This document shows, piece after piece, positions 1 to 64,000 of a stretch of 64,000 nucleotides of DNA. This stretch comes from Candidatus Levyibacteriota bacterium (lineage in GTDB: Bacteria > Patescibacteriota > Microgenomatia > Levybacterales > UBA12049), in assembly GCA_963790825.1 (NCBI GenBank), contig CAWBPM010000003.1, positions 253,681 through 317,680 of the forward strand, given 5' to 3'. Positions within the stretch are counted from its first letter, which is position 1, and each line of letters starts with the position of its first letter. Under the pieces are notes generated by a model. The model had not been told where the DNA came from. It searched no databases and saw nothing but the letters and a program-made list of their open reading frames with translations. Position numbers and translations under genes: made by a program.

Positions 1-979
1 TAAACGGGTAATCGATATAATGATCGGCGAAATTAGCGTTTTGCTCGGGATCCAGCAGTTCAATTAAAACACCCATGATATCGGCTCTGGCAGTATCGGT
101 AACACGATCCAGTTCATCCAGAAGTATGACCGGATTTTTCGTCTTACCCTGACTTAGTTGTTTAATAATTGCTCCCGGTTCTGCGTCGGGAAAGTAACGA
201 GACTGCCCGCGAAGTACCCGTGAGTCTGCCATGCCGCCAAAAGGAATTCGTTCAAATTGTCTGCCAAGTGCATCGGCGAGAGATTTGGCAAACGTCGTTT
301 TTCCCGTACCCGCAAGTCCCACCATGCATAAAATAGGTGCTTTTATAATGTGCTCTTTCTCTTTGCTATTTTTAATATCAAGCATAATTGATGCTATGTA
401 CTCAAGTACTCTTTCTTTCAGAGGTATTAAGCCATAATGATTTTTATCCATAACTTCTTTTGCTTTCGCAAGATCCAGCATATCTTCGCTCTTCTTATTC
501 CAAGGCATTCCTACTGCCCAGTTAATATAATGAGATGCTGATTCGTATTCGAGAATATAATTTGAGCTTAAAAAGCCTGCGCTTGAACGAATCATTGCAA
601 GCCGTGCAACTCTATCAATTAAAATTTGCCTCAGTCCGTCCGGAAGTCCTATACAAGTTTCGACTTTTTCTCCAAGTTTTCTGATCTGGTCGGAAGATTT
701 TCCCTGATCTGAAATACTATGTGGTCCTTTTGCGCCGATACTATTTAAAAGATTTTCGTTATTGGTATCTTCAGCATCTGAAACGAAATTAAGCTTACTC
801 ATATCTTCATTTTCCTGACCTGCAACTTTTTGAATACTATCCTGAACATTTAAGGAACTATCCCCACGCGCTGCAGCTGCTTGTTCTTCAGAGAGAGTCT
901 GTGAAGTTGATTGAGGAATAGTACCTCCTGATTGATCAGTAGGATTAAGGTTTGCTGAATCTTGGGCAGAGTTATCCAT
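1..979 (-). CDS. lon: Lon-like ATP-dependent protease, N-terminal + AAA+ part (3' end runs off window start)
   Basis: Minus-strand translation from ATG (977-979) gives ...HIIKAPILCMVGLAGTGKTTFAKSLADALGRQFERIPFGGMADSRVLRGQSRYFPDAEPGAIIKQLSQGKTKNPVILLDELDRV... (Walker A/B of the Lon AAA+ module). Not in ORF track because no stop inside the window. Confidence 0.75.
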   Translation of the reverse strand, partial: MDNSAQDSANLNPTDQSGGTIPQSTSQTLSEEQAAAARGDSSLNVQDSIQKVAGQENEDMSKLNFVSDAEDTNNENLLNSIGAKGPHSISDQGKSSDQIRKLGEKVETCIGLPDGLRQILIDRVARLAMIRSSAGFLSSNYILEYESASHYINWAVGMPWNKKSEDMLDLAKAKEVMDKNHYGLIPLKERVLEYIASIMLDIKNSKEKEHIIKAPILCMVGLAGTGKTTFAKSLADALGRQFERIPFGGMADSRVLRGQSRYFPDAEPGAIIKQLSQGKTKNPVILLDELDRVTDTARADIMGVLIELLDPEQNANFADHYIDYPF

Positions 980-1084
980 AACATAATCATACAAAACTTC
1001 TATTCCAATTGCAAAGCTGGATTATATTTTGTATGGAAAAATCTAATTTGCATATTAGATATAGGCTTGTTAGTATAAAAATAC

Positions 1085-1954
1085 GTGAAGAATATCAGCA
1101 AAAGAAAGAAAGCTTCTTGTATAAAGAAGCATAACTCTTTTTCGAAGTTACTTTTTTTATTGTTATTTATTATCATCACCCTTTTAGCCTTACTTATATC
1201 TTTCTATTCTTTTAAGCAAAAAGCAGTGATATCTAATGAGACTCCGACAATAACAGTTAAGAAATTATTCCCCACAATTACTAAGGCGCCACCAGTTTAT
1301 CAATCTACCCCAACTCCGCCAATACCCACAGGTATAGAATCGGAGGATAGGACAAAAATTCTATACGTACAGCCGCTGAATTTAGATGCTAGTCAAACTC
1401 CGACTGATCTTGCAATAAGTTTATACGATAAAGAAACAGGTAAATCAGAAATCATCGTTCCTTCAACAATAAACTCATTAACACAAGCATCCGGGCCCTT
1501 TTTGATTCTCAAATGGTCACCCAGTAACTCTTATATTTACACTGAATTCGGAAGCGCGGTGACAAAACTTGGAACAGTCTACTCATTTCCTGGTGGACAG
1601 AAAATAACAGATTATTTTCCAAGTGAAGGTTCGGCTTGGTTAGATAATCAAACCCTTGTAATTAATGAAGAATATGACGCAGCTATCAGACCATGGGAAG
1701 GAAATGGACGAGGAATTAGCGTGTTCTCGTTTCCTAACGAGGATAAACACCAACTACTAATTCCCAGCGCTACAGTAGATTATATTTTATTAGCTACTGC
1801 GAATGGATATATTTACTATAATCAAATTACAGTGAATAATAAAGATAATTGGAGTAATGAAAGTAGTCAGGACTCAACCTTCTGGCGAATGGATAAGAAT
1901 GGTAATTTAAAGGAACAAGTTACAAGAAACGATGTTCCAGCTGTCCCTAACTAA
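1085..1954 (+). CDS. hypothetical membrane-anchored protein
   Basis: 289-aa ORF; Lys-rich N-terminus then one TM helix (LLFLLLFIIITLLALLISFY), Thr/Pro-rich linker, no catalytic motif recognised. Confidence 0.45.
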   Translation: MKNISKRKKASCIKKHNSFSKLLFLLLFIIITLLALLISFYSFKQKAVISNETPTITVKKLFPTITKAPPVYQSTPTPPIPTGIESEDRTKILYVQPLNLDASQTPTDLAISLYDKETGKSEIIVPSTINSLTQASGPFLILKWSPSNSYIYTEFGSAVTKLGTVYSFPGGQKITDYFPSEGSAWLDNQTLVINEEYDAAIRPWEGNGRGISVFSFPNEDKHQLLIPSATVDYILLATANGYIYYNQITVNNKDNWSNESSQDSTFWRMDKNGNLKEQVTRNDVPAVPN

Positions 1955-2002
1955 CGAAAATGTTTTAATGAATATTTATAAAATAAGTATAATGTTTGTG
2001 GA

Positions 2003-4335
2003 TTAATAGTGGGGCTTGCGTCGTTCTCGACGTTCTCTTTCAAATTGCTGGGCTAAAGGGTGTTTGGTTACTACTCCGCCTGGCCTGTCTCCGCTTCGAT
2101 CATATCTCGGTCCGCTACTACGAGGTCCCCTTGCTTGGAAACCACCACTTCGAGGTCCACGGGGCTCATAACTTCTTGGTTCACGCGGGGCTCCTCTATC
2201 ATTTCCCTGTTCTCCTCCGGTGTCATCTTGTAAAAGCATGGTCAGATTTGTTCTGCCCTGATCATCGATTTCAGTAACACGCACCTTTACCTTATCTCCG
2301 ATATGTACGACATCTTCAGGATTTTTTACAAATCCCCGAGCCATCTTAGAGACATGAACCATACCTTCTTTACCCGGTAAGACTTCCACAAATGCGCCAA
2401 AAGGTAAAATCCGCTTTACTTCTCCTTCAAATACTTCTCCTGCATGGATTTCTCTCGTAATGCCGCGTACCCACTCCATTGCTTTCTTTACTGCTTCATC
2501 ATCCGTTCCGGATACTGTTACTGTTCCGTCATCTTCTACGTCAACTGTAGCGCCGGTTATGGCAATGATATTTTTAATTATTTTACCGCCGGGACCGATA
2601 ACTTCTCCGATCTTATCAACAGGAATCTGGAGAGTTTCAATTTTCGGCGCATATTCTGATAATGCCTTTTTTGGTTCCGGAACAACTGAGAGCATTTTCT
2701 CTAAAATCTGCAACCGTGCTGTTTTAGCACGTGTAAGAATTTCGCCAATCTGTTTATCTGTAAGGCCGGGGATTTTCACATCGAGTTGAATTGCGGTAAT
2801 ACCGCTATCCGTACCGGCTACTTTAAAATCCATATCGCCTGAAAAATCTTCAAGTCCCAGAATATCTGTTAAGAGCACATAGTCGTCTCCGTCTGACATC
2901 ATTCCAATTGAGATACCGGCAACCGGTTTCGTAATAGGCACTCCCGCATCCATCAATGCAAGCGTTGAACCGCAAGTTGATGCCATAGAACTTGAACCAT
3001 TTTGAGAAAGAATCTCCGATACTACCCGAATTGTATAGGGAAACTTGTCTTTTTCCGGAATAACTGCAAAAAGTGCCCGCTCAGCCAGCGCTCCATGCCC
3101 TATATCCCGTCTGCCGGGCGTTCCCATCCTTCCGGCTTCTCCGTTTGAAAAAGGAGCATTTGAATAATGGTGAATATAACGTTTTGCTTCTTCGCCTTCC
3201 GCAGATTCTATAAGTTGTTCCATTCTCGGCGAGCCTAAGGTAACAATTGATAATACCTGCGTGAGACCGCGCTGAAATATTGCCGATCCATGTGTGCGGG
3301 GTAAAATACCTGCTTCGATATCTAATGTTCTGATTTCATCTACTTTGCGACCGTCAATTCGTTTTTTACTTTTCAGTGTGTCGCTGCGAATCTGTTTGAA
3401 CATAACATATTCAATCGCTTTCGTGACTACTTTTTTATCCAGAACTGACTGTGGATCGGCCGCTTTATCCTGTTCAAGTATTTGACTGACCAGATCTTCT
3501 GTTTCTGATCCGCTTCCTTCTTTATTTGCCCGCGACTTCGCAAGTTCTTTTATTTCAGCAGTGTACGATTTTTGAACCAACTTAACCGCTTCTTCAAAAA
3601 CAGGATTTAAAGGAACTTCAAGTTTCTTTGTCCAACTTTTTTTACTAATTCATTAATAAATGTAATTACTTTTCTTGTTTCAGTGTGTGCCCTGACAATT
3701 GCTTCATGCATTACTTCCTCTGCCACTTGGGATGCTCCCGATTCAATCATCAAGGTTAAATCTTCGCTTTGGGATACGACGACGTCCAGTTCCGAATGTT
3801 CGGATTCAGTCGTGGTAGGATTAAAAATAAATTCCGCTGAGCCGCTTTCGGGATCTTTAACAACACCCATACGGATAGCCCCAATTGGCCCTTTCCAGGG
3901 AACTTTAGAGATAGCCAGAGCTGCAGAAACCGCATTGAGGGATAGAATATCCGGTTCATTTTCTCCATCAATCGAGAGAACGGTAATAACAACCTGTACT
4001 TCTTGTTTGAATTCTTTTGGGAATAATGGTCTGATAGAGCGATCAATAAGCCGTCCTATTAAAATAGCCTCGTCTGTCGGTCTGCCTTCGCGTTTTACCC
4101 AACGTGAGCCTTTAATTCTGCCTCCTGCATATAATTTTTCCGTATATTCAACAGTTAAGGGAAAATAATCAATATCATCCCGAAGTCTTCCGAGTACTAC
4201 AGTGACCAGCACCACGGTATCGCCAAGACGGGCAAGAATTGAAGAAGTTGCTTGAGGAGCAAGTTGTCCTGTTTCAAGGATGAGTTGCTTTCCGGCAAAA
4301 TCTACATTTACTGAAGTTTTTTCTTTCGTTTTCAT
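2003..4335 (-). CDS. pnp: polynucleotide phosphorylase, split into 3607..4335 (N-part) and 2003..3580 (C-part) by a 1-nt frame disruption in a T7/A7 run (3637..3643)
   Basis: N-part MKTKEKTSVNVDFAGKQLILETGQLA... (RNase PH-like domains); C-part carries KH and S1 domains (GEVFEGEVKRILPFGAFVEVLPGKEGMVHVSKMA). Adding one A to the 7-A run restores ...FINELVKKSWTKKLEVPLNPV..., colinear with the PNPase inter-domain linker. Confidence 0.85.
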
Positions 4336-4438
4336 ATTATTCTATTCTAATAGAAGTCTTCTTTCTCTTTGTATTAGTATACTTTATTTTTCCGAATTAC
4401 TGCAAGTTGAGATGCCTTCGATTGCAAAAATTGCGGGA

Positions 4439-4708
4439 TTAGTCTTTGAGTCCAACTTTCTTTAAAATTGTTGTCGCCCGAATCTTATCGACTTGGGTAA
4501 GAAAATTAACGAGCCTTCTTCTTTTCGCAACCATTGACAGGAGTCCCCGTCTACTGTGCGTATCATGACCATGTTCTTTTAAATGTTCAACCAGTCTGTC
4601 AATTTTACGGGTTAACAGTCCTATTTGTACTTCAGGGCTTCCCGTATCACCGTCAGCTGTCTGAAACTCTTTAATAATATCCTGTTTTTGCAGCGGATTT
4701 AATGGCAT
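4439..4708 (-). CDS. rpsO: 30S ribosomal protein S15
   Basis: MPLNPLQKQDIIKEFQTADGDTGSPEVQIGLLTRKIDRLVEHLKEHGHDTHSRRGLLSMVAKRRRLVNFL matches S15. The ORF-track start at 4744 adds 12 unlikely residues; ATG at 4706-4708 preferred. Confidence 0.9.
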   Translation of the reverse strand: MPLNPLQKQDIIKEFQTADGDTGSPEVQIGLLTRKIDRLVEHLKEHGHDTHSRRGLLSMVAKRRRLVNFLTQVDKIRATTILKKVGLKD

Positions 4709-4760
4709 GAAAGCAATTATAGCAGCTTCTTTTCTTCTGCGCAATATCTATGTAAATTCG

Positions 4761-5777
4761 TTACGAAATCGAAGATCCTTTATACACTTTCGGTGTTAGC
4801 CAATCTGCCGGCGGATTGTTAATATCTTTTTTATCCTGTTCATTCACTTGCACTTGCGGCGCTGGTTGAGGTTGAGGCGGTAATGGATTTGGCTGCCAAT
4901 CATCCCGAGACGGACTAAACCGTGGCTTACTTGGAGCTGCTGTAGTTGGCGCTATGGGAGCTGCTGAAGGAGTATAGGACGTGTCAAATGGTGATGGACG
5001 CCTATCTAACCTGGAAGCTGCTCCGCCTCCGCCTATTGGAGACAGGCGTCTTGCTCCTTTTTTCATCAAGATACTGGCGATTTCAAATGCGACATAGCTG
5101 GTTTTTGGATCCTGGAAGTTACCGGTAGCGAATGATATGCCACCCATTAAATTCTGGGCAATATCCTGATCAAAATCTAAACCAAGTGAAAGCAGTAAAT
5201 CGGAAACCTGCTCGCTAACTGAGGAAAACCTCGGCGAGACAAGCACCACATTACCAAAACCCTCATTTTCTTCTCTATTATCGATATTAATAATCGTAGC
5301 GCTCTGAACGGTTTCCGGGTTAAATAAGCCGGTGATGTCTTGGAGACGAGGTGTACCAACAACAAAAATCAGTTCAGCATTTCCCGAACTACCTTGACTG
5401 AACCGAACGTCCTGCGGTGTGAAAGAAAGACCCTGTTCGCCTGCTTTAACGACAATATTTAAAAATCCAGCATCAATCGTATAAGAAACTTTTTCGATAT
5501 CTCCTTCACGATAAGGAAAAGAAACAATTAAGTCTCCTGCCGAACTACTGCCTGAAAAGCTGGTTTGAACTTTATCAATACCTACCAGATTGGAGAGTTC
5601 TACAATTGGCTCGGTAGGAGAAACAACTGTTGTTTTCTTGTTGACTGCGTTTAGGGCAAGCGAGAGGGAAAGTCCTGCTGCCATATCATCAACAGAAGGA
5701 TTGGGTCCGACTGCTATAGCAATTTCCTGCGCTTTTCCAATAATATCTTTAATTCGCTGTAGTGACTGAGTATCCAT
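4761..5777 (-). CDS. DHH/NrnA-like phosphoesterase homolog with degenerate motifs and Pro-rich C-terminal tail
   Basis: Colinear with NrnA-type DHH-DHHA1 proteins (GPNPSVDDMAAGLSLSLAL ... IGGGGAAS in place of the GGGH motif), but the DHH catalytic residues are not conserved. Last ~90 aa are P/Q-rich low complexity. Confidence 0.4.
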   Translation of the reverse strand: MDTQSLQRIKDIIGKAQEIAIAVGPNPSVDDMAAGLSLSLALNAVNKKTTVVSPTEPIVELSNLVGIDKVQTSFSGSSSAGDLIVSFPYREGDIEKVSYTIDAGFLNIVVKAGEQGLSFTPQDVRFSQGSSGNAELIFVVGTPRLQDITGLFNPETVQSATIINIDNREENEGFGNVVLVSPRFSSVSEQVSDLLLSLGLDFDQDIAQNLMGGISFATGNFQDPKTSYVAFEIASILMKKGARRLSPIGGGGAASRLDRRPSPFDTSYTPSAAPIAPTTAAPSKPRFSPSRDDWQPNPLPPQPQPAPQVQVNEQDKKDINNPPADWLTPKVYKGSSIS

Positions 5778-5785
5778 ATTACAAC

Positions 5786-7264
5786 CTATATTATTTTACT
5801 GTGACATACTACCACATCTCCGACTTCAATGTCAAGTCCACCACCCAGAACTATTCCAGCTTCATGTCCTGATTCAACTTTAGATGTCTGTTCTTTTCCA
5901 ACCCTTAGCGAAGTAATAGTTGTCTCCCCTATAGTCTCGTCTTTTCGCATGATGCGAATTCTATCGCCCCGCGCGATTCTCCCCTCGAGCACCGTCACTC
6001 CGTAGGCAAAGGTTTTTTCAAAGGGAAATTTGGCTAAAACCCGTGCCGTACCATAAATCTCTTCCATTTGAGCCAGTCTTTTTCCTTCAAGTACATCCGA
6101 TACTTCGTCAATCATCTCGTAGATAATCTGGTAATTTTTTGCCAATACTTTTTCAGTCATTGCCAGTTTTTGCACGTTGGGACGAATTTTGGAGTTAAAA
6201 CTTAAAACAAGCGCTCCGGCAGATTTAGCAAAAAGAATATCCGCTTCTGACACCTCTCCGGTTTTTTTGTTGATTATATGAACATCTTTAGGTAGAGAAT
6301 ACTCAATCGCTTCCAAAGAGCCTTGCGTGTCTGCAATTAGGATAATCGGCAGCTTCCCTTCGTGCATATTTGGCCGATATACTATTTCACTTTCTGGTTC
6401 AAGCGCCAAAGCTTCTTCGGGGAGTTTTTCAACCTGGCGCTTATTTTTATCTGTGATAATACTCCCAACCGGAATGACTTGGGACATTCCAAATACCTCA
6501 ACTCCGTCTCCGATAGTTGCTGTTTTTACGTTTTGCCCCATATCATTTACAATATTTCTAACTCTGAAAATCGTTCCGTCAACTATTACGTCATCCCGCA
6601 CGGTTAATGTACCGTTTTTAATTACTAATGCAGCTTGCGGACCGGCTCTTTGATCCAACCTAGACTCGATAACGATAGCAACGAGCTCTCCTTTTGCCGA
6701 AACATCCGATTTTTTATGCAAATCAAAACTTAGAAGAATTAAATCAAGAAGTTCTTTTATATTTGTGTTGGTTTTAGCGGAAATCTCAATAACCGGAATA
6801 TTTCCACCGAGCCCTTCAAGCAGAACTCCTTCTTTTACCAACTGCTGTTTAATTTTTTCCGGATTTTTTCCTTCTAAATCTGCTTTTGTCAAAACAACGA
6901 TATAGGGAATTTTCGCATCCAGGAGAACCTGGATACTCTCTTTGGTCTGAGGCATAACCCCATCTACCGAGGAAATTACCAGTAAGCCGATATCCGCAAC
7001 TTGAGCTCCGCGTGAACGCATTTGGGAAAATACCTGGTGTCCCGGTGTATCAATAAAAGTAATTCTCCGTTTTACTTTTTCATGAACAATTTCAATCGAT
7101 GAGACCCCGATTTTTTGCGTAATGCCACCAAATTCACGGTCAGCAATTGAGGTCTTCCGGATTGAATCGAGAAGGGTTGTTTTTCCATGATCAACATGGC
7201 CGAGAACTGCTACGACCGGCGGAAAATTTTCTGGCTGTGTATTCGCTGTTTTTTGTATATCCAT
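5786..7264 (-). CDS. infB: translation initiation factor IF-2 (short form, starts at G domain)
   Basis: VVAVLGHVDHGKTTLLDSIRKTS...DTPGH...TKADL GTP-binding motifs followed by IF2 C-terminal beta-barrel domains; 492 aa. Confidence 0.9.
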   Translation of the reverse strand: MDIQKTANTQPENFPPVVAVLGHVDHGKTTLLDSIRKTSIADREFGGITQKIGVSSIEIVHEKVKRRITFIDTPGHQVFSQMRSRGAQVADIGLLVISSVDGVMPQTKESIQVLLDAKIPYIVVLTKADLEGKNPEKIKQQLVKEGVLLEGLGGNIPVIEISAKTNTNIKELLDLILLSFDLHKKSDVSAKGELVAIVIESRLDQRAGPQAALVIKNGTLTVRDDVIVDGTIFRVRNIVNDMGQNVKTATIGDGVEVFGMSQVIPVGSIITDKNKRQVEKLPEEALALEPESEIVYRPNMHEGKLPIILIADTQGSLEAIEYSLPKDVHIINKKTGEVSEADILFAKSAGALVLSFNSKIRPNVQKLAMTEKVLAKNYQIIYEMIDEVSDVLEGKRLAQMEEIYGTARVLAKFPFEKTFAYGVTVLEGRIARGDRIRIMRKDETIGETTITSLRVGKEQTSKVESGHEAGIVLGGGLDIEVGDVVVCHSKII

Positions 7265-7304
7265 ATATAATCCCCTTTCAATATAGTGAGCAAGTTAATC
7301 AGTG

Positions 7305-8432
7305 TCATATTAAGCTTGTTCTTTTAGTCGCTTTTTTAGTTTTACTCGGTTTTTCAACTTTATCGGTTTTTTTAGGCTGTGCACTTGCCGCAACTGTAAG
7401 ACCCTCAACAACTGACTGCTCTTCGGGTGTAGATTTCACTTTTTCCTCTTTAACTTTCTCAGCTACTTCTTCGCTACCTGCCTCTTCTTTTCCTTCAATT
7501 TCTATTCTGTAGCCGGTAAGCCTGGATGCAAGCCTTACATTTTGACCCTCTTTCCCGATCGCCAAAGACAGTTCTTCTTTCGGCACAAAGACGTGTGCAA
7601 TTTTTTCTTCTTCGTCCACTTCGACACGGACATTTTTAGCAGGGGAGAGCGATTGGATAATATACTGCTTCGAATCTACGACCCACTGGATAATATCGAT
7701 TTTTTCAATGCCGGCAAATTCCTGTATGATTGCTTGTACCCTGACACCTTTCTGTCCGACACATGATCCGACAGGATCAATTCCCTGCTGATCGGAATAT
7801 ACCGCTACTTTTGACCGATTACCGGCTTCCCGAACAATTGCTTTAATTTGCACGCTGCCTTGAGCTACTTCCGGCACTTCCCGTTTGAAAAGCCCCTCCA
7901 AAAGCCCGGTGCTAGCCCTGGAGACGATAATTTCTTCACCTCTTGGTCCTTCTTTAATTTCTGAAAGATATACGGTTAAGCGCTGATTCAGATGGTACCT
8001 TTCATTCGGAATCTGCTCGGAAACCGGCATAATTGCCTCGGTTTTACCGATATCAACAATAACGTTTGGTCCGGCAAAGCGAAGCACCATGCCATTAATA
8101 ATAGTCCCCATCTTTACTTTATAGTCGGTTAAAATTGCTTCTTTTTCTTTCTCGCGGATTTTCTGCAGGATTACTTGTTTGGCAGTTTGTGCGGCAATCC
8201 GGCCAAATCCGGGAGGTGTAACATTTTCTTCGTTGTGCAATATTTTCGCTTCTCCCGTATTGCCATTCAACTCCGCCGTGTATTCTTCAATTTCAATTCC
8301 CGGATGATCTTTACGATAAGCAGCTAAGATAGCGTTTTTTACCGTATCTAAAACTACAGAAACATCTACACCCCGTTCAGAGGCTACTTGATTCAGCGCT
8401 AAGGCAAATTCAGATCGTTGTACTGCCGGCAT
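7305..8432 (-). CDS. nusA: transcription termination/antitermination factor NusA
   Basis: MPAVQRSEFALALNQVASERGVDVSVVLDTVKNAILAAYRK... NusA N-domain, S1 and KH-like regions; lies upstream of infB as in the canonical nusA-infB operon. Confidence 0.9.
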   Translation of the reverse strand: MPAVQRSEFALALNQVASERGVDVSVVLDTVKNAILAAYRKDHPGIEIEEYTAELNGNTGEAKILHNEENVTPPGFGRIAAQTAKQVILQKIREKEKEAILTDYKVKMGTIINGMVLRFAGPNVIVDIGKTEAIMPVSEQIPNERYHLNQRLTVYLSEIKEGPRGEEIIVSRASTGLLEGLFKREVPEVAQGSVQIKAIVREAGNRSKVAVYSDQQGIDPVGSCVGQKGVRVQAIIQEFAGIEKIDIIQWVVDSKQYIIQSLSPAKNVRVEVDEEEKIAHVFVPKEELSLAIGKEGQNVRLASRLTGYRIEIEGKEEAGSEEVAEKVKEEKVKSTPEEQSVVEGLTVAASAQPKKTDKVEKPSKTKKATKRTSLI

Positions 8433-8529
8433 AGTGAATCCTAGTATACCAGATCATGCGTGTCCGATCAACACGCATAAGTATCCTATCTCGCTTGTAT
8501 TATTTACTATTTTTTTCTAAGATAGATTT

Positions 8530-10293
8530 ATGGGTGCAGAACAAGCAAAACCGGAAGGTGAAGGAAAACCGGAATATCAAACCCCATTAACCTATGAAGT
8601 AAGAGATTTTCCCAGTATATGGAAGGCTGTTACGGAAGAAACAGGGAAGTATTTAAGGGTCGGTCCTGTTGTCGGTACAGTAGCAAATGCGCCAACTCTT
8701 TTTCTTGGAGATGGCAACGATTTATCTTTCGGACTTAATCTAAAACCATCATTTGCTGGTAATTTGGTTGAATCTACGTTAAGGGACAATGATAAAATAA
8801 GACATCTTTCAGAAACACTTCAAAAGTATCTCGGGGAGGAGTTGCGGGTTAAACCCCGTGAAAGAAAAGCTCAATATAATCTGCTCGGACTTGTTATTTC
8901 AAAAGTTACTACAACAAATGGAAAAGAGGAAGAAAGAGAAGTCGCAACATTTAATCAGGATAATCAGGAATTTAGATTTATAGAACATTTCGATGAGCCA
9001 GTAAATGAAGAACAAGGCAGAGACGCTCTGGAGCAAGCTTTAAAACTCTTCCAGATAACTACAAGCGAATTGTATCGGCTTAATGGTCTTGAAGTACCGG
9101 AAGAAAAAGTAATCATAGAACCGCCTGAGAGAGATAAAAAAATAAATGCAACAGATTTAAAAGAATTAATGAAATTTTTTAGAGAAGATAAGTTGAAAAA
9201 TCATGAGAAAATTTATTTCTCCCCAACAAGAGAAATTATTCCACTGCCTACACCCACACCTGACCATCCTGCTTCTACGGAGACTCCAAGGCCAGGCGAT
9301 AAGTTGGACGAAATAAGACAAAGTTATGCAAAAAATCAGTTTAATGAGATTAAGAAATTATTCGGTACGGGTGGAAGTAGTGATCTGGAAACACTTCGCC
9401 AATCAATAATCGTTGAAGGAGTTCCGGATATTACATTTGATAGCATTGGTGGACAGGCAGCAGCTGTGGAACAAGCACGCCTGCTTGCAGAACAACTAAA
9501 ACACCCTGAAGCTTTCGCAAGATGGGGATCTGAACCGCCCCGTGGAATTATTTTTATCGGTGATCCAGGGAACGGCAAAACATTGATAGCGAAAGCACTA
9601 GCACATGAAGCGGAAGTACCATTTATCATGGTCAAATCGTCTGACCTGGCATCGAAATGGTACGGCGATGCAGAAAAACTGGCAAAGGGTGTATTTCAAA
9701 TTGCCCGTGAAGAAGCTATGCAGCACGGAGGACACGCAATAATATATTTCGATGAGGTTGATTCGCTGATGCCTTCTCGAAAAGGAAACGTACATGAGGC
9801 AACTAGACGGGTCATCGGAACGGTTCTCCAGGAAATTGACGGACTACAAACACAAGAACAGGAAGGAAAACTGATAGTTATCGCCTCCACAAATACACCC
9901 GAAACTGTCGATGATGCTTTTCTGTCACGAATGACAGAATGGGTTGAAGTTCCAAGTCCTGATGCCCAGGGTATCTCTGAAATTCTGGCTATTCAATTTC
10001 AAGCGCAAACTGTAAAGGCTGGACGTGAGTTATTGCAAGAAGGAATTGATTTCAGCCAAGTTGCTTCGGAAATGGTCGGAGTCAGCGGTAGAGATATTGC
10101 CGATGTGGTGCAACGAGTATTATCTTTAAAAGGACAGCAGGAGGCACGTGGTCTAAGTCCCACTGTTGTTACCAAGGAAGATATCCAGAGCGCTATCGTC
10201 TCTTCTGCCAAAGTCCGTCAGGCGAAACTAAATCACAGAAAGGCAACAAGTGGACAAATTGGATTTAGGAATAACTCAGAAAAACCAAGCTAG
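8530..10293 (+). CDS. AAA+ ATPase (classical-clade single AAA module) with ~320-aa N-terminal domain of unknown function
   Basis: GIIFIGDPGNGKTLIAKALAHE (Walker A), IIYFDEVDSL (Walker B), STNTPETVDDAFLSRMTEWVEVPSPD (sensor/arginine-finger region). Confidence 0.75.
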   Translation: MGAEQAKPEGEGKPEYQTPLTYEVRDFPSIWKAVTEETGKYLRVGPVVGTVANAPTLFLGDGNDLSFGLNLKPSFAGNLVESTLRDNDKIRHLSETLQKYLGEELRVKPRERKAQYNLLGLVISKVTTTNGKEEEREVATFNQDNQEFRFIEHFDEPVNEEQGRDALEQALKLFQITTSELYRLNGLEVPEEKVIIEPPERDKKINATDLKELMKFFREDKLKNHEKIYFSPTREIIPLPTPTPDHPASTETPRPGDKLDEIRQSYAKNQFNEIKKLFGTGGSSDLETLRQSIIVEGVPDITFDSIGGQAAAVEQARLLAEQLKHPEAFARWGSEPPRGIIFIGDPGNGKTLIAKALAHEAEVPFIMVKSSDLASKWYGDAEKLAKGVFQIAREEAMQHGGHAIIYFDEVDSLMPSRKGNVHEATRRVIGTVLQEIDGLQTQEQEGKLIVIASTNTPETVDDAFLSRMTEWVEVPSPDAQGISEILAIQFQAQTVKAGRELLQEGIDFSQVASEMVGVSGRDIADVVQRVLSLKGQQEARGLSPTVVTKEDIQSAIVSSAKVRQAKLNHRKATSGQIGFRNNSEKPS

Positions 10294-10327
10294 ACACGAA
10301 AACAACTCACAGAATTCTTTAATCTCT

Positions 10328-12730
10328 TTACGATACTACTGTCTGTATATTGCCTGAGTCGTCGAGGGTCATTACGACATTATTTCCCCGCTTTATTTCG
10401 TCCCGCAATTCTTTTTGCGCGATAAGATCTTCTATTTTATCCTGTAAATAACGTCTCAAGGGACGGGCTCCAAACTCCGGATCATAACCTTCCTGAGAAA
10501 TTTTAGTAATAATTTTATCATCAAATGTAACTGCAATATCCTGCTCTTTCAGTTTTTCGGTTAAACTCTTAAGCATAAGACGGGCAATTGTCGCTACCTG
10601 ATCTTGGGATAATGATTTAAAAGTTACGACATCATCAAAACGGTTTAACAATTCCGGTTTAAAGATTCTGTTGCTTTGCAGATACTCCATCAGCCGGTGT
10701 TGAAATATTTTATCAATCTGAGTCCCTTTTTCGACTTCTTCCCGGATAAACTCAGCACCGGCATTAGAGGTAGCAATTATAATGGCATTAACAAATGAGA
10801 CTGTATGTCCCTTATTATCGGTAAGACGACCATCTTCAAGTACCTGAAGAAACAAATCTAAAATTCTGGGGTTTGCTTTTTCAAATTCATCCAGAAGAAC
10901 CAGGGAATCCGGATGGTCATGAATTTTATCGGTCAATTCGCCCCGTTCTTCTCCTTCACCGGGTGCCGCACCGAGAAGCCTTTTTACGCCTTCACTGTCC
11001 GAATATTCACTCATATCGAGGCGCACAATATGTTCCTGTCCGCCAAAATAGAGATCCGAGAGTACACGGGCTGTTTCGGTTTTACCAACTCCTGTCGGAC
11101 CTAAGAATAGAAATGAGACGGGTTTATTCGCACTTGCCAGCCCGGACCGAACACGGCGCATTGCCTCGGAGATTGCCGTGATGGCATCATCCTGACCAAT
11201 GATGCGCTCATGTAATTTTTCTTCAAGGTGGAGTAAGAGTTCTTTTTCCTGCGCCTTTGGAGCTGCGACATTCGCATGTGTTTTTTCTTCAAGAGTGCTT
11301 ATTACATCATCATCCGTTACAATATTCGACCTTTTCATTTTGTTCATAGTAACTGCAACTCGATTGGCCGAATCGGTAAGAAGCAGCACTGCGCTCCCGG
11401 GAAGATTCGCATCCTGTTCGTATCTGTCGGCAAAGTTAGCTGCCGCAATAACGCTTCGATATGTAAGGGAAACGCCATTTTTTTCTTCAATTTCCCCTGC
11501 TTTTTCAAAAAGCATCTGCAATGCTACGTCCTTTTCGGGCTCAAGAACTTGTATTATTTCGAATACTGATTTCATGGGGCTGCGCTCTAAATACGCTTTA
11601 TATGCACCGGGCGTCATTGTGGCAATAATCGGCATTCCTCCGTTTTTAAGGTAGGGAAGAAGTGCGCCTGAAAGATCCAGATTATACGATCCGGCTCCCA
11701 TGATGTTTTCAAACTGCGGAATATATAGAATAACGTTTCCGGCATGGGAAATTTCAGCAATAATATTTTGTAAGCGTACCTCCATATTTCCCCTATCTCC
11801 TGCTCCGGCAATAAGCGGTCCTACCATCAGCTCAAGTATTTTTTTATGATTTAAAGTGGAAGAAAGATAGTCGCCAAAACTGTCATACGCTAATGCTTCT
11901 ACCAGACTTTCTTTTCCCGCACCGATTTCGCCAACCAGAATAATATTATTATTTTCTTTTTTTGCCAGTGCCTCACAAATTTCCTGATATTCTCTGCTGC
12001 GTCCCACAATAAGAGCGCGTTTGTTTAGCGAATGGTAGGTAAAATCATCGGTGTATTGTTTGGTTTCAGGCGTCCAGCCGGACATTAACGATTCACCGAT
12101 TCCGTCGCCAAAAAAATGTACACGATAATCTTTTGCATGCTCTTCCTCCGGGTATTCCATTTGTGCCCAAAAGAGAATTTGCATCAGTTCTACGTCTTTT
12201 ATTTTTTTCCTAAAAAGCAATTTTGTTTTTTCTTCCGAAAGCAAAAGGTAGGAGACGAGACAGTCCATAGTCGTTATGTATTCCCCGTTTACACTTTTAG
12301 CAAGTTCGAAGCTATACTGAAGAATATCTTTTTTAGGAATATCAACAAGAGACAGTTCCCCTTTATCCAGACCGATTTTTTCCAGGATAAATAGTATTTG
12401 AGGATAGCGAAGAAGAGCCAGGAGAAATTTCTCAGATGTTGTTTCAGACAAATAAGCAGTCAAAACCGGCATTGTCGCAGAGCTGCCGACATCGGGTGAG
12501 TTGTTTTTCCCAACCGGAGTTTTCGGATGATACCTGTTAATTTTATAGCGGAAAAATGTTTCCGCCATGGCAAGAAGACATAGAAAAAAGATTGAAAATC
12601 TGGGGTATGAATGATTAGTAAGTCCATACAGAGTAAGTGAAGCAAAGAAAAATATTGCCAACAGCCTCACCGTTTTACCAATAGCCGAGTGGATTAACAA
12701 ATAAACATGAACGTACTCGTTAGAATTCAT
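10328..12730 (-). CDS. membrane-tethered Hsp100/Clp-family ATPase paralog; D1 module degenerate, D2 intact
   Basis: Two N-terminal hydrophobic helices; D1 Walker A is GEIGAGKES and Walker B position reads IPQFEN (no DE); D2 is canonical: FLGPTGVGKTETARVLS, LVLLDEFEKA, ATSNAG, GARPLRR. Confidence 0.75.
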   Translation of the reverse strand: MNSNEYVHVYLLIHSAIGKTVRLLAIFFFASLTLYGLTNHSYPRFSIFFLCLLAMAETFFRYKINRYHPKTPVGKNNSPDVGSSATMPVLTAYLSETTSEKFLLALLRYPQILFILEKIGLDKGELSLVDIPKKDILQYSFELAKSVNGEYITTMDCLVSYLLLSEEKTKLLFRKKIKDVELMQILFWAQMEYPEEEHAKDYRVHFFGDGIGESLMSGWTPETKQYTDDFTYHSLNKRALIVGRSREYQEICEALAKKENNNIILVGEIGAGKESLVEALAYDSFGDYLSSTLNHKKILELMVGPLIAGAGDRGNMEVRLQNIIAEISHAGNVILYIPQFENIMGAGSYNLDLSGALLPYLKNGGMPIIATMTPGAYKAYLERSPMKSVFEIIQVLEPEKDVALQMLFEKAGEIEEKNGVSLTYRSVIAAANFADRYEQDANLPGSAVLLLTDSANRVAVTMNKMKRSNIVTDDDVISTLEEKTHANVAAPKAQEKELLLHLEEKLHERIIGQDDAITAISEAMRRVRSGLASANKPVSFLFLGPTGVGKTETARVLSDLYFGGQEHIVRLDMSEYSDSEGVKRLLGAAPGEGEERGELTDKIHDHPDSLVLLDEFEKANPRILDLFLQVLEDGRLTDNKGHTVSFVNAIIIATSNAGAEFIREEVEKGTQIDKIFQHRLMEYLQSNRIFKPELLNRFDDVVTFKSLSQDQVATIARLMLKSLTEKLKEQDIAVTFDDKIITKISQEGYDPEFGARPLRRYLQDKIEDLIAQKELRDEIKRGNNVVMTLDDSGNIQTVVS

Positions 12731-12731
12731 A

Positions 12732-13124
12732 CTATTTAAATAATAGAAATATTGCCAATGCCGGCATTAATACAAACAAACTAATTACTAGAAATTCGCT
12801 AATCAACATTACTAAAAAAATAGTCAGTGTAAAGAGAATAAGTATTGTTTTTGCAAAAATTCCCATACCGATTGAGAAACCGACCAAACCTTTTCTATAT
12901 TCATTTTTTAGTGGCTTAAAAAAAGTGACAACCATCAGCTTTAGAGAGAATAGCTGGAGAAACGCACTGTTGAGCGACTGGAAATATGACAGCATCGTAA
13001 GCGGTGCTTCAATATACCAGAATTGTACGAGAATAAAAGGCAGGGTCGTATAATAGAAATTCATGAGCAGTATCTCTAGTCTAAAAACTTTTCCTCTAAA
13101 TTGCAAATGAGTATTATTTAGCAA
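12732..13124 (-). CDS. small polytopic membrane protein (3-4 TM), hypothetical
   Basis: 130-aa ORF almost entirely hydrophobic; 7-bp gap to upstream clpC-like gene and 1-bp gap to downstream Clp paralog. Confidence 0.4.
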   Translation of the reverse strand: MLNNTHLQFRGKVFRLEILLMNFYYTTLPFILVQFWYIEAPLTMLSYFQSLNSAFLQLFSLKLMVVTFFKPLKNEYRKGLVGFSIGMGIFAKTILILFTLTIFLVMLISEFLVISLFVLMPALAIFLLFK

Positions 13125-13131
13125 GCAAATA

Positions 13132-16041
13132 TTATTCCTGGGTTTCGTTTGGTAAACCGGCGGAAGAAGAAGTAAAGGTTGTGCCTGTTCCCGGAGGAGA
13201 CATTGGATAATTGGGAGTGGGCATGTTATTCATCGGATTTAGCATTCCCGACTCCTGTCCCATATCCTGACCAAACTGAGACATTGGCTGTGGAGTAACC
13301 CCATTTGGTATCTGAGGACTCCCATACGGAGGTAAAGGAGCTTGCGGGAACTCTTGGGACGGGCCGTATTGGTTATTTATTTCTGCGGGAGCGGAGTTCA
13401 TATACGGATTATTTACCGCCTGTGGATTTAGACCACTTGGGAACTGTTGATTAGGATTATACGGCTGATTAAAACCGGCCTGAGGAGGTAATACAGATGG
13501 AGAACCGGGCTGAGGTGGCTGAGTCATATTTGACGAGGGTGCGAATTGATTCTGCGAAGACATTGGTTCGCCCGCTTGCTGATTAGGTTCTGCTGCTTTT
13601 TCTTGACTACCAACCGCATCTGTATGGTTGGATTTAGTAAAGAAATATCCGCCCTTCGCCCCGTCAAAATCAATAAGTATCGCATCTCCGGGAAGAAACT
13701 TTTTTCCAATTATTTCAAGTGCAATTGGGTTTTCTATTCTCGTCTGAACCAGACGGCGAAGCGGTCTTGCACCGTACATAGGATCATACCCTTCATTTGC
13801 GAGTTCACGAAGAGCTGCATCTGTAATATCGACACTAAGTTGCTGCTCTGTAAGTAAACCGCTCGTTTTTTTAATGGCAAGTTTGGTAATACCTACCATA
13901 TCTTCTCTTCGTAAGGGCTTAAAAATAACGATGTCGTCAAAACGATTGAGAAGTTCCGGCCGGAAGAATTTATGCAGTTCCCCGCTTACCACTTCTGAAA
14001 GGTCCTTAAAATCTTTTGCGAGTTGTTCCGCTGTTTTCGGCGTAGGATTAGTTGTATCCTCCTCGCCTAATTTTTCAGTAATCAGGCTGCTGCCAATATT
14101 TGATGTACAGATGATAATCGTATTTTTAAATGAGATCGTATTGCCCTTGTTATCGGTCAGCCGGCCATCCTCTAAAATCTGCAGGAGAATGTTAAAGACA
14201 TCAGGATGCGCCTTTTCAACTTCGTCCAAAAGAACAATCGAGTACGGTTTTATTCTTACGGCTTCGGTTAATTGTCCACCTTCTTCATAGCCGACATACC
14301 CGGGGGGCGCACCAATCAGCTTGGCGACCTCATGCTTTTCCATGTATTCTGACATGTCGAGCCGAATCATTGCGCTTTCCTGACCGAAAAGAATCTCTGC
14401 TATAGTTTTGGCAAGTTCTGTTTTTCCCGTACCCGACGGACCTAAAAAGATGAATGACGCAATCGGCCTCTGTCCGCTTGCCAGTCCAATTCTCCCTCTC
14501 CTGACTGCCTCTGCCACTGCTTTTACTGCTTCCTCCTGATCGATAAGCCGCTCATGGATGCGATCTTCCAGTTTTAACAATTTTTGACTTTCATCCTCTG
14601 TCAATTTCGTGATCGGAATACCGGTCCAATTACTGACTACCTGTTCTATTTGCGATTTTTTTACCTCGTTTCCTGTTGTTTGCCCCTTTGCCTGCATCAT
14701 CTTCACATCTGCAGCAGCTTCGTCAATTAAATCAATTGCTTTATCGGGGAGAAAGCGTTCTCCAATATATTTTTTTGATAATTTAACCGCCTGAACCAAC
14801 GCGTCGTCGGGAATAGTTACCTTGTGAAAGTCTTCGTATTTCGACTTTAATACCTTAAGCATTTCGACTGCTACTTCTTCACTCGGCTCTTCACAAATTA
14901 TCGGCTGGAATCTTCTGGAAAATGCTTTATCTTTCTCAAAATATTTTCGGTATTCTGCTGTCGTCGTCGTACCGATTATCTGCAAGTGTCCTCTTGCCAA
15001 ATGCGGCTTAATAATATTTGATGCATCCATCGCGCCTCCCGTATCACCCGCTCCCATCACCGTGTGTATTTCGTCGATAAAAAGCAGTGTTTGTCCGCTG
15101 CTTGCCATGGCTTCACGAATAACAGAGCGCAACCGTTCCTCAAATTCTCCCCTGTGACTTGCGCCGGCTACCAAAGATGCTACGTCAAGCTGAATAATCC
15201 GCTTTCCCAATAGTTCCTTCGGCACTAATCCTTTCACAATATTTTGCGCCAGACCTTCAATAATTGCCGTTTTGCCAACTCCTGCTTCACCTATTATGAT
15301 CGGGTTATTTTTCGTTCTGCGGAGTAAGATATGAGCAAGTCTATCAATTTCCTTGTCCCGTCCGGCAATCGGATCAAGTTTACCCTCCCGAGCCTGTTGT
15401 GTCAGGTCTACCCCATATTCCTCAAGAACACTTTTTTTGGCCATTGTATAGGATTTATCTTTCGTTAATTTTTCTTCCACCTGCATTTTCCTAACACCTT
15501 GCTCTGCAAGTGAATTAACGCCGATACTCTGAGTTCCGGCAGAAAAAATTGCCAGCAGGACGTCCTCAGGAGCGATGAATCCGGCTCCGCGTTTTTTCGC
15601 TTCCAGATATGCACCTTCAAACACTTGTTTGGTATTTTGACTAAGCAGCGGTATACCGGGAAATCCGTCCGGAATTTCCCGACTTTGAATTTCCCGGGTA
15701 AGCTTCGCGACATCGACATTAAACTCTTCAAGAAGCTTATAGATTTCTTCATCAAAAAGTAATCCCAGAAGTATTTGGTCAACATCAATAAGCTGCTGGT
15801 GAATCCGCACCGATTCCTGCTGGGCGTGGGTTAGTACTTTTTGCGTACGGGAATCCAGATGCGACAGAGCGGACAAGTCTTCTCTTCGCGCCGGATCCAT
15901 GGCTGAATCAGCTATATTATTGTTATCAATAGGAGTCGCCTGCGGAGGCGGAGGTGTCCCCATATTTTGTGTATTTGTATTTTGTTGTGCTGGTGGGTTC
16001 TGATTTCCAGAACTCCTCTGATTGAATAAATTTCCAAGCAT
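13132..16041 (-). CDS. clpC: ClpC/ClpB-type Hsp100 chaperone with Q/N/P-rich N- and C-terminal extensions
   Basis: Clp N-domain repeats; D1 [15 protein letters not shown] / LLFIDEIHT; D2 [17 protein letters not shown] / [29 protein letters not shown] / GARPLRR; short D1-D2 linker (ClpC-like). About 160 aa Q/N/P-rich low-complexity C-tail. Confidence 0.85.
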
Positions 16042-16098
16042 ACTATTTCCTTATTTTATTCTGTATGGTTTTTACTGATTAGTCAAGCTCTCCAATTA

Positions 16099-19000
16099 TT
16101 ATTTTTTTGTTTCAGGCTCGTCTTCCGCTGACATCTCAAGAGAAGGCTTTGTTATTTTTTGTATAGTTATTAGTTCTTCTGTTTCATATCCTTCTTTCTT
16201 CAGGTTTTCCAGCACGTCTTTGGCTGCTTGTTCTTTTGCTTTCAAATACGCAATAATCTCATTTTGCGAGAATCCGCCAAGCAGCAGGAAAGGCAGGATA
16301 TTTGAAACTGCTTCCATGCCTGCTTTTACTTTTTCAGGTGCTGAGGCTGTCAATAACAGGATTATTTGCTCAATATTTTCGATTTCTTTTACCAACCAGG
16401 TTATTCTGTTTTGTATTACTCCGCCTGGTGCCTCAGGTATATCCATTTTGCTATAGTTTTCCTGCCATAGTTTTTTCACTGTTTCATAATCAGCGACATT
16501 TATTTGTTGCAGTTTATTAACAGAGGGGAAAGACCCTGCAATGTAGCTAAGCAAATACTTCTTTTCTTCTTCCACTTGTAGCCAAACTTCTTCCGCCAAC
16601 TGGTTCTTTTTTTCTTTTTCTGAAAATATTTGATTTTTTATTTTCAGCAAGGCATCTTTTCCTAATTTTTCCGGAAATTCGACTAAAATTGCCTGAGCAA
16701 GCAGATTGCCATTTTCTTTTTCAGCCTGCAGTCTGTTTTTGAGAGATATATATTTCTCTTTTCTTAAAGGATCACTTATTTCCTCAAGATACGTAATATG
16801 CATCAGAACTGTCTTAAGTGCTGAAAGCAGTAGTTCTTCGTCATCAGCGGTTCTTCCGGAAACCGTATGGGCTGCTGTTAAGAGAGAAGTCGCGAGCGGA
16901 TCGAAGGACTTACTTGCCTCAAGGAGTTGCTGTTTTAGATTGCCATACTTACTGCGAAGTTCGGACGAGGTCAAATTATCCGGACGCGATATTCGCTCTA
17001 ATACCTCCCGTACTTTGGCTATGTCTTCTTCTTTCCCGGATACTTGAGCAGGTTGGGATTCGTACCGGACAATATCTCGAAGCGTAGGAAGCGGTAGGTT
17101 GGTAAGCTCCAGCAGTTTTGTATTTACTTGAGGATATGTTAATGCTTTAAGGTTTGTGCCAACCGGAATAGAAGCACGCGCTATTTCTTGATCCGGACTT
17201 TCTATTTCCGAAGCGGTTGTCATATGCCCTACTTCAGAGGTGGTCGCTGTTTTTTCTTTTGCTTCGATTAATGTTTCTTCCTCGTTTGCGTTCTGTTCTA
17301 GATCTTCCAAAACCGTCTTTCCTGCCTGTTCTTTTGCCTTCAAATACGCGACAATTTCTGACTGGGAGAAGCCACCCATCAGAAGGAACGGCAGGACGTT
17401 TGCTACTTCCTGCATGCCGGCTGCTACCTTCTGCTGGTCGGTCGAAGAAAGTAGATCAATGGCTCTAGTTACTTTCTCCAAATCTGATTTTACCCAAGTT
17501 TTCCGATCCATTTGTCCTGTTTCTGCAGTTTGTGGAATAGACATATTCTTGTAGTTATCAGTCCACATAGACTTTACTGCTTCGTAGTCTTCAAGGCTTA
17601 CCTGCTGGATACGATTACTAGTTGGGAGATTGACAGAGGAGGAAGTTACCTGCTTTCCGGTTGTTTGTACGCCGCTTTGCGACATCAGAGAAAGAATATT
17701 TCCTGCCAGTTGGTCTCCTTTTGCCTGTGCATCCATGAGTTTCTGTTTCACTTTTTGTAGATCTGTTTTCTCGGTTTTACTGTTGACACCCAAGAGAGAC
17801 GTGGCAAGTTGATTGCCTTTCTTGCTTTCTTCTTCAAGTTTGGCTTTTATCCTGACATATTGCTGTCTATCTGCAACTGCAGGGATTGAGGATAGGGCAG
17901 AATTTACGATTTGAGAGAGAACTTGAGATATGACTTGTGTCTCTTTGGATACAGTTTGCTTATCTACCTCAGAAAGCAACGTAGTTGCCAACTCATTTCC
18001 TTTCGTACTTTCCTGCATTAACTGGTCTTTCAGTTTTTGTATATCTGAGGCATTCGTTGTTTTCTCAGTTGCAGAGAGAATAGTTGTTGCAAGCGTATTT
18101 CCCTGCCTGCTCTCTTTGAGAAGGGTTTCTTTCAGTATGTTTATCCGCTCCCGATCGGTTGTAGAGGTTACTACTTCTTGTGGATTAGCAATTTGCGTCA
18201 GTACGTTTTGCAAAGATGAGACGCTTGGCTGGGATAGGATATTTTGGCTAGTTGTTGCAGACTGCAGTGCAGTGAGTATTGATGTTGCCAGGACGTCTCC
18301 TGTCTGGCTTTGTTTAGTGAGTTCACTTCGCATCTTGGTATACTGGTCACGCTCCTGCGCATTACTCAATGCCTCGGGATTTTGCAGATTTCGCATTGCT
18401 TCTTGTAATTTGACTAACTCTGTGGACTTTTCTCGGGAGGAAGAATTCATCGATGTTTCAAATTTCGCAATATCCCGAAGTGTCGGAAGCGACAAGTTGG
18501 TAAGTGTCAGTATTTTCGTATCAACTAGAACAGGAGTCGAAGCTGTGGTTATGGTAGGCGTTTGGTACGCCTCTTCCTCGTCCGCTGTTCTTGAAATTGT
18601 CAAATGCTGAGGGACTGTGGTTGTTTCACGTTTTACCTCAACAGTTGTATCCTCTTCCTCATTCGTTGAGGAAATTAACTCTTCCAGTACTACTTTTCCT
18701 GCTTGTTCTTTTGCTTTAAGATAGGCAACAATCTCCGACTGGGAGAAGCCACCCATCATCAGGAACGGGAGAATATTTGATACTTCCCGCATACCCGCTG
18801 CTACCTTCTGCTGCTCGGTTGAGGAGAGGAGATCAATCGTTCGGGAAATATTCTCTAGGTCATTCTTAATCCAGGTTTTTCGATCTGTTTGTCCAGTCTC
18901 GATACTTTGTGGTACATCCATGTTTTTATAATTCTCGGTCCACATGGATTTAACTGCTTCATAATCCTCAAGATTTACTTGCTGTACCCGATTCGCAGTG

Positions 19001-22000
19001 GGCAGTGGAGTCGTAAGAGTACCGGCTTGTGTCTGTGTTTGGTATTGCTGTTGAAGCATAAGGCCTAGGATTTGGGCAGCATTCTTATCCCCTTTATCGC
19101 GGGCGTCCATGAGTCTTTGCTTTAACTTCTGCACATCGCTGGTTTGAGTTTTAGAATCAGTAGTTAAAGCTTGTCTATTAATTTCTGATAAGACAGAGGT
19201 CGCTAACCCATTTCCTTGTTTACTCTCTTTTGTTAATGTGTCTTTCAATTGTTGTATTCCTGCTGCACTTGTCGTTTCTTTAGTGGCTGAAAGAATTGAT
19301 GTAGCAAGTGTATTGCCTTGTTGACTTTCTTTTACCAAGGTTTCTTTTAGTGTTGATATTCGCTCGCGATCAACAGTTGAGGTAGTGACAGAGGCAGGAT
19401 TCGCAAGATGCTCCATTACTTGAGACATTACTTGCATATCTCTCGATGCGCTTTGTTTATCTACCTCAGACAGAAGAGATGTAGCAAGTGTATTGCCTTG
19501 TTTACTCTCTTTCACCAATTGATCTCGTACCTTCTCCATCTCTGAAGTACTGGTCGTCCTCTCCGTCGCTGAAAGAATTGATGTAGCAAGTGTATTGCCT
19601 TGTTTACTCTCTCTGACTAATGTCTCTTTCAAAGCCGTAATTCGCTGCCGATCGGTCGTTGAAGTTGTGATAGACTGGGGATTGGCTAATTGTTCAAGGA
19701 CGCTTGACATAACTTGCGTATCTTTGGATATACTTTGTCTATCCATCTCGGAGAGTAAGGTTGTGGCAAGCGTATTCCCTTTTTCGCTTTCTTTGATTAA
19801 TTGTTCTTTGACTTTTTGAATTTCAGTATTGTTAAGTGTTTTTTCTGACGAGGAGAGTAAAGTGGTTGCCAATGTATTATTTTTCTCTTTACTTTCCGAT
19901 ACTAATTTTTCTTTAAGAGTCGTTATCCTTTCCCGTTCCGTTCTCTCTGTTATTTTTTCAGGGGAGGCAAGCTCTGTAAGAAGCTGTGACAACTCTGTAT
20001 TTTGGACTTGCGTCGTGCTTGTAGCAGTTGAGAGAATAGTCGTTGCAAGCGTATTTCCTTTTTGGCTTTCTGATACTAATTCACCTCTGAGATTACTGTA
20101 TACTTCTTGATCTTTTGCAGTTTGGACTGCGGCAGGATTGGCAATTTGCCCAAGGACCTGTGAGAAGGCTTTCGTATCTGTTGAGACAGATTGCCTGTCC
20201 ATTTCAGACAGTATTGTTGTTGCAAGCGTATTGCTCTGTCTACTTTCTTTAACCAACTGGTCTCTTACTTTATCCATTTCAGATGTATTTGTTGTTTTCT
20301 CAGCTGCAGAGAGAATAGTTGTTGCAAGCGTATTTCCTTTTTCGCTTTCTTTGAGAAGCGTTTCTTTAAGCGCTGTAATCCGCTCCCGATCGGTTGTAGA
20401 CACAACTGCTGGATTGGCAATTTGCCCAAGGATCCGGGATAACTGCTGTGACTCCCGAGCCGACGTGTTATTTGAGGCAGTAAATGTATTATTTGCAGCA
20501 TTAAGAATAGTCGTCGCCAATACATTTCCCTTTTCACTTTCTTTGACTAAGTGTTCCCGAATTTCTTTATAATGCTCACGATCTCTCGTATTTGTCAGAA
20601 TTTCGGGATGGGCAATCTGCTCCAGAGACTGCTGCATAGTAGAAACTTCTTGTTGTTTCTCTTTGTTGGTCGATAATATGCTTGTTTCAAAACGTGCAAT
20701 ATCCTGCATTTTTGGCACACTCAGATTTGTTAAGCCTAACAGAACTATATCTGCTGGCAGTGGCTTTGCCAGTCCGGCAGTCGATGATTTTGTAATGTTA
20801 TTTTCTGTATTTATTGCTTCATTGGAACTGGCAGGTATTGCTTTTGCTAATCCCGCTCCCCGACCGGGCAAATTGAATTTCGGCGTAAAAGGCAACACGC
20901 GTCCCAGACCAAATGACGGAGCAGGACCGGGAGGAGCCGCCGGATTGACGGGAACAGGCGGGGCACCACCCAGGAAGGCACTACTTCTATTTCGGATATT
21001 TTTAATGACTGAATTTTCAGCATAGTTATAATTGGTCGCATAATCCAGGAAAATTTGTAAGAGAATCCATGGTACAATAATCACCATCCAGAGCATTAAA
21101 AGAGCAACTAAATATAAGGCAAATGTTTCGGGTAAATTAAGACTATTATTACAGGGCGTGGTAGCTGTATTATTGTAACAGACAGTTTGTCCCGGGCCAC
21201 CAAGAAGAATATTAATGGCAGTCGGAAAAATGTCATTAGTTGGATCCCAAATGTTTCCTGCAAGCGGCTTTAGTGGTTGGTCTAATGTGGCATAATTGCT
21301 GTAATCATGAGGAATAAAGTTTAGAGGTACACCAGCTCGCCATACTTGAACCAACCCTGCCAGGAAAATAGCAAAAAGCGGAGCATAGAGAGCCCAGCGG
21401 AAAAATTCGCCTATCCAGATTTTGGCTGTATTTCGCACAGGATAATATAGTAAAAGCAGAGGGAAAATAGGAGAAACAATAATAAAAAACCATAGAATAA
21501 TTCTGCGGATTATCAGAATAATCACCATCACGTAGTAAGTAAGTGCGGTTAATTTTACAAACAGTAATGAAACAAATGCGGATTCATTGTTCATGTCTCC
21601 CGTTAAGCGAAGTCCGATAAACTGTGTGTAATCCCATCCGACGTAAAGCAAATTTCCCTGCCATATTTCAGGATGCGCGATGTTCGTAGCGGTATCGGGG
21701 TTTTTGAGAAAAAATCCCTGGATAATATCGGTTATCTGGTAAATAAATTGAATGAGCGCATAAGAAAAAGTCACCAAAAGTATGACAGCGATAAAACGCG
21801 GAATAAAACGACGAACTCCTATACTTCTTCCCCGGGTAGAAATAATAATAAAAGCTGTAATTAAGACAAAGAGAACAAAAAACGCATAGACAATGTTACG
21901 AATTGTTACCCAGAAAGGAAGCAATGGATCGGTTCCGCTGGTGACGGAATTCAATTGTTCCCAGTCATAGTTCTGAAGCGACCAGTCAAGAAGAAGTCCG

Positions 22001-22542
22001 GACCTGGCAGCATTTTTTCCATCAAAAGTTACTTCCGAATCGGGGATAAAGATATTATCGGGAACAACATCTGTAGCGGCAGTGGCAACCGGTGCAGGAG
22101 CTACTGCGGCAGCTACGGTAAATAATAATCCACTTACTACATTTCCATTTCCGCCCGCATCACAGGGACTTACTGCAGGATTTGGGGTTAGCGCACATGC
22201 AGCTCCTACTGGAGAACCAACTGTAACTGAATAGGAGCAACTTGCAGATGCTACGCCTGCAATTGTCGTACAAGTATAACCAGCCGGCGGCGTGTAATTG
22301 ACAGCATACGTACCGGCATTAAGATTTGTTATTGTAAAACTAGCCTGTATAGCAGTGCCGGATTGAATTGGAGCAGGACCTGGAGGTAAAGTAGTAATAT
22401 TCCAGGTTCCTCCGACATTGGCTGCAGAGAAGTTTACCTGGATAGAACAATTATTCGTACAAAGAGCAGCAAATACGGAATGCGGAGAGAAATAAAGAAA
22501 AAATGCCAAGAAAAAGAAAAAAACGGACAGAAATTTTTTCAT
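16099..22542 (-). CDS. giant (2147 aa) secreted/polytopic membrane protein: signal peptide + Cys-containing ectodomain + ~6 TM helices (VirB6/TrbL-like topology) + ~1500-aa repetitive hydrophilic tail
   Basis: MKKFLSVFFFFLAFFLYFSPHSVFA signal. TM block VYAFFVLFVLITAFIIIS ... IILWFFIIVSPIFPLLLLYY ... LYLVALLMLWMVIIVPWILL. Tail has three ~350-450-aa super-repeats, each ending in ...DYE(A/T)VK..W..NY..M.IP......R.TW...........LL..........AGM.EV.N.LPFL..GGFSQ.EI.AYLKAKEQA.K, plus many ~50-90-aa GNTLAT(T/S)ILS units. Confidence 0.7.
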   Translation of the reverse strand: MKKFLSVFFFFLAFFLYFSPHSVFAALCTNNCSIQVNFSAANVGGTWNITTLPPGPAPIQSGTAIQASFTITNLNAGTYAVNYTPPAGYTCTTIAGVASASCSYSVTVGSPVGAACALTPNPAVSPCDAGGNGNVVSGLLFTVAAAVAPAPVATAATDVVPDNIFIPDSEVTFDGKNAARSGLLLDWSLQNYDWEQLNSVTSGTDPLLPFWVTIRNIVYAFFVLFVLITAFIIISTRGRSIGVRRFIPRFIAVILLVTFSYALIQFIYQITDIIQGFFLKNPDTATNIAHPEIWQGNLLYVGWDYTQFIGLRLTGDMNNESAFVSLLFVKLTALTYYVMVIILIIRRIILWFFIIVSPIFPLLLLYYPVRNTAKIWIGEFFRWALYAPLFAIFLAGLVQVWRAGVPLNFIPHDYSNYATLDQPLKPLAGNIWDPTNDIFPTAINILLGGPGQTVCYNNTATTPCNNSLNLPETFALYLVALLMLWMVIIVPWILLQIFLDYATNYNYAENSVIKNIRNRSSAFLGGAPPVPVNPAAPPGPAPSFGLGRVLPFTPKFNLPGRGAGLAKAIPASSNEAINTENNITKSSTAGLAKPLPADIVLLGLTNLSVPKMQDIARFETSILSTNKEKQQEVSTMQQSLEQIAHPEILTNTRDREHYKEIREHLVKESEKGNVLATTILNAANNTFTASNNTSARESQQLSRILGQIANPAVVSTTDRERITALKETLLKESEKGNTLATTILSAAEKTTNTSEMDKVRDQLVKESRQSNTLATTILSEMDRQSVSTDTKAFSQVLGQIANPAAVQTAKDQEVYSNLRGELVSESQKGNTLATTILSTATSTTQVQNTELSQLLTELASPEKITERTERERITTLKEKLVSESKEKNNTLATTLLSSSEKTLNNTEIQKVKEQLIKESEKGNTLATTLLSEMDRQSISKDTQVMSSVLEQLANPQSITTSTTDRQRITALKETLVRESKQGNTLATSILSATERTTSTSEMEKVRDQLVKESKQGNTLATSLLSEVDKQSASRDMQVMSQVMEHLANPASVTTSTVDRERISTLKETLVKESQQGNTLATSILSATKETTSAAGIQQLKDTLTKESKQGNGLATSVLSEINRQALTTDSKTQTSDVQKLKQRLMDARDKGDKNAAQILGLMLQQQYQTQTQAGTLTTPLPTANRVQQVNLEDYEAVKSMWTENYKNMDVPQSIETGQTDRKTWIKNDLENISRTIDLLSSTEQQKVAAGMREVSNILPFLMMGGFSQSEIVAYLKAKEQAGKVVLEELISSTNEEEDTTVEVKRETTTVPQHLTISRTADEEEAYQTPTITTASTPVLVDTKILTLTNLSLPTLRDIAKFETSMNSSSREKSTELVKLQEAMRNLQNPEALSNAQERDQYTKMRSELTKQSQTGDVLATSILTALQSATTSQNILSQPSVSSLQNVLTQIANPQEVVTSTTDRERINILKETLLKESRQGNTLATTILSATEKTTNASDIQKLKDQLMQESTKGNELATTLLSEVDKQTVSKETQVISQVLSQIVNSALSSIPAVADRQQYVRIKAKLEEESKKGNQLATSLLGVNSKTEKTDLQKVKQKLMDAQAKGDQLAGNILSLMSQSGVQTTGKQVTSSSVNLPTSNRIQQVSLEDYEAVKSMWTDNYKNMSIPQTAETGQMDRKTWVKSDLEKVTRAIDLLSSTDQQKVAAGMQEVANVLPFLLMGGFSQSEIVAYLKAKEQAGKTVLEDLEQNANEEETLIEAKEKTATTSEVGHMTTASEIESPDQEIARASIPVGTNLKALTYPQVNTKLLELTNLPLPTLRDIVRYESQPAQVSGKEEDIAKVREVLERISRPDNLTSSELRSKYGNLKQQLLEASKSFDPLATSLLTAAHTVSGRTADDEELLLSALKTVLMHITYLEEISDPLRKEKYISLKNRLQAEKENGNLLAQAILVEFPEKLGKDALLKIKNQIFSEKEKKNQLAEEVWLQVEEEKKYLLSYIAGSFPSVNKLQQINVADYETVKKLWQENYSKMDIPEAPGGVIQNRITWLVKEIENIEQIILLLTASAPEKVKAGMEAVSNILPFLLLGGFSQNEIIAYLKAKEQAAKDVLENLKKEGYETEELITIQKITKPSLEMSAEDEPETKK
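16240..20600 (-). repeat. intragenic tandem repeat region (protein-coding): three ~1.1-1.4-kb super-repeats plus ~150-280-bp sub-repeats
   Basis: DNA-level near-repeats: GGFSQ-module coding sequence at ~16245-16300, ~17330-17400, ~18705-18775; gcaagcgtatt(c/g)cc(t/c)t... units at ~18100, 19300, 19480, 19585, 19760, 20040, 20220, 20320. Confidence 0.7.
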
Positions 22543-22556
22543 AAGTTTTGCGTATA

Positions 22557-22856
22557 TTACGCACTAAATCCGGGAACATGTAAAATATCAACCAGTACAA
22601 CTTGTACGAAAACGTAACCTAAAATTGCAAATAATATGCCGATTACCGCGTATTTAATGTAGCTTTTCCCTTTATCCAAGGCTTCATGATCTCCTTGAGA
22701 ACTTAGAACAATGTATCCGCCATAAATTAAAAATAAGATTGCCAGACCGCCGATCATACTTAAGCCTATACCGTAAAATTTCTCTACCAGCTGAACCGGG
22801 TCTGTCGGTAAACAACCAAGATCGGTACTAACCGTATTAGGAGCACAAGTATCCAT
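22557..22856 (-). CDS. VirB2/TrbC-like (pilin-like) two-TM hairpin mini-protein, hypothetical
   Basis: 99 aa; ~25-aa hydrophilic N-terminus with 2 Cys, TM1 GIGLSMIGGLAILFLIYGGYIVL, short charged loop, TM2 YAVIGILFAILGYVFVQVVLV; 14 bp upstream of the giant gene. Confidence 0.45.
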   Translation of the reverse strand: MDTCAPNTVSTDLGCLPTDPVQLVEKFYGIGLSMIGGLAILFLIYGGYIVLSSQGDHEALDKGKSYIKYAVIGILFAILGYVFVQVVLVDILHVPGFSA

Positions 22857-22955
22857 ATACTAAGCCTAGCATAAAAATGAGACAAAAAACAACTCTATAA
22901 GACAGGTTAGATTTTAGCTTTATTTGAGGACTTAAAACAGAAGAATTTTATATTT

Positions 22956-24740
22956 TTAGTTAAATTTATACTTTTTGCCGTCTATATTCATAATAAAAGA
23001 TTGATTGGCAAGTATATGAGAATAAACAAAAACTATCTCCTGATTAGTCGGATCCAGTTGATAGGCTTTTTTTATTGCATCCAGAGCAGCTTGTTTGTCA
23101 TGCAGTTTAAGTTTAGTAAGTGCCAGAAGTTTCCACAGATCGGAAGAATCCGGTGAATCCGGATAATCCTTTACCGCTTCTTCCAAAAAGTCATTCGCTT
23201 TATTTGGGTCATCGTAATAAACCAAAATCGGTGCGTAATTACGATAAGTTAACAAATAATGCTTATGTTGTAAAACCAGCTGGTACTGCTTTGCATGAAG
23301 CGCCAATTCATAATACTTCTCTGCTTTTTGGAAATCTCCCATTCTCCCATATGTAGCTCCCATATTTTGCAAATTCAGCTCGTTTGGTCTTTGGGAAATA
23401 GATATAGTAAGATGTTTTAGCGCATCACTATATTTATTTATATTTAAATACTCAACTCCGAGGTCATTCTCAATATCAAAATTATCACTAATTAAAATAT
23501 CATAGTTATAAAGAGTAAAAACATCATGCCAATCATTATTTCTGATTATTGTTCTCACTGATAATGAGAGGACAATAATAATTGCAATAAAAACAATGAC
23601 TGACGCATTCATCTTTAGCTTATGAATAATTATCTGGCAAATGATCCCGAATATTCCCAGCAGTCCTACCAGCGGAAAGTAAAACCAGCGGTCTGCAACA
23701 GTCATATCGAGAGGGAAAATCTGAGCTATCATTAAAAATCCCAGGACGAGCCAGGCGGAGAAAAAAAAGAAAGGCTTGGAGAATTGTTTATGATGCTTTG
23801 CGGTATATATACCTACTAAAGTAATAAAAGCAATAAATGACAGATCTATGATGAGCGGGAGATAAAGGGTTGAAAAATGCAGAGAGGTTATTACCCATTG
23901 CTGATCAGTGGCAAGCGTTTTAGGAAAAAAGGACGTTTTGAGATAGTAAAACATGATCATTGGCATATTAAGCAAACGTTCAAACAAAGAGAGACTGGCT
24001 ATGGGAGTTACCGGTCGCGCTGATATATCCACTTGTCCAATAAAAATACGGATAAAAGCGTAGAGACTAATGGTAATAAAACTGCCAATTGAGAGTTTAC
24101 TTAGGTTATTTTTCAAAAAAAGAAAACTATAAATCAGAATCATGCAAACAAAAAGTATCCCTGTTTCTTTTGTGAGTAACGAAAGAAGTGCTAAAGAAAA
24201 AATAATTACAAGTTTTTTACCAGACAGGTTTTCGTTCATAGAAAGCAAGAGTGACAATGCTCCAAAGAGAAAGAAAAGAGGGTTGATCGTCTGTGCAATG
24301 TAAGATACCGCTTCGATGTTGATTGGATGAACCAGAAATACAATTGATAAAAAAAGGGTAATTCCCTTAGAAAAATACTTTTGAAAAAAAATAAAGATAA
24401 TAATTGTACAGATAATATGTAATACCAACTGAAGAAAATGGTAGATAAAAGGTGCATTAGCAAAAGCTGTACAGAGAATAGAGAAGTATAATTCGGGTAT
24501 TGGTCGATATTGTCCGCCGTTATTAAATAGATTATTCCCAAAAGCATAGAACAGATTTATATGATACGTATATAAATTTCTGATTATATACGTATAATCG
24601 TCCCAGACAAATCCGTTGAAAAGCATATTGAAGTAGACGATAAATCCGACGATTGCAATAATATGGATCGCTTTCTTTGTGGTTAGAGGAATAAAGAAAC
24701 GCTTTAGAGAAAACTCCTGTTGGTTGGGCGTATCCTGCAT
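22956..24740 (-). CDS. TMTC-like GT-C family glycosyltransferase (DUF1736-type polytopic N-domain) with C-terminal TPR repeats
   Basis: N-terminal FNMLFNGFVWDD motif and ~10 TM helices; C-terminal TPR-like repeats (ALKHLTISISQRPNELNLQNMGATYGRMGDFQKAEKYYELAL...). Confidence 0.6.
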   Translation of the reverse strand: MQDTPNQQEFSLKRFFIPLTTKKAIHIIAIVGFIVYFNMLFNGFVWDDYTYIIRNLYTYHINLFYAFGNNLFNNGGQYRPIPELYFSILCTAFANAPFIYHFLQLVLHIICTIIIFIFFQKYFSKGITLFLSIVFLVHPINIEAVSYIAQTINPLFFLFGALSLLLSMNENLSGKKLVIIFSLALLSLLTKETGILFVCMILIYSFLFLKNNLSKLSIGSFITISLYAFIRIFIGQVDISARPVTPIASLSLFERLLNMPMIMFYYLKTSFFPKTLATDQQWVITSLHFSTLYLPLIIDLSFIAFITLVGIYTAKHHKQFSKPFFFFSAWLVLGFLMIAQIFPLDMTVADRWFYFPLVGLLGIFGIICQIIIHKLKMNASVIVFIAIIIVLSLSVRTIIRNNDWHDVFTLYNYDILISDNFDIENDLGVEYLNINKYSDALKHLTISISQRPNELNLQNMGATYGRMGDFQKAEKYYELALHAKQYQLVLQHKHYLLTYRNYAPILVYYDDPNKANDFLEEAVKDYPDSPDSSDLWKLLALTKLKLHDKQAALDAIKKAYQLDPTNQEIVFVYSHILANQSFIMNIDGKKYKFN

Positions 24741-24809
24741 GTCATTATGCTAACATTAAAGATAAAGTTATTTCAATTACAATTTGCTTCTTAGAACCAG
24801 CCTCTTTTT

Positions 24810-26602
24810 TTAGTTAAATTTATACTTTTTGCCGTCTATATTCATAATAAAAGATTGATTGGCAAGTATATGAGAATAAACAAAAACTATCTCCTGATTA
24901 GTCGGATCCAGTTGATAGGCTTTTTTTATTGCGTCCAGGGCAGCTTGTTTGTCATGTAATTTAAGTTTAGTAAGCGCCAGAAATTCCCATAGATTCGAAG
25001 AACCTGGTGAATCCGGATAATCTTTTACCGCTTCTTCCAAAAAGTCATTTGCTTTATTTGGATTATCATAATAAACCAAAATCGGTGCGTAGTTACGATA
25101 AGTTAACATAGCATGTTTATGTGGTAAATATGCCCCATAATCATCCGCGTGAAGAGCCAGTTCATAGTATTTCTTTGCATTTTGTATATCTCCCAGCCGT
25201 GTATATACAATCCCAATATTTTGTAAATCTAGTTCATTCGATCTTTGGGAAACAGATAAAGTAAGATGCTTAAGCGCATCATTATATTTATTTATATATA
25301 AATACTCAATTCCAAGGTCATTCTCAATTTCGAAATTATCCTCTACCCTACTATCATGAGCAAAAAGCGTCATGCCGTTATACCAATTGGCGTTACGTAT
25401 TATTGTTCTGACAGAAAAAACAAGAAGAAGCACAATTATGCAGACTACAGCAATCTTAGTAAGCTTTCTGTTAGGAAAAATTGCCTCTTGTACTCCAATA
25501 CCAAGTACTCCAAGTAGTCCAACCATAGGGAAATAGAAATACCGATCGGCTACCGTCATATCCAAAGAAAAGAGTTGCGAATGCATAGTAAGTCCCGACA
25601 AAAACCAGAGGGAAAAGAAAAGAAAAATAGGGAAAGTCTTGCGATTCGATCTAAATGTGTATATTCCCAGAAGAATGAGAAGTACGAAAAAAAGCATATC
25701 GATGAGAAGCGGGATGTAAAAGGTTGATAAAGCAATATTTGTAATAACCCATTTTTGATCAATGGCCAGTTTTAAAGGAAAGAAGAAAGTTTTGAGATAA
25801 TAGAATACAACCATGGGGATATTGATCAGCCGCTGGGTAAACGTTAGGTTACTGATTGGATTATCGAATGTTACCTTTGCAAAGAAGACATGTCCTATGC
25901 CAAAACGCATCAGGAAATACAGGAGAGAGATTATTATTCCGAAAATTACGAAGGTAGACAATTTTTGTCTTTGAAACAAGACTCCATAGACTAAGATGAT
26001 AAATAGAAATAGAATACCGGTTTCTTTTGTCAGAAGACTGCATAATAATAGAAGCGGTATTAATAAGATGTATGATTTTTTATAGTGTATTTTCTACTTA
26101 ACAACAATGCTGAGATTCCGAAAAGAAAAAATAGAACGCTGTTAGCACCAATTATATATGAAACTGACTCAACTTGAATAGGATGAATAAGAAAAAGTAA
26201 GGAGAGAAACAACGCAAGATACCTGGAGAAGAACCTCTTAAATAGAAAATACACCAGTATCGTGTTTACGATATGCAGAAGGAGCTGCGTTATATGGTAG
26301 ATGAAAGAAGTGTCTTGGAATACTGAATACAATAGAGAAGTGTACAGGAAGTATATTGGGCGGTAAAACCCGGCAAAAGAACTATTAAACAAACTTGGGC
26401 CAAATATTGTTGAAAGATTAATTGAATGAACTTGCGGGTTGTTAAGAATATAAGTTATATCGTCCCAGACAAATCCGTTGAAAAGCATATTGAAGTAGAC
26501 GATAAATCCGACGATTGCAATAATATGGATCGCTTTCTTTGTGGTTAGAGGAATAAAGAAACGCTTTAGAGAAAATTCCTGTTGGTTAGACGTATCCTGC
26601 AT
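24810..26602 (-). CDS. second TMTC-like GT-C/TPR paralog, split into 26060..26602 and 24810..25979 by a 1-nt frame disruption in a T6/A6 run (26076..26081)
   Basis: N-terminal 50 aa and C-terminal ~95 aa nearly identical to the upstream paralog (DNA near-identical at 24598-24770 vs 26458-26630 and 22950-23075 vs 24812-24937). Adding one A restores ...TIKKSYILLIPLLLLCSLLTKETGILF..., colinear with copy 1. Confidence 0.55.
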
Positions 26603-26652
26603 GTCATTATGCTAGCATTAAAGATGGGGTTATTTCAATTACAATTTGCTTC

Positions 26653-27561
26653 TTAGAACCAGCCTCTTCCTTTTTTCCCTTCCTCAGAAAATTCTTCAAG
26701 CAGTTCTCTTTGTCTCCTGGTTAAATTTTTTGGTACTGTTACTTTTAGCTTAACGTACTGGTCTCCCCGTCCCGATCCCCGGACGTGAGGAACACCTTTT
26801 CCGCTTAAGCGAACGAGTGTGTTTGGCTGAGTCCCTGCGGGAATTTTAATCTTTACTTCGCCGTCGATAGTCGGAATGTTTGTTTCCCCGCCTAGCGCCG
26901 CATCAACGAAGGCAATGTCTTTTTCAACAACAATATCCGATCCCTCGCGGTGGAAAAGGGGATCCAAAGTAACCTCGACAACAATATCATATTCACCAAA
27001 ACGAATTCTTGAACCGCTATCAACTCCTGCCGGGATTTTTATTCTTTGTTTTTTGCCACTAATCGTAACTTCTTTTTCTACTCCATGTACCGCATCGGAG
27101 AAACTGAGTCTGATTTGGTAAGCTGTCCTCCTTGCAGCTCTGCCGAAAGGTGATGCGCCGCCGAAAAACTGTTCAAAAATATCGAAAGGATCCGAGAATC
27201 CGCCGAAATCAAAATCCGCACCGCCGCCATTCGTAGAATAGGTATAGGTAAACGGTCCGTATCTGCCTCCCTGCTGACCAAAACCGCCAAACGGCCCGCC
27301 CTGAGCTCCGCCGAAGGGCCCCTGACCTCCTGCGCCTTCAAATGCAGTGTGTCCCAGCTGGTCATATTGCTGCCTTTTTTGTTCACTGCCCAGCACCTCG
27401 TAGGCCTTATTAATTTCTTTAAATTTTTCCTCGGCTTCTTTGCTTTTATTCCGGTCCGGATGATACTCTAAAGCCAGCTTTCGATACGCCTTTTTGATTT
27501 CGTCAACCGATGCAGTTTTCGAAACACCTAAAATGTCATAATAATCACGTGATTGCGGCAT
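26653..27561 (-). CDS. dnaJ: DnaJ-class co-chaperone without zinc-finger domain (CbpA/type II-like)
   Basis: J domain [32 protein letters not shown] with HPD; G/F-rich region; two C-terminal beta domains; 302 aa. Confidence 0.85.
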
Positions 27562-27607
27562 AATTGTTTTCTATTATAGCAAAAGAAGATAGTAGGTGCT
27601 TAGGATT

Positions 27608-27916
27608 TCATTTAATTCTACCTAGAGGCACTATTAAAACCGGCTTCTTATTTTTATCTTGCTTATCTTCGTTGTGGTAGTATGCTCTATAACGGCGCCC
27701 TTCAGGATCATCTCTATATGGAATATCTTCATGCCAAAAACTACCGGTTGTTTCAATTTCTTCTCTTGCTATAAAATGGTCCCTGTTTAAAATACCCAGA
27801 TCTGCAGGAACTTTAATTACTTTTTCTCTAATTCCAATATTAAATACCGGCGTATTTTCTGTGGGGAGAGATTCTATTTTGAATTGTAATATTTGCGGAG
27901 AATCGACTTCCGTCAT
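27608..27916 (-). CDS. hypothetical protein between dnaK and dnaJ
   Basis: 102-aa ORF; start ATG (27914-27916) sits 3 nt from the corrected dnaK stop; no recognisable domain. Confidence 0.4.
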
Positions 27917-29874
27917 GTTTTACTCGACGACCTCTCCTTCGACCGGTTCGTCGGGCTTTTTATCGCCCTGTTTTGAGTCTGCTGAAGAATCCTGTCCTGA
28001 GCTTGCCGAAGGATCTTTTCCTTCTTCTGTACTGGCAGTACTTTCTGATTTTTGACCATCTGCTCCGTTTGCTCCGGCTTGCTGGTTTTGGTACATTGCC
28101 TGACCGACTTTCTGCAGTGAATCCGAAAGGCTTTCGTCTTTGCTTCCAGGTCTTCTTTGCTTCCGCTTTCCAGAATTGCTTTCACTGCCGATATTTTATC
28201 TTCGACTTCTTTTTTAAGATCAGCTGTTACTTTATCTTTCGCATCGCTTAGTGACCTTTCAGCCGTGAAAATAAGCGAGTCGGCTGCATTTCGAGATTCG
28301 ACTTTTCCTTTTTTCTCTTCGTCTTCTTTCGCATGCATCTCTGCTTCCTTGGTCATCTTCTCAACTTCGTCTTTGGAAAGACCGGTTGAGCCGGTTATTT
28401 TAATACTCTGTTCTTTTCCGCTGGCTTTATCTTGTGCCTTAACATTTAGAATTCCGTTGGCATCGATATCAAAAGTCACTTCAACTTGCGGAACACCACG
28501 AGGGGATGGTGGAATACCTGAGAGAATAAACCGTCCTAATGACTTATTATCTCCTGCCATCGGACGCTCTCCCTGAAGCACATTAATTTCAACCTGGGTC
28601 TGATTATCGGCTGCAGTTGAGAAAACCTGCGATTTGGAAGAAGGAATAGTAGTATTACGCGTAATGAGCGGAGTTGATACGCCGCCGAGAGTTTCGATAC
28701 CTAAGGTTAATGGTGTCACGTCCAAAAGCAAAACGTCTTTCACTTCGCCTCCAAGCACTCCGCCCTGGATCGCAGCGCCAACTGCGACGACTTCATCAGG
28801 ATTGACGGATTTATTCGGCTCTTTGCCGAAATAAGACGTAACAGTCTCAATAACTTTCGGCATTCTCGTCATACCGCCGACGAGTACTACTTCATCAATA
28901 TCAGACGGCTTAATGCCGGCATCTTTAAGCGCCAACTCAACCGGTTTGAGAGTTTTTTGCACCAGATCACCCACTAATTGTTCAAGTTTCGCCCGGGTTA
29001 GTGTCATTGTCAAATGCAGCGGTCCGTCTTTTCCCTGCGTGATAAACGGCTGATTAATTGATGCTTCCTGACTGGAAGACAGTTCGATTTTGGCTTTTTC
29101 GGCTGATTCCCGAAGACGCTGGAGTGCTTGCGAGTCTTTGCGAAGATCAATGTTGTTGTCTTTTTTAAATTCATCAGCGATATAATCGACAATTTTTTGA
29201 TCGAAATCATCGCCGCCCAGATGCGTATCACCGTTGGTTGATTTTACTTCCGTAACCCCTTCGCCAAGTTCTAAAATAGAGATATCGAATGTGCCGCCTC
29301 CCAAATCGTAAATTGCAATTGTATGTGTATTTTTCTTATCAAGTCCGTACGCGAGTGCTGCTGCCGTCGGTTCATTAATAATTCGCAAGACTTCAAGCCC
29401 GGCAATTTCTCCGGCTTGTTTCGTAGCCTGGCGTTGTGAATCGTCAAAGTATGCGGGCACCGTGATAACTGCTTGTGTTACTTTATCCCCCAAATAACTT
29501 TCCGCATCTGCTTTAATTTTTTGCAGAATTTGGGCTGAAATTTCCTGCGGCGTATAGGTCTTTCCGTCAACTTCGACCACAGCCATATCGTCACGCCCGG
29601 CTTTCACGTTATAGGGAAGCCACTTCATATCAAACTGCACTGATTGGTCGTGGAACTTTTTCCCCATTAGGCGTTTGATTGAGAAAATCGTTTCTTTCGG
29701 CTTAAGAACCATTTGCCGTTTTGCGACGTCTCCGACAACATGTGTTTTCGGATCGACGACGGACGGGATAGTATTTCTTCCCTCTGCCGAATGAATGACT
29801 TTAGGCGTTCCGCCCTCCATCACTGCAACACATGAATTTGTTGTTCCTAAATCAATACCAATTATTTTTCCCAT
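27913..29874 (-). CDS. dnaK: molecular chaperone DnaK (Hsp70); 3'-terminal ~80 codons in wrong frame due to 1-nt indel near 28123..28136; corrected stop at 27920
   Basis: [18 protein letters not shown]..., DLGGGTFD and other Hsp70 signatures. Alternative frame after ...EAKTKA gives [26 protein letters not shown]...[14 protein letters not shown], a typical DnaK C-terminus. Confidence 0.95.
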
Positions 29875-29878
29875 AATT

Positions 29879-30379
29879 TTAATTTGTCTCCTGCTTTTTT
29901 CCTCCGACGATTACTTGCGCCGGACGAAGTAATTTTTCAAGCATCATATATCCAGTTCTTACTTCTTCTATTACTTTTCCCTCTTCTCCCGATGCAATTC
30001 CGATTGCTTCCATCGTCATCGGATCAAACTTCTTACCAACGGTTTCAACCTGTTTAACTCCTTCGCTTTTCAATATATCCTGAAACATGCCCGTACTTAC
30101 CGTTAGACTTTGATCCTTCGAATGCTTACTTGCTAAAATTAGTGTATCTAAAACCGGAAGAATTCGCAATAGGAGCTCTCTGTTTGACACTCTAATCCAG
30201 TCTTTTCGTTCCTCATCAACCCGTTTTACCAGATTTTGGTAATCAGCCAGAACCCGTTTTACCTGATTTTCCAAATCGCTAACTTTTTCTTCCAGTTTTG
30301 CTGTTACTTTATCGATCCGATCCGTGTCCTCTGTTTCTTCTCCAACTTCTTCCTCCGGTTTTTTTACGTCGTCTGTCAT
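29879..30379 (-). CDS. grpE: nucleotide exchange factor GrpE
   Basis: Coiled-coil N-region ([25 protein letters not shown]) and GrpE C-terminal beta-domain ([11 protein letters not shown]...[20 protein letters not shown]). Confidence 0.9.
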
Positions 30380-30395
30380 ATTTATTATATAATTT

Positions 30396-31127
30396 TTACC
30401 ATCCTTTTGCCACTTCTTCTATTAAGCCACCAAAGTAGCGGACAGTCGGTACAATTGCCATATAATTAAGCCGTACCGGACCGATTACGCCGATTTCTCC
30501 GCCCTGATGAAGCGGTGTTTCATAATGGATAAAGACGAATCCATATGGACCTTTGAGTCTTGTTCCAAGCTCATCCCCCAAAACTATGTGAATCTTTTCG
30601 TCGCTACCGGCATTTTCAAAAATAGATGCAAAACAATCCGATTCGTCAAGCGCTGCCAAAAGGTTTTTCGTAATATCAATATCGAAAAACTCCGGCATTT
30701 CCAAAATATTTGCATAACCGGAACTATACAGATCCCCCTCACCCGACGTAGCAATTGCTAGGGCTCCTGTTTTTTCAGCCAGAGAACGGGTAACTGCTTT
30801 CAGAAATCGTTGCGTGCGCTCGCGAAAGTCCCATACTTTTTCTTTTAATGCCACTTCCTCAACTGTTGAAAGCTGTCTCTCCTTCATCAGTTCGGTGACA
30901 TAAAACTTCATCCCTGCGGGAGTCGGAATTCTGCCTGCCGATGAATGGGGTTTTCTAAGATAGCCAAATTCGGAAAGCCGGACCATTTCGTTGCGGATCG
31001 TTGCCGGAGAGGCGCTTAAATTATGTTTTTTCTCAAGCGTTTCCGATCCTACCGGTTCCGCAGTATCAATATACTCCTCAATGACTGCTTTAACGATTTC
31101 TATTTGCCGCTGCGTTAAATTATGCAT
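30396..31127 (-). CDS. hrcA: heat-inducible transcriptional repressor HrcA
   Basis: LTQRQIEIVKAVIEEYIDTAEPVGSETL...IRNEMVRLSEFGYLRKPHSSAGRIPT wHTH N-domain typical of HrcA; heads the grpE-dnaK operon. Confidence 0.85.
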   Translation of the reverse strand: MHNLTQRQIEIVKAVIEEYIDTAEPVGSETLEKKHNLSASPATIRNEMVRLSEFGYLRKPHSSAGRIPTPAGMKFYVTELMKERQLSTVEEVALKEKVWDFRERTQRFLKAVTRSLAEKTGALAIATSGEGDLYSSGYANILEMPEFFDIDITKNLLAALDESDCFASIFENAGSDEKIHIVLGDELGTRLKGPYGFVFIHYETPLHQGGEIGVIGPVRLNYMAIVPTVRYFGGLIEEVAKGW

Positions 31128-31164
31128 ATTTTTGCTTTTTATACTTCAGGACTAATTAGCAATA

Positions 31165-31193
31165 TATATATCACGACTGCCAAGTGTTGTCAA
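31165..31193 (-). promoter_or_regulatory. sigma-70-like promoter for hrcA operon (TTGACA-17-TATATA on minus strand)
   Basis: Minus-strand -35 TTGACA (31188-31193), 17-nt spacer, -10 TATATA (31165-31170), ~38 nt upstream of hrcA ATG. A 6-2-6 palindrome TTGTCAAGTGACAA (31187-31200) overlaps the -35. Confidence 0.45.
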
Positions 31194-31261
31194 GTGACAA
31201 TTCTACAAGAAGTTTCATTTGACATTTCTTACTCAGTCATGCATGATAAAAAAGAATAATT

Positions 31262-31768
31262 ATGGATCAAAATAACACGCAAGCAAATTCTCAAGCAGCA
31301 CCGGTTGCAACTACTGCGTTTGCGTTAGCAACAGATATGCAGCAAGACAGGAATCAGTACTGGGACAAAGATGCGCTCATGAATGAGCTGCAGCAGAAAC
31401 AGCTTGAAGAAGAAAAGCAAAAACCAAACCTCAGTCCGACGGATAAGCTTACAGATGATGTCGAGCGGGAACTTCTTTTTCATATTATCTGGAATATGCA
31501 CGAAAGTAAACTCTCTCCCGAGGAGGGAGCACGTCTTGCGGAGGAATTCTTAGCTATTCTTCCTGCCAAAGATAAAGAAGAGTTACTGGAAAAGCTAAAT
31601 ATTTTGTCGCAAAAATATAAAGAAGCACAATCGGTCTATCTGAAATATGCAGATGAACAAAATAAAGAGAAGCGGGACGATGCACTACGTCTGATGTCAG
31701 AGCATATTCAAAACGGTAACTTGGAAGAGGCAATACGAGTAGCGAAAGGAGCAACAGCACAATCATGA
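31262..31768 (+). CDS. hypothetical coiled-coil protein
   Basis: 168-aa ORF with an RBS-like GAATAATTATGG context; overlaps next gene by 4 nt (ATGA). Confidence 0.4.
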   Translation: MDQNNTQANSQAAPVATTAFALATDMQQDRNQYWDKDALMNELQQKQLEEEKQKPNLSPTDKLTDDVERELLFHIIWNMHESKLSPEEGARLAEEFLAILPAKDKEELLEKLNILSQKYKEAQSVYLKYADEQNKEKRDDALRLMSEHIQNGNLEEAIRVAKGATAQS

Positions 31769-33987
31769 GCGATGCACTAGCACCAGCAGAAATTGGAGCT
31801 GTTCCAAGACCTGAGGCAGTTAATCCGCCAGTAGCAGGTGAGGTAAAAACCGACGCCGGATCAGTTGCCGCAGCAAACCAGGCAAGATTGGGAATTGGAC
31901 AGGTTAGTGGCATACGCGAAGCATTTTGGAAAATACCCGGTGTTCTACGAAGAGTATCGCGGAGAGAACAAACTCAACCTGGAAATTCTGCAAGTTCTGA
32001 TATGGAGCCGACATCTACTTCTGAACTTCATTTACCTATTCAGCAGACAACGCAACTTGCACAAGAGCGTTTAGCAGAATTGCGGCAGCAAAAAGTAGCA
32101 GAATATGGAGATTATGGCGCACCAAAGCCGAACAATAGTGAAACATCGGAAGTCGCTTCTCCTGACAGCGCCGGGCAGGATCAAGAACAAATTGAACCAG
32201 CCGATTCTTCAGCAGAACCACCTGTTGCAGGAGATGCTGCACCGTCGGATCAAGAACATGTTGAACTAGCAGGCTCCCCAAGTGAACCACTTGTGGCAGA
32301 ATCACCTGCATCAGGGGAACCGGCCCAAGCACATGGAGAACCGAGCGCTCCGGTAGTAGAGCCAGCCGTTATTCCGGATCAACAAACTGCTCGTCAATCT
32401 CGCTTCGGAAAACTTGCTACAAATATTAGGGGTGTATTTAGAGGATCACATAAAAACAATACATATAATTCTGACAAACCCCCTCTTCCGCCTTCTCATG
32501 AAGGACAAACCATTAACGCAAGAATGGATCATGCTCGGGATAATCCGAGTGGAACTGATATTTCAAATGAAGGGTTACTTATTAATAAGGGTATGCCAGA
32601 GTTCACAGACGAGCAGAGAGCAAAATGGGAAGGAGAACTGGTCGATGCGCCGCAACCGAAATACAAAGTACAGATGAAAGATGGAGAGCCGGTTAAGGAT
32701 GAAGATGGCACCCTTGTTTTGGAGAAAGATGAGAATGGTAATTTTGTTATGGAAACGGACGAGCGGGGTAATCCGGTTTGGCGAAGAGATGAAAGTGGTA
32801 ATGTAATCATGGAAAAAGTATCGCCTCTTGTCAGGTTACAAAGAATGTCCCCTGTCTTAAAAACGGAACCACCAGCTGGAGCAGTAGCTACTGAAGCAGC
32901 AGCAGCCCCAAGAGGAGTTCAAGAACCTCCTGCAGTCGGCGAACAAACAGATATAACTCCACAACCAAGTTCTGAAGAAGCAGATGTTTCATCAACCGTA
33001 GAGCCGGTACAACCGGTAAGTCCAGAGGTTGCCGCTCAGCCTTTAGCAGCAAGCGATGAAGAGCATCCAGAAGATCCTGCTATTACAACTCCTGTAGTTT
33101 CAGCGCCCGGTGAGCAAGATGTCGCTCAACAACCAGTTGCTGGTGCTCCTGAAACAGGAGATATTCATGTTGATGATCAAGATGTTGTTGGAACAAATCA
33201 AAATCTTACTGCTGATATGGGTGAAGCTGCTGGCCAAGGACTTGCAGAGGATGAATCTCCAGGACTTGGGGATGTAAATCAAGCGGATAGAGACAGAGCG
33301 CAAGAAGCAGCTGATAACAGTCAGCAACCAGAACAAGATTCTCGTGCGCAAGAGATCCAGGCTTTACATGACAGAATCTTAAGTCTCGAGCAAACATTAC
33401 AGCAGGCGTCAAATCAGTTTGGAGAACTAAAAGTTGGAATCGCTCAAAGAGATGAGGCAATTACCGCGTTGCATAATCGGATATCTGCATTGGAGAAACA
33501 AATGAAGCCACAAGACGGAGAGCCAACCACCACCGAATCATCAGAGCCCGAAGCTGCATCTTCTTCTAATGGTCACACAGTTACCACATTAGAAGATCTT
33601 GGCCCCGTAGTTACAGTAAGTGGAACTACTGAGCCTTCTGCTCCCGCTGCTGCAAGAGAAAATGGTGCTGTTTCAGGTAGAGAAAGTGAAACGCCGGCAG
33701 AAATGACTGTCGGGCAGCAACTTGATTCGGAACTTGGGAAGTATCCTGACATGGCGAAAGCATTGGCAGAAGCGATGAAGAATCCGACAGAAGAAAATAT
33801 GAAAAAGTTTAGTGAAGAACTTATGAAGGCATTAGGCGGAACCAAAACTGAAGGTGGAACAAGTGAGGAAGCATTAAATGCTAAAAAGGATTCAAGATTC
33901 CTTTTCCTTCTCAAACTTCTGATGGAAGGAGCTGCAGTCGGATTATTTGGCGCAATAACATCTACAGCTCAGCAAAAACAGAGATGA
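31765..33987 (+). CDS. hypothetical acidic, Pro/Glu/Ala-rich largely disordered protein with coiled-coil segment and C-terminal hydrophobic helix
   Basis: 740 aa; GC-richer than surroundings; short DxxGxxV tandem units (KDGEPVKDEDGTLVLEKDENGNFVMETDERGNPVWRRDESGNVIMEK); coiled coil QALHDRILSLEQTLQQ...ALHNRISALEKQ; C-terminal LLMEGAAVGLFGAITS. Confidence 0.45.
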   Translation: MSDALAPAEIGAVPRPEAVNPPVAGEVKTDAGSVAAANQARLGIGQVSGIREAFWKIPGVLRRVSRREQTQPGNSASSDMEPTSTSELHLPIQQTTQLAQERLAELRQQKVAEYGDYGAPKPNNSETSEVASPDSAGQDQEQIEPADSSAEPPVAGDAAPSDQEHVELAGSPSEPLVAESPASGEPAQAHGEPSAPVVEPAVIPDQQTARQSRFGKLATNIRGVFRGSHKNNTYNSDKPPLPPSHEGQTINARMDHARDNPSGTDISNEGLLINKGMPEFTDEQRAKWEGELVDAPQPKYKVQMKDGEPVKDEDGTLVLEKDENGNFVMETDERGNPVWRRDESGNVIMEKVSPLVRLQRMSPVLKTEPPAGAVATEAAAAPRGVQEPPAVGEQTDITPQPSSEEADVSSTVEPVQPVSPEVAAQPLAASDEEHPEDPAITTPVVSAPGEQDVAQQPVAGAPETGDIHVDDQDVVGTNQNLTADMGEAAGQGLAEDESPGLGDVNQADRDRAQEAADNSQQPEQDSRAQEIQALHDRILSLEQTLQQASNQFGELKVGIAQRDEAITALHNRISALEKQMKPQDGEPTTTESSEPEAASSSNGHTVTTLEDLGPVVTVSGTTEPSAPAAARENGAVSGRESETPAEMTVGQQLDSELGKYPDMAKALAEAMKNPTEENMKKFSEELMKALGGTKTEGGTSEEALNAKKDSRFLFLLKLLMEGAAVGLFGAITSTAQQKQR

Positions 33988-34033
33988 GAGTAAAGGCAAG
34001 AATTTTTAGATTTAATTTCCCGTAACTTCTCTT

Positions 34034-34441
34034 ATGCCACCTGAATCTAAAAATATATTGATTAGATCAAAAAGACAAGATAATTATGTGACGAAAAAGC
34101 GGTCGATTGTATCTCTTTTTTTTAGCATCATTATACTGGGACTTTTTCTTTTTTTGGTTTTTTTATTTCCTCCCGACCAAAAGCTTTCTCTGCCTTTTCA
34201 ATCTATTTATATTCCATCACTTCCCGTATTTTTTCTTCTCATATTTTTATTTCTCGCGACACTGATTATCTATCTTTTTCGAAGTTTGATACATGGTGTG
34301 TTAATAGGTCTTTTTGTTGTTTCTTATCTACTTCTTCGTTTAAATAATTTAACCCAGCCGTTTTTTCTTTTAATTTTAGCTTTAATGTTTTTGCTTCTTG
34401 AATTTTTGTTCTATCAGAAAAAGAAACAAACACCCAGGTAG
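34034..34441 (+). CDS. small polytopic membrane protein, hypothetical
   Basis: 135-aa ORF, 3-4 predicted TM helices, immediately upstream of metG. Confidence 0.35.
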   Translation: MPPESKNILIRSKRQDNYVTKKRSIVSLFFSIIILGLFLFLVFLFPPDQKLSLPFQSIYIPSLPVFFLLIFLFLATLIIYLFRSLIHGVLIGLFVVSYLLLRLNNLTQPFFLLILALMFLLLEFLFYQKKKQTPR

Positions 34442-34477
34442 CTTGGAAGAAGTTCTACTCTCTGCTACAATTGCTGC

Positions 34478-35938
34478 ATGGCAAATAAATTTTATATCAC
34501 GACAGCTATTCCCTATGTAAATGCCAAACCGCATATCGGTCATGCACTGGAATTTGTCCAGGGAGATGTCATTGCCCGGTACCAGAAGTTACTTGGCAAT
34601 GATGTTTTGTTTCTTTCAGGGGGAGACGAAAATGCACTCAAAAATGTTCAGGCAGCAGGAAACGCAGGTATGCCCGTCCAAGAATTTATCGATCAAAATA
34701 CGCAGCTGTTTGTGGATTTAGCAAAAAAACTTAACGTGCAATTTGATGTTTTTCAAAAAGGCAGTGATAGGGAACATCATTTTCCCTCGTCGCAAAAACT
34801 TTGGGAATTATGCATTCAAAACGGCGATATTTATAAAAAGAAATACAAGGGATTGTATTGTGTCGGTTGTGAACTTTTCTATACGAAAGGTGAACTGGAT
34901 GAAAACGGAGAATGCTTTGAACATTCCGGCAAGCCGCTTGAAGAAGTTGAAGAAGAAAATTATTTTTTCCGTCTTTCAAAATATACGGATCAAATTCTTA
35001 AGCTACTAGAAACAAATATGCTGGAAATTGTCCCTGATTTTCGCAGAAACGAAGTGTTGGCGTTTGTAAAAAAAGGACTTTCGGATATCAGTATTTCGCG
35101 TTCGAATGAAAGGGCGAAGAATTGGGGAGTTCCGGTTCCAGGTGATGACTCACAACGGCTTTATGTTTGGTTTGATGCGCTAAATATTTACCAAAGCGGT
35201 GTTGGATTTGGCTGGAACGGAGAAAAATATAAAAAATGGTGGCCTGCAGATTTACATGTGATTGGAAAAGGCATCATCAGGTTTCATGCAGTGTATTGGC
35301 CTGCATTTTTACTTTCTGCTCATTTGGAACTGCCGAAAAAACTTTTCGTGCATGAATATTTCACTGTGAACGGTCAAAAAATGTCCAAAACACTGGGAAA
35401 TGTTTTTGATCCGTTACCTCTTCTTGAGAAATATGGCGCTGATCCCCTGCGTTATTACTGTTTAGCTAAGATTTCCCCTTTTCAGGACGGCGATTTCTCA
35501 GAAGAAAAATTTATTGAGAGCTATAATGCCGACCTGGCAAATGGGCTGGGTAATTTGGTTGCCCGCGTTGCCAAACTGTGCGAAAAGTATGATATAGATA
35601 CGACTGGTATTATGAGCCATGCTACAAAAACAAAATTATTTGATGAAAAAATAAAACCACTGCTTGAAGACTTTCGTTTTAATTACGCATTAGATATTAT
35701 TTGGGATTCTATTAAAACTTTGGATCAATATATCAATCAGGAGAAACCCTGGCAGCAGGAATTAGATACAGCAACAAAAACATTGAGTAATATTATTATT
35801 GGAACCGGTTCAGTTGCTTCATTACTTGAAATTGCTTATGGCTTGCAACCATTTATGCCGGAGACTGCAGAAAAAATCTTAGAGCAATTTAAAGGAGCGA
35901 AAATTAAAGCTGAAAAACCGTTATTCCCCAGAATTTAA
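34478..35938 (+). CDS. metG: methionyl-tRNA synthetase (short form)
   Basis: AIPYVNAKPHIGHALE (HIGH), CVGCELFY...ECFEHSG zinc knuckle, KMSKTLGNV (KMSKS). Confidence 0.9.
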   Translation: MANKFYITTAIPYVNAKPHIGHALEFVQGDVIARYQKLLGNDVLFLSGGDENALKNVQAAGNAGMPVQEFIDQNTQLFVDLAKKLNVQFDVFQKGSDREHHFPSSQKLWELCIQNGDIYKKKYKGLYCVGCELFYTKGELDENGECFEHSGKPLEEVEEENYFFRLSKYTDQILKLLETNMLEIVPDFRRNEVLAFVKKGLSDISISRSNERAKNWGVPVPGDDSQRLYVWFDALNIYQSGVGFGWNGEKYKKWWPADLHVIGKGIIRFHAVYWPAFLLSAHLELPKKLFVHEYFTVNGQKMSKTLGNVFDPLPLLEKYGADPLRYYCLAKISPFQDGDFSEEKFIESYNADLANGLGNLVARVAKLCEKYDIDTTGIMSHATKTKLFDEKIKPLLEDFRFNYALDIIWDSIKTLDQYINQEKPWQQELDTATKTLSNIIIGTGSVASLLEIAYGLQPFMPETAEKILEQFKGAKIKAEKPLFPRI

Positions 35939-35955
35939 GAGAATATAATACGTTT

Positions 35956-36774
35956 ATGATTGATGTGCATTGTCATTTGAATTTCCAGGCGTTTGAAAAA
36001 GATGTAGACGTCGTAATCAAACGCGCATTCGCAAAAGGAGTAACAAAAATTGTTAATGTCGGGACCAAATTGGATTCGAGTAGAGCTGCTGTGGATTTGG
36101 CTGACAAATATGAAAATTTGTATGCAATTGTCGGTGTGCATCCGCATCATGCCGACAAGATAACACTCGAAAGTGATTGGCTGAAAGAACTGGAAGAAAT
36201 CGCCAAGCATGCGAAAGTCTTAGGGATCGGCGAAATCGGTATGGATTACTACAGTTACTCTTCTAACGGCATTGTTAACCCAAAGCTGCAAAGAGAAACA
36301 TTTGAAGCGCAAATCGAACTGGCGCACCGGCTCGGCCTTCCGTTGCAAATTCATCATCGACAGGTAGGGCAGGAACTTATAGATATTCTAAGTCAGCACA
36401 AAAATCTTTTACAAACTATTCCTGGTATGTTTCATTGCTTCGCGGGCAGTAAAGATTTTCTAAAACAGGCATTAAACCTGGGATTTTATATCGGTTTTGA
36501 CGGCAACAGTACCTATCCGGGACTTGCCAAAGGCGAGACAACCGAGCTTAAGGAAATCGTCAAATATACGCCGCTTGATAGGATACTGGTTGAGACGGAC
36601 AGCCCGTACCTTGCACCGATTCCTCACCGCGGAGAGAGAAATGAACCTGGTTATGTTATAATCACAGGACAATTTCTAGCAGAGTTAAAAGAAGTGCCGT
36701 TTGAAAATTTGCTAGAAGAAACTAGCAAGAACGTCTATACTGTCTTTAGCAGGATAAATAGAAACAAACTATGA
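35956..36774 (+). CDS. tatD: TatD-family metal-dependent hydrolase/DNase
   Basis: MIDVHCHLNF...VGVHPHHA...GEIGMDYY...LQIHHRQ...ETDSPYLAP TatD signature histidines/aspartates; typical metG-tatD linkage. Confidence 0.85.
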   Translation: MIDVHCHLNFQAFEKDVDVVIKRAFAKGVTKIVNVGTKLDSSRAAVDLADKYENLYAIVGVHPHHADKITLESDWLKELEEIAKHAKVLGIGEIGMDYYSYSSNGIVNPKLQRETFEAQIELAHRLGLPLQIHHRQVGQELIDILSQHKNLLQTIPGMFHCFAGSKDFLKQALNLGFYIGFDGNSTYPGLAKGETTELKEIVKYTPLDRILVETDSPYLAPIPHRGERNEPGYVIITGQFLAELKEVPFENLLEETSKNVYTVFSRINRNKL

Positions 36775-38264
36775 CAGAGTTTTTTGATCGTTTGTTTAGC
36801 AAATATCCGCGTAGAACCCGCCGCACCCTGGAACTCCTGCCGGGCATTTTGTCGTGGACACTTATTCTCTTTCCTCTTTGGGGTTCATTTTTTATACCTA
36901 CGGTACTCGCTTACTTTATTCTTTTCTTTGATGTTTATTGGTTTTATAAATCATTTTCTCTCGTCATTTTTACTTCCATTGCTACCAAAAAAATAAAAAG
37001 CGCGGAATCATTAAGTTGGTACGATAAAGCGCAAAAATTACCAGGGGTTGATAAAGTTAATCATGTTATTATTCTGCCAAACTACAATGAAAATCTTTAT
37101 AAACTGCACGCGACACTTTTTCAATTGACGAAACAAACTTTTCCCACAAAAAAGATTCATATTGTTTTAGCAATGGAAGGCAGGGAAAAAGAAGCTAAGG
37201 AAAAAGCAGAAGCATTAATTGCGGAGTTTAAGCCATTTTTCGCCAATATTTTTGCCACGTTTCACCCTGATGTCGTTGGTGAGGTAAAAGGTAAATCGTC
37301 AAATGAAGCGCATGCCGGACGGATTGTCTATGAGAAGCTGGTTGAACACGGACCGCTTGATATTAATTTTACAACTATTTCTGCAGTTGATGCCGATTCG
37401 CTTTTTGACAAACAGTATTTTTCCTATTTAACCTACTCGTTTTTAACTGATGAGAAGCGCTATAACAAATTTTGGCAGTCCGCAATCGTCTTCTATAATA
37501 ATATCTGGTCTGTTCCGGCTCCGACCCGAATTATTTCTTTCTTCGGTAGTCTTTGGCGGATCGCGCTTCTGGTCCAGGGAGACAGACTCCTCACTCATGC
37601 CACGTATTCTCTTTCGTTTAAGCTATTGAAAGACACTAATTTTTGGGATATTGACGTTATTCCTGAAGATTACCGCATCTTTTTTAAAGCATTTTATTCT
37701 CATAAAGGGCAAATCTGGGTTGAGCCGATTTTTCTTAAAACTTCTGTCGATGCCGCACTTTCTTCAGGCTACATTAATAGTTTAAAAAATAAGTATCAGC
37801 AGGAAAGACGTTGGAGCTGGGGTGTATCGGATCAGCCGCTTTTCATTAAGTGGTGGCTTACAGTTCCTGAGATGCCGTTTGTCAGAAAAACGATTCTGCT
37901 TTATGAAGTTTTCCTGGATCATCTGCTTTGGCCTGTCAACTGGTTTATTATTACCGTGGCAGCCAATGCAATGCCTATTATTAATCCTGTCTATTCGCGA
38001 ACAGCTTTGGGCTATAGTCTTCCCCGCCTGGCGGGACTCATTCTCACAACTACCGTCCTGGCTATTTTTGCTATGCTGTATCTTGACGGTAAAAATCGGG
38101 CGCAAAAAATTCCTTTACCCTGGTATCGAAAAATGCTTTTCCCGTTTGAATTTATTCTTATGCCGATCATCGGTTTTTTCCTTTCCGCGCTGCCGTCTCT
38201 CATTTCTCATACACAATTGATGTTTGGGAAACGGATGGAATATAAAGTTACCGAAAAAGTATGA
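36771..38264 (+). CDS. processive family-2 glycosyltransferase (cellulose/chitin-synthase-like membrane GT2)
   Basis: ILPNYNE, SAVDADSLF (DxD), IPEDYRIFF (ED), YQQERRWSWG (QxxRW) plus N- and C-terminal TM helices. Confidence 0.6.
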   Translation: MTEFFDRLFSKYPRRTRRTLELLPGILSWTLILFPLWGSFFIPTVLAYFILFFDVYWFYKSFSLVIFTSIATKKIKSAESLSWYDKAQKLPGVDKVNHVIILPNYNENLYKLHATLFQLTKQTFPTKKIHIVLAMEGREKEAKEKAEALIAEFKPFFANIFATFHPDVVGEVKGKSSNEAHAGRIVYEKLVEHGPLDINFTTISAVDADSLFDKQYFSYLTYSFLTDEKRYNKFWQSAIVFYNNIWSVPAPTRIISFFGSLWRIALLVQGDRLLTHATYSLSFKLLKDTNFWDIDVIPEDYRIFFKAFYSHKGQIWVEPIFLKTSVDAALSSGYINSLKNKYQQERRWSWGVSDQPLFIKWWLTVPEMPFVRKTILLYEVFLDHLLWPVNWFIITVAANAMPIINPVYSRTALGYSLPRLAGLILTTTVLAIFAMLYLDGKNRAQKIPLPWYRKMLFPFEFILMPIIGFFLSALPSLISHTQLMFGKRMEYKVTEKV

Positions 38265-39757
38265 AAATTCTAGCCAAGCTTGAGAAACGAATTGATGTAT
38301 GGTTTTTACTGATTGCTTCTTTTTTATTTTTTCTTCTCCGCTTTCCCTCGCTTTTTGAACCCTATTGGTATGGAGATGAGGGAATTTATGAAGTTATCGG
38401 GCAGGCCATAAGAGCAGGACGATTACTTTACGCGGGGATTTGGGACAACAAACCTCCTATGCTTTATATTTTCTATGCGCTTTTTGCAAGTTCCCAATTT
38501 GGCATCAGATTAGTATCTCTTCTTTTCGGAATTGGGGCAATGATTGTTTTTTTCTATTTGTCAAAAAAACTATTTTTGAGCCAGAGAATCAGCATGATAA
38601 CGACATCTGTTTTTGCTCTTCTTTTCGCACTCCCCGTTCTTGAAGGCAATATAGCCAACGCGGAAAATTTTATGCTCCTGCCGATTATTCTGGCAGCATT
38701 ACTTATTTGCACACAACAATTTAAGAATAAAAGCGAAAAATTCTCAATTCTTTTATCTGCCGGTTTTCTGGTAGGAATCGCATTTTTATTTAAAATTGTT
38801 GCAATTTTTGATTTTAGCGCTTTTTTCATCTTTCTTTTCTTTCTCAGTATTCCGGAAAAACTGTCTTTTTCGGATATAAAGCGGCACGGATTTACTTATT
38901 TGCTTTCTTTTATCGCCAGGGTCTTGCCTTTCGTTCTCGGATTTTTTCTGCCCATTCTGATAACGGTACTCTTTTTTGTCGCAAAAGGAGCTTTTTCCGA
39001 TTTTTTCCGTGCAACTTTTTCCAGTAATGTCGGTTATGTCGGTTATGGCAATAACTTTCTCTTTCCCCAAGGTCTCTTGGTATTGAAGCTTATCGCGCTG
39101 TCCGGTTTTGTATTATTCTTGTTCTACAGAAGGTCCGCTCTTTCCAAAGGAACGATATTTATTCTGCTCTGGAGTGCATTTTCACTTTTTAATCTCTTTT
39201 TTTCTCAACGACCGTATACCCATTACATGCTGGTTTTTCTCCCCTGCTTCAGCTTATCGGTTGGCTTCTTATTTCTGAGGCAAAGAATGCGTTTGATTCT
39301 AATTTTTATCCTTATTATAGTCGTTTGGCTTATCGCTACGCATTTTGATTTTTACGGAAATAAAAAGGCTGTCATGTATTATCAAAATTTTGTATCTTTC
39401 GTAACGGGTCAAAAAAGCACAGAAAAATACCAAGCGTTTTTTGATCAAAAAACGCCCCGGGATTATGAAATCGCAAGTTATCTTAAACTGTATACCCATC
39501 CTCTTGAGACGATTTTTATCTGGGGAAACAGCGCACAAATTTATGTACTCTCGGATACGTTGCCGGTGGGACGCTATACTGTGGCGTATCATATTTCGGA
39601 TCAGAAATCACGAGCAGAAACAGCAAATGATCTAATGACAAAAAAAGCAAAATATATTGTTCTACTGCCTGACGTTGGTCCGTTTCCCTTTTCTCTCAGC
39701 GGGTATACGCTAAAAACCATACTTTCGGGCAGCACTATTTATGAACGGATTTATTAG
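38261..39757 (+). CDS. GT-C fold glycosyltransferase (ArnT/PMT-like, polyprenyl-phospho-sugar dependent)
   Basis: ~12 TM helices; first extracytoplasmic loop YWYGDEGIYEVIGQ...WDNKPPMLY resembles the DE-containing loop of ArnT/PMT (GT83/GT39). Confidence 0.55.
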   Translation: MKILAKLEKRIDVWFLLIASFLFFLLRFPSLFEPYWYGDEGIYEVIGQAIRAGRLLYAGIWDNKPPMLYIFYALFASSQFGIRLVSLLFGIGAMIVFFYLSKKLFLSQRISMITTSVFALLFALPVLEGNIANAENFMLLPIILAALLICTQQFKNKSEKFSILLSAGFLVGIAFLFKIVAIFDFSAFFIFLFFLSIPEKLSFSDIKRHGFTYLLSFIARVLPFVLGFFLPILITVLFFVAKGAFSDFFRATFSSNVGYVGYGNNFLFPQGLLVLKLIALSGFVLFLFYRRSALSKGTIFILLWSAFSLFNLFFSQRPYTHYMLVFLPCFSLSVGFLFLRQRMRLILIFILIIVVWLIATHFDFYGNKKAVMYYQNFVSFVTGQKSTEKYQAFFDQKTPRDYEIASYLKLYTHPLETIFIWGNSAQIYVLSDTLPVGRYTVAYHISDQKSRAETANDLMTKKAKYIVLLPDVGPFPFSLSGYTLKTILSGSTIYERIY

Positions 39758-40094
39758 AACGATTGCCTCTGATAGAATTCTAAGACTTGCCAATAGTATG
39801 GCGATGTTTTTCTTGCTTGTCATGTTCGGGTTGCTATTATTTTTTTATCCGAAGCTTCCTCCCTTCGTACCTCTGTTTAACCAACTACCCTGGGGAGAAG
39901 CACGGCTTGGCAGGCAATATGAAATACTACTTCCGATTCTTATCACTGCTGTTCTTCTGCTTTTTAACATGATTGTGTCGGGTCTGACGCATGAAAAAAT
40001 GCCTTTGGTATCGCGAATTATCGCGATCACCTCTTTTCTGGTTAGTTTTCTTATGCTTATTTTTATTATCAGGACATTGCTGTTAATTCTATAA
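39741..40094 (+). CDS. small membrane protein (possible GtrA-like accessory), hypothetical
   Basis: 117-aa ORF with 3-4 TM helices; overlaps upstream GT-C gene end and ends 1 nt before the WecA-family gene. Confidence 0.35.
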   Translation: MNGFIRTIASDRILRLANSMAMFFLLVMFGLLLFFYPKLPPFVPLFNQLPWGEARLGRQYEILLPILITAVLLLFNMIVSGLTHEKMPLVSRIIAITSFLVSFLMLIFIIRTLLLIL

Positions 40095-40095
40095 T

Positions 40096-41184
40096 ATGAC
40101 CATACCATTTTTTAGCATTCCGGTACTGTTGCCATTTTTTATTTCATTTATTATTACTACGGCGTTAACATATTTTTTAATTCCGCTGCTTAAAAAATAT
40201 GGTTTGATGGATGATCCAAAACTTCATCATCATCCGAATGTCATTCATACCATTCCCGTACCCCGGGGAGGCAGTATTCCGTTTTTCTTGGGTGCATTTA
40301 TTACTGCATTGTTTTTTTTACCGGTGAATCAAATCACTATTGCCGTATTTCTTGCCGGATTTTTAGCTCTTGCTGTCGGGGTGGTTGATGATAAATTAAA
40401 TGCACGGTCTCGAGACGTTTCTCCATATCTTCGTTTTTTTATTAATATTTTATGCGCTGTTATCGTTGTTGGAAGCGGAGTCAGTATTACCTTTATCACT
40501 AATCCATTTGGGGGAATTCTTCACTTGGATAAAATCATACTGCCTTTTCTTCCTATTCCGTTCTCGGTAATTATTTCCATAATATGGATTATCGGGGTTA
40601 TGAATATACTAAATTGGAGTAAGGGGGTAGATGGCCAGATGCCGGGAATTGTCGCAATTTCCGCAATAGTGGTCGGCATTCTAGCACTTCGCTTTACGAA
40701 TATAAACCATCTCGCTCCGATTGATGTAACGTTGTCTTTTATTATTGCAGGTTGCAGTCTGGGATTTTTAATCTTCAATTTTTATCCGCAGAAAATCATG
40801 CCGGGGTACGGCGCGACCGCAATTTATTTACTTCTGGCTGTTGTTTCTATGCTATCCAGTTCAAAATTAGCAACTGCAATTTTGGTGATGGGCGTTCCGA
40901 CAGTAGACGCATTGTTTACCATTGTCAGACGGATTTTTGCCGGAAAATCAATATTTTTTGGCGACAATAAACATCTGCATCATATTCTTCTGCGTTTGGG
41001 TTTCTCCAAAAGACAAGTAGCTGTATTTTACTGGATACTTTCAGGAATTTTAGGTATACTCTCCTTAACATTACAAAGCAAAAGTAAACTGTTCGCACTG
41101 GTCATGTTAATTGTCATAGTTTTCGGTATGTTACTTTTCTTACATTTTGTAGTAAAATATACTTGTGAAGAAACAAATACGTGA
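40096..41184 (+). CDS. polyprenyl-phosphate N-acetylhexosamine-1-phosphate transferase (WecA/TagO/MraY family, GT4)
   Basis: VGVVDDKLNARSRD (DDxxD), GVMNILNWSKGVDGQMPGI (NxxNxxDGxDG), VPTVDALFTIVRRIFAG (VFxxD-like) on a ~10-TM scaffold. Confidence 0.75.
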   Translation: MTIPFFSIPVLLPFFISFIITTALTYFLIPLLKKYGLMDDPKLHHHPNVIHTIPVPRGGSIPFFLGAFITALFFLPVNQITIAVFLAGFLALAVGVVDDKLNARSRDVSPYLRFFINILCAVIVVGSGVSITFITNPFGGILHLDKIILPFLPIPFSVIISIIWIIGVMNILNWSKGVDGQMPGIVAISAIVVGILALRFTNINHLAPIDVTLSFIIAGCSLGFLIFNFYPQKIMPGYGATAIYLLLAVVSMLSSSKLATAILVMGVPTVDALFTIVRRIFAGKSIFFGDNKHLHHILLRLGFSKRQVAVFYWILSGILGILSLTLQSKSKLFALVMLIVIVFGMLLFLHFVVKYTCEETNT

Positions 41185-42118
41185 TATACTCAGACTCCTT
41201 CGCCCCAGACAGTGGGTGAAAAATTTTGCTGTTTTCGCAACAATTATATTCAATGGCGGATTAACCGATATTACTGTCGTCCTCAATGTGTTCTATGGAT
41301 TTCTTATTTTTTGTGCAATATCAAGTGCAATTTACATTATCAACGATATTTTTGACATCGAGAAAGACAGACTGCATCCGTTTAAAAGATTTCGACCTTT
41401 GGCTCATAAAGATATAACAATATATTTCGCAGTGTCTCTGGCTTGCGTTTTGGGAATTGGCTCTTTATTAGGAAGCCTTGCTATTACACCGGCATTTTTT
41501 GCCATAACACTGGTATATCTTCTTTTACAATTGTCTTACTCCATGTTTCTTAAACACATTGCCGTTATTGATATTTTAGCGCTTGCCTCCGGATATATTC
41601 TCAGAGTCTATGCGGGAGAAGTAATCGGAGGGATAAAGTTCCATACGTCTGTTTGGCTTTTACTTACGGTTATCTCTCTTTCTCTCTTCTTAGCGGTCGG
41701 AAAAAGGAGACGGGAATTAACACTCGTTTCATCATCTATTGCGAATATCGCGGCAATCAGAAAAACATTATCCCATTATTCGGAGCGGTTACTGGATGTT
41801 TATTTATCTATTTTTGCAACATCTACGTTTATCTCCTATAGCCTCTTCACATTTTTAGGAAATTCCAGAAGTCTGACTGTTACAAATGATCTGTTATTAC
41901 CGGATTATCTTCCGGCTTACTTACAAAAAAAATGGCTTATGATTACCATAGTTCCTGTTGTATACGGGCTTATGCGCTATCTGCAGGATATTTATGAGAA
42001 ACATGAGGGCGAAAGTCCGGAGAGGGTGCTTTTTTCTGATAAATCGCTTCTCACGGCTATAGTGTTGTGGTTTATTTTAGTTATTTTTATTATCTACTTT
42101 ATCCAATCTGCAGTATAA
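41165..42118 (+). CDS. UbiA-family prenyltransferase, decaprenyl-phosphate 5-phosphoribosyltransferase-like
   Basis: AIYIINDIFDIEKDRLHPFKRFRPLA (NDxxDxxxD...RPLA signature of DPPR synthase-type UbiA enzymes), 8-9 TM helices. Confidence 0.65.
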   Translation: MKKQIRDILRLLRPRQWVKNFAVFATIIFNGGLTDITVVLNVFYGFLIFCAISSAIYIINDIFDIEKDRLHPFKRFRPLAHKDITIYFAVSLACVLGIGSLLGSLAITPAFFAITLVYLLLQLSYSMFLKHIAVIDILALASGYILRVYAGEVIGGIKFHTSVWLLLTVISLSLFLAVGKRRRELTLVSSSIANIAAIRKTLSHYSERLLDVYLSIFATSTFISYSLFTFLGNSRSLTVTNDLLLPDYLPAYLQKKWLMITIVPVVYGLMRYLQDIYEKHEGESPERVLFSDKSLLTAIVLWFILVIFIIYFIQSAV

Positions 42119-42119
42119 T

Positions 42120-43001
42120 TTACTGAATCTTTGCATACTGCGAACTGATCCAGCCGGTTTGTCCGTTCTGAAGTTTTATTTCAAACCAATCAGTAGTCTG
42201 CGAAATTAAAGGGTACGTCTCTCCCGGATGCACCCGGCCTATTTCACTTGACACAATACTACTATCAGAATGCACTCGTAAAAATCCAGTCGGAGTATCT
42301 AAAATAGTTACTTTCGCAGTCGGTGTCGGTGTAGGAGTTGCGGAAGATCCTGCTGTAGGAGTAGGGGTAATATCGACATTGCTGACTGCCAGATATACCA
42401 CTGCCTGCAGTTTGTAGCCGGCAGGAGTACGAATTCTGACAATTTTTTCACTATAACCGTTTTTCTTAAGTAGGAGTACATGGTCGGATGCAGTTGTGCT
42501 TTTTAAAAAATAGGGGGTTGTTCCTACATCATTTGAATCAAGCGTAACGTCTGCTTTATCCGGAAAAGATGAGACCATAAGCTCAGACGCATTCGGATCT
42601 GTCAGCGGAGTAAGTGAAATGACGCTTCCTTCTGAATATCCTGGTTTTCCAAATTCTCTATCAACAACGGTTAAAACAGATTTACTAATGGTTATTTTTT
42701 CAACGTAAGGTAAAAAGTTTTTATCGTTTGGCTCTAAACGCACGGTATAATCTCCCGAAGTCAGCATATTTTGACCGTCGCATTCACAAAGCGGTGTAAG
42801 ACCTATGTACTTATCGTTCAGATATACTTTACTGGCAGGCACAGACGTTACCTGCAATGCTCCTTTGTCGGAATTTCTCTCAATTATAAGCTGGAACAGG
42901 AGATAAATGATAACAGCAATAATAAGAGACGGAATAAGAATAAAAATAATTTTCTTCATTGGAATAGAAGTAATATAACACAGAACGAATAACCTTGACA
43001 A
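42120..43001 (-). CDS. membrane-anchored protein with PEGA-like and C-terminal SH3b-like domains
   Basis: N-terminal TM helix; VTSVPASKVYLNDKYIGLTP (PEGA-like); Thr/Pro linker TPTPTAGSSATPTPTPT; C-terminal GFLRVHSDSS...VHPGETYPLISQTTDWFEIKLQNGQTGWISSQY (SH3b-like). Confidence 0.5.
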   Translation of the reverse strand: MSRLFVLCYITSIPMKKIIFILIPSLIIAVIIYLLFQLIIERNSDKGALQVTSVPASKVYLNDKYIGLTPLCECDGQNMLTSGDYTVRLEPNDKNFLPYVEKITISKSVLTVVDREFGKPGYSEGSVISLTPLTDPNASELMVSSFPDKADVTLDSNDVGTTPYFLKSTTASDHVLLLKKNGYSEKIVRIRTPAGYKLQAVVYLAVSNVDITPTPTAGSSATPTPTPTAKVTILDTPTGFLRVHSDSSIVSSEIGRVHPGETYPLISQTTDWFEIKLQNGQTGWISSQYAKIQ

Positions 43002-43013
43002 TTATAAAGGGTT

Positions 43014-44549
43014 TTAATTTGCAGCGCCAGAAGCTTCTAAAAACCTTTTTTTTACAAATTCTTTATCGAGAGATAATAGTAGCCAGGCAGCTTTTGGTCC
43101 ATGGTTTTTGCCAAGCAAAACCGTATAAATTGCAGCGAATGTATCTTTTCCGCTAAGTTGTAACTGCTTGCCAATTTCATAAATACGTGCTTGAAATAAC
43201 TCCGCATCTTGCGTGTTGTTGAGTTCCGAGGCAAGTTTAGCTAGTAATTCTTTTTGTTTATCCGTCAGATTTTTTGCTGCAGCAGGCAATTCTTTTTGCA
43301 CGAAAAATTTCTCAGACTCCGGTGCATATTTCTCAAGCCAAATTCTGGCATATTTTGCCCACTCCCCAAGCCCCTCTTTTTTTATTTCCTCTTCCATGTT
43401 GGGCATCTGGATCCATTGGGCTAGAACTGAAAAACGGATTTTAGGCGGTTTTTTTATCTCATTAATTTGCGAAAGTTCAAAAATGCGGGCAAGATCATCA
43501 TTTGTTTTATTAAAATATGCGTCGGCTGCTTTTTGATAATCATCAAAAAGGCTTGGTATTGTGTCTTTTTCGCTCGGATCAAAATTAATTTGCGTATTCA
43601 CTTTAATCCGAACCATGAGAAAACGAATTAACTCAGGTGGTAGAATTTCCAGCATATCATTCGCAGCCGTTCCGACCCCACGGGAAGAAGACATTTTGCG
43701 CCCGCCGATTAAAAGCCACTCATAAGCAACCGCGTAAGGAACCGGATAATCAATAACTCTCTCGCAAACAAGTTTTGCCAGATCATGCGAGCCGCCTGAG
43801 GACATATGATCTTTCCCTGCCCCCTCAACCGTAACGCCGATCACCTTCCATTTTGCAGGCCATTCAACTTTCCAGGGAAGTTTTCCCGCCATGATCGATT
43901 TGCTGCTAAACGGTGAGGCACTCCCTTTTTTCCCGCAGCCTTTGGTCCATTTAACTCTGTCTACTTTGCATTCGTATGTAACTTCCTTTCCATCCCAATC
44001 TGTTATTTCGGATGTTGAAACTTTTCCGCAATTTGGACAATACAGCTGAAATGGATACCAATTGTTGGGAAGTTTTTTATCATACATTTCCTCATAAATT
44101 TTTCTGATTTCCGCAGCTTTATCTAAAACTTCTTTAATAACCGGGTTCATGCGTCCGCTGGTATACAGATCTTTCGTCCAAATTATTTCTGGTGTGCAGC
44201 CAATTACTCTAAAAACTTTTTCAAATTCTCCTGCATAAAATCTGGCGTAATTTTCAAATCCTTCCTCGGGAGATGGAATTCTAAAGAGAGGCATTCCTAA
44301 ATACTGTTCAAATTTTTCCCGAGGTAAATACGAGGGTATATCATCCATCGGGTCATGGTCTTCAAAAACATAGGTGAATTTTGCGGGAACTTTTATATCT
44401 TTGAGTGCTTTATAAAGCAGATCATGCACTATTACGCCGCGGAGTGCGCCGACATGAATTCTTCCCGATGGCGTTTTCATGTCATCGACCCATTCAAGCG
44501 GCAGTTTTCGTTCTTTTAATTTTTCCGCTACTTCATCCGCCCAAAACAT
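43014..44549 (-). CDS. lysK: class I lysyl-tRNA synthetase (archaeal-type LysRS-I)
   Basis: TPSGRIHVGALRG (HIGH-like), CPNCGK zinc motif, KMSSSRGVG (KMSKS-like); overall colinear with class I LysRS. Confidence 0.85.
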   Translation of the reverse strand: MFWADEVAEKLKERKLPLEWVDDMKTPSGRIHVGALRGVIVHDLLYKALKDIKVPAKFTYVFEDHDPMDDIPSYLPREKFEQYLGMPLFRIPSPEEGFENYARFYAGEFEKVFRVIGCTPEIIWTKDLYTSGRMNPVIKEVLDKAAEIRKIYEEMYDKKLPNNWYPFQLYCPNCGKVSTSEITDWDGKEVTYECKVDRVKWTKGCGKKGSASPFSSKSIMAGKLPWKVEWPAKWKVIGVTVEGAGKDHMSSGGSHDLAKLVCERVIDYPVPYAVAYEWLLIGGRKMSSSRGVGTAANDMLEILPPELIRFLMVRIKVNTQINFDPSEKDTIPSLFDDYQKAADAYFNKTNDDLARIFELSQINEIKKPPKIRFSVLAQWIQMPNMEEEIKKEGLGEWAKYARIWLEKYAPESEKFFVQKELPAAAKNLTDKQKELLAKLASELNNTQDAELFQARIYEIGKQLQLSGKDTFAAIYTVLLGKNHGPKAAWLLLSLDKEFVKKRFLEASGAAN

Positions 44550-44591
44550 AAGTGTATTATAAAGTAAAAGATGCTAATTAAAAATAGCTAA

Positions 44592-44942
44592 TTAGCTTTT
44601 CTCAAGAGTTACTGCTGTACCTCCGCCCAAAGAAATTGTTTGACTTTGCATAGGTCCGGATATACAAGTCGCTATGCCCACTCTATTTCGAGGTTGTCTC
44701 ACTGGTGTCTCAATTCTTTTAATTCTAACTGCGAAACTGCCCTGATTTGCTGTGTAAACAGTTACTGCTAAAGGCAGTTCTCTGGTTTTTATAACTACGT
44801 GTCCTTTTCGATTTATTCCTGATATTTCTTCAGTTGGTAACTGTACATTAGCAAGTTTAATCACTGATTTTCCATCAGGTCGATACCTCGGTGTATGATC
44901 AATATCTCTATAGTGCACGTTTTGTCGTTCCATATTTTCCAT
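44592..44942 (-). CDS. hypothetical protein
   Basis: 116-aa ORF; start lies 2 nt after the murB terminator T-tract, so the true start may be M4 (44933). Confidence 0.35.
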   Translation of the reverse strand: MENMERQNVHYRDIDHTPRYRPDGKSVIKLANVQLPTEEISGINRKGHVVIKTRELPLAVTVYTANQGSFAVRIKRIETPVRQPRNRVGIATCISGPMQSQTISLGGGTAVTLEKS

Positions 44943-44943
44943 T

Positions 44944-44964
44944 AAAAAACCCCTCCTGGAGGGG
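44944..44964 (-). terminator. rho-independent terminator downstream of murB
   Basis: Minus-strand hairpin CCCCTCC-AGG-AGGGG followed by TTTTTT (plus-strand AAAAAA 44944-44949 + CCCCTCCTGGAGGGG 44950-44964). Confidence 0.6.
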
Positions 44965-45094
44965 TTATATAAACTATTGATTATGTATTTTTACACGATC
45001 AATAACCCCTCCGAAGAGAGGTACTTCTTACTAAAATTAATTACTAAATTTCTTTGCATATGAAACAGTATAGCAAACAAAAGTTTTTTTGCAA

Positions 45095-46054
45095 CTACTG
45101 CACAATCTCTACTTCTGTTTCGGGAGTAAAGCCGAATGTTTCCTGGAATATTTCTTGGATCGTTGAAATAATTTGCTTCACGTCGGATGCTTTCGCACCT
45201 CCCAAATTATTTATAAAGTTTGCATGTTTCGTGGAAACTTCCGCATTGCCGATTCTGAAACCTGAAAATCCTAAACGATTATTCACGTATCCCATGGCTA
45301 TTTTCCCATGCCATTTGCCATCCACCATCTCTTTTATATCCGGCCAGACTGTAAGAATTTTTTCAATATTTTCTTTTCCGCTGATATTTTTAAATGTTGA
45401 GCCGGAATTGGGATAATCATGTGGATGATTTTTCTCCCGATACGCGATGTTTTTAAGGTAGGTTTGTTTTGCCTGTTCCAATTCCTGAGGCGAAGCGTTT
45501 TTAAGCTGCAGCGTAACTGAAACGATAAGCAAATTTTTATTCTCCTTTATCAAACTATGTCGGTAAGCAAAATGCAATTCATCTCTAAAATAGATTTTCT
45601 TTTTAAGAGTTTCCTTATCAATCGCCATAACCTGAACGATACTGTTTTTTATTTCTCCACTAAATGCTCCGACATTTCCCCGCACTGCAGCTCCAACTGT
45701 TCCCGGTAATCCTCCTGCCCATTCAAGACCGGTCAAGTGGTGAGAGAAGCCAAATTGAATTACGCTGTCAAGCGTTTCTCCGGCAAAAGATTTGATAAGG
45801 TTATCTTTTTCTAAAGTAATGTCTTTACCTTTCGGGTCTATCATTTGAATAACTACACCATCGAAATACGAATCCGTAAATAATAAGTTGGCGCCAATTC
45901 CGACGACAAAGATTTTGCTAATATTGTTTTTTTTAACAAAAGATACCGCGTCCAGAGCGTCCTGTTCGCCAGAACAAGCCAAAAGATATTTTGCTTTTCC
46001 TCCGATTTTATACCAAAGAATTTGGGAAAGATCAAAATCCCGATAGATTTGCAT
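45095..46054 (-). CDS. murB: UDP-N-acetylenolpyruvoylglucosamine reductase
   Basis: MQIYRDFDLSQILWYKIGGKAKYLL...VVGIGANLL FAD-binding N-domain and MurB C-terminal domain (GGLPGTVGAAVRGNVGAFSGEI). Confidence 0.85.
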   Translation of the reverse strand: MQIYRDFDLSQILWYKIGGKAKYLLACSGEQDALDAVSFVKKNNISKIFVVGIGANLLFTDSYFDGVVIQMIDPKGKDITLEKDNLIKSFAGETLDSVIQFGFSHHLTGLEWAGGLPGTVGAAVRGNVGAFSGEIKNSIVQVMAIDKETLKKKIYFRDELHFAYRHSLIKENKNLLIVSVTLQLKNASPQELEQAKQTYLKNIAYREKNHPHDYPNSGSTFKNISGKENIEKILTVWPDIKEMVDGKWHGKIAMGYVNNRLGFSGFRIGNAEVSTKHANFINNLGGAKASDVKQIISTIQEIFQETFGFTPETEVEIVQ

Positions 46055-46078
46055 AATAAGTGAGGTTATTGTATACCA

Positions 46079-46110
46079 CCTAGCCAGGTGCTGTACAGCA
46101 CCTGGCTAGG
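46079..46110. other. perfect 32-bp GC-rich palindrome CCTAGCCAGGTGCTGT|ACAGCACCTGGCTAGG in murB upstream/divergent intergenic region
   Basis: Read directly; 16+16 perfect inverted repeat, 25 bp upstream of murB start, in otherwise AT-rich spacer. Confidence 0.6.
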
Positions 46111-46273
46111 TTAGGCATTATATTTATTGTATTTTATTTGCAGAGAGGTATAGAGAATTTTTACAGAATTAGCAATTATATAGCCAAAAAACTGAAATCA
46201 ATTATAACTTAGACTCACCATTGTTAAGTCTCATAGTTGATTAAACCTATATTTTCTGATAGAATTCCTCAGT

Positions 46274-46666
46274 ATGGCAGAGAAAGAACCAAAAATTGAT
46301 CCCGACCAGGAAATGTATAGATCAGTAGATATCCTACAATCTTTGCAGGATTGTTATCGTTTTGAGCAGGATAAAGATCAAGTCCGCTTAATCTATCGAA
46401 TGGACCAAGGCAGAACAGCTGAAAAACATTTTGAGGTCGAGGATTTCTATAAAGCAGTTGACTATTATTATGAAAATCGCGAGCCTGAATCGCGCGTTGA
46501 CGCTGCAATGCAAAGACCAGATGGATTCGTAGATGTTTATTCTCCTATGAAAAGTCCTGGAGAAACAAGGGTCGTTGCAAGAATTAGAAATTATATGGTA
46601 CCTCAAATCTTAGAATTCGCTTATCTAATGCTGCGTCAAGATCAATTAAACAGCAGACAAAAATAG
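46274..46666 (+). CDS. hypothetical protein
   Basis: 130-aa ORF, acidic, no recognised motif. Confidence 0.35.
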   Translation: MAEKEPKIDPDQEMYRSVDILQSLQDCYRFEQDKDQVRLIYRMDQGRTAEKHFEVEDFYKAVDYYYENREPESRVDAAMQRPDGFVDVYSPMKSPGETRVVARIRNYMVPQILEFAYLMLRQDQLNSRQK

Positions 46667-46694
46667 TTTCTCCATATTTATTAGAGAAATTCTC

Positions 46695-48488
46695 TTATTC
46701 AGGTATTTCCGCTTCTGCGACGAGGTTTTCGGGAAGGCGGAACAGTCCTTCATCCAGTCTTTTTTGATCCAGGAAATGACTGATAAATCCAACTGAACGT
46801 GAGAGAACAAAAAGTGCGTTAAAGAACTCAGTTTCAACCAATTCCTGAAGTTTCGCATCGGAAAACCCTTCTTTTTCCGATAAAATATCCAGGAGAACTG
46901 CTGCGATCGCGCCGTCAACATTGAGAATTAAACTGCCTTTTTTCTCGGTGGTTATTTTTTCGACAGATTTTGCAAATGTCGTAAATCTTTTTTTCGGATA
47001 TTTCTCAACAAATTTAAGAACTGCAACTACACGGGGATCCGGTAAATCTATCCTGTATTTCCTGTGTCCAATTCCTGAGATGTATTGTTTTTTCAGAGCA
47101 AATTCTTCCACAAAATCACCTGGGAGGGTTCCTGATACTACACCGGTCAACCAATTTTCCGCTGCCTGATTAATCGCTCCGCCAAAACGGGGACCAATTG
47201 TTAACAACCCGGAAGCCAAAGAAGAAACCAAGTCCCGACCGGCTCTTGCAGTAATAATCGTATTTACCGCTCCTGAGACATACGGTCCGTGATCAACCAA
47301 GAGACGTAAGATAAAATCGACAAATGTTTCAAGTTCCCGTGAAACTTTTTTCTGGCCTAAAAACATCGAGATAGTAACTCCGGCAAAGGAGCGTGAATCA
47401 ACAAACGATAATAAATCTTCACCCAAAAGTGTTGCTTTTCCATCTTTATCACCTGAAATACTCGTGGTTATAAGTCCAGGCTGCCGATTTTGAAATTCTC
47501 TCAATATTGGTTCATAATTTTTTTCATCTGTTATCTCTTTCCCTTGGCAATTTTTTATCAGTGTTATAAATTCGCTAAACGTTTCCGCTACCTTTGCTCC
47601 GGCATTTTTCAAAGCAATGCGCTTGGCAGAGGCTGTTTCTCTGTCAGATTTTGCCATGGCTTTGGCGTGTCCAAATTGCGGCGGCTCTGAAAAAAGCTCG
47701 GCAATCGATCCGGCAATGTAACAAATTACTTCTTTCGTTACTTTTTTTTCTTTAAGTAGTGTCGCAAGTTCATATTCATCGGCTCCTCCTAATTCGCCGA
47801 AATAGATAATTGTTTTCGTTTTCGGATCTCTCTCAGCTTCTAAAAATGCCTCTCTGGGCGAAGTTATGGGAAAGCGGTCTCCGCCAAAAGAAAGAGCAAA
47901 TGATATGCGTCTACCCTGCTGAGTGACAATTCTGAGAAGCTCTCCTGTCATACCGCCGGAAGCGGAAAATACTGCCACATCACCCGGGGTAAATAAATGA
48001 GAAGCAATCAGCTGCCGGTAATCCACTCCGCCAATTGCACCAAGTTTTAAATGCCCTGGAAGAAGCAGGCCGACACTTGCAGGACCAATTAGAAATTTTT
48101 TTAGTTGTTTTGCCTTGTGATATAAACTAATTGCATGTTTTTCAGGAACATTTTCAGCAAAAATTACGCCGCCCAGTATATTCGGGCAGGAATCTAAGAT
48201 CTCTTCTGTACTTGTCAAAACCCGGCGCGGCGATAAGAGATTAAGAAAAAATGCTTTTTGACCGCGCAAATCCGTAGGAACATCCTGAATTGTCTTATAC
48301 ATCGGGAGCAGGATTTCCTGTTTTCCCCAAAAAAATCGCGCGAATCGTCTACCTGAAGCTATCAAATACAAAATACTCGGACTTCTGCCCGAAAGATAAT
48401 CAAAATCCAATATCGACTGGATGATCGGATAATTGCCTAAGACAACAATTTTTGTTTCTTTTTTTCGAATTTCTTCAAGATTAATCAT
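46695..48488 (-). CDS. aclA: ATP-citrate lyase large subunit (CoA-binding + CoA-ligase + citrate-synthase-like domains)
   Basis: SCS-alpha-like region with phosphohistidine motif QFGHAKAMA; C-terminal citrate-synthase-like GIGHRKYRIDLPDPRV; 597 aa. Confidence 0.7.
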   Translation of the reverse strand: MINLEEIRKKETKIVVLGNYPIIQSILDFDYLSGRSPSILYLIASGRRFARFFWGKQEILLPMYKTIQDVPTDLRGQKAFFLNLLSPRRVLTSTEEILDSCPNILGGVIFAENVPEKHAISLYHKAKQLKKFLIGPASVGLLLPGHLKLGAIGGVDYRQLIASHLFTPGDVAVFSASGGMTGELLRIVTQQGRRISFALSFGGDRFPITSPREAFLEAERDPKTKTIIYFGELGGADEYELATLLKEKKVTKEVICYIAGSIAELFSEPPQFGHAKAMAKSDRETASAKRIALKNAGAKVAETFSEFITLIKNCQGKEITDEKNYEPILREFQNRQPGLITTSISGDKDGKATLLGEDLLSFVDSRSFAGVTISMFLGQKKVSRELETFVDFILRLLVDHGPYVSGAVNTIITARAGRDLVSSLASGLLTIGPRFGGAINQAAENWLTGVVSGTLPGDFVEEFALKKQYISGIGHRKYRIDLPDPRVVAVLKFVEKYPKKRFTTFAKSVEKITTEKKGSLILNVDGAIAAVLLDILSEKEGFSDAKLQELVETEFFNALFVLSRSVGFISHFLDQKRLDEGLFRLPENLVAEAEIPE

Positions 48489-48499
48489 ATTTTTATTCG

Positions 48500-49675
48500 T
48501 TATCGCAAATACTGTAGTGCTTCCAGTACAACGTCAGTCAACACTTTTTCAGGTCCCCACACAACACCAAGTAACTCTTCTCTACCCAGAAAATCCCGCA
48601 TCAGAGATAATCCTTCTTCCTGGTTCGGGCCGCCGCGGCGAACGAAAATTTTTACGTTTTGTTTTTGAAGCATATTTTTTACCTCTTCAAGCGCTTTTAG
48701 AATTCCCCGAAAGGTAATTCGAACATCGGTAAAATTAGCAACTCCGCCGCCTATTACTAATGCCTTCTTTTTCGCAGAAGAAACTAAGAGAAGATCGAGC
48801 AAATTTTTAGCATAGATATATGATTCTTCTTCAGTCGGGTTTCCGCTATATTCGCCGTAATTGGCAACTTCCCGTCCAAGCCCTTGGTTATATGCTTCGT
48901 CTGCCAGGGCAATACTAGCGCCTCCTCCTGAGAGTATCATAAAAAGACTGCCGTTTGGATTTAGAACAGTAAGGTTGAATGCCGACTGGCTGTTTTCTGC
49001 CAATTTCAGGATGTTTTCTTCCTGAGTAGTTTTCGGCTTGCTTTCCCTGAAGTCTGCACTTGTCCATGCACCTTTAACCATAGATTCAGCTGCGCTATCA
49101 ACTTCCACCGCAGCATCAAGAAAAAATAAAGAATCCTTGCGGACCAAAAGAGGATTTATCTCGAGAAAAGAAAAATAATACTGATCAAATAGATCAATGA
49201 GTTTTGCTAACAAATTCTTAGGTAAAGAAGGAATTTCAATTTGCTGCAACCTTTCCTTCCTGCTTATAATTTTCTTTACAATTTTTTCGGGGTGTTGTTC
49301 TATGTCTACTCCACCTTGTTCTGAGAAAAGCAGCATGTAGCCCTCCCGCACTCTTTCAAGTGAAAGGTATTTTTCTTGTTTATTTTCATGTGCGATATAC
49401 GGTTCAATAAAAAATTGCCTGTAGCCTTTTTTTTGCCAATCTTCTATATTACGCTCTATCTCTTTAGCCATTTTGTTAATAGCCACCAATCCTTTTTTAA
49501 ACCTGCCTTTTACGCCTTGATCAACTTTTACAACGTAAAACGCAGTTTTATCAAGACTTTGTATCATTATTTGTAGATTTTCACTGGCCAAATAACATAA
49601 GCCTGGTTTTGGATCCTTAACAAGTGGCGAAAGCAATTGTTTGGCTTTGTATTCGCTGATCTTTTTTCTTGCCAT
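48500..49675 (-). CDS. aclB: ATP-citrate lyase small subunit (ATP-grasp, SucC-like)
   Basis: MARKKISEYKAKQLL... ATP-grasp succinyl-CoA-synthetase-beta-like fold, 391 aa, 12 bp upstream of aclA. Confidence 0.7.
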   Translation of the reverse strand: MARKKISEYKAKQLLSPLVKDPKPGLCYLASENLQIMIQSLDKTAFYVVKVDQGVKGRFKKGLVAINKMAKEIERNIEDWQKKGYRQFFIEPYIAHENKQEKYLSLERVREGYMLLFSEQGGVDIEQHPEKIVKKIISRKERLQQIEIPSLPKNLLAKLIDLFDQYYFSFLEINPLLVRKDSLFFLDAAVEVDSAAESMVKGAWTSADFRESKPKTTQEENILKLAENSQSAFNLTVLNPNGSLFMILSGGGASIALADEAYNQGLGREVANYGEYSGNPTEEESYIYAKNLLDLLLVSSAKKKALVIGGGVANFTDVRITFRGILKALEEVKNMLQKQNVKIFVRRGGPNQEEGLSLMRDFLGREELLGVVWGPEKVLTDVVLEALQYLR

Positions 49676-49702
49676 AATTGGAGTTTATTGAAGTATTAGA
49701 TG

Positions 49703-50182
49703 TTATGAAATAGCGACAATTTTATAGACAATTTTTCCGGCGGGTGCTTCGACCTCTATACTTTCTCCGACTTTCTTGCCTAAGAGTGCTTTCCCCAGCG
49801 GTGACTCATGAGAAATTTTTCTTTCATTCGGATCTGCCTCCCATTCTCCGACTACCGTGTAATTTTCTTGTTTACCGTCAACACGAAGTTTAACCGTCGA
49901 ACCAAGTTGAATCGATCGTTTTGCTGATACTTTGGATTTTTTGCCGTCTTTAATAACGACAACTTCTTTTAATAGTATTTCAATCTCATCTATTCTGCCG
50001 TCAATAAAGGACAACTCTTCGCGCGCCGCGTGATACTCGGCGTTTTCGGACAGATCTCCCATGTCACGAGCTTCGGATACGCGCGTTACGACCCGTGGCC
50101 GTTTAATACGCTTTAACTCGTCATATTCTTTTTTTAACTCGCTCAAACCCTCCCGGGTAAGATATATCTTTTTTGTGTCCAT
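49703..50182 (-). CDS. greA: transcription elongation factor GreA
   Basis: IYLTREGLSELKKEYDELKRIKRPRVVTRVSEARDMGDLSENAEYHAAREE coiled-coil plus FKBP-like C-domain; start taken at MDTKK (50180-50182) rather than ORF-track 50260. Confidence 0.85.
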   Translation of the reverse strand: MDTKKIYLTREGLSELKKEYDELKRIKRPRVVTRVSEARDMGDLSENAEYHAAREELSFIDGRIDEIEILLKEVVVIKDGKKSKVSAKRSIQLGSTVKLRVDGKQENYTVVGEWEADPNERKISHESPLGKALLGKKVGESIEVEAPAGKIVYKIVAIS

Positions 50183-50505
50183 ATATACTATTTTAACAAT
50201 AAACTCCCAGCGACATTGCAAGGGAGAGTAAATAACCTGGGTGATAAAATCTTTCACCAAGTATAGGAAAAATTAGTGGATTTGTCAATGTATCGTTTTG
50301 CCGGAGATGTTTTTTGCCGGAGATCTCTGAGGTCACGAGATGGGCAATAATGATTTCATCCTGATCCCGCCCGGAGAAGCTACAGTCACTCCGGAGCCGA
50401 ACTGTGAATTTTTAATCCGTTTGACTTATCGATTAGCCTGATTTGACGACGATTCAGCATAAATGTGGTCTATCTCTTGAATTGCTTTCATTATTCCCTA
50501 ATTTT

Positions 50506-51597
50506 TCAGCTTGATTTACTTACCGGTTTCTTTATCCGTTTAAGTCTTCGTTGTCTATAATCATCTATCGGACTTTCAAAGAAAATAAAAATAAGATAAG
50601 AAAATAATAAAGTGATAATTATTGTTATGATGGGAAAAATGTTCTTATCTATCTTGGCAAAAGGCATATTCAGCAGTAGTAATATTATTAATGAATGAGA
50701 AATATACACCGGATATGAAAGATTACCTAAAAGGTTATCCAGTTTACTGTTTTTTAAGTAGACGAAAATATATGGAATCGTTATTATCAGTAAAAAGTAA
50801 TATATCCATTCAACCGGATTGAGAATAAAATGATTTAATTTTGCTAAAAAAGTGTATCCCAAAGTGAATACAATAATTAAGAGAAATAAAATCCTGCTTA
50901 ATCCAATATTTGCCTTTCTTTTCTGTAGCCGGGCATATAATTTATATGAGAGAGTTCCTGAAAGAAAAAACATTATTATGCCTGGAAAAAAACGCATAGT
51001 ATACAATACTACTCCACTTGTCTGTGTCTCGTCATACTTAAAAACTAATACTCTCAGAAGAAAACTTAATAGAATACAACTCGTAACCAGGAGTACTTTT
51101 CTTCGGACAAGAAAAGGTGCTATAAAATAAAATAATAACTCTATCCCCAGTGTCCATGATTGTCCGATCAATAATGGACTGCTGCTGGTCGGGTTAATGG
51201 TGAAATAAGCCGGTGAGGTAAAAATAAAAATATTTCCACTGAGATCGCTGAATGATTGATAAATCAGTGGAATCCCGTGAATATTCTTATAATTTTGCAA
51301 TATGCCCACAAGCGGATTCAGACTGAAGTGACCTAGTCCAAACAATACAAATGAAACAATGCCGGTTAATAATAAAATGAGCCAGTAAGTGGGATAAATA
51401 CGTAATAATCTATTTGAGATAAATAACCTGTATGGTACTTTTGCATATTTATTATTGAGAATAAGAGACATGTAAAAACCTGAGAGTATGTAGAAAGATT
51501 GCACCGCTGTTTTTGCATCTATTAGCTGATATTTATATATTGATCCGGCATGGGCCATGATGATACTTATCGCCAAAAACAGCCTTAATAATCCCAT
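50506..51597 (-). CDS. acyltransferase family 3 membrane protein (OafA/YrhL-like O-acyltransferase)
   Basis: MGLLRLFLAISIIMAHAGS... with ~10 TM helices, typical acyl_transf_3 N-terminus. Confidence 0.7.
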   Translation of the reverse strand: MGLLRLFLAISIIMAHAGSIYKYQLIDAKTAVQSFYILSGFYMSLILNNKYAKVPYRLFISNRLLRIYPTYWLILLLTGIVSFVLFGLGHFSLNPLVGILQNYKNIHGIPLIYQSFSDLSGNIFIFTSPAYFTINPTSSSPLLIGQSWTLGIELLFYFIAPFLVRRKVLLVTSCILLSFLLRVLVFKYDETQTSGVVLYTMRFFPGIIMFFLSGTLSYKLYARLQKRKANIGLSRILFLLIIVFTLGYTFLAKLNHFILNPVEWIYYFLLIITIPYIFVYLKNSKLDNLLGNLSYPVYISHSLIILLLLNMPFAKIDKNIFPIITIIITLLFSYLIFIFFESPIDDYRQRRLKRIKKPVSKSS

Positions 51598-51634
51598 ATG
51601 TTAATGATACTATATGTAAAGTAGGGAAGTGACA

Positions 51635-52540
51635 TTAATCCGGGTTCAGTGTATAGTTTTGAGTTCCCAAACCCAGTTTTTCAGCATAGGCAAATATATC
51701 AGATCCGGGGAAGGCAGTTCTGCCTTCACGTTTTGTAATCAAATCAAAACAGGCTTTATCAATTGCTACCGGGTCGAGAGATGCAAATATACCTAAATCC
51801 CTGTAAACTGGTTTCATCTCTTCTCCGTCGCAATCGCAGTTTTCCGTCATATTTATAGCAAATGTCAAATAAATATACTGCTTTTTATTAACCGCCGATA
51901 ATGCATATTCCGCCAATCTCTCCCGGAAAACGTCACCATGATATTGCTTCTCCCAATCCGACCAGTCAATCGTCTTTTGACCGGGTGTGTAATTTTTACA
52001 ATGAACTTCCATTTTCCCCTGTCCCGAGGCAAACCCAATCCCCAACATTTTCAGTGCAGAACCGAATCCGCCGTCTATATGTCCTTTAAAATGACTAAAC
52101 ACGATCACCTGCGATTTATTCGCCAGTTCACTGGCAATACGACAGGCTTTAAAATATTTTCCCTTGCTAATTGGTATCAGTTTATGATCATCTCCGTTTT
52201 CCCCGTCCGCTATGACGACAGGCAGAGTGGTAAATCCGTGAAGTCTTGCAACTTTTAAGTGACTTTCCCGCCTGGAGCGCACACCGGTCGCGCTATTTGT
52301 CTCAATAAAAAACGGTTTCAGCCCTTTTGCGACCATATACCCGATTAGGTCCTGATAGATAACAGGTTTAATAAATGTTACATTCCCGGGTTCGCCGGTA
52401 TGAATCTTCAGGGGAAGGTCGTGTTCTAAAATAATATTATTCTCTTCAACGATTGCCGCAAATAACTTTTTAGCAATTTTAGCAATGTCTCTTGTGTTTT
52501 CGTCGGTTATGGGATAATAATATACCTTTGCTTTTTTCAT
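51635..52540 (-). CDS. DUF362-like protein, hypothetical
   Basis: 301-aa soluble ORF; VIVFSHFKGHIDGGFGSALKMLGIG and Cys cluster CDCDGEE resemble DUF362 family members (weak, from memory). Confidence 0.4.
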   Translation of the reverse strand: MKKAKVYYYPITDENTRDIAKIAKKLFAAIVEENNIILEHDLPLKIHTGEPGNVTFIKPVIYQDLIGYMVAKGLKPFFIETNSATGVRSRRESHLKVARLHGFTTLPVVIADGENGDDHKLIPISKGKYFKACRIASELANKSQVIVFSHFKGHIDGGFGSALKMLGIGFASGQGKMEVHCKNYTPGQKTIDWSDWEKQYHGDVFRERLAEYALSAVNKKQYIYLTFAINMTENCDCDGEEMKPVYRDLGIFASLDPVAIDKACFDLITKREGRTAFPGSDIFAYAEKLGLGTQNYTLNPD

Positions 52541-52668
52541 ATAATTAAACGCGGTGCTAATGATTATATAATAATAAACATAAACCCGTCCATCTTTGTT
52601 TTAAAAGCCGGGAAACATAAAATATAGTTAGAAAATATTTTATCTGTGTCAAGCCTTTTTTATAACTG

Positions 52669-53400
52669 TTGACAAGGAGTAACTCGACTGTTACACTTAC
52701 TTTTATTGTTATGCGAACGGAGCGTCAACTCAATCTAATCAGGCAATCCGCAGAAGGAAGTAAAATACGAAATCCGAAGCCCGTTATCCATACGTTCTTT
52801 CCTGTAGAACAATCCGACGCCGAAAAAGCCATTGCTAAAGTGTATACGGCGGAAGTGATGAGTGATAACGAGACCAAACAACACCTCTTCGATTGTATGC
52901 GACAGGAAAATCCTGTGCTTAGCAGACAGATAGTATTTTCTTTCCGGGATTTTAGCGTGACCGATCCGGAATTTTCGACATACTACCTCATCGGTGCACT
53001 CGGAGGATACCACACGCTGCGTGAATCGGCTAAGAGACAAAACGGAAGATTGCCGAAGGTTAAACATTCTATGATAGAAGGAACGAGAACAGAGCAGATA
53101 GGTGGAGAAGATGCCCTTCGCGAAATAGAAGAAGCCGTTAATCAATTGGGCATAGTGGAAAAGAATACGCCGGTTGTTGTCTATTCCGCAGAGCTGGACC
53201 GGCGCCGTGAAGCTTTTTACGAAAACGAACAGGGAATATCACAGGCGATAGAGAAGGTTTTAGGAGTTCCGGAAGATAACGGAGACAGCGAAGATGACGG
53301 AGAAGAGCAAGCTCTTACTGCGTTTCGAGAAGGAGTACTTGCTGTCGCATCGGTTTTCCAAAGATATCAGGAAGTGCATGCTCTGGAAAAATTCTATTAA
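52669..53400 (+). CDS. hypothetical protein in GC-richer segment
   Basis: 243-aa ORF (start may be MRTERQ at ~52714); acidic C-terminus; composition differs from flanks. Confidence 0.35.
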   Translation: MTRSNSTVTLTFIVMRTERQLNLIRQSAEGSKIRNPKPVIHTFFPVEQSDAEKAIAKVYTAEVMSDNETKQHLFDCMRQENPVLSRQIVFSFRDFSVTDPEFSTYYLIGALGGYHTLRESAKRQNGRLPKVKHSMIEGTRTEQIGGEDALREIEEAVNQLGIVEKNTPVVVYSAELDRRREAFYENEQGISQAIEKVLGVPEDNGDSEDDGEEQALTAFREGVLAVASVFQRYQEVHALEKFY

Positions 53401-53480
53401 CCCTAATCCCGCTCCAAAGCCAATTTCTTTTCAGAAATTGGCTTCAAATAGATTTGTTAAGAGAATAAATAAAATAATCT

Positions 53481-53756
53481 TTATCCCTTAATAATATTGA
53501 GTACTTCATGTATCTCAGGTTGTCCGGGATCAATATTATATTTATGCATGATAGGCATCAGGGTTTCCCCGAACTTATTAAATAAGTCCTGAGACTGCCA
53601 AACATCTATCACGGTAAAACCCTCCTGCGTAGTAAACCCCATGTGGTACTGACGCCCTTCGGGCATTCCTGCTCCGGCACTTTCGAGTTCTTTAATAGAC
53701 TGGTTGTAATTGGTCGGATTCATCCCTTTCAGGCGGAAAATCATTACAAGTGACAT
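53481..53756 (-). CDS. hypothetical small protein
   Basis: 91-aa ORF with RBS-like GGAGGTG upstream (minus strand). Confidence 0.35.
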   Translation of the reverse strand: MSLVMIFRLKGMNPTNYNQSIKELESAGAGMPEGRQYHMGFTTQEGFTVIDVWQSQDLFNKFGETLMPIMHKYNIDPGQPEIHEVLNIIKG

Positions 53757-54060
53757 TGGTTAATCACCTCCTTTCTTATTTTAAGTATCTAAGTACACTT
53801 ACGCACTTGTTGTCATCCTGAGGATAAATGCCGGAGGATCTAGATTCTTCGCTACGCTCAGAATGACAATTTTTGCGTAAGTCGTATAAGTATCTTTTAA
53901 AACTAAGAGATATACATTATAGATGTGTAAGAAATAGGGATGTAAATCCGGACTGCGTTTTTACTTCGAGGAATTGAAAATCGAAGATTCCAAATAAACC
54001 AATGCCTGCCTTTCCAACTTGTCCCTCGTAGCTTTAGCGGCGGAGCAAGGAGGGTCCAGA

Positions 54061-54141
54061 ATCCGCAATTCAACAATCTAACACTTTATAAATTGCACAT
54101 TATACATTTTTCATTTTTCTTAATACCTAATTGACAATGCT
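54061..54141 (+). repeat. direct repeat copy A (~80 bp; 39-bp core 54099..54137 identical to 59570..59608), ends in TTGACAA
   Basis: Core ATTATACATTTTTCATTTTTCTTAATACCTAATTGACAA identical in both copies; upstream ~40 bp similar (TCCGCAATT...TTTATAAATTG.ACATT). Confidence 0.7.
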
Positions 54142-54150
54142 TTAGTCTGC

Positions 54151-54519
54151 GTGGCATCATTTAATTATATGAAGGTTATCAATTTTATCACGGGGTTTAT
54201 TATCGTTATGCTTCCGGTGTTTTGGGTAAGTATTGCACTCGTTGGATCGATCGGACTACTTATACTTCGGGGCAATACATTTCTTCTGTCCATTATTACT
54301 TTTGCGATTGCACTCATTTTTACTGTTATCTTGTCAACAATTCTCGGGATGGCACTCGGTAATTCATTGGTCAAAGGTGGTGGCAATGCTCTCGTAGCCA
54401 GAATTCTCGCTCTTGTCATTGTGGTCGGTATATTCTGTTTTATCTTCTTTTTTGCTGTGCATTTATCAGTGGCGAGCCAAGCTCTGCCGACTACTTCGCT
54501 GCTAAATCCGGGCAAATGA
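54151..54519 (+). CDS. small membrane protein (3 TM), hypothetical
   Basis: 122-aa hydrophobic ORF directly downstream of repeat copy A. Confidence 0.35.
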   Translation: MASFNYMKVINFITGFIIVMLPVFWVSIALVGSIGLLILRGNTFLLSIITFAIALIFTVILSTILGMALGNSLVKGGGNALVARILALVIVVGIFCFIFFFAVHLSVASQALPTTSLLNPGK

Positions 54520-54670
54520 GTTTGTCGCTGAGCAGAATTTCTTGTCAAATCCACATCGTCATCATCTTTGTCATTGCAAGGATGACCACTTTAGTAGACA
54601 GACCAAAGAGAAATTAAAACTGCCGAAACAAGGCTTCAAGAATATGACTCAAAGAAAAAATAGGAAGATA

Positions 54671-54699
54671 TTGACAAATATCGCAAAATTGCTATAATA
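54671..54699 (+). promoter_or_regulatory. consensus sigma-70 promoter TTGACA-N17-TATAAT upstream of XRE regulator
   Basis: TTGACA 54671-54676, TATAAT 54694-54699, then GGAAGGG RBS and ATG 54729. Confidence 0.55.
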
Positions 54700-54728
54700 T
54701 AGTGGAATTTAATAGGAAGGGTATCTAT

Positions 54729-55001
54729 ATGGACTGGAGTACACATAAAAAACAATTATTAAAAGATCCGAAAGTAAGACAAGCCTTAAAAGAGACTGAA
54801 TTAGAATATCAGGTAGCTCGTGCTGTAATTGAAGCGAGAATTAATAAGGGATTAACTCAACAAGATTTAGCACAAAAACTCAATACAACTCAATCTGTTA
54901 TTTCTCGTGTAGAAAATGCGAAAACTACACCTACACTTGGTTTTCTTAAAAGGTTAGCGACTGCACTGAATGCATCTCTACAAGTTCAGTTTAAAGCTTA
55001 A
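54729..55001 (+). CDS. XRE-family helix-turn-helix transcriptional regulator (HigA/antitoxin-like)
   Basis: LTQQDLAQKLNTTQSVISRVENAKTTPTLGFLKRLATAL HTH_XRE signature; start taken at ATG 54729 (MDWSTHKK) instead of ORF-track 54702. Confidence 0.7.
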   Translation: MDWSTHKKQLLKDPKVRQALKETELEYQVARAVIEARINKGLTQQDLAQKLNTTQSVISRVENAKTTPTLGFLKRLATALNASLQVQFKA

Positions 55002-55264
55002 CCTACTCTCCGCAATTTTATCTTTAATTGTCTGCTCAGATAAATAATCTGAATTACTCAAGTATTAGGTGTAGAAAGCCGGTCATATCGGCGGGAAAGG
55101 AAGAAGAAAATAATACCGGCTGCCCCGAAACCTTTTTAGGATCCATATCCCCTTCTCTATTTAGGACATGCAGATTGTCTACCTGGCTGGAAATGGCTTT
55201 GTTTAAGATCGAGCCAAGCTGCAGAAAGTCCTCATTCGTGCGTGATATTCGTTAATTTGGGTAC

Positions 55265-55291
55265 TTGACAACTCCTGTTATTAGGTATAAT
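55265..55291 (+). promoter_or_regulatory. near-consensus sigma-70 promoter TTGACA-N15-TATAAT immediately upstream of ATPase gene
   Basis: TTGACA 55265-55270, TATAAT 55286-55291; ATG at 55301 only ~9 nt downstream (short or leaderless mRNA). Confidence 0.4.
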
Positions 55292-55300
55292 AATGGGAGT

Positions 55301-56440
55301 ATGGATCCCAATATTAAGTATATTAAGCGTGATTTGGAAGCTACTCTCCATACTTACCTTAACAAAGGTAAGGTTATTGTGTTATATGGAGCTCGACAAG
55401 TTGGGAAAACAACTCTTACTCAAAATCTTTTCAATGATAAAAATAACGTATTATATCTCTCATGTGACCAATCCCGTATTCAAGAACAGATAGTCCCTGA
55501 TGCATTAGCGCTTAGTAGGGTAATTACTGATTATAAAAATGTTATTTTCGATGAAGCGCAATATCTTAGTGACCCTGGATTAATTTTAAAAATCTTTACA
55601 GACAATTTTCCGGATAAAAATGTAATTGCTTCGGGATCATCCTCATTCGATCTTGCTCATAAATTAACGGAGCCATTAACAGGACGGCACTATAAATTTT
55701 TACTTTTCCCATTAGTACTATCTGAAATGGCACATTCAGTATCTCCGATAGATATAAAGTTCCAACTTGAACAAGCTCTTATTTATGGAACTTATCCTGA
55801 AGTTTTTAAACAAAAAACTAATGAGGACAAAATATTAATTTTACAAACATTAACTGACGCTTATCTCTATAAAGATATACTGACTTTTAATCTTGTAAAA
55901 AACAGTCAAAAAGTAAAAGAACTATTGATTGCGCTTGCACTACAAGTCGGTAACGAAGTTTCTTATTCTGAACTTGCTAATACTGTAGGCATTGATAGAA
56001 AAACCATTGAATATTACATCGACCTGTTGGAAAAATCCTTTGTGATTTTCAGATTGTTCGGATTTAGTCGAAACTTAAGAAGCGAGATAAACAGAAAAGT
56101 TAAAATATATTTCTACGATACAGGTGTTAGAAATACGCTCATTAATAATTTTAATGACTTGACACTTCGTAATGACGGCGGTGCAATATTTGAAAATTTT
56201 GCCGTAGCAGAAATGGTTAAAAAAGAAGCAAATAAACCACAGAAAGCAAACTTTTATTTTTGGAGAACATATGAACAGAAAGAGATCGACTTAATATCTG
56301 AAAAAAACGGGGTTATTACTGCATATGAAATGAAACTACATAAACCTAAGAAGATAAACAGCTTTACATCATTTCAAGAATTATATCCGGGAAGCAAATT
56401 GAACATTATCACGCTTGATAAACTTCTCGAAGAGATATAA
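55301..56440 (+). CDS. AAA+ superfamily ATPase of the COG1373 / AAA_14-DUF4143 type
   Basis: VIVLYGARQVGKTTL P-loop close to N-terminus, DEAQ Walker B, C-terminal DUF4143-like region; ORF-track start 55265 is a TTG inside the promoter, ATG 55301 preferred. Confidence 0.65.
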   Translation: MDPNIKYIKRDLEATLHTYLNKGKVIVLYGARQVGKTTLTQNLFNDKNNVLYLSCDQSRIQEQIVPDALALSRVITDYKNVIFDEAQYLSDPGLILKIFTDNFPDKNVIASGSSSFDLAHKLTEPLTGRHYKFLLFPLVLSEMAHSVSPIDIKFQLEQALIYGTYPEVFKQKTNEDKILILQTLTDAYLYKDILTFNLVKNSQKVKELLIALALQVGNEVSYSELANTVGIDRKTIEYYIDLLEKSFVIFRLFGFSRNLRSEINRKVKIYFYDTGVRNTLINNFNDLTLRNDGGAIFENFAVAEMVKKEANKPQKANFYFWRTYEQKEIDLISEKNGVITAYEMKLHKPKKINSFTSFQELYPGSKLNIITLDKLLEEI

Positions 56441-56747
56441 TTCTTTTTTTTTGTTTGGGGGTGCACTACTCTCTTAAGTTACTACTCATGCCTACTCCTC
56501 CCCGTTTGGGACTACGCGAATTTCCTATTTTGGATATTTACCGCTTCCACGTGTTCAACTACTGATTGAGAATAAAGAATGTTTGATCCTTGCTTAGAGA
56601 AACCAAAGAGGTTCCCGGTAGATCTAAGAAAAAGTAAAAAACAGTGTTTTATTGACAAACCTACGCCCAAATGATTACGATTAAAAATCCTTTCGCAGCC
56701 CAAAAATACGTCGCCAATTCCAAATAACCCCGATAAGAAATCTGTAA

Positions 56748-57506
56748 TTACTCTTTTGTAGCATTTAAGCTTTTTTCTGAAAGTAAAAATGTATAAATTA
56801 TTTCAATTTCTTCTGGAATAAGAGTGGCATTTGGTTTATGAAGAATAAGCCAATTATGAAATTTATGTTCTCCGATCCAAATTCCCGGTTCTATTTCTCC
56901 TTTAATGGTATTTTTATCTATATTTCCATTAACAAATTCCAGCACACTTGTTACGTTATACAGTTTATTGAATTGTTGTTGTAAATTAGTACTTAACCAA
57001 TTTTTCTCCGCCCAAGTTTGCTTAATATAATCTTTTTCTGGAAGTCTATTGTTAATAAAAAGCTGTCCATTTCTGAAACTTATGATGCCTCTATGCGCTT
57101 TTACTTCAATTGTGAAAATTCCCGTCGGTCCGATAATTATATTATCTATGTTTCCTCTACCTGTACTAAAATCGTTAATCCATTTATATCCCGTAGGTAA
57201 TTCTTCAAGAGATTTATCTACTTTCCATTCTGCTCCGGCGCCTTTTCCCCAGGTTTGATAATTCCTCTTTATATCTCGCCAATTTTGTTTATCCCATCGT
57301 TTTATAATATTAAAGATTATGTATACAATTATTGAAGCAATAATAACACCCGTAGATGTATAAGCAACATCTTGCGCCATCTTGAGATACATAAATGCCA
57401 CAAATAATGCAAAAACTCCGAGAATTATTCCAATCCAGCGGAAAATCTTTTTGTTCTTAATATATGTTTTGTATGTATATGAATCTTTATTATCAGCCAT
57501 GAACAA
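56748..57506 (-). CDS. membrane-anchored NERD (nuclease-related domain) protein
   Basis: Two N-terminal TM helices, then GRGNIDNIIIGPTGIFTIEVKAHRGII, characteristic of NERD domains. Confidence 0.6.
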   Translation of the reverse strand: MFMADNKDSYTYKTYIKNKKIFRWIGIILGVFALFVAFMYLKMAQDVAYTSTGVIIASIIVYIIFNIIKRWDKQNWRDIKRNYQTWGKGAGAEWKVDKSLEELPTGYKWINDFSTGRGNIDNIIIGPTGIFTIEVKAHRGIISFRNGQLFINNRLPEKDYIKQTWAEKNWLSTNLQQQFNKLYNVTSVLEFVNGNIDKNTIKGEIEPGIWIGEHKFHNWLILHKPNATLIPEEIEIIYTFLLSEKSLNATKE

Positions 57507-57638
57507 TAGTATTTCTACTTAACCTGTGCACCTTCATTATTCCGCCCATCGAAGAGCTTTGTCAAACAGAAAGAGGTTGTCTTGGGAATGCGGGATATCG
57601 CATTCGTCTTTTGTATCTAGCTTCATCACAAAGAAAAC

Positions 57639-58070
57639 TTAAGGTAAATATAATTTGACGAACTTCTTCTGTTCGTTAACTTCAATTAGGGGAAATTTAT
57701 CCATAAATCCCTCTCTCCCTAGGATAGGCATATTTTGATCAAATGAGAAATCTATTTCTGTTACAAAATTAATTCCTCCAACAAATAGTTTTACTGTATG
57801 TGTATATGCATCTATTGGTTTGCTTACTCCTATTCCTCCAATTTTTTTATTTATACCTTTTTTCACATCGATTCCTAAATTAGCTGCTATAATTGCAGGA
57901 AATAAATTCCTATCCGATCCTGTATCAAATAATGCTTCGATTTTATGCAAGAACATCTTATGGTTCATCGATAGCATCAATGGTATTCTTGGACGAAGCA
58001 CAGTTACCTGCTTACCGGTAACGTTGTTTATATTGGCATCAGGAACATAATAAAATGTCACATTTTTCAT
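57639..58070 (-). CDS. retropepsin-like (clan AA) aspartic protease
   Basis: EALFDTGSDRNLFPAIIAANLGI with DTGS active-site motif in a 143-aa protein; start overlaps transposase stop by 1 nt. Confidence 0.55.
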   Translation of the reverse strand: MKNVTFYYVPDANINNVTGKQVTVLRPRIPLMLSMNHKMFLHKIEALFDTGSDRNLFPAIIAANLGIDVKKGINKKIGGIGVSKPIDAYTHTVKLFVGGINFVTEIDFSFDQNMPILGREGFMDKFPLIEVNEQKKFVKLYLP

Positions 58071-59338
58071 TATGGAGACAAATATTGATTTGCAGGAGGA
58101 AGGAATGAAATAGTTAAACCCTTTTCATTTTTAATTAGCTTCAATAACTCATCTAATTTTTTAGCAGACTTAACGATTTTTTTTCTATCTTCAGTAAAAG
58201 CCACCCATTTATTTTGATATTTAATTAATTGTTTTATATCCATACTTACATTATAATCACCATTAATAAAATTGCAAGTTGATGTAGAGGTTACGGAGTT
58301 ATTAGACATACCTCCTTGTTGTTGCAGATATCCCAGTGGAGTTTTAAGTCCCAAGGATTTATGTACCCGCTTTGTATTGTAGAATAGCAGATATTCAATG
58401 AGTTTTGAAGAGAAGAGTTTCGGGTCATGGAATAAATGAAGATTTTCATCAATGAATTCTTCCTGAATTGTTCTGTTGAATCGCTCAATAGTTCCATTGA
58501 TCTTGCAGCATCTTGGATAGATAAATACCTGATGGATATGTTGTTGTTTCAAGTATGCTTCAAAATCCCCCAGAAACTCCAGTCCATTGTCTGTTTGTAT
58601 GGTGGTAATTTGAATGGGATAAACAAACTGCAGTTTCTTGAAGAAGTCTACAGTTACACCGCTCGTCAGTTTTGTATAAGGCAGGCTAAATGCAAACCTT
58701 AACTTCACATCAATTGCTGTTAAAAAGAATACTCTTACTCCATCAACAAATTTAATCACTGTATCCATTTCCATATAGCCAAAGCTTTCCGGTCTGGGTG
58801 GTCTTTTAATCCTGTCTCGCTTCTTTCGTTTGGCCTGGGCAAACTTATGGGAGGGATTATGATAGATCTTGCCACTCTTTTGAAAAAAGTAATTGTTACG
58901 CTTGATGACTTTCCCAATGGTTGATTCCTGAATAATAGGCAGGTCTTCCTTTAGACAGTACTCATCGAGCAATGGTTTAATTTTCTCTTTCCCCAGTCTC
59001 ACATGCTCTTCTCTTAAGAGCTTGATATATGCAACTACTTTAGGATGGGTTTCCATGACTCTTTTTGTTTTCGGAGTTGTTGGAGTGGGAATAAGTGAAG
59101 AAATGGAATTCCTACTCATCCGTAATCGTTTCTTCCATACAAAGATAGTGTTTCTTCCAACACCAAATGCTTTCTTAGTAGTTTTCTCTCCATACTCATC
59201 ATAAAACTCTATTATCTTTAGTCTCTCTTTAGCTACTTCATCTTTAGAGAATCTTTTTAGACTCCTCAGCATTGTTTTCACCTCCTCAATGCCTTTGATT
59301 CTACTAAAGATTGGATATGCTTTTGCGTAATGATCCAT
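58070..59338 (-). CDS. IS481-family-like DDE transposase/integrase (HTH + rve core) with ~90-aa C-terminal extension
   Basis: N-terminal HTH; rve core ...IQTDNGLEFLGDF...IYPRCCKINGTIERFNRTIQEEF...YNTKRVHKSLGLKTPLGYL. Confidence 0.75.
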   Translation of the reverse strand: MDHYAKAYPIFSRIKGIEEVKTMLRSLKRFSKDEVAKERLKIIEFYDEYGEKTTKKAFGVGRNTIFVWKKRLRMSRNSISSLIPTPTTPKTKRVMETHPKVVAYIKLLREEHVRLGKEKIKPLLDEYCLKEDLPIIQESTIGKVIKRNNYFFQKSGKIYHNPSHKFAQAKRKKRDRIKRPPRPESFGYMEMDTVIKFVDGVRVFFLTAIDVKLRFAFSLPYTKLTSGVTVDFFKKLQFVYPIQITTIQTDNGLEFLGDFEAYLKQQHIHQVFIYPRCCKINGTIERFNRTIQEEFIDENLHLFHDPKLFSSKLIEYLLFYNTKRVHKSLGLKTPLGYLQQQGGMSNNSVTSTSTCNFINGDYNVSMDIKQLIKYQNKWVAFTEDRKKIVKSAKKLDELLKLIKNEKGLTISFLPPANQYLSP

Positions 59339-59523
59339 AGTTACGAATTGTCTAATATGTTTCGTAACTTATACAGTTGAACTGTTTACGTCGTACAACA
59401 CGTTATCAGAATTAGTACCGCACTGGGACGCCGGCGTGGTAGGAGCAGATGCTGCTGTGATTTTGCGGCGGTTACAAAAAGAAAAAGTTGTCCGGTCTAG
59501 CTCTTAACTTTTATCTCCCCACA

Positions 59524-59616
59524 CCTCCGCAATTTAATAATCCAGCAATTTATAAATTGTACATTCTGCATTATACATTTTTCATTTTTCTTAATACCTA
59601 ATTGACAAAGCCTTTA
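59524..59616 (+). repeat. direct repeat copy B (see 54061..54141); ends TTGACA-N17-TTTAAT
   Basis: 39-bp core 59570..59608 identical to copy A; followed by plausible -10 TTTAAT (59626-59631). Confidence 0.7.
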
Positions 59617-59815
59617 AAAAGTTATTTAATAGGCTTAACAATTAATCAAGAGCGGTGGCGAGAGTTCTGGCTCAGTGACCCACCCGGCAACCGGTAATTA
59701 TTAAGCGGTGCCAAACCCAGCCCTTGGAAAGGGACGGATTTGACCAAGAAAATTTGGTAAACAATTTTTTTGTATTATACCTCTCTTTCAGGAGAGGTTT
59801 TTTGTTGGAAAGGAG
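59617..59815 (+). promoter_or_regulatory. ~200-nt GC-rich structured leader (riboswitch/attenuator-like) ending in an intrinsic terminator just before the RBS of 59816 gene
   Basis: GAGCGGTGGCGAGAGTTCTGGCTCAGTGACCCACCCGGCAACCGG...AGCGGTGCCAAACCCAGCCCTTGGAAAGGGACGGATTTGACC, then hairpin + T7, then GGAAAGGAGGTGGG-ATG. Confidence 0.5.
59779..59804 (+). terminator. intrinsic terminator hairpin ACCTCTC-TTTCA-GGAGAGGT followed by TTTTTTG
   Basis: Read directly from sequence; 11 nt upstream of start codon 59816. Confidence 0.65.
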
Positions 59816-60238
59816 GTGGGTATGATAAGTATCGATAAAGATTCTTTGTTTGTTTTTTTGCCAACCCGTTTAGAGATAAAAGAAAGACCTGAGCTTAATG
59901 TTTTCCCTTTTAATGTATTTGTTTCATCTCACGGATTAAATGAGGAAGGAAAAATGGTTGTGTGTTCAGTCTTTTACGATCCCGACTTATCTACTTATAA
60001 AGATAACGGTGATATTAAAAGTTTAAGTTATAAAAATATTTTCAATCAGGACTATAAACTTATTATTTCTTTTAATGCCGTTAAGAATACTTACAGTTGC
60101 GCTAAATACAATAAGGATAAAATTGTAGGCTGTGCTGACGGGGAGAATGATTGGAAACGATTTTTTCTACATGTCGGGTTACTGGGTTTTGCAAAAGGAG
60201 AAACCTATTTGTTTGATGAAATTAAACAAACAAACTAA
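59816..60238 (+). CDS. hypothetical protein, paralog 1 of tandem pair
   Basis: 140 aa; shares ERPELNVF..NVFV, DYKL(I/V)IS(F/Y)N, W(K/R)(R/Q)FF(L/I)HVG(L/I)LG(F/L)A(K/N)GET(Y/C)LF with the next ORF. Confidence 0.5.
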   Translation: MGMISIDKDSLFVFLPTRLEIKERPELNVFPFNVFVSSHGLNEEGKMVVCSVFYDPDLSTYKDNGDIKSLSYKNIFNQDYKLIISFNAVKNTYSCAKYNKDKIVGCADGENDWKRFFLHVGLLGFAKGETYLFDEIKQTN

Positions 60239-60276
60239 AGGTCTTAAATCTTTAAGGTGGAGGGGGATGAAATATT

Positions 60277-60678
60277 ATGGATATAAAAAATGGTTCCCTA
60301 TATTCTTTTATACCAAGACCCTTGGCTATAGAAGACAGACCGGAACTAAACGTATTTTCCTACAATGTTTTCGTTGCAATGTACAGAATAAACCAGGAAG
60401 GAAAAAGAGAAATGGGGTCAGTAGTGTATGAACCAGATTTAACAACTTACAAAAGAGACGGAGATATACAAACTTTAAGTTATTTAAATAAATATAATCA
60501 CGATTATAAGCTTGTTATTTCGTATAATAGCGAAATAAAAACTTACCGCTGTGATAAATTCAAGGGAGAAGAAAACTTAGGAATTGCCTTAGGAAATAAT
60601 TGGAAACAATTTTTTATTCATGTCGGGATACTTGGTCTTGCCAACGGAGAAACTTGTCTATTTCAAGAAATTAATTAA
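60277..60678 (+). CDS. hypothetical protein, paralog 2 of tandem pair
   Basis: 133 aa; ~45% identical to 59816..60238; RBS GGTGGAGGGGGATG upstream. Confidence 0.5.
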   Translation: MDIKNGSLYSFIPRPLAIEDRPELNVFSYNVFVAMYRINQEGKREMGSVVYEPDLTTYKRDGDIQTLSYLNKYNHDYKLVISYNSEIKTYRCDKFKGEENLGIALGNNWKQFFIHVGILGLANGETCLFQEIN

Positions 60679-60762
60679 TAAACTTTTCTTATAACTAGTT
60701 TCGCATTTTGCAACTTGTACTTGAAATATAGGATTTACGAGTTTATCTTGATCCTTGCGCAG

Positions 60763-60788
60763 AGGAGCCGAAGAGGCTCCTAATTATT
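60763..60788 (+). terminator. hairpin AGGAGCC-GAAGA-GGCTCCT followed by AATTATT between convergent genes
   Basis: 7-bp perfect stem read directly from sequence; weak T-tract. Confidence 0.4.
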
Positions 60789-60816
60789 GGATAGATTTTT
60801 AATGAAATGCAGTGGT

Positions 60817-61725
60817 TTAAATCTGTTGTTTAATAATATCAACTGAGCCCAAATTGTGCGCCGAAGATATAGCTTGAAGAGTCTTTATAGCTTTTAATAG
60901 CACAATAACCTTACTTTTATAAATACCACTTCCCGCACCTCCACAATATTCATTTATTGATGGATATTTTTTATATATTTCATTTAACGTTAAATTATTC
61001 TGATCTTTGGCAGTATCAATTATCCCCTGGGAACAGCCAGTATTATTAACGTCAGTATATTTAGTTAATAAATTGTTGAAATAATCCAGATGTGAAATAT
61101 TATCAAGCAAGAATGCCTGCGTAGATGCGTTCCATATATAATAATCCTTCCACTCCATCGCGCAACCGGCGCATCCTATTGCTCCTAAACTGCGTGTTTC
61201 GGTAAAAGAAGATTCTGTATTTGAAAATTGATAATTTAAATACCTGCCGTAGATATCTCCTTCTTCGTTTTCAGGTGAATATACTCTTTTGGGGATACCA
61301 TTCTGCATATGATATATTCCTATTGTTTCAATTGTGCCTGTGGGATGCTCATCATACGCAGTTATGACAAAAAACTGAGGCACATCATCTGGGAATACTT
61401 TTATATCTTTCACCTGTGTAAACAAATTAGGTACCGTATATTTATTTTCTAAAACTCTGCTACCTAAAGTTAAATACCCTAACGTATTAAAGTCTATATG
61501 ATCTCCGCAAAAGATTATGTTTGCCGATAGCCCTTTTAGATTTGAATATGAATCACAAGTTTGATTATTGCTATCAACTGACCCAATGAGAGCAACTTTA
61601 TTAATTTTTGCTGGACCGCTGCTTTGGATCACCATGTGCTGTTGCGCACGAGGTCGTGCAAAAAAATAGTATGTATATAAATTTGTAGTAATAAGAATTA
61701 ATATGAATAATAAAATTTTCTTCAT
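60817..61725 (-). CDS. hypothetical secreted/membrane-anchored protein with multiple Cys
   Basis: 302 aa; N-terminal MKKILLFILILITTNLYTYYFFA hydrophobic segment; Asn/Tyr-rich. Confidence 0.45.
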   Translation of the reverse strand: MKKILLFILILITTNLYTYYFFARPRAQQHMVIQSSGPAKINKVALIGSVDSNNQTCDSYSNLKGLSANIIFCGDHIDFNTLGYLTLGSRVLENKYTVPNLFTQVKDIKVFPDDVPQFFVITAYDEHPTGTIETIGIYHMQNGIPKRVYSPENEEGDIYGRYLNYQFSNTESSFTETRSLGAIGCAGCAMEWKDYYIWNASTQAFLLDNISHLDYFNNLLTKYTDVNNTGCSQGIIDTAKDQNNLTLNEIYKKYPSINEYCGGAGSGIYKSKVIVLLKAIKTLQAISSAHNLGSVDIIKQQI

Positions 61726-61734
61726 GAATAGGTA

Positions 61735-62544
61735 TTACTGGCCCATATAGGCCGGGATTGGATCAAGAGGAGCTACTTTTTTACCATCCCAGTGAAATCG
61801 GACAATCGAAGCCCCTAAAGTTGAGCAGCATAGAGGATCATCCTTCCGATACAGTGTATATTCAACTGCTATCGTATCCTCCGTTGTCCATTTAACCATT
61901 ATATCTGTGCCGGCGAACGCTTCATCTGTCCCAACTGGCTTCCAGTTATAAAAGAAAAATGGTTTTTGGCAGTGTCCGTCTGCAGAACCTGTACATGTCC
62001 CGATTAAAACGGCGAATGGAGATAAATTCAAAGAAGTGTTTTTACTCGGATCATAGATTGTATAACCGTCTTTCTTAATTAATTCAACGGCAGCATCAAT
62101 TGTATTCGGGGCCGGGTTACTTTTGACCTGTACAAAGCTACCATTTTTATAAAGATAACGTATCTCTTTTAATTTATCTGATGAGTTTACCTCATCGCTA
62201 TAAGTTAATACGAATCCATTTCCGGTCCCTGTCTCCCTTACCCCTATCTGCATCATTTCAGGCGATTGGAAGATTACTTTACCCTTCTTTATTATCAATA
62301 ACTTTCCTGCCCCCTGAGTCATGGCTGTAGGAACAATAACTTCACTCTCATCATTTTTATAATCACCATCTACTGAGAAACTATAGTATTCAGGGCATCT
62401 GTAGGAATTACATTCCGGAATTTCCTGACTAACTGATGCCGCTTTCTCTTTAATCACATTAGTGTGTATAAATAAATAAGTCACAGCGGAGCCAAGAAGG
62501 AGAGAAACGGCAGCGATTAGCAACCCGAGCTTCAATTTCATCAT
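61735..62544 (-). CDS. hypothetical secreted protein
   Basis: 269 aa; signal-like MMKLKLGLLIAAVSLLLGSAVTYLF; 9-bp gap to downstream gene. Confidence 0.45.
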   Translation of the reverse strand: MMKLKLGLLIAAVSLLLGSAVTYLFIHTNVIKEKAASVSQEIPECNSYRCPEYYSFSVDGDYKNDESEVIVPTAMTQGAGKLLIIKKGKVIFQSPEMMQIGVRETGTGNGFVLTYSDEVNSSDKLKEIRYLYKNGSFVQVKSNPAPNTIDAAVELIKKDGYTIYDPSKNTSLNLSPFAVLIGTCTGSADGHCQKPFFFYNWKPVGTDEAFAGTDIMVKWTTEDTIAVEYTLYRKDDPLCCSTLGASIVRFHWDGKKVAPLDPIPAYMGQ

Positions 62545-62699
62545 ATACTCAACTGTAGTATATTCTGAACTAGCAGTATTGGCAATATTTATGCGTTAGA
62601 GTGCTTGAAGCTATATAGCTACTATAGGTGAGATGTCTGGCGCATTATTCCTGAAGATGCTCAGTTACTAGCTTTTTCGTAATTTCTTCTTAAATATAT

Positions 62700-63584
62700 T
62701 TATATCTCATTCGCAGAAACTATGGTTTTTAATTCTAATCCAAGTGCTTTGAAATGCTCCTCACCACATCTGATTTTTGCTGCTTCGTTATTTCTTAACT
62801 TGTCAAAGTCTTTTGTACTTTTTGTTTCACGAACCAGATAAAGTGTAGAATCTTCATGCTTTACAATAGCCCAATCAGGATTGTAAGTACCAAGTGGTGT
62901 TGATACTTTGAACCAAGCAGGTAATTTAACAAAAAGTTTAATATATTCTTTTCTTTCTAAATCTTCTGCAAACCTTCGCTCAACTTCAGATTCAAATTCG
63001 ATACAGTCATAAACGGATTTTTTGACAGATACGAGATTGTTTAAATATGAAATGATCTCCTCTTCTTCAAATAACCTCATTTCATATTCTTCTCCCGCAA
63101 TTTTTTCATATTTGATTCCACTTAAAATTAGCTTTTGCAGTTCTCTTTTTATAATTTCAACAACAATATCCATAAATTTTTGAGGATTAATTAGAAACTC
63201 CTCTAGTCTGCTTGAGCGTATAAGTATTTGAGCAATGGTATGTCTTGTTAATTCTGTCTCCTTTTGTATATAGCTAATAATGTCGGGCAATAGAAATGAC
63301 GATTCAATCGTTGTAACTTGATTCTTAACCTCAGTAGATTCAACCCCCCTTTCATCAATATCAACAAGTGCTTTAATATACTGAATCTTTATTGGGTTAA
63401 TTCTATCCATTAATTTCAAATCTGACACACAATTCCCAATTAAGTCATCTGTAGTATATACAACTGAATACGTAGTTTTTTTATTGATTTTTTCCCAAAG
63501 AATTTTAAAAGTTATATTGAAAGCCATCAGCCCCGTTTTTTGTTTATTAATGGTCATGGTAATGACAGTGAAATTACTGGACAC
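62700..63584 (-). CDS. PD-(D/E)xK nuclease-fold protein resembling the C-terminal endonuclease domain of type III restriction Res subunits (stand-alone or fragment)
   Basis: KLPAWFKVSTPLGTYNPDWAIVKHEDSTLYLVRETKSTK contains the PD...E.K motif arrangement. No helicase domain upstream. N-terminus overlaps the plus-strand ORF, so the real start may be M10 or M20. Confidence 0.45.
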   Translation of the reverse strand: MSSNFTVITMTINKQKTGLMAFNITFKILWEKINKKTTYSVVYTTDDLIGNCVSDLKLMDRINPIKIQYIKALVDIDERGVESTEVKNQVTTIESSFLLPDIISYIQKETELTRHTIAQILIRSSRLEEFLINPQKFMDIVVEIIKRELQKLILSGIKYEKIAGEEYEMRLFEEEEIISYLNNLVSVKKSVYDCIEFESEVERRFAEDLERKEYIKLFVKLPAWFKVSTPLGTYNPDWAIVKHEDSTLYLVRETKSTKDFDKLRNNEAAKIRCGEEHFKALGLELKTIVSANEI

Positions 63585-64000
63585 GATTATGAGACACTAG
63601 TAAAAATTGGCGAAAATGAATATCTATTAGCAGGGAGAATTACGTATGCACGTAGTTGTTCCGCGGCAAAAGTTTTAGGTGAAAATGTAGCGGAGAATAA
63701 TTCAACAACATTCATAGGCTATAACCGAAGCTATATTTTAGGAAGAAATCCATTAAAAGTGGCTAGTCCTTTAGATGATGAAGTTGCGAAATTATTTCTT
63801 GAACCTTCAAATCTAATCCCAATATCAATAATAAAAGGACGAACAGCTGAAGAGGCGTATAATAAGTCGCAAGAAGCAATGAGAAAGAATTTTTCCTTTA
63901 TGCTTTCTTCAAAAGCTACATCTAACCAAAGAGATGCTGCTGTATATCTTTGGTCAAATTTGAGCAGTCAAGTATTACTCGGAGATAAACTGGCCCATCT
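63540..64000 (+). CDS. CHAT/caspase-like (clan CD) peptidase homolog, 5'-truncated and running off window end
   Basis: In-frame stop at 63411-63413, no ATG (first possible TTG at 63540). FINGHGNDSEITGHDYE (His-Gly dyad) and ITYARSCSAAK (Cys) spaced as in CHAT/caspase folds, followed by the conserved downstream helix (AEEAYNKSQEAM). The His lies only ~15 aa from the earliest possible start, so the N-terminal half of the domain is missing. Confidence 0.35.
   Translation, partial: MFINGHGNDSEITGHDYETLVKIGENEYLLAGRITYARSCSAAKVLGENVAENNSTTFIGYNRSYILGRNPLKVASPLDDEVAKLFLEPSNLIPISIIKGRTAEEAYNKSQEAMRKNFSFMLSSKATSNQRDAAVYLWSNLSSQVLLGDKLAH

Follow-up and report, generated by a model that had tools for sequence, protein, structure and literature searches.

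The window analysed here is a stretch of 64,000 nucleotides from a Candidatus Levyibacteriota bacterium (GCA_963790825.1 CAWBPM010000003.1:253681-317680). Five minus-strand ORFs lie exactly where an earlier note on this DNA had placed them, and the spacers of 14, 57, 7 and 1 bp between them match as first called (Table 1). They encode a VirB2-like pilin, a VirB6-like giant, a ClpC-like Hsp100, a small polytopic membrane protein and a membrane-anchored Clp paralogue (TM-Clp). The small membrane protein may start at TTG 13124 (130 aa) or at an internal ATG 13064 (110 aa); both are plausible, the latter being favoured by the gene caller on an identical contig and by the median length of the family, and with it the gap after the ClpC-like gene becomes 67 bp, not 7. 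The block from the pilin to TM-Clp is embedded in an hrcA-grpE-dnaK-dnaJ heat-shock cluster, on which the earlier note was silent, and a 102-aa ORF sits between dnaK and dnaJ (context block 26653..31127, minus strand). The interval between dnaJ and the pilin gene is occupied by a genome-specific insertion, a duplicated PMT_2/TPR glycosyltransferase whose copies share 86-96% DNA identity and one of which is split in two; it is absent at this position from the other loci, where the median gap is 51 bp. No terminator-like sites were found in the four intergenic gaps of the five-gene block, and promoter and terminator scans of the window gave background levels only, a result compatible with co-transcription of the five genes and no more. 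A CIRCE element was not found in the 64-kb window.

Table 1. Features of the Levybacteria locus (positions counted from the first nucleotide of the window)
Feature	Position	Strand	Basis
VirB2-like T4SS pilin, 99 aa	22557..22856	-	Pfam PF18895 T4SS_pilin, TM helices, synteny
VirB6-like giant, 2147 aa	16099-22542	-	ORF confirmed
Giant aa 1-205, signal-peptide-like N-terminus and variable 6-Cys ectodomain	21928..22542	-	Hydropathy, Cys positions
Giant aa 206-505, VirB6/TrbL-like helical membrane block	21028..21927	-	
Giant aa 506-603, Pro/Gly-rich linker past last hydrophobic helix	20734..21027	-	Sequence; low pLDDT
Giant tail module 1, aa 604-1334	18541..20733	-	Motif map, repeat alignment, family consensus
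Giant tail module 2, aa 1335-1794, second copy	17161..18540	-	BoxA and C-domain
Giant tail module 3, aa 1795-2147, third, most diverged copy	16102..17160	-	
ClpC-like stand-alone Hsp100, 969 aa	13132..16041	-	Pfam domains, motif survey
Small polytopic membrane protein, 130 or 110 aa	12732..13124	-	Family of 41 members, synteny
Membrane-anchored Clp paralogue (TM-Clp), 800 aa	10328..12730	-	Pfam AAA_2, ClpB_D2-small
PMT_2/TPR glycosyltransferase insertion	22956..26602	-	Pfam, DNA identity
hrcA	30396-31127	-	Translation
grpE	29879-30379	-	Translation
dnaK	27913-29874	-	Translation
dnaJ	26653-27561	-	Translation

By profile match and topology, the 99-aa protein is a VirB2-like pilin, as had been proposed. 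It matches Pfam PF18895 (T4SS_pilin) over aa 27-86 at 27.1 bits (E 4.6e-6), a narrow margin above the gathering cutoff of 26.6, and has two TM helices, at aa 32-50 and 71-89, which are joined by a short basic, Lys-rich loop, SSQGDHEALDKGKSYIKY; its N-tail contains Cys. The score against the NCBIfam Mbov_0395 pilin-like model, 29.9 bits, is under the cutoff of 40.

The anatomy ascribed to the giant, i.e., a hydrophobic N-terminus, a Cys-containing ectodomain of ~180 aa, a TM block and a hydrophilic tail, was found as described. The ectodomain bears 6 Cys (positions 28, 32, 91, 102, 116 and 127), and the region aa 1-205, variable across the family, has an AF2 pLDDT below 50. There are five long hydrophobic helices (aa 207-235, 243-278, 316-365, 367-404 and 471-504), with 2 Cys in one loop, and the pLDDT is low in the linker at the end of the model. 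The proposed VirB6/TrbL identity stands at the level of fold, the membrane block being structurally similar to a solved VirB6 (R388 TrwI), but not at that of the profile score, which for Pfam PF04610 is 19.9-21.3 bits against a gathering cutoff of 25.9. Matches to PF04610 at E<=0.01 occur in 8 of 26 family members (best, 2e-5), and a precomputed match is on record for a few homologues in the database. An extended VirB6 was defined as having five or more hydrophobic helices and a large hydrophilic C-proximal domain (PMC12857230). With five helices followed by a 1590-aa tail, the giant is such an extended VirB6, in which a VirB6-fold membrane block is joined to a long helical-repeat tail.

The tail, ~1590 aa in length, is hydrophilic and Cys-free. 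Module 1 consists of a boxA (LTNLSVP), ~94-aa IANP...GNxLA repeats and a C-terminal GGFSQ...AYLKAKEQA domain, in that order; module 2 has its boxA at aa 1345 and its C-domain at aa 1723, the latter ~85% identical, as judged by eye, to that of module 1. Ordinary family members carry a single tail module of the ancestral type, as seen in module 3 of the giant. The size of 2147 aa is a recent triplication of the tail module that is peculiar to the lineage, and not a family trait. Across the family, tail length varies from ~200 to over 2200 aa via module duplication, while the ~94-aa helical repeat and the conserved C-terminal domain are family-specific; no fold match for the tail was found in the PDB. 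Tails are essentially Cys-free and ecto-regions contain Cys, which, together with the lack of a clear TM segment in the ClpC-like fusions described below, argues that the tail is probably cytoplasmic. Extended VirB6 tails elsewhere, e.g., the C-domain of F-plasmid TraG, are thought to be periplasmic or extracytoplasmic.

The 969-aa protein is built, in order, of a Q/N/P-rich N-tail, Clp_N, D1, D2 and a Q/P/N-rich C-tail; it matches the Pfam models Clp_N, AAA, AAA_lid_9, AAA_2 and ClpB_D2-small, and has the general make-up of a double-ring Hsp100/Clp AAA+ protein. A survey of 62 family members showed intact Walker A/B motifs and an intact D2 GYVGY loop with its pore-loop Tyr; in the D1 pore loop, 57 of them have ASHRG, His replacing Tyr. 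The ClpP-docking [ILV]G[FL] loop is found in none of the 62 ClpC-like and none of 34 TM-Clp sequences, and the window protein has KLGEED where Bacillus subtilis ClpC has VGF. The spacing from the D1-small motif to the D2 Walker A is 94 aa versus ~146 in B. subtilis ClpC, and the ~120-aa M-domain of ClpB is missing in an alignment to 1qvr. Lacking both an M-domain and a ClpP-docking loop, the protein cannot strictly be called ClpC or ClpB, and the earlier label "ClpC-type" has to be given up. NCBIfam models led to the same place: ClpB (TIGR03346, 887 bits vs a cutoff of 1232; long M-domain missing) and ClpV/TssH (TIGR03345, 696 vs 885; no T6SS genes in the window) were both rejected, as was ClpA, also below cutoff. 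Judging from these motifs, with ATPase sites and D2 pore loop intact, it is a ClpP-independent, M-domain-less, stand-alone Hsp100, a motor like ClpV or ClpIb. No ClpP gene was seen in the 64-kb window (ORF translations inspected; Pfam/NCBIfam on a subset) or in ~10 kb past its left edge.

The second Clp protein differs in these respects. TM-Clp, which matches AAA_2 and ClpB_D2-small, carries the N-terminal two-helix hairpin claimed for it; its hydrophobicity is moderate in the window copy (KD peaks of 1.65 and 1.34), but 33 of the 34 family members retain the hairpin. Only D2 has intact Walker A/B motifs and looks active. D1 is degenerate (Walker A GAGKES and, at the Walker B position, IPQFE in the window), and this pattern is conserved across the 34 members, in which the GK of Walker A is mostly followed by something other than T/S and Walker B reads IPxFEN without DE. 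The pore loops, AGAGDRG and, in D2, PGEGEERG, lack aromatics. Its D1 ring being dead and its pore loops devoid of aromatics, TM-Clp is not a canonical unfoldase, so that of the "two unfoldases" in the earlier note, the ClpC-like protein fits the name, having intact ATPase sites and a D2 pore-loop Tyr, and TM-Clp does not. Its invariable upstream partner is the small TM protein (median gap, 1 bp in 28 loci), the 41 members of whose family have a median length of about 108-109 aa and which gave no Pfam or NCBIfam match.

We compared 80 species-level loci of Levybacteria, tiny bacteria of the CPR (Patescibacteria), all from one order-level lineage. The order of genes is hrcA-grpE-dnaK-dnaJ-pilin-VirB6-like-ClpC-like-(secreted peptidase)-small TM protein-TM-Clp, most loci keeping the heat-shock genes ahead of the pilin gene, and the pilin gene lying directly upstream of the VirB6-like gene in 66 (median gap, 4 bp). 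Downstream sequence was long enough to be informative at 67 loci, and in 65 of these a ClpC-like gene comes after the VirB6-like gene (median gap, 47.5 bp): 54 have the two side by side, 8 have one further gene between them, and in 3 the ClpC-like gene is split into an N-D1/D2 pair. A restriction of this synteny to one genome had been named in advance as part of the grounds for abandoning the proposal, and the loci in which it recurs belong to different species. The coupling of the VirB6-like protein and pilin to a Clp ATPase is well supported, on evidence that is comparative throughout. The pilin/VirB6-like/ClpC-like triplet also remains intact in loci with dnaKJ elsewhere (L025, L039, L058, L066, L072 and L075). 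Part of the conservation is inherited gene order, since the flanking heat-shock and nusA genes are syntenic as well. A clpB-like gene beside dnaK-dnaJ is in itself a natural heat-shock arrangement, which counts against a special coupling.

What had been described as one five-gene unit is instead two modules, pilin-VirB6-ClpC-like and small TM-TM-Clp, which are separated in other genomes by secreted peptidase genes or dnaJ and are unlinked in one sub-clade. The peptidases, of S8, M4 and HEVLGH types, have a common C-terminal 4-Cys tag, and in 25 loci the ClpC-like gene has one of their genes after it, at a median distance of 5 bp; at the paralogous loci L015 and L017, a VirB6-like gene without pilin or Clp is followed by two S8 peptidase genes. 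The locus might on these grounds be a cluster for export or maturation of surface proteases, which the VirB6-like/pilin and Clp proteins would serve. We consider this very improbable: the peptidases have N-terminal signal anchors and are presumably Sec substrates, neither the window nor the fusion clade described below has them, and the alternation of three unrelated families at the site suggests a permissive insertion site.

The tail repeat provides a further connection between the two proteins. Fourteen ClpC-like proteins bear C-terminal extensions of 277-636 aa that are homologous to VirB6-like tails (BLASTP E 1e-21 to 1e-44), with 2-5 HMM repeat matches in each and no clear TM segment. Among ~1100 ORFs of the loci, the repeat occurs only in 75 VirB6-like proteins and these 14, and an exhaustive search of 1.84 billion representatives returned 138 proteins with the repeat, all of VirB6-like or ClpC-like architecture. 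The fusion is monophyletic, a single evolutionary event, and is confined to one deep clade of 14 species, where it is retained in-frame; the ClpC-like protein of the window lacks it, its C-tail being merely Q/P/N-rich. While the "Clp-powered conduit" of the earlier note is still something we infer, the occurrence of one repeat in both tail and Hsp100 lends it one strong new support.

The earlier statement that T4SS ATPases are absent nearby was borne out. No VirB4, VirD4 or VirB11 was found in the 64-kb window (ORF translations inspected; Pfam/NCBIfam on a subset), in ~10 kb past its left edge or within 10 kb on either side of the 80 loci; hence a complete T4SS, with VirB4 encoded together with other parts, is present at neither the window nor these loci. 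Likewise, a Clp ATPase paired with T4SS parts was not found in the T4SS literature searched, two recent T4SS papers being silent on Clp, and to that extent the view that this is not a described system holds. For the 44 Levybacteria rows covered in a published Table S1 (PMC12102498), VirB4 is scored "Yes" in 20 and "No" in 24, negative calls that are weakened by MAG incompleteness. The L014 and L022 assemblies are scored "No" and L027 "Yes" in that part of the table, in which neighbouring classes are almost all VirB4-positive.

These counts bear on a reading in which the locus holds orphan T4SS parts beside ordinary heat-shock genes. The VirB6-like protein would be the "missing" VirB6 of the known patescibacterial T4SS, and the pilin an additional one of that system, which has its VirB4/TrsD locus at another site, close to the origin; the ClpC-like protein would be a general disaggregase in its natural place after hrcA-grpE-dnaK-dnaJ, the adjacency being inherited gene order and the repeat fusion one local duplication between neighbours. 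Of 3035 Patescibacteria genomes, 2417 have VirB4, and homologues of VirB6 in Microgenomatia were described as "scarce", "suggesting extreme sequence divergence" (PMC12102498). VirB4-positive Levybacteria have a separate pilin-TrsD-VirB4 locus in which no VirB6 was detected, so the VirB6-like protein may serve that system in trans. The setting inside a heat-shock cluster with a syntenic nusA downstream, the monophyly of the fusion and the single order-level origin of all loci point the same way. Against it, the locus is present in the VirB4-negative L014 and L022 assemblies, in a group with many negative calls among almost uniformly positive neighbours (both as given in the part of the table covered); the triplet stays together where dnaKJ is elsewhere, and the fusion has been kept in-frame over a deep clade with no third protein type acquiring the repeat. 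ClpB needs its M-domain to cooperate with DnaK, and the ClpC-like protein, which has none, is not a canonical heat-shock disaggregase. We regard the orphan reading as possible but doubtful.

At about even weight, we favour a conserved Levybacteria membrane module in which two type-IV-secretion parts would work with a dedicated Clp/Hsp100 ATPase; the pairing points to a membrane platform of the secretion type with a chaperone motor at its service. The VirB6-like protein could, on the analogy of R388 TrwI, form an oligomeric membrane platform that handles the pilin, and its Cys-free repeat tail would be a docking scaffold in the cytoplasm, holding the ClpC-like hexamer at the membrane through repeat-repeat association or a common binding partner. 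The docked Hsp100 would supply ATP-driven pulling or unfolding; it might act on pilin and platform subunits, extracting or recycling them, or pass unfolded protein into a VirB6 channel, a job normally attributed to VirB4 or VirD4. Without aromatic pore loops in TM-Clp, the second module cannot thread substrates canonically; the small TM protein and TM-Clp would most likely bind ATP at the membrane and either regulate the active Hsp100 or tether it. Triplication of the tail in the window's genome would give more docking sites, not a different function. In its strongest form, which we think unlikely, the locus would encode a VirB4/VirD4-independent, T4SS-derived pilus or translocon, energised by an Hsp100 docked on the VirB6 tail repeats, with the pseudo-unfoldase paralogue as membrane tether; a machine of this kind, for secretion or for pili, would define a new class, with a Clp-type unfoldase standing in for the signature T4SS ATPases. 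Replacement of the D1 pore-loop Tyr by His, and a fusion that arose once and is missing from the window's ClpC-like protein, speak against the main reading, and so does the extracytoplasmic location proposed for other extended VirB6 tails.

The tail may instead be the substrate, with the ClpC-like protein, helped by TM-Clp, unfolding, remodelling or extracting the VirB6-like protein so that the platform is regulated or recycled, much as ClpV disassembles the contracted T6SS sheath. The VirB6-like/ClpC-like synteny counts for this reading too, the Hsp100 is stand-alone and without a ClpP loop, as ClpV is, the tail is highly variable in length and grows by duplication (678-2790 aa), as a handle might, and the membrane anchor of the second Clp puts it in the right location. 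Yet repeats covalently fused to their own unfoldase fit docking or oligomerisation better than a substrate, no degron-like terminal motif was identified, and TM-Clp, for lack of pore-loop aromatics, cannot help in threading. Such quality control seems to us rather improbable.

Several known systems resemble the module in part. The patescibacterial T4SS, whose VirB4 forms a clade within MPF-FATA (Quinonero-Coronel et al. 2025, PMC12102498) and which was reported as essential in Southlakia epibionticum (Wang et al. 2023, as cited in PMC12857230), likewise combines PF18895 VirB2-like pilins with a polytopic protein of the VirB6 type, in a CPR bacterium that is monoderm, and is chromosomal with no relaxase nearby. 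It is defined by VirB4, which clusters with TrsD, VirB3 and VirB8-like parts near dnaA, whereas the Levybacteria locus has none of these within 10 kb on either side and adjoins dnaKJ and Clp genes instead; the Levybacteria VirB6-like protein also falls below the profile thresholds of the survey of that system. Extended VirB6 proteins (Rickettsiales Rvh paralogues, F TraG and the 700-900-aa MPF-FA VirB6; PMC12857230) share the helices and hydrophilic C-proximal domain, but the Levybacteria tail is made of the ~94-aa repeat and C-domain, is common to an Hsp100 and is probably cytoplasmic. ClpIb of Actinomycetota, which lacks the LGF motif and was inferred to act as an independent unfoldase (PMC10149685), is a double-ring intermediate between ClpB and ClpC with intact ATPase motifs and no ClpP-docking motif; unlike the ClpC-like protein, it has an M-domain of ClpC length and no reported link to membranes or secretion, and belongs to a different phylum. 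ClpV/TssH is similarly a ClpB-related Hsp100 that acts independently of ClpP; its gene lies with those of a secretion apparatus that it exclusively serves and to which it is recruited via a specific interaction with a structural component; however, it keeps its M-domain and is found in T6SS loci, while the partner of the ClpC-like protein would be a T4SS-type VirB6. Finally, ClpC of Firmicutes requires a partner scaffold (MecA or McsB) for targeting or activation; MecA binds the N- and M-domains of ClpC, which then feeds ClpP. The tail repeats of the VirB6-like protein could by analogy play the role of an adaptor, although here the ClpC-like protein has neither M-domain nor ClpP loop, and the adaptor, if it is one, belongs to a membrane protein.

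A phylum-wide survey detected VirB4 in 2417 of 3035 Patescibacteria genomes, usually near dnaA in Microgenomatia, and described VirB6 homologs as "scarce" in that class; it looked only around virB4 and never mentioned Clp (PMC12102498). Among the rows of its Table S1 covered here, those for Levybacteria comprise 20 VirB4-positive and 24 VirB4-negative assemblies, and the adjacent ABY1 and Paceibacteria rows are nearly all VirB4-positive; for assemblies carrying the locus described here, L014 and L022 are scored "No" and L027 "Yes" (PMC12102498). In VirB4-positive Levybacteria, TrsD and VirB4 are encoded together with two pilins at another locus, where VirB6 was not detected. As the earlier note had remarked, T4SS ATPases are not nearby: no VirB4, VirD4 or VirB11 gene was found in the window, in the 10 kb past its left edge, or within 10 kb on either side of 80 related Levybacteria loci. 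Every building block of the locus falls into a known superfamily, and previous descriptions exist both for extended VirB6 proteins and for VirB2-like pilins of Patescibacteria. What is new is the conserved pairing of a T4SS-type pilin and a VirB6-like protein with an atypical Hsp100, a repeat common to the VirB6-like tail and that Hsp100, a membrane-anchored pseudo-unfoldase paralog, and the presence of a protein with the VirB6 fold in Microgenomatia, for which few VirB6 homologs had been reported.

The five minus-strand ORFs lie exactly where they had been placed by the earlier note, with the claimed spacings of 14, 57, 7 and 1 bp, although the 7-bp gap depends on the start of the small membrane protein. 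Its 130-aa ORF begins with TTG, with AGGA 7 nt upstream; an alternative ATG at 13064 yields 110 aa and a 67-bp gap to the ClpC-like gene, and is favored by a gene caller on an identical contig and by the median length in the family, ~108 aa. Scans of the window for promoters and terminators gave counts equal to the shuffled background and were uninformative. Because the scans stayed at this level and no terminator-like site was found in the four intergenic gaps, the arrangement appears compatible with an operon. Heat-shock co-regulation gained no support from an operator search, since no CIRCE/HrcA site was matched within the window with 3 mismatches allowed.

Coordinates of the locus, of neighboring genes and of features in related loci (window positions in nt unless marked aa; L numbers denote related loci)
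Feature	Position	Strand	Remarks
Pilin gene	22557-22856	-	99 aa
VirB6-like giant gene	16099-22542	-	2147 aa
Giant, N-terminus			hydrophobic
Giant, ectodomain			~180 aa, six Cys
Giant, membrane block	aa 207-504		five long hydrophobic helices
Giant, tail			~1590 aa, Cys-free
Giant, LTNLSVP box	aa 604, 1345, 1811
Giant, tail C-domain	aa 1264, 1723, 2089
ClpC-like gene	13132-16041	-	969 aa
ClpC-like, N-terminus	aa 1-60		conserved 'M[FL]GNLFNQ' start, then Q/N/P-rich low-complexity stretch
ClpC-like, C-terminus	aa 800-969		170-aa Q/P/N-rich prion-like tail
Small TM gene	12732-13124	-	130-aa ORF
TM-Clp gene	10328-12730	-	800 aa
Third AAA+ gene	8530-10293	+	587-aa single-ring Cdc48/PAN/FtsH-like ATPase
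PMT_2/TPR duplication	22956-26602	-	glycosyltransferase gene, between dnaJ and pilin gene
Split upstream copy	26060-26602; 24810-25979		N-part; C-part
ATP-citrate-lyase-like pair	46695-49675	-	two genes
Variable segment	55-64 kb		GC 0.33-0.36
rve-type integrase	58070-59338	-	IS-like element
143-aa ORF	57639-58070	-	no Pfam match
Split ClpC-like genes	L025:9685-13295; L058:14013-17335; L066:4052-7389		N-D1 and D2 genes overlap 4 bp
Paralogous VirB6-like genes	L015, L017: ~9940-13320		about 1125 aa
Secreted peptidases	L013:15455-17287; L046:16213-18096; L074:15760-17841		plus 37 other ORFs in related loci
Extended pilin type	L053:1971-3389	-	family f24; long 'PIL' ORFs also in L030, L047, L056, L065, L077

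The VirB2-like assignment of the 99-aa protein held, with a match to Pfam T4SS_pilin (PF18895) at 27.1 bits against a gathering threshold of 26.6; it also matches the NCBIfam mycoplasma-ICE pilin-like family, below that family's cutoff. Some genomes carry at the locus a second, extended pilin type, consisting of 150-470-aa proteins with a T4SS_pilin domain at their C-terminal end, whose genes lie upstream of hrcA in divergent orientation. The layout proposed for the giant was confirmed by hydropathy, Cys distribution and an AlphaFold model. Its assignment to VirB6/TrbL failed by sequence profile but stood by structure: the TM block scores 19.9-21.3 bits with Pfam TrbL/VirB6 (cutoff 25.9), TrbL being the sole family that recurs across VirB6-like members (8/26), and the family profile found nothing significant among PDB sequences. 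Only fold comparison worked. With a model of the TM block (pLDDT 80-90, built on a 26-sequence alignment), the top eight PDB matches in Foldseek were all TrwI chains. Since the architecture also matches the literature description of extended VirB6, the giant has a VirB6 fold and an "extended-VirB6" architecture despite failing the profile threshold. This makes the giant a strong candidate for the highly divergent VirB6 that seemed to be missing from Microgenomatia, located in a different genomic neighborhood.

VirB6-like family members are typically 700-980 aa long, and the ordinary tail is a single module of three parts: an 'LTNLSVP...' box, a few ~94-aa repeats with 'IANP...' and 'GNxLA' motifs, and a conserved C-terminal domain ('LPFLLIGGFSQ..AYLKAK'). 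In the giant this module is present three times, with 14 GNxLA motifs in total. Lengths range from 678 to 2147 aa among 75 syntenic homologs and reach 2790 aa in a global search. As the closest relative in the ClpC-core tree has an 827-aa VirB6-like protein, the giant owes its size to a recent expansion specific to its lineage. An all-helical structure is predicted for the module (pLDDT 79), with no specific match among PDB folds; 'AKxEAGK[ST]' strings resembling a Walker A motif in the tail C-domain were rejected as a P-loop, being inside a long predicted helix.

The 969-aa protein is a double-ring Hsp100. Across 62 orthologs, a Clp_N domain is present, both rings keep intact Walker A and B motifs, and the D2 pore loop (GYVGY) is also intact. 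The label "ClpC-type" given to it earlier is not correct in the strict sense, as the protein contains neither an M-domain nor a ClpP-docking loop. Between the D1-small motif and the D2 Walker A lie 94 aa, versus ~146 in B. subtilis ClpC and ~205 in ClpB, and the [ILV]G[FL] docking loop is found in 0/62 sequences. Because scores also fall below the NCBIfam cutoffs of ClpB, ClpA and ClpV, it is a stand-alone Hsp100 that follows a logic similar to that of ClpV or ClpIb. Its apparent absence from L025, L058 and L066 was rejected, since these loci encode the double-ring Hsp100 as two polypeptides.

The prion-like C-terminus of this Hsp100 in the window genome occupies the position where other lineages carry VirB6-type repeats. 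Fourteen ClpC-like proteins of 1125-1513 aa are extended at the C-terminus by a segment homologous to the tails of VirB6-like proteins (BLASTP E-values of 1e-21 to 1e-44 over 180-420 aa), and an HMM of the tail repeat detects 2-5 copies in each of them, matches 75/75 VirB6-like proteins, and matches none of the other ORFs (~1100) of the related loci. A word-indexed homology search with the fusion extension returned 2 fragment matches, and an exhaustive HMMER search of 1.84 billion representatives, with a repeat profile built from the window's own giant, was used instead. It retrieved 138 proteins, comprising 90 with the VirB6-like block, 43 tail fragments, 2 with the Clp core and 3 spurious matches. 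Fourteen independent fusions were rejected: the fusions form one clade and so go back to a single event, retained in-frame across a deep lineage. No clear TM segment was found in the fusion proteins. Given that the repeats are fused to a soluble ATPase of the cytoplasm, and that the tails are essentially Cys-free versus Cys-bearing ecto-regions, these sequences point to a cytoplasmic VirB6-like tail.

Synteny was examined by tblastn and ORF clustering in one genome per species (80 loci with 10-kb flanks); the best 80-150 matches per search all came from Levybacterales, so that the comparison represents one order-level lineage. Many Levybacteria-type MAG records, including L003, L004 and L007, are titled "uncultured Gammaproteobacteria bacterium", evidently mislabeled in view of their gene content and similarity to named Levybacteria. 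The consensus order is hrcA-grpE-dnaK-dnaJ-pilin-VirB6-like-ClpC-like-[secreted peptidase]-small TM-TM-Clp-...-nusA. Conservation of the Clp synteny beyond this genome was borne out: among the 67 loci with enough downstream sequence, the ClpC-like gene follows the VirB6-like gene in 65: it comes directly next in 54, one additional gene intervenes in 8, and it takes the form of a split N-D1/D2 pair in 3. The sole exceptions are the paralogous loci L015 and L017, also without a pilin gene, where the VirB6-like gene has neither pilin nor Clp neighbors, is preceded by genes for alanyl-tRNA synthetase and a Baseplate_J-like protein, and has two S8 peptidase genes and IF2 downstream. The gaps have medians of 4 bp from pilin to VirB6-like, 47.5 bp from VirB6-like to ClpC-like, and 1 bp from small TM to TM-Clp.

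The proposed five-gene unit is contiguous in this genome, but elsewhere it falls into two linked modules that are often separated. In 45/61 loci the small-TM/TM-Clp pair is found downstream, on the same strand; in many genomes dnaJ or peptidase genes (S8, M4 or others) stand between it and the pilin-VirB6-ClpC triplet, and in one sub-clade it is relocated. The five genes are thus two linked modules. At the position after the ClpC-like gene, three unrelated peptidase classes (S8 subtilase, M4 thermolysin and a 'HEVLGH' type) alternate. All 40 secreted peptidases, none of which occurs in the window, have an SdrD_B-like domain, and 20/40 fit the strict pattern of a shared C-terminal 4-Cys tag, 'C..D..C..GQKNLQ.C.L.C', that could be a sorting or anchoring signal.

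TM-Clp belongs to a distinctive paralog family of 34 members, currently annotated in databases as ordinary ClpA/ClpC. A two-helix N-terminal membrane hairpin is present in 33/34. The D1 ring is without catalytic Walker residues (GK then E/K; 'IPxFEN' replaces hhhhDE), the D2 ATP site is intact, and neither pore loop contains aromatic residues, D2 reading 'PGEGEERG'. The earlier note had counted TM-Clp as a second unfoldase; its motifs predict instead a protein that cannot thread substrates canonically. It is an undescribed, membrane-anchored Hsp100 variant in which one ring is dead and the pore loops are devoid of aromatic residues.

Six loci that have dnaKJ elsewhere still keep the triplet together. 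Because gene order is kept beyond the heat-shock context and the repeat is exclusively shared, we propose, with the balance about even, that the pilin and the extended VirB6 form a membrane module derived from a T4SS, with functional coupling to a dedicated, ClpP-independent Hsp100. Docking would take place on the cytoplasmic repeat tail as a scaffold, and we infer that the motor might serve to extract pilin or recycle it, to deliver substrates, or to remodel the platform. A rather doubtful explanation, the main rival, is that a divergent VirB6 and an extra pilin serve the known patescibacterial T4SS in trans and merely sit beside housekeeping heat-shock genes, as adjacency within a lineage of conserved gene order would allow. 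Two further alternatives carry less weight: a system devoted to turning over the tail, and a connection with the secreted peptidases encoded in the same loci. The function of the long hydrophilic tails of extended VirB6 proteins is an acknowledged question, to which the locus brings a concrete, testable candidate partner, the Hsp100 sharing the repeat. No coupling of Clp/Hsp100 to T4SS parts was found in the literature searched, in agreement with the earlier view that the system is not a described one. If physical, it would be the first link of such motors to T4SS-type components, parallel to ClpV in T6SS, where a Clp motor is likewise tied to a secretion apparatus, and in VirB4-negative genomes it could amount to a secretion or pilus platform whose motor has been swapped. 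Few systems have been shown to be essential for Patescibacteria living as epibionts, and T4SS genes are among them (cited in PMC12857230).

Several other features of the window were observed. The local PMT_2/TPR duplication, whose split upstream copy has 86-96% DNA identity to the intact one, comes between dnaJ and the pilin gene, an arrangement seen solely in this genome. The third AAA+ gene is convergent with the TM-Clp gene, their stop codons being 34 bp apart, and has a counterpart in 0/80 related loci. The region around the integrase is AT-richer, resembling a mobile or variable segment. The ATP-citrate-lyase-like pair, unexpected for a metabolically reduced CPR genome, comprises one gene with Citrate_bind and ATP-citrate synthase ATP-grasp domains and a second with CoA-ligase and citrate synthase C-domains.

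Follow-up and report, generated by a model that had tools for sequence, protein, structure and literature searches.

The window analysed here, a 64,000-nt stretch of a Candidatus Levyibacteriota genome, carries a complete gene (positions 10328–12730, ATG start; this and all other features described below lie on the reverse strand) for an 800-aa, very probably membrane-anchored paralog of the Clp/Hsp100 ATPases. Directly upstream lies a gene (12732–13064) whose product, a polytopic membrane protein of 110 aa, belongs to no known family; its stop codon falls 1 nt before the ATG of the paralog. Beyond it, considered for context only, is a gene for a canonical two-ring Clp ATPase of 969 aa (13132–16041; Pfam Clp_N, AAA and AAA_2). 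The first-pass annotation of this DNA had recognised a Clp/Hsp100 paralog, and this assignment holds: the protein comprises two tandem AAA+ modules, the second of which (D2) is of the AAA_2 type and is followed by a ClpB_D2-small domain (Pfam E-values of 1.5e-44 and 7e-23), while the first (D1) aligns with D1 of ClpC. The top PDB match is ClpC (9e-117, phmmer), and identity amounts to 37% with the neighbouring canonical Clp and to 33–37% with ClpC, ClpA and ClpB over ~570 residues. An AF2 model of the paralog (pLDDT 86.7) found its best Foldseek matches in ClpC, ClpC1 and ClpB subunits (TMt ~0.8). At the same time, the NCBIfam equivalog cut-offs were missed by a wide margin, with scores of 448 bits versus 1232 for ClpB (TIGR03346) and 403 bits versus a curated cut-off of 993 for ClpA (TIGR02639). 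By its sequence, the paralog is classed as a class-I (two-ring) Clp/Hsp100 protein within a Patescibacteria clade. A Pfam match to Torsin (E = 0.01) lay below the cut-off, and matches to the anti-phage ATPases DolB and PDC-M37B in PADLOC were rejected: they cover the D2 region only, the canonical neighbour matches just as strongly, and they so represent generic ClpB-D2 similarity.

D1 (11336–12010) has kept the AAA+ fold and lost its catalytic residues, aligning with ClpC D1 at 1e-33 and scoring below the Pfam AAA cut-offs. Its motifs were judged by aligning the paralog residue by residue with the canonical Clp encoded nearby and with B. subtilis ClpC, and motif counts were taken over 120 homologs and relatives. 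The Walker A motif reads GEIGAGKES (11906–11932; canonical GE(A/P)GVGKTA), with the lysine kept and the threonine replaced by glutamate; across the family, this threonine position holds E in 88, T or S in 19 and D in 7 of the 120 proteins. In the Walker B motif, ILYIPQFEN (11705–11731; canonical ILFIDE(I/L)H), aspartate has given way to proline and glutamate to glutamine, the aspartate position being occupied by proline in 108/120 members and by aspartate in a single one. An inactivated D1, with GKES in Walker A and no acidic pair in Walker B, had been proposed earlier, and these losses persist after alignment to both reference proteins. Both arginines are also gone from the arginine-finger site, PMKSVFEII (11552–11578; canonical ..RRFQ.I, RR to SV), and the tyrosine from the pore-1 loop, AGAGDRGNME (11780–11809; canonical AGxKYRGEFE, KYR to GDR), where none of the 120 family members has an aromatic residue. 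D1 is predicted from these motifs to be a pseudo-ATPase ring. Its mean identity within the family is 55%, which suggests that the domain is still under constraint.

D2, by comparison, is a complete AAA+ module followed by the D2-small domain (10361–11215; Pfam AAA_2 and ClpB_D2-small), and its large subdomain is the most conserved part of the protein (72% mean identity across the family). Walker A (GPTGVGKTE, 11075–11101) is identical in 113/120 homologs and Walker B (LLDEFEKA, 10874–10897) in 116/120; sensor-1 reads TSN; N696, R697 and D699 of the arginine finger (PELLNRFDD, 10631–10657) and G754, A755, R756 and P757 of sensor-2 (FGARPLRR, 10451–10474) are invariant. The earlier description of D2 as intact is thus borne out by near-invariant motifs throughout the 120 homologs, and the D2 ATPase site is predicted to be active. 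The D2 pore-1 loop, GAAPGEGEERGELT (10931–10972), is net acidic; in the alignment, the Tyr-Val of the canonical GYVG is deleted and PGEGEE is left. Across the family, this loop follows the pattern PG[EQ]-G.ER, two residues shorter than the canonical loop and acidic (mean net charge −2.1 over 120 members), with an aromatic residue in only two of the 120, in each case a Phe near the C-terminal end of the loop and not at its tip. Aromatic pore loops are described as the substrate-threading element of Hsp100 proteins in PMC5425593. The label of unfoldase given by the first-pass annotation does not fit well with a D1 loop devoid of aromatics in all 120 proteins and a D2 GYVG swapped for a shorter acidic loop; members from Saccharimonadales display the same D2 loss together with a shortened D1 loop. 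The loss of aromatics does not strictly exclude translocation via other pore residues.

Two further elements of ClpC are missing. The M-domain is a coiled-coil insertion in the D1 small subdomain through which ClpC contacts MecA or McsB; in the paralog, the segment from LPGSAV (D1) to HERIIGQ (D2) spans 64 residues, compared with ~120 in B. subtilis ClpC, whose residues ~410–467 have no equivalent in the alignment. Having no M-domain, the paralog would lack the site for MecA/DnaK coupling. The ClpP-docking (I/L/V)-G-(F/L) loop is absent from D2, where the corresponding region reads EEVEKGTQIDKIF and is shortened family-wide (120 homologs aligned), and neither an IGF nor a VGF tripeptide of the ClpP loop was found in the paralog. 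The loss of the pore-loop aromatics and of the D1 arginine fingers, the missing M-domain and IGF loop, and the small membrane protein had not been listed in the earlier annotation.

Hsp100/Clp ATPases are textbook soluble threading machines. The N-terminus of the paralog carries two hydrophobic helices, both predicted by AF2 at pLDDT >90: helix 1 spans residues 16–38 (12617–12685), with a core at residues 23–37 (LLAIFFFASLTLYGL, mean KD 2.15), and helix 2 spans residues 44–64 (12539–12601), with a core at residues 45–60 (FSIFFLCLLAMAETFF, mean KD 2.06). A conserved Arg22 flanks helix 1, while Glu57, near the predicted cytoplasmic end of helix 2, and F59 are invariant in the family alignment. 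The loop connecting the helices is 8 residues long in 86/96 members, and the counts of K+R in the N-flank, loop and C-flank (3.1, 0.9 and 3.2) fit the positive-inside rule and so suggest an N-in/C-in hairpin. Two transmembrane helices had been called earlier; hydropathy, conservation, the AF2 model and the K+R bias agree with that call, but the cores are short (15–16 residues) and the 19-residue hydropathy windows of the target are marginal (1.65 and 1.34). On the strength of those four lines of evidence, a membrane anchor is very probably present, and the hairpin could just as well be monotopic or re-entrant as bilayer-spanning. An intramembrane salt bridge between Glu57 and the conserved Lys or Arg of the partner protein was considered and dropped, since the acidic residue lies at the interface and some distant members do not have it.

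The helix pair is followed by a strongly diverged domain of eight helices (residues 81–195; 12146–12490; AF2 pLDDT 89–97), in which 'YITTMD' aligns with 'YIGTEH' of the canonical protein. A Clp_N-like segment had been reported here, and the predicted fold is in line with it: the AF2 model of residues 1–235 is an 8-helix bundle whose 50 best PDB matches are all N-domains of Clp/Hsp104 proteins or ClpC2, with weak match scores (E 0.03–0.45; TMt 0.34–0.53 for isolated-domain entries). Since Pfam Clp_N gave no match in the paralog and hhalign of the N-region versus canonical Clp_N alignments was weak (probability 8–48%), the likeness holds at the level of fold only. A search with the N-terminal 235 aa against 1.84 billion cluster representatives matched just 83; in every case, the matching segment was the N-terminus of a protein of ~780–830 aa or lay in a fragment. 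Between the N-domain and D1, a linker (12011–12145) harbours a family-specific flexible loop with invariant columns (F.G.GIGE.L..GWTPET+.Y; loop pLDDT 40–61), in which G218, W219, T220 and T223 do not vary.

The small gene upstream accompanies the paralog well beyond the window. Its product had no match in Pfam, NCBIfam or PADLOC, and its 194 homologs are all ~109 aa long and all 'hypothetical'. The partner ORF lies directly upstream of the paralog in L002, L004, L087, L088 and L089 as well as in L006, L007, L008, L010, L012, L016, L035 and L048, and the partner adjoins the paralog in every locus for which upstream sequence is available. When a profile HMM of the partner was run against 3,354 background ORFs, it recovered the ORFs of L012 and L048 (both 2e-5), L007 (0.003) and L010 (0.02); those of L006 and L016 resemble the partner by motif and architecture only (E ~1). 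The invariant neighbour of the paralog is this ~110-aa membrane protein and not the canonical Clp. In two independent cases, L080 and P0111, partner and paralog are fused; the fusion in P0111, with an odd number of hydrophobic segments on a single 3.5-kb contig, could be an assembly or frameshift artefact. Read-through or recoding between the two genes of the window was rejected, as they are in different frames with TAG and 1 nt between them. A scan of positions 10100–16300 for promoters and terminators returned sites no more often than in shuffled sequence (15 versus 12.5; 6 versus 6.4).

A profile search of genome contigs with the family alignment recovered at least 10 distant members and at least ~70 canonical controls; the matches listed included no close relatives (>47% identity). 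Among the 95 Clp-like ORFs listed, hydrophobic N-termini, GYVG loss and D1 decay co-occur, and they are absent from the ~75 canonical Clps listed. In a neighbour-joining (NJ) tree of D2, all anchored, pore-less proteins fall into one clade that excludes the canonical Clps encoded by their own genomes (bootstrap 58/100), which lends moderate support to a single clade. Placement in a CPR (Patescibacteria) clade, a point that the first-pass annotation had raised, is supported. The family numbers more than 240 cluster representatives of conserved length in two deep branches. The Saccharimonadales branch (e.g. L010, P0324–P0443), 32% identical to the target over residues 16–791, shares with it the two N-terminal hydrophobic helices, the shortened pore loops of both rings with the same D2 aromatic loss, the loss of the D1 arginine fingers, an intact D2 and a small membrane ORF directly upstream. 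Unlike the target, these proteins keep D1 Walker A (GKTT) and Walker B (LDD/LDE), so D1 inactivation would be a later, lineage-specific step.

Compared with ClpC, ClpA and ClpB, the paralog is alike in its domain order (putative N-domain, D1, D2, D2-small) and in its canonical D2 ATPase site, and unlike them in its predicted N-terminal membrane hairpin, an N-domain recognisable by fold only, an apparently dead D1, the lack of a pore-1 aromatic in either ring, the absence of M-domain and ClpP loop, and a dedicated small membrane partner. It resembles neither an unfoldase nor an adaptor for ClpC. With roughly even confidence, and by analogy to Torsins, we propose that it is a membrane-bound AAA+ remodeller or switch, powered by D2 and without threading activity, which would work with the small membrane partner. 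The helix pair would form an N-in/C-in hairpin that keeps the ring, presumably a hexamer, docked by its N-domain/D1 face to the membrane on the cytoplasmic side, where the paralog may be in complex with the small membrane protein. D1 would serve as a structural or assembly ring, and ATP binding and hydrolysis in D2 would power a conformational or assembly cycle whose target is the membrane partner or clients held by the N-domain; no polypeptide would be threaded through the pore, nor would ClpP be fed.

Torsins, as described in PMC5425593, are Clp/Hsp100-related AAA+ proteins that possess an N-terminal hydrophobic membrane-association element but no aromatic pore loops, and that operate together with cofactors embedded in the membrane. 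The common functional logic proposed here is an analogy, and past the common Clp/Hsp100 ancestry no specific homology to Torsin emerged. Torsin has a single AAA+ module, lies in the ER lumen and lacks an arginine finger of its own, which is supplied by LAP1/LULL1 (degenerate AAA+ cofactors); the paralog, unlike Torsin, has two rings, an invariant D2 arginine finger (NRFD) and a probably cytoplasmic body, and its partner, unlike the Torsin cofactors, is a small polytopic 110-aa protein without an AAA+ fold. No description of an anchored, pore-less Clp family was found in literature searches or by term searches within papers on the Patescibacteria T4SS and a TM7x transcriptome and within the Torsin review.

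The many catalytic and pore residues lost would also fit a copy of the neighbouring Clp gene that has no function and is decaying. Such decay seems extremely improbable in the face of an intact 800-aa frame, conserved length across both deep branches, near-invariant D2 motifs, a D1 with 55% mean identity, invariant residues specific to the family, and a partner gene of its own that is conserved along with it. The first-pass annotation had suggested an unfoldase close to the membrane, or else an adaptor, in partnership with the canonical ClpC; a role of this kind, working or co-assembling with the canonical Clp and possibly serving the VirB6-like and pilin genes, draws on the local gene order. 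The canonical Clp does lie two genes upstream, as had been stated, and the order DnaK–DnaJ–T4SS_pilin–large VirB6-like protein–canonical Clp–(small ORF)–paralog is kept in the window, L002, L004, L087 and L089; mixed rings are conceivable, the two Clps being 37% identical and both without an M-domain. As a family feature, however, the pairing breaks down: unrelated genes (peptidases, a cohesin-like protein) stand between canonical Clp and paralog in L004, L087 and L089, and the 10-kb flanks of L088 contain neither a canonical Clp nor the VirB6-like block. In ten distant loci among the matches listed, no VirB6-like or pilin genes are detectable in the flanks, and a canonical Clp appears in L016 only, ~5 kb away and on the opposite strand. 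Because NusA–IF2 downstream of the paralog is equally syntenic, the arrangement points to gene order inherited in one lineage and not to functional coupling. Adjacency to the canonical Clp is not conserved beyond the Levybacteria lineage; this linkage, like that to the VirB6-like gene, reflects synteny within a limited lineage and does not characterise the family. With no aromatics in either pore loop, threading-type unfolding would moreover be unlikely, and aromatic-less subunits would weaken the staircase of a mixed ring; altogether, we find a partnership with the canonical Clp quite doubtful.

The paralog may still be a translocase, namely a membrane-protein extractor of the Msp1/ATAD1 or FtsH kind, in which unconventional, acidic pore loops would pull at basic stretches within membrane proteins or secreted proteins and the small protein would act as receptor or conduit. 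As in FtsH and Msp1/ATAD1, an N-terminal transmembrane anchor (here predicted) would, from the domain order, place the entry face of the ring, formed by D1, toward the membrane; the D2 loop has been conserved, with a consistent acidic charge, which suggests a retained job; every D2 ATPase motif is intact, the arginine finger included; and an N-terminal DnaJ-type CxxCxGxG zinc ribbon in L006 and L009 (below cut-off) hints at the binding of non-native proteins. We nevertheless regard extraction as unlikely, given that both branches have lost the pore-1 tip in D2 and carry a polar residue or glycine there in D1, a position at which, to our knowledge, AAA+ translocases have an aromatic or large hydrophobic residue, and that the family-wide loss of the D1 arginine fingers would leave no sequential two-ring cycle possible. 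FtsH and Msp1/ATAD1 are, besides, classical-clade single-ring translocases with aromatic pore loops, FtsH also having a protease domain, unlike the two-ring Hsp100 described here with neither pore aromatics nor a protease partner. A last alternative concerns the N-terminus, which might be a monotopic or re-entrant membrane-association element, as in Torsins, or a buried helical pair binding the small protein, in place of a spanning hairpin. The short cores, the marginal windows of the target, the conserved Glu inside helix 2 and the brevity of the connecting loop would all suit it; most relatives, however, reach 2.0–2.8 in 19-residue windows, none of the 120 Saccharimonadales members falls below 1.6, and the flanking charges obey the positive-inside rule. 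L080, furthermore, swaps its own hairpin for fusion to the polytopic small protein, evidence that selection acts on attachment to the membrane as such; we consider a non-spanning N-terminus improbable.

Building on the non-threading, D2-driven remodeller, we put forward a broader and distinctly tentative suggestion: Patescibacteria may carry a two-component membrane machine, made up of an anchored, non-threading Hsp100 and its ~110-aa partner, that would be the bacterial counterpart of the Torsin–cofactor systems, with D2 hydrolysis remodelling or gating something in the membrane, perhaps as a core function of these reduced genomes. Envelope assembly, uptake of lipids or proteins at the host interface, and membrane-protein quality control are examples of roles that such a machine might have. 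If true, a large clade would plainly illustrate how the scaffold of an unfoldase can be turned to work other than threading, with one branch having lost a whole motor while the D2 ATPase and the membrane partner are kept. AAA+ researchers would gain a prokaryotic Torsin-like system that is likely to be biochemically tractable. For work on CPR bacteria, whose envelopes and reliance on hosts are still little understood, it would add a conserved membrane module that lacks annotation. Members of the clade carry generic annotation only, and the current label, 'ATP-dependent Clp protease ATP-binding subunit ClpC', is misleading and inflates the proteolytic capacity inferred for these genomes.

The paralog, an 800-aa ORF with an ATG start (10328–12730, −), matched the Pfam models AAA_2 (1.5e-44) and ClpB_D2-small (7e-23) over its C-terminal half, with only sub-threshold P-loop matches at residues ~240–285, and fell far under the NCBIfam equivalog cut-offs of its two closest models, ClpB (448 bits, cut-off 1232) and ClpA (403 bits, cut-off 993). 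Residues 224–790 shared 37% identity (BLASTP) with the canonical two-ring Clp ATPase encoded two genes upstream (13132–16041, −), and the closest relative with a solved structure was B. subtilis ClpC (9e-117). Motifs were assigned residue by residue from alignments to these two proteins. The first AAA+ ring (D1) carries GEIGAGKES in place of the Walker A motif GEPGVGKTA (Thr to Glu) and ILYIPQFEN in place of the Walker B motif ILFIDELHT (Asp-Glu to Pro-Gln), and the motifs of the second ring (D2) are canonical (GPTGVGKTE, LLDEFEKA, TSN, NRFD, and GARPLRR). Because these D1 losses persist in both alignments, the first-pass annotation was correct in describing an inactivated D1 (GKES, no Walker B acidic pair) joined to an intact D2. 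It had overlooked, however, that the D1 pore-1 loop reads AGAGDRGNME (canonical form AGxKYRGEFE), that the D1 arginine fingers are lost (PMKSVFEII vs ..RRFQPI), that the Tyr-Val tip of the canonical D2 pore-1 loop is deleted (GAAPGEGEERGELT), that the M-domain is missing (64 residues from LPGSAV to HERIIGQ, vs ~120 in ClpC), and that the paralog has no (I/L/V)-G-(F/L) ClpP-docking loop.

A search of 5.8 billion proteins yielded >120 full-length relatives (~800 aa, 47–59% identity) from Levybacteria and Patescibacteria MAGs, under generic Clp names only; database names for the family are generic or wrong ('ClpC', 'ClpA', 'AAA family ATPase'), and we found no description of an anchored, pore-less Clp paralog family in the literature. 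Across 120 of these close relatives, the residue after GK in the D1 Walker A motif was Glu in 88, Thr/Ser in 19, and Asp in 7, while the Asp position of Walker B was occupied by Pro in 108 and by Asp in one. None had an aromatic residue in the D1 pore loop, and the two-residue D2 pore-loop deletion was present throughout (mean net loop charge −2.1), with a Phe in 2/120 lying close to the C-terminal end of the loop, off the tip. The loss of D1 and pore-loop residues is therefore a family trait and no accident. D2 motifs were near-invariant (Walker A identical in 113/120, Walker B in 116/120). Mean identity to the target was 72% in the D2 large subdomain and still 55% in D1, so that the dead ring is kept under constraint, as would be expected of a structural pseudo-ATPase, contrary to a decaying gene.

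The two N-terminal transmembrane helices proposed earlier correspond to two conserved hydrophobic helices, with cores at residues 23–37 (mean Kyte-Doolittle 2.15) and 45–60 (2.06); that they span the bilayer is a prediction from hydropathy, conservation, charge, and an AlphaFold2 (AF2) model. This model (81-sequence alignment, pLDDT 86.7, pTM 0.76) placed helices at residues 16–38 and 44–64 (pLDDT >90). The intervening loop is 8 residues long in 86/96 sequences, and Lys+Arg counts were 3.1 for the N-flank, against 0.9 for the loop and 3.2 for the C-flank, a pattern consistent with an N-in/C-in hairpin that leaves the ATPase body on the cytoplasmic side. A monotopic, non-spanning hairpin is possible, given that the target's own 19-residue windows are marginal (1.65 and 1.34; most relatives 2.0–2.8).

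Behind the hairpin, residues 81–195 were modelled as an eight-helix bundle (pLDDT 89–97). The 'Clp_N-like segment' of the first-pass annotation held at the level of fold only: Pfam gave no Clp_N match and profile-profile comparison was weak (probability 8–48%), albeit in a register that puts the family's invariant YITTMD on canonical YIGTEH, but a PDB fold search with a separate AF2 model of residues 1–235 (pLDDT 86.2) returned Clp, ClpC1, ClpA, ClpB, or Hsp104 N-domains, or ClpC2, as all of its best 50 matches. Scores were weak (E 0.03–0.45; TMt 0.34–0.53 for isolated-domain entries), and we interpret the domain as a Clp_N fold that has diverged strongly. The 235-residue module is rare: of 1.84 billion cluster representatives it matches 83, in each of which it is either N-terminal in a ~780–830-aa protein or part of a fragment. 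Between N-domain and D1, a family-specific low-pLDDT loop (residues 196–240; 12011–12145, −) carries invariant Gly/Trp/Thr in the pattern F.G.GIGE.L..GWTPET, is better conserved than the N-domain, and could be a contact element for partner or membrane.

Ending 1 nt before the paralog ATG, in another frame, is the ORF of a 110-aa polytopic membrane protein (12732–13064, −), the putative partner. Its C-terminal half is highly hydrophobic (19-residue Kyte-Doolittle mean, KD19, up to 2.9), and Pfam, NCBIfam, and PADLOC did not recognise it. Its 194 homologs, all ~109 aa and 'hypothetical', come from Levybacteria and Patescibacteria. All close-family loci sampled have this ORF immediately upstream of the paralog, including L002, where it is uncalled, and L088, where other neighbours differ. 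Distant relatives with upstream sequence each have a 114–135-aa membrane ORF of the same architecture in this position. An HMM of the Levybacteria small proteins, searched against 3,354 background ORFs with a single unrelated ORF under E = 1, recovered those of L012 and L048 (2e-5), L007 (0.003), and L010 (0.02), and marginally L008 (0.12); those of L006 and L016 went undetected (direct test E ~1) and resemble the partner in motif and architecture only. L080 encodes small protein and paralog as a single in-frame fusion, in which the former takes the place of the paralog's own hairpin. P0111 on L086 is a second such fusion, treated with caution because its hydrophobic segments are odd in number and it sits on a single short contig. 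An FtsH gene precedes the L080 fusion gene by 18 nt (L080:245–2239 and 2257 onward), juxtaposing two membrane AAA+ proteins.

A scan of species-representative genomes returned mostly canonical Clps among the matches listed, together with ten distant relatives in MAGs from Saccharimonadia and other lineages of Patescibacteria type (L006–L010, L012, L016, L035, L048, L080). In a survey of 95 Clp-like ORFs over all loci (L048 was inspected separately), D2 GYVG was absent from 9/9 distant relatives; the eight with a recognisable D1 all had a hydrophobic N-terminus (KD19 1.75–2.8), and D1 was degenerate in seven, decaying differently in each, with L010 retaining GKT and DE. The ~75 canonical Clps had KYR (or a close aromatic variant), FIDE, and GYVGY, with N-terminal KD19 mostly <1.5 and none >1.65 except one at 1.97. 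A Saccharimonadales branch comprised at least 120 clusters (~785–830 aa); the members listed had a hydrophobic N-terminus (120/120), lost D1 arginine fingers, shortened both pore loops, and kept D2 intact, but, contrary to the window's branch, retained GKTT and LDD/LDE in D1. All anchored, pore-less proteins formed one clade in a D2 NJ tree (bootstrap 58/100), apart from canonical Clps of the same genomes. Taken together with the D1 chemistry kept in Saccharimonadales, this indicates that gain of the anchor and loss of the pore loops and of the D1 arginine fingers probably came first, followed by the disappearance of D1 nucleotide chemistry in some lineages, the window's among them. L006 and L009 additionally encode a CxxCxGxG...CxxC zinc-ribbon ahead of the hydrophobic helices (L006:547–700, L009:134–300; DnaJ-type, Pfam DnaJ_CXXCXGXG E 0.019 and 0.0014, below cut-off). 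Records of L006, L009, L016, L080, and P0340 read 'uncultured Gammaproteobacteria' or 'Nevskiaceae' despite a Patescibacteria-type gene pair, which probably reflects mis-binning or mislabelling of the MAG contigs.

Unmistakably Hsp100-derived, the paralog lacks the defining functional features of ClpC, ClpA, and ClpB and differs from them further in its predicted membrane anchor and new partner family. It combines this anchor and dedicated membrane partner with a dead D1, a D2 whose motifs are intact, and the absence of pore aromatics, M-domain, and ClpP loop. Hsp100 threading is described as requiring aromatic pore-1 loops (PMC5425593), and the proposed 'unfoldase' role is at odds with their loss from both rings family-wide. 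Torsins, as portrayed in the same source, are Clp/Hsp100-related, membrane-associated, devoid of aromatic pore loops, thought unlikely to be processive unfoldases, and active via membrane cofactors; the paralog shares this kinship and the lack of pore aromatics, and probably also membrane association and a membrane partner. The best-supported reading is a D2-powered, non-threading ATPase ring, presumably hexameric and complexed with the small protein, whose N-domain/D1 face would be held at the cytoplasmic membrane surface and which would act on, or through, that protein. An unconventional extractor pulling with its acidic pore loops is a rival to this reading, whereas a pseudogene, which the lost D1 chemistry might suggest, is opposed by the near-invariant D2 motifs and the constraint on D1.

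A further rival, an adaptor of ClpC or a mixed ring with the canonical Clp, follows the pairing suggested by the first-pass annotation. The window shares with L002, L004, L087, and L089 the order DnaK, DnaJ, T4SS_pilin-like, large VirB6-like membrane protein, canonical Clp, ..., small ORF, paralog, ..., NusA, IF-2. Yet in three of them, canonical Clp and module are separated by peptidase or cohesin-like genes, the entire upstream block is missing from L088, and at distant loci it was undetectable except for one canonical Clp ~5 kb away in L016. We therefore regard this neighbourhood as synteny inherited within one lineage, against functional coupling; a 2025 survey of Patescibacteria T4SS genes makes no mention of Clp or AAA+ neighbours.

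The canonical Clp (13132–16041, −) is itself unusual, with a D1 pore loop AGASHRG (Tyr to His, as in 5/5 Patescibacteria canonical Clps sampled), no M-domain (65 aa from LPDKAI to HERLIDQ), KLGEED at the site of the ClpP IGF loop, and a Q/P/N-rich, low-complexity C-terminal tail of ~170 aa. Upstream (block 16099–22856, −), a 99-aa T4SS_pilin ORF (22557–22856, −; 27.1 bits, cut-off 26.6) directly precedes a 2147-aa protein with long internal repeats (...GNTLATTILS...) and a weak, below-cut-off TrbL/VirB6 match (19.9 bits). Four related genomes have the pilin/VirB6-like/Clp block after DnaK-DnaJ; as the published survey reports VirB6 to be scarce in Microgenomatia, it may have overlooked this divergent family. 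Convergent with the target, a 587-aa protein (8530–10293, +) contains one AAA domain of the classical type (Pfam AAA 3.6e-32), closest to PAN/CDC48/CdvC/FtsH, all far below cut-off, and a ~290-aa N-terminal region without a Pfam or NCBIfam match; related loci do not have its gene in this position. DnaJ and the pilin gene are separated in the window by genes for two TPR-repeat proteins of 594 and 389 aa and for a PMT_2-like fragment of 180 aa (22956–26602, −), and since the pilin gene directly follows DnaJ in related genomes, this stretch looks like a lineage-specific insertion.

Follow-up and report, generated by a model that had tools for sequence, protein, structure and literature searches.

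An extended VirB6/TrbL-like protein with a cassette-repeat tail, encoded between a VirB2-like pilin gene and Clp/Hsp100 ATPase genes in a Levybacteria-type Patescibacterium

Extended VirB6 proteins, defined by at least five hydrophobic helices and large hydrophilic C-proximal domains whose role is unknown (PMC12857230), are known from the Rickettsiales (Anaplasma VirB6-3/VirB6-4 and the Rickettsia RvhB6 paralogues), where a polytopic membrane domain of VirB6 type carries a hydrophilic C-terminal extension of very large size, which is acidic, contains repeats, and differs in repeat number between lineages (PMC3556328, PMC12857230). The protein described here, encoded at 16099..22542 on the minus strand (as are all features below) of the 64 kb stretch of DNA that was analysed (the window), shares these traits. 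It differs in its host, a monoderm Patescibacterium, and in its gene context, being linked to pilin and Clp ATPase genes instead of forming part of an array of virB6 paralogues; no sequence or fold relationship was found between its tail and those of the Rickettsiales proteins. The locus further resembles the type IV secretion systems (T4SS) of Patescibacteria (Saccharimonadia and the phylum survey; Wang 2023; Quinonero-Coronel 2025, PMC12102498), which are chromosomal systems of monoderm cells with VirB6 and VirB2-like (PF18895) pilins and without a relaxase. According to the survey, VirB6 is 'scarce' in Microgenomatia, presumably via divergence, and the T4SS genes lie near virB4 and dnaA; Clp does not occur in its main text (PMC12102498). 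In contrast, the pilin-VirB6 pair of the window is located in a dnaK/clp region, and no VirB4, VirD4, VirB3 or VirB8 was found among the ORFs of 150 aa or more that were scanned against Pfam over the 64 kb, one of which (740 aa, 31765-33987) had no Pfam match.

The gene is an intact ORF of 2147 aa. Its product begins with a signal peptide predicted at aa 1-25, which is followed by an extracytoplasmic region rich in Cys (aa 26-206; the two together 21925..22542), of which aa ~26-140 are missing from most homologues, the alignments beginning at query aa ~140-165, equivalent to homologue residue ~25. AF2, Foldseek and Pfam identify the following region (aa 207-504; 21031..21924) as a VirB6/TrbL-like polytopic membrane domain. 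Its AF2 model (pLDDT 79.5, pTM 0.76) has five long helices, like the hydrophobic helices of TrwI/VirB6 of plasmid R388, and the top eight Foldseek matches in the PDB were all R388 TrwJ/VirB5-TrwI/VirB6 stalk and Stalk-Arches-IMC entry chains (7o3v, 8rt9, 8rtd); the best three had probabilities of 0.98-0.99 with E values of only 0.04-0.06, and the TM-scores of the matches were 0.38-0.50. Unlike this structural match, the best and only coherent one for the membrane domain, the sequence similarity is marginal: Pfam TrbL/VirB6 (PF04610) matches aa 224-395 with E=7e-4 in the full protein and 3.3e-4 in the fragment, at about 20-21 bits and below the cutoff of 25.9, and a profile search of PDB sequences with the membrane domain did not retrieve VirB6. 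The same region is matched by TrbL in 30 of the 51 family members (best 2.8e-7). TrwI lacks a large cytoplasmic tail such as that predicted for the window protein. No partner of VirB5 type was recognised here. The membrane domain is connected to the tail by a basic Pro/Gly/Asn-rich linker (aa 505-600; 20743..21030; 14.7% Pro, pI 10.3), which is predicted to be disordered (pLDDT <50).

Directly upstream, with 14 bp between its stop codon and the start of the VirB6-like gene, lies a gene for a 99-aa VirB2-like T4SS pilin (22557..22856), which passes the cutoff of Pfam T4SS_pilin PF18895 (E=4.6e-6, 27.1 bits, cutoff 26.6) and matches NCBIfam NF045849 (Mbov_0395 pilin-like conjugal transfer protein) with E=3.4e-7, under the cutoff of that profile. 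On the strength of this pilin gene and the N-terminal VirB6/TrbL-like domain, the protein was reclassified as an extended VirB6. Neither the domain nor the pilin gene figured in the earlier note on this DNA. A comparable small ORF is found directly upstream of the VirB6-like gene in loci L001-L003 and in 41 of 54 loci. The gaps along the pilin–VirB6-like–Clp cluster are 14, 57, 7 and -1 bp, with no terminator-like site listed by the scan in any of the four; the VirB6-like gene would be co-transcribed with the pilin gene, and its operon, from the small pilin to the unusual Clp/Hsp100 ATPases, is conserved.

The ectodomain contains six Cys, against none in the 1642 aa of the tail, which is acidic (pI 5.4, net charge -25). 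Lys and Arg are concentrated at aa 237-247, 345-375 and 501-530 and scarce at aa 279-320 and 401-470. With a signal peptide and five transmembrane helices, the positive-inside rule places the tail probably in the cytoplasm; read with six TM helices, the predicted topology would place it outside.

The tail is modular, as borne out by its motif positions and by pairwise blastp of its three super-repeats far beyond chance (SR1/SR2 E=4e-114, SR1/SR3 4e-47, SR2/SR3 8e-49); their lengths, earlier put at ~400 aa each, are about 700, 420 and 340 aa. Each forms a cassette, in which a head motif LTNLxxPxxRDIxxFET, unmentioned in the earlier note (LTNL[SP][LV]P at aa 604, 1347 and 1813), is followed by GNxLAT helix-turn-helix hairpins in varying number and by a GGFSQ..AYLKAKEQA helical bundle (C-module). 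Super-repeat 1 (SR1; aa 601-1300; 18643..20742) consists of a head (aa 600-622), 11 hairpin units and C-module 1; SR2 (aa 1341-1760; 17263..18522) of a head (aa 1343-1365), five units and C-module 2; and SR3 (aa 1809-2147; 16102..17118) of a head (aa 1809-1831), ~3 degenerate units, C-module 3 and an acidic C-terminus of 22 aa. SR2 is a recent duplicate of SR1, and their C-modules are 76-79% identical. The GNTLAT(T/S)ILS units described before are present, and their proposed size of ~50-90 aa resolves into an alternation of 34-aa and ~60-aa spacing (102 and 180 nt), which gives a double unit of ~94 aa (282 nt). Seventeen GNxLAT units were counted by HMM in this protein, more than in any other of the 242 members of the family gathered by then.

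In their period of 34 aa, and in a turn motif resembling 'kAAeqGNpiAq' that separates two helices, the short units recall Sel1-like/TPR hairpin repeats; the alternating spacing and the Ser/Thr-rich connectors are unlike these repeats, the best match of the unit profile in the PDB, the turn of a Sel1-like repeat, is not significant (E=0.039, over 12-residue stretches), and the super-repeats have no Pfam TPR or Sel1 match. The hairpins could also be read as degenerate helix-turn-helix (HTH) motifs, through which the tail would bind nucleic acid and keep DNA at the channel so that it can be taken up or exported. Such a function might be suggested by the distant members P0140, P0142, P0141 and P0139, whose tails give summed partial Pfam matches to the Sigma70_r3 HTH core (7.6e-9), TrmB (2.2e-8), HTH_23, Sigma70_r4 and others. 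However, no single stretch of these tails passes alone, the super-repeats of the window protein have no HTH match in Pfam even at E<=10, the unit profile retrieved no HTH protein from the PDB, and the tail is acidic; we consider nucleic acid binding very improbable.

The three C-modules occupy aa 1181-1299 (18646..19002), 1640-1759 (17266..17625) and 2006-2125 (16168..16527), as delimited by HMM envelopes and alignment for the first two and by HMM and AF2 for the third, with GGFSQ at aa 1264, 1723 and 2089, DYE[AT]VK at aa 1193, 1652 and 2018, and AYLKAKEQA at aa 1273, 1732 and 2098. A conserved closing module had been noted correctly; it is longer than the ~95 aa starting at DYE that were assigned to it, measuring ~115-120 aa from a start ~12 aa earlier at P..N..Q.V, and its third copy, which does lie in the last super-repeat, is separated from the stop codon by the 22 acidic residues instead of forming the C-terminus itself. 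The AF2 model of aa 2000-2147 (mean pLDDT 84.8, core >90), with helices at model residues 17-33, 47-65, 70-83, 85-89 and 94-130, predicts that the helices pack into a compact bundle and that a long C-terminal helix comes after it. Consistent with the view that it resembles no described domain, the module had no match among Pfam families at E<=10, in PDB sequences by profile search (best E 0.05, for no more than a short ARM-like motif), or by Foldseek (best E 0.88 in the PDB and 0.37 in BFVD). The cassette is previously undescribed and confined to this VirB6-like protein family.

The family belongs to the Microgenomatia/Levybacteria; of 1.84 billion protein clusters, only 344 contain the GGFSQ module, which is nearly always preceded by this membrane domain. 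In 202 of the 242 retrieved proteins the two are combined, most others being short and fragment-like. The anticipated variation in repeat number was found, with one to five GGFSQ cassettes per protein among relatives. In 100 of 103 cases the module of a single-copy protein is nearer to the 'first' class than to the 'last', and nearest neighbours pair first copies with first copies of other species (113) and last with last (108). The first copy is thus the orthologue of the ancestral single copy, and the last copies make up a separate, older module class. The tail has grown as whole cassettes were appended and duplicated and as the runs of hairpin units expanded.

Repeat periods at the DNA level are also real, at 102/180/282 nt and 1098/1377/1497 nt, with identities of only 60-81%. 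The expectation that they would make the gene prone to slippage, recombination or assembly collapse is not supported: the copies are old, diverged and positionally orthologous across species, and their nucleotide identity of 57-75%, together with a longest exact direct repeat of 37 nt, makes slippage or collapse unlikely. Only 40-58% of the identical residues between copies use the same codon. In Anaplasma, by comparison, the VirB6-4 repeats are near-identical, strain-variable DNA tandem repeats that collapsed in an early genome assembly (PMC3556328). That the present repeats stem from faulty assembly, or from a slippage-prone array that expanded recently and whose copy number is unreliable, is hardly credible given this divergence, the uninterrupted ORF, the occurrence of the same cassette order in one to five copies in independent genomes, and the fact that Tandem Repeats Finder reported none of the repeats in the gene.

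Clp969, a Clp/Hsp100 ATPase of 969 aa (13132..16041; Pfam and motif reading), is encoded 57 bp downstream of the VirB6-like gene. It contains Clp_N, D1 and D2 domains and Q/N/P-rich tails, lacks the M-domain and the ClpP-binding (IGF) loop, and has ClpB, ClpA and ClpV as its best NCBIfam matches, all below the equivalog cutoffs (696 bits against 885 for the ClpV profile TIGR03345). It is followed after 7 bp by a multi-TM ORF of 130 aa (12732..13124), which is paired with a second Clp-like ATPase of 800 aa (Clp800; 10328..12730; Pfam, motif reading and NCBIfam) and conserved in L001 and, except for L011, in L007-L012. In Clp800, two TM helices at the N-terminus precede a D1 that is degenerate (GEIGAGKE, no Walker B) and a D2 that is intact. 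Of 68 species-representative loci, 58 carry a Clp969-type gene no more than 200 bp downstream and seven more carry one within 1.6 kb; the GGFSQ module stands without a Clp neighbour in the remaining three loci and in three distant family members. The precedent for a secretion-dedicated unfoldase is ClpV/TssH of the type VI system, a ClpB-family double-ring AAA+ protein that lacks the ClpP-binding loop, is encoded inside the secretion-system cluster and recognises, through its N-domain, a helical element of a structural component. Clp969 is similar in its missing loop and its secretion-related cluster; it differs in scoring below the ClpV cutoff, in having no M-domain and no accompanying T6SS genes, and in that the VirB6 tail is a hypothetical client.

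Docking of the co-operonic unfoldases by the GGFSQ module, as suggested in the earlier note, is a plausible candidate role in view of the Clp gene adjacency and the cytoplasmic location indicated by topology analysis. The protein would be a polytopic inner-membrane channel subunit of VirB6/TrbL type in a T4SS/pilus-like apparatus of an uncultured Levybacteria-type Patescibacterium, and its tail, lying beneath the channel, would be a multivalent scaffold for docking. The likeliest client would be the immediately downstream Clp/Hsp100 ATPase without M-domain and ClpP loop, whose N-domain may bind the head or GGFSQ elements and so bring the unfoldase to the translocon; extra cassettes would add binding sites and reach. 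We hold this explanation as a whole tentatively, at a little short of an even chance.

The tail might instead be a structural or oligomerisation scaffold (for instance a spacer or cage beneath a VirB6 pentamer, or a platform that receives substrates or T4SS ATPases of the VirB4/TrsD type) bearing no specific relation to Clp, whose adjacency would reflect a conserved heat-shock gene order (hrcA-grpE-dnaK-dnaJ ... clpB) into which the pilin-VirB6 pair was inserted. In the window, L001 and L002, hrcA, grpE, dnaK and dnaJ indeed lie upstream of the cluster, and nusA and infB lie downstream of it, so that the Clp adjacency could be inherited; the module is retained without Clp in the distant family members, and Clp969 orthologues, at 66-80% identity far more conserved than the VirB6-like protein, behave as would be expected of a housekeeping chaperone. 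Against this, the close spacing to Clp persists even where DnaJ, which is upstream in only 35 of 54 loci, is not within 10 kb, the second Clp is membrane-anchored, and Clp969 is no canonical ClpB, since it has no M-domain, which is needed for cooperation with DnaK. We regard a scaffold unrelated to Clp as rather unlikely.

An improbable alternative to Clp docking is that the tail itself is exported, either passed through the channel or cut off and set free, to become surface-exposed or delivered to a host cell, with the Clp unfoldases unfolding and feeding it. Export has been proposed for Rickettsiales extended VirB6 proteins together with evidence of surface exposure (PMC3556328); the all-helical, Cys-free tail, with its disordered linkers and a Ser+Thr content of 20-24% in SR1 and SR2, should unfold easily, and an unfoldase is encoded alongside. 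PMT-type glycosyltransferase-like genes also lie just upstream in the window; their position is, however, not conserved in relatives, and neither cleavage sites nor secretion signals are evident. The strongly conserved, compact GGFSQ bundle and the positional orthology of its copies argue for a stable intracellular domain and not for a variable surface antigen.

The ORF at 16099-22542 (-) runs without interruption and encodes VirB6L, a protein of 2147 aa comprised of a signal peptide (aa 1-25), a Cys-rich extracytoplasmic region with six cysteines (aa 26-206), a polytopic membrane domain (aa 207-504), and, after the last transmembrane helix, a hydrophilic tail of 1642 aa that has no cysteine. 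An AlphaFold2 model of aa 140-600 (pLDDT 79.5, pTM 0.76) displays five long helices (aa 207-236, 242-278, 316-356, 367-403 and 471-504), so that the membrane domain has, in the model, the at least five hydrophobic helices of the VirB6/TrbL proteins. The Pfam family TrbL/VirB6 (PF04610) matches aa 224-395 weakly (19.9-20.9 bits, E=3e-4 to 7e-4, for a cutoff of 25.9); the same region is matched in 30 of 51 diverse relatives with a best E-value of 2.8e-7, and for some homologues the databases list a precomputed match to PF04610 or PF19590. The top eight Foldseek matches of the membrane domain in the PDB are TrwJ/VirB5-TrwI/VirB6 stalk chains of R388 (7o3v, 8rt9 and 8rtd). The best three have probabilities of 0.98-0.99 but E-values of only 0.04-0.06, and superposition on the R388 stalk gave target-normalised TM-scores of 0.38-0.50 for the best five, with an rmsd of 9-12 Å. 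A whole-family profile searched against PDB sequences found low-complexity matches only (e.g. huntingtin polyQ) and did not retrieve VirB6. A weak Pfam match to MuF_C (E=8.5e-4) was dismissed, as no single stretch passes alone.

Extended VirB6 proteins (sensu Alvarez-Martinez and Christie) combine at least five hydrophobic helices with one or more large hydrophilic domains in a central or C-proximal position; what these domains contribute "is not yet known" (PMC12857230). The 1642-aa tail constitutes such a domain, and the combination of membrane domain, upstream pilin and ~1640-aa hydrophilic tail fits this published definition (PMC12857230). Most homologues lack window aa ~26-140, their alignments starting at aa ~140-165. 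The additional N-terminal ectodomain of the window protein (aa 26 to ~156; 22075-22467, -), which is rich in Cys and in Pro/Thr/Asn, may be a lineage-specific surface domain.

The signal peptide and the five modelled helices predict an N-out/C-in topology, with which the charge distribution agrees: among 51 family members, K+R is high at aa 237-247 (2.5 per 10 aa), 345-347 and 367-375, low at aa 279-320 and 401-470, and amounts to 2.9, versus 1.2 for D+E, at aa 501-530, past the last helix. The VirB6 protein of Agrobacterium has likewise been reported as N-out/C-in. From this topology, the K+R pattern, and the presence of six cysteines in the ectodomain versus none in the tail, we infer that the tail is most likely cytoplasmic. 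An exported or surface-exposed tail, the arrangement proposed for extended VirB6 proteins of Rickettsiales (PMC3556328), is an unlikely alternative.

The tail is built of three cassettes, each composed of a head motif, a run of GNxLAT hairpin units and a closing GGFSQ module (C-module). Whole-protein self-blastp gave the diagonal alone, and blastp of segment versus segment was used in its place; the E-values between the super-repeats SR1 (aa 601-1300), SR2 (aa 1341-1760) and SR3 (aa 1809-2147) were 4e-114 (SR1/SR2), 4e-47 (SR1/SR3) and 8e-49 (SR2/SR3), which shows the repeats to be real. The earlier note, which dealt with the tail only, had described three super-repeats of ~400 aa: the three copies stand (E<=4e-47), but their sizes are ~700, ~420 and ~340 aa. 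Each opens with the head motif LTNL[SP][LV]P..(R/Q)DI..(F/Y)E(T/S) (aa 604, 1347 and 1813) and ends with a C-module carrying DYE[AT]VK (aa 1193, 1652 and 2018), GGFSQ (aa 1264, 1723 and 2089) and AYLKAKEQA (aa 1273, 1732 and 2098). This module, previously taken to span ~95 aa from DYE onwards, is indeed conserved, but it is ~115-120 aa long, with P..N..Q.V preceding DYE. In 72 diverse copies the segments P..N..Q.V..DYE..W..NY and ILPFLLxGGFS are nearly invariant, and positions G90, G91, E96, Y100, K104 and A107 are invariant. The GNxLAT units number 11 in SR1, 5 in SR2 and ~3 in SR3, with a spacing alternating between 34 aa and ~60 aa (102 and 180 nt; double unit 282 nt); 17 hairpin units are recognized by HMM in the window protein, the highest number among the 242 family members collected by then.

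An AlphaFold2 model of aa 2000-2147 (mean pLDDT 84.8, core above 90) shows the GGFSQ module as a compact helical bundle, in which a long C-terminal helix comes after the GGFS turn. The suggestion that the module resembles no described domain was borne out: it matched no Pfam family at E<=10 and no NCBIfam family, the best match of its profile among PDB sequences had an E-value of 0.05, and the best Foldseek matches of the model had E-values of 0.88 in the PDB and 0.37 in BFVD. This match, to a short designed-armadillo "LLsSxDxE" motif (E=0.05, PDB sequences), was rejected as evidence of homology. The GGFSQ bundle represents a new domain, well-folded in the model.

The hairpin units are unrelated to the C-module (hhalign probability 0.3%). 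Their pattern L..E...GN.LA...L is weakly similar to Sel1-like repeat turns over 12-residue stretches (E=0.039, PDB), and none of the three super-repeats has a Pfam TPR or Sel1 match; TPR/Sel1 membership is not supported, there being no significant profile match. The tails of four distant family members (P0140, P0142, P0141 and P0139, at loci L005 and L006) contain many sub-threshold matches to HTH cores (Sigma70_r3, TrmB, HTH_23, Sigma70_r4, HTH_IclR and others), with summed E-values down to 7.6e-9. An HTH DNA-binding identity of the units is not supported, as these matches of the distant relatives are all sub-threshold and the window protein's own tail has no HTH match; a nucleic acid-binding tail, for which the same distant matches could speak, is an improbable reading. 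The GNxLAT units were treated as putative generic helix-turn-helix hairpin repeats.

At the DNA level, the direct-repeat families of the gene are 60-81% identical, the longest exact direct repeat in the gene is 37 nt, and Tandem Repeats Finder reported none of the gene's repeats. Codon-aligned C-modules share 57-74% of their nucleotides and 50-79% of their amino acids, and the same codon is used at only 40-58% of the identical residues. The copies are old, and this pattern is what purifying selection maintained on the protein sequence over a long time leaves behind. Given the divergence of both repeat DNA and codons, recent slippage is not indicated and assembly collapse seems unlikely, so that the concern raised on both points by the earlier note is not supported. 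The possibility that the repeat structure is an assembly artefact is likewise rejected. The gene (57-81% identity between copies, no match by Tandem Repeats Finder) differs in this respect from Anaplasma VirB6-4, which contains near-identical DNA tandem repeats whose number varies by strain. The closest relative found by a scan of a metagenome collection is only 36% identical to the window protein, whose 90%-identity cluster has one member.

More than 120 full-length homologues were found, from Patescibacteria, and a scan with one genome per species detected relatives in 289 genomes; the informatively named ones among these belong to Levybacteria/Levyibacteriota (Microgenomatia). In an exhaustive HMM search of 1.84 billion clusters (50% identity), the C-module occurred in only 344. 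The membrane domain is also present in 202 of 242 retrieved C-module proteins, the other 40 being mostly short and fragment-like. As anticipated, the number of repeats varies among relatives, from one to five cassette copies per protein: the 75 complete genes of species representatives contain one (48), two (21) or three copies (6), and the full set of 265 complete proteins contains one (103), two (119), three (38), four (3) or five copies (2). When modules were compared between proteins, the nearest neighbour of a first module was a first one in 113 cases and that of a last module a last one in 108, while single-copy modules were nearer to "first" than to "last" in 100 of 103; the membrane-proximal cassette is therefore ancestral. 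In the window protein, the first and second modules (C1 and C2) are 76-79% identical, and the third (C3) shares only 50-55% identity with each of them. The C-terminal cassette is one ancient addition that has since diverged, and the middle cassettes are later duplicates of the first; growth by cassettes is clearly modular. A phylum-wide survey of type IV secretion systems (T4SS) described VirB6 as "scarce" in Microgenomatia, "suggesting extreme sequence divergence" (PMC12102498). The Levybacterial VirB6L family is a good candidate for the VirB6 missing from that survey, and would fill this gap for Levybacteria.

The virB6L gene is preceded, 14 bp upstream, by a 99-aa pilin ORF (22557-22856, -) that scores above the threshold of Pfam T4SS_pilin PF18895 (27.1 versus 26.6 bits) and, below the NCBIfam cutoff, matches the Mycoplasma ICE pilin-like conjugal transfer family (E=3.4e-7). 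The gene order is hrcA-grpE-dnaK-(102-aa ORF)-dnaJ-(three PMT/TPR ORFs)-pilin-virB6L-clp969-orf130-clp800, with nusA and infB farther downstream. The gaps from pilin to clp800 are 14, 57, 7 and -1 bp; among the terminator-like sites listed by the scan, none falls in these four gaps. Of the Pfam-scanned ORFs of the 64-kb window (150 aa or longer), none was recognized as VirB4, VirD4, VirB3 or VirB8. A search for a canonical CIRCE heat-shock operator gave no match at up to 3 mismatches, and so no support for heat-shock co-regulation by HrcA. The three ORFs between dnaJ and pilin (22956-26602, -) have PMT_2 (protein O-mannosyltransferase-like) and TPR matches and are absent from that position in loci L001 and L002 of relatives; the 180-aa and 389-aa ORFs may represent fragments of a single disrupted gene resembling the 594-aa ORF.

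Clp969 (13132-16041, -) is a Clp/Hsp100 protein of 969 aa that combines Clp_N with two intact AAA+ rings. The M-domain is all but gone (~15 aa are left, followed by VVSNWTGIP), D2 contains no [ILVM]G[FL] motif (the ClpP-binding IGF loop), and low-complexity sequence rich in Q, N and P makes up both the N-terminus (aa 1-60) and the C-terminus (aa ~800-969). The protein scores below the NCBIfam equivalog cutoffs for ClpB (887/1232 bits), ClpA (713/993) and ClpV (696/885), and with its reduced M-domain and missing IGF loop it was not accepted as a ClpB, ClpA, ClpC or ClpV equivalog. A homologue search retrieved Levybacterial orthologues only (66-80% identity), and orthologues range from 834 to 1297 aa. 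Downstream (10328-13124, -) lie a 130-aa multi-TM ORF, orf130, and, overlapping it by 1 bp, the gene for an 800-aa Clp-like ATPase, Clp800. In this protein, two TM helices lie at the N-terminus, D1 is degenerate (GEIGAGKE as Walker A, Walker B absent), and D2 is intact. Such a composition suggests a membrane-anchored Hsp100 pair, which is kept in L001, L007-L010 and L012. A VWA_2 gene is located between Clp800 and nusA in L001. Beside the clp genes, in divergent orientation (8530-10293, +), is the gene for a 587-aa single-ring AAA ATPase, CDC48/PAN/FtsH-like, whose long N-terminal region has no family match.

Among 68 loci of species representatives with at least 3 kb of downstream sequence, a Clp969-type gene follows virB6L within 200 bp in 58 and within 1.6 kb in 7 more. 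On the upstream side, 41 of 54 loci have a pilin gene within 200 bp (a single-sequence search, which probably undercounts), and only 35 of the 54 have DnaJ within 10 kb. Pilin, VirB6L and Clp thus form a trio that is better conserved than its connection with the dnaK operon. Neither Clp nor dnaK is a neighbour in three distant family members, whose membrane domain is 33-35% identical, and one of these has two T4SS_pilin genes nearby. In L003 (6402-8063), the VirB6-like and Clp genes are separated by an extra gene of ~450-550 aa that matches no Pfam family; the same position (a ~1.4-kb gap) is occupied in L008, L009, L026, L036, L054, L057 and L064.

The best-supported reading is that VirB6L is a channel subunit of the extended VirB6 type, and that its tail, predicted to be cytoplasmic, would act as a modular, multivalent scaffold. 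From gene neighbourhood only, we infer docking of Clp on this tail: its most likely client would be the putatively co-transcribed Hsp100, by analogy with ClpV, which serves type VI secretion, and docking would place the unfoldase at the cytoplasmic face of the pilin/VirB6 machine. The tail may instead be a scaffold unrelated to Clp, adjacent to it by inheritance of a heat-shock gene order; the hrcA-dnaJ genes upstream and the Clp-less distant members suit this alternative, the greater conservation of the trio than of the dnaK link argues for the Clp connection, and we regard the alternative as possible though rather unlikely. A bolder version of the Clp-docked scaffold, which we put forward as a long shot, is that in Levybacteria-type Patescibacteria a minimal module of pilin and VirB6 has acquired a functional coupling with dedicated unfoldases of the Hsp100 type, a soluble one without M-domain and a membrane-anchored one with a dead D1 ring, which the GGFSQ/head cassettes would recruit. 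If true, this would mean that a type IV-like pilus or translocon can be powered or fed by a mechanism not known before, comparable to ClpV in type VI secretion, and the Clp-coupled machine could be central to episymbiont-host interaction.

Extended VirB6 proteins and T4SS components of Patescibacteria are already known. As far as our search of the T4SS literature shows (including PMC12102498 and PMC12857230), the Levybacterial family, its cassette architecture with the undescribed GGFSQ domain, the positional-orthology growth pattern, and the conserved operon with atypical Clp/Hsp100 ATPases are new; an association of T4SS pilin/VirB6 with Clp/Hsp100, present here in 65 of 68 loci, was not found in these two papers. 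This association provides a concrete, testable hypothesis for the role of extended VirB6 tails, in organisms whose epibiotic growth has been shown to require T4SS genes.

Several other features of the window were noted. Two ORFs, 31765-33987 (+, 740 aa) and 4761-5777 (-, 338 aa), match no Pfam family at the thresholds used. A SAM riboswitch (Rfam RF00162, 59640-59744, +) scores 49.7 bits, over the gathering score, and lies near an rve-family integrase gene (58070-59338, -). Two adjoining ORFs at 46695-49675 (-) encode ATP-citrate-lyase-type domains (Citrate_bind and ATP-grasp in one, CoA-ligase and a citrate-synthase C-terminal domain in the other), a surprising pair for a small Patescibacteria genome.
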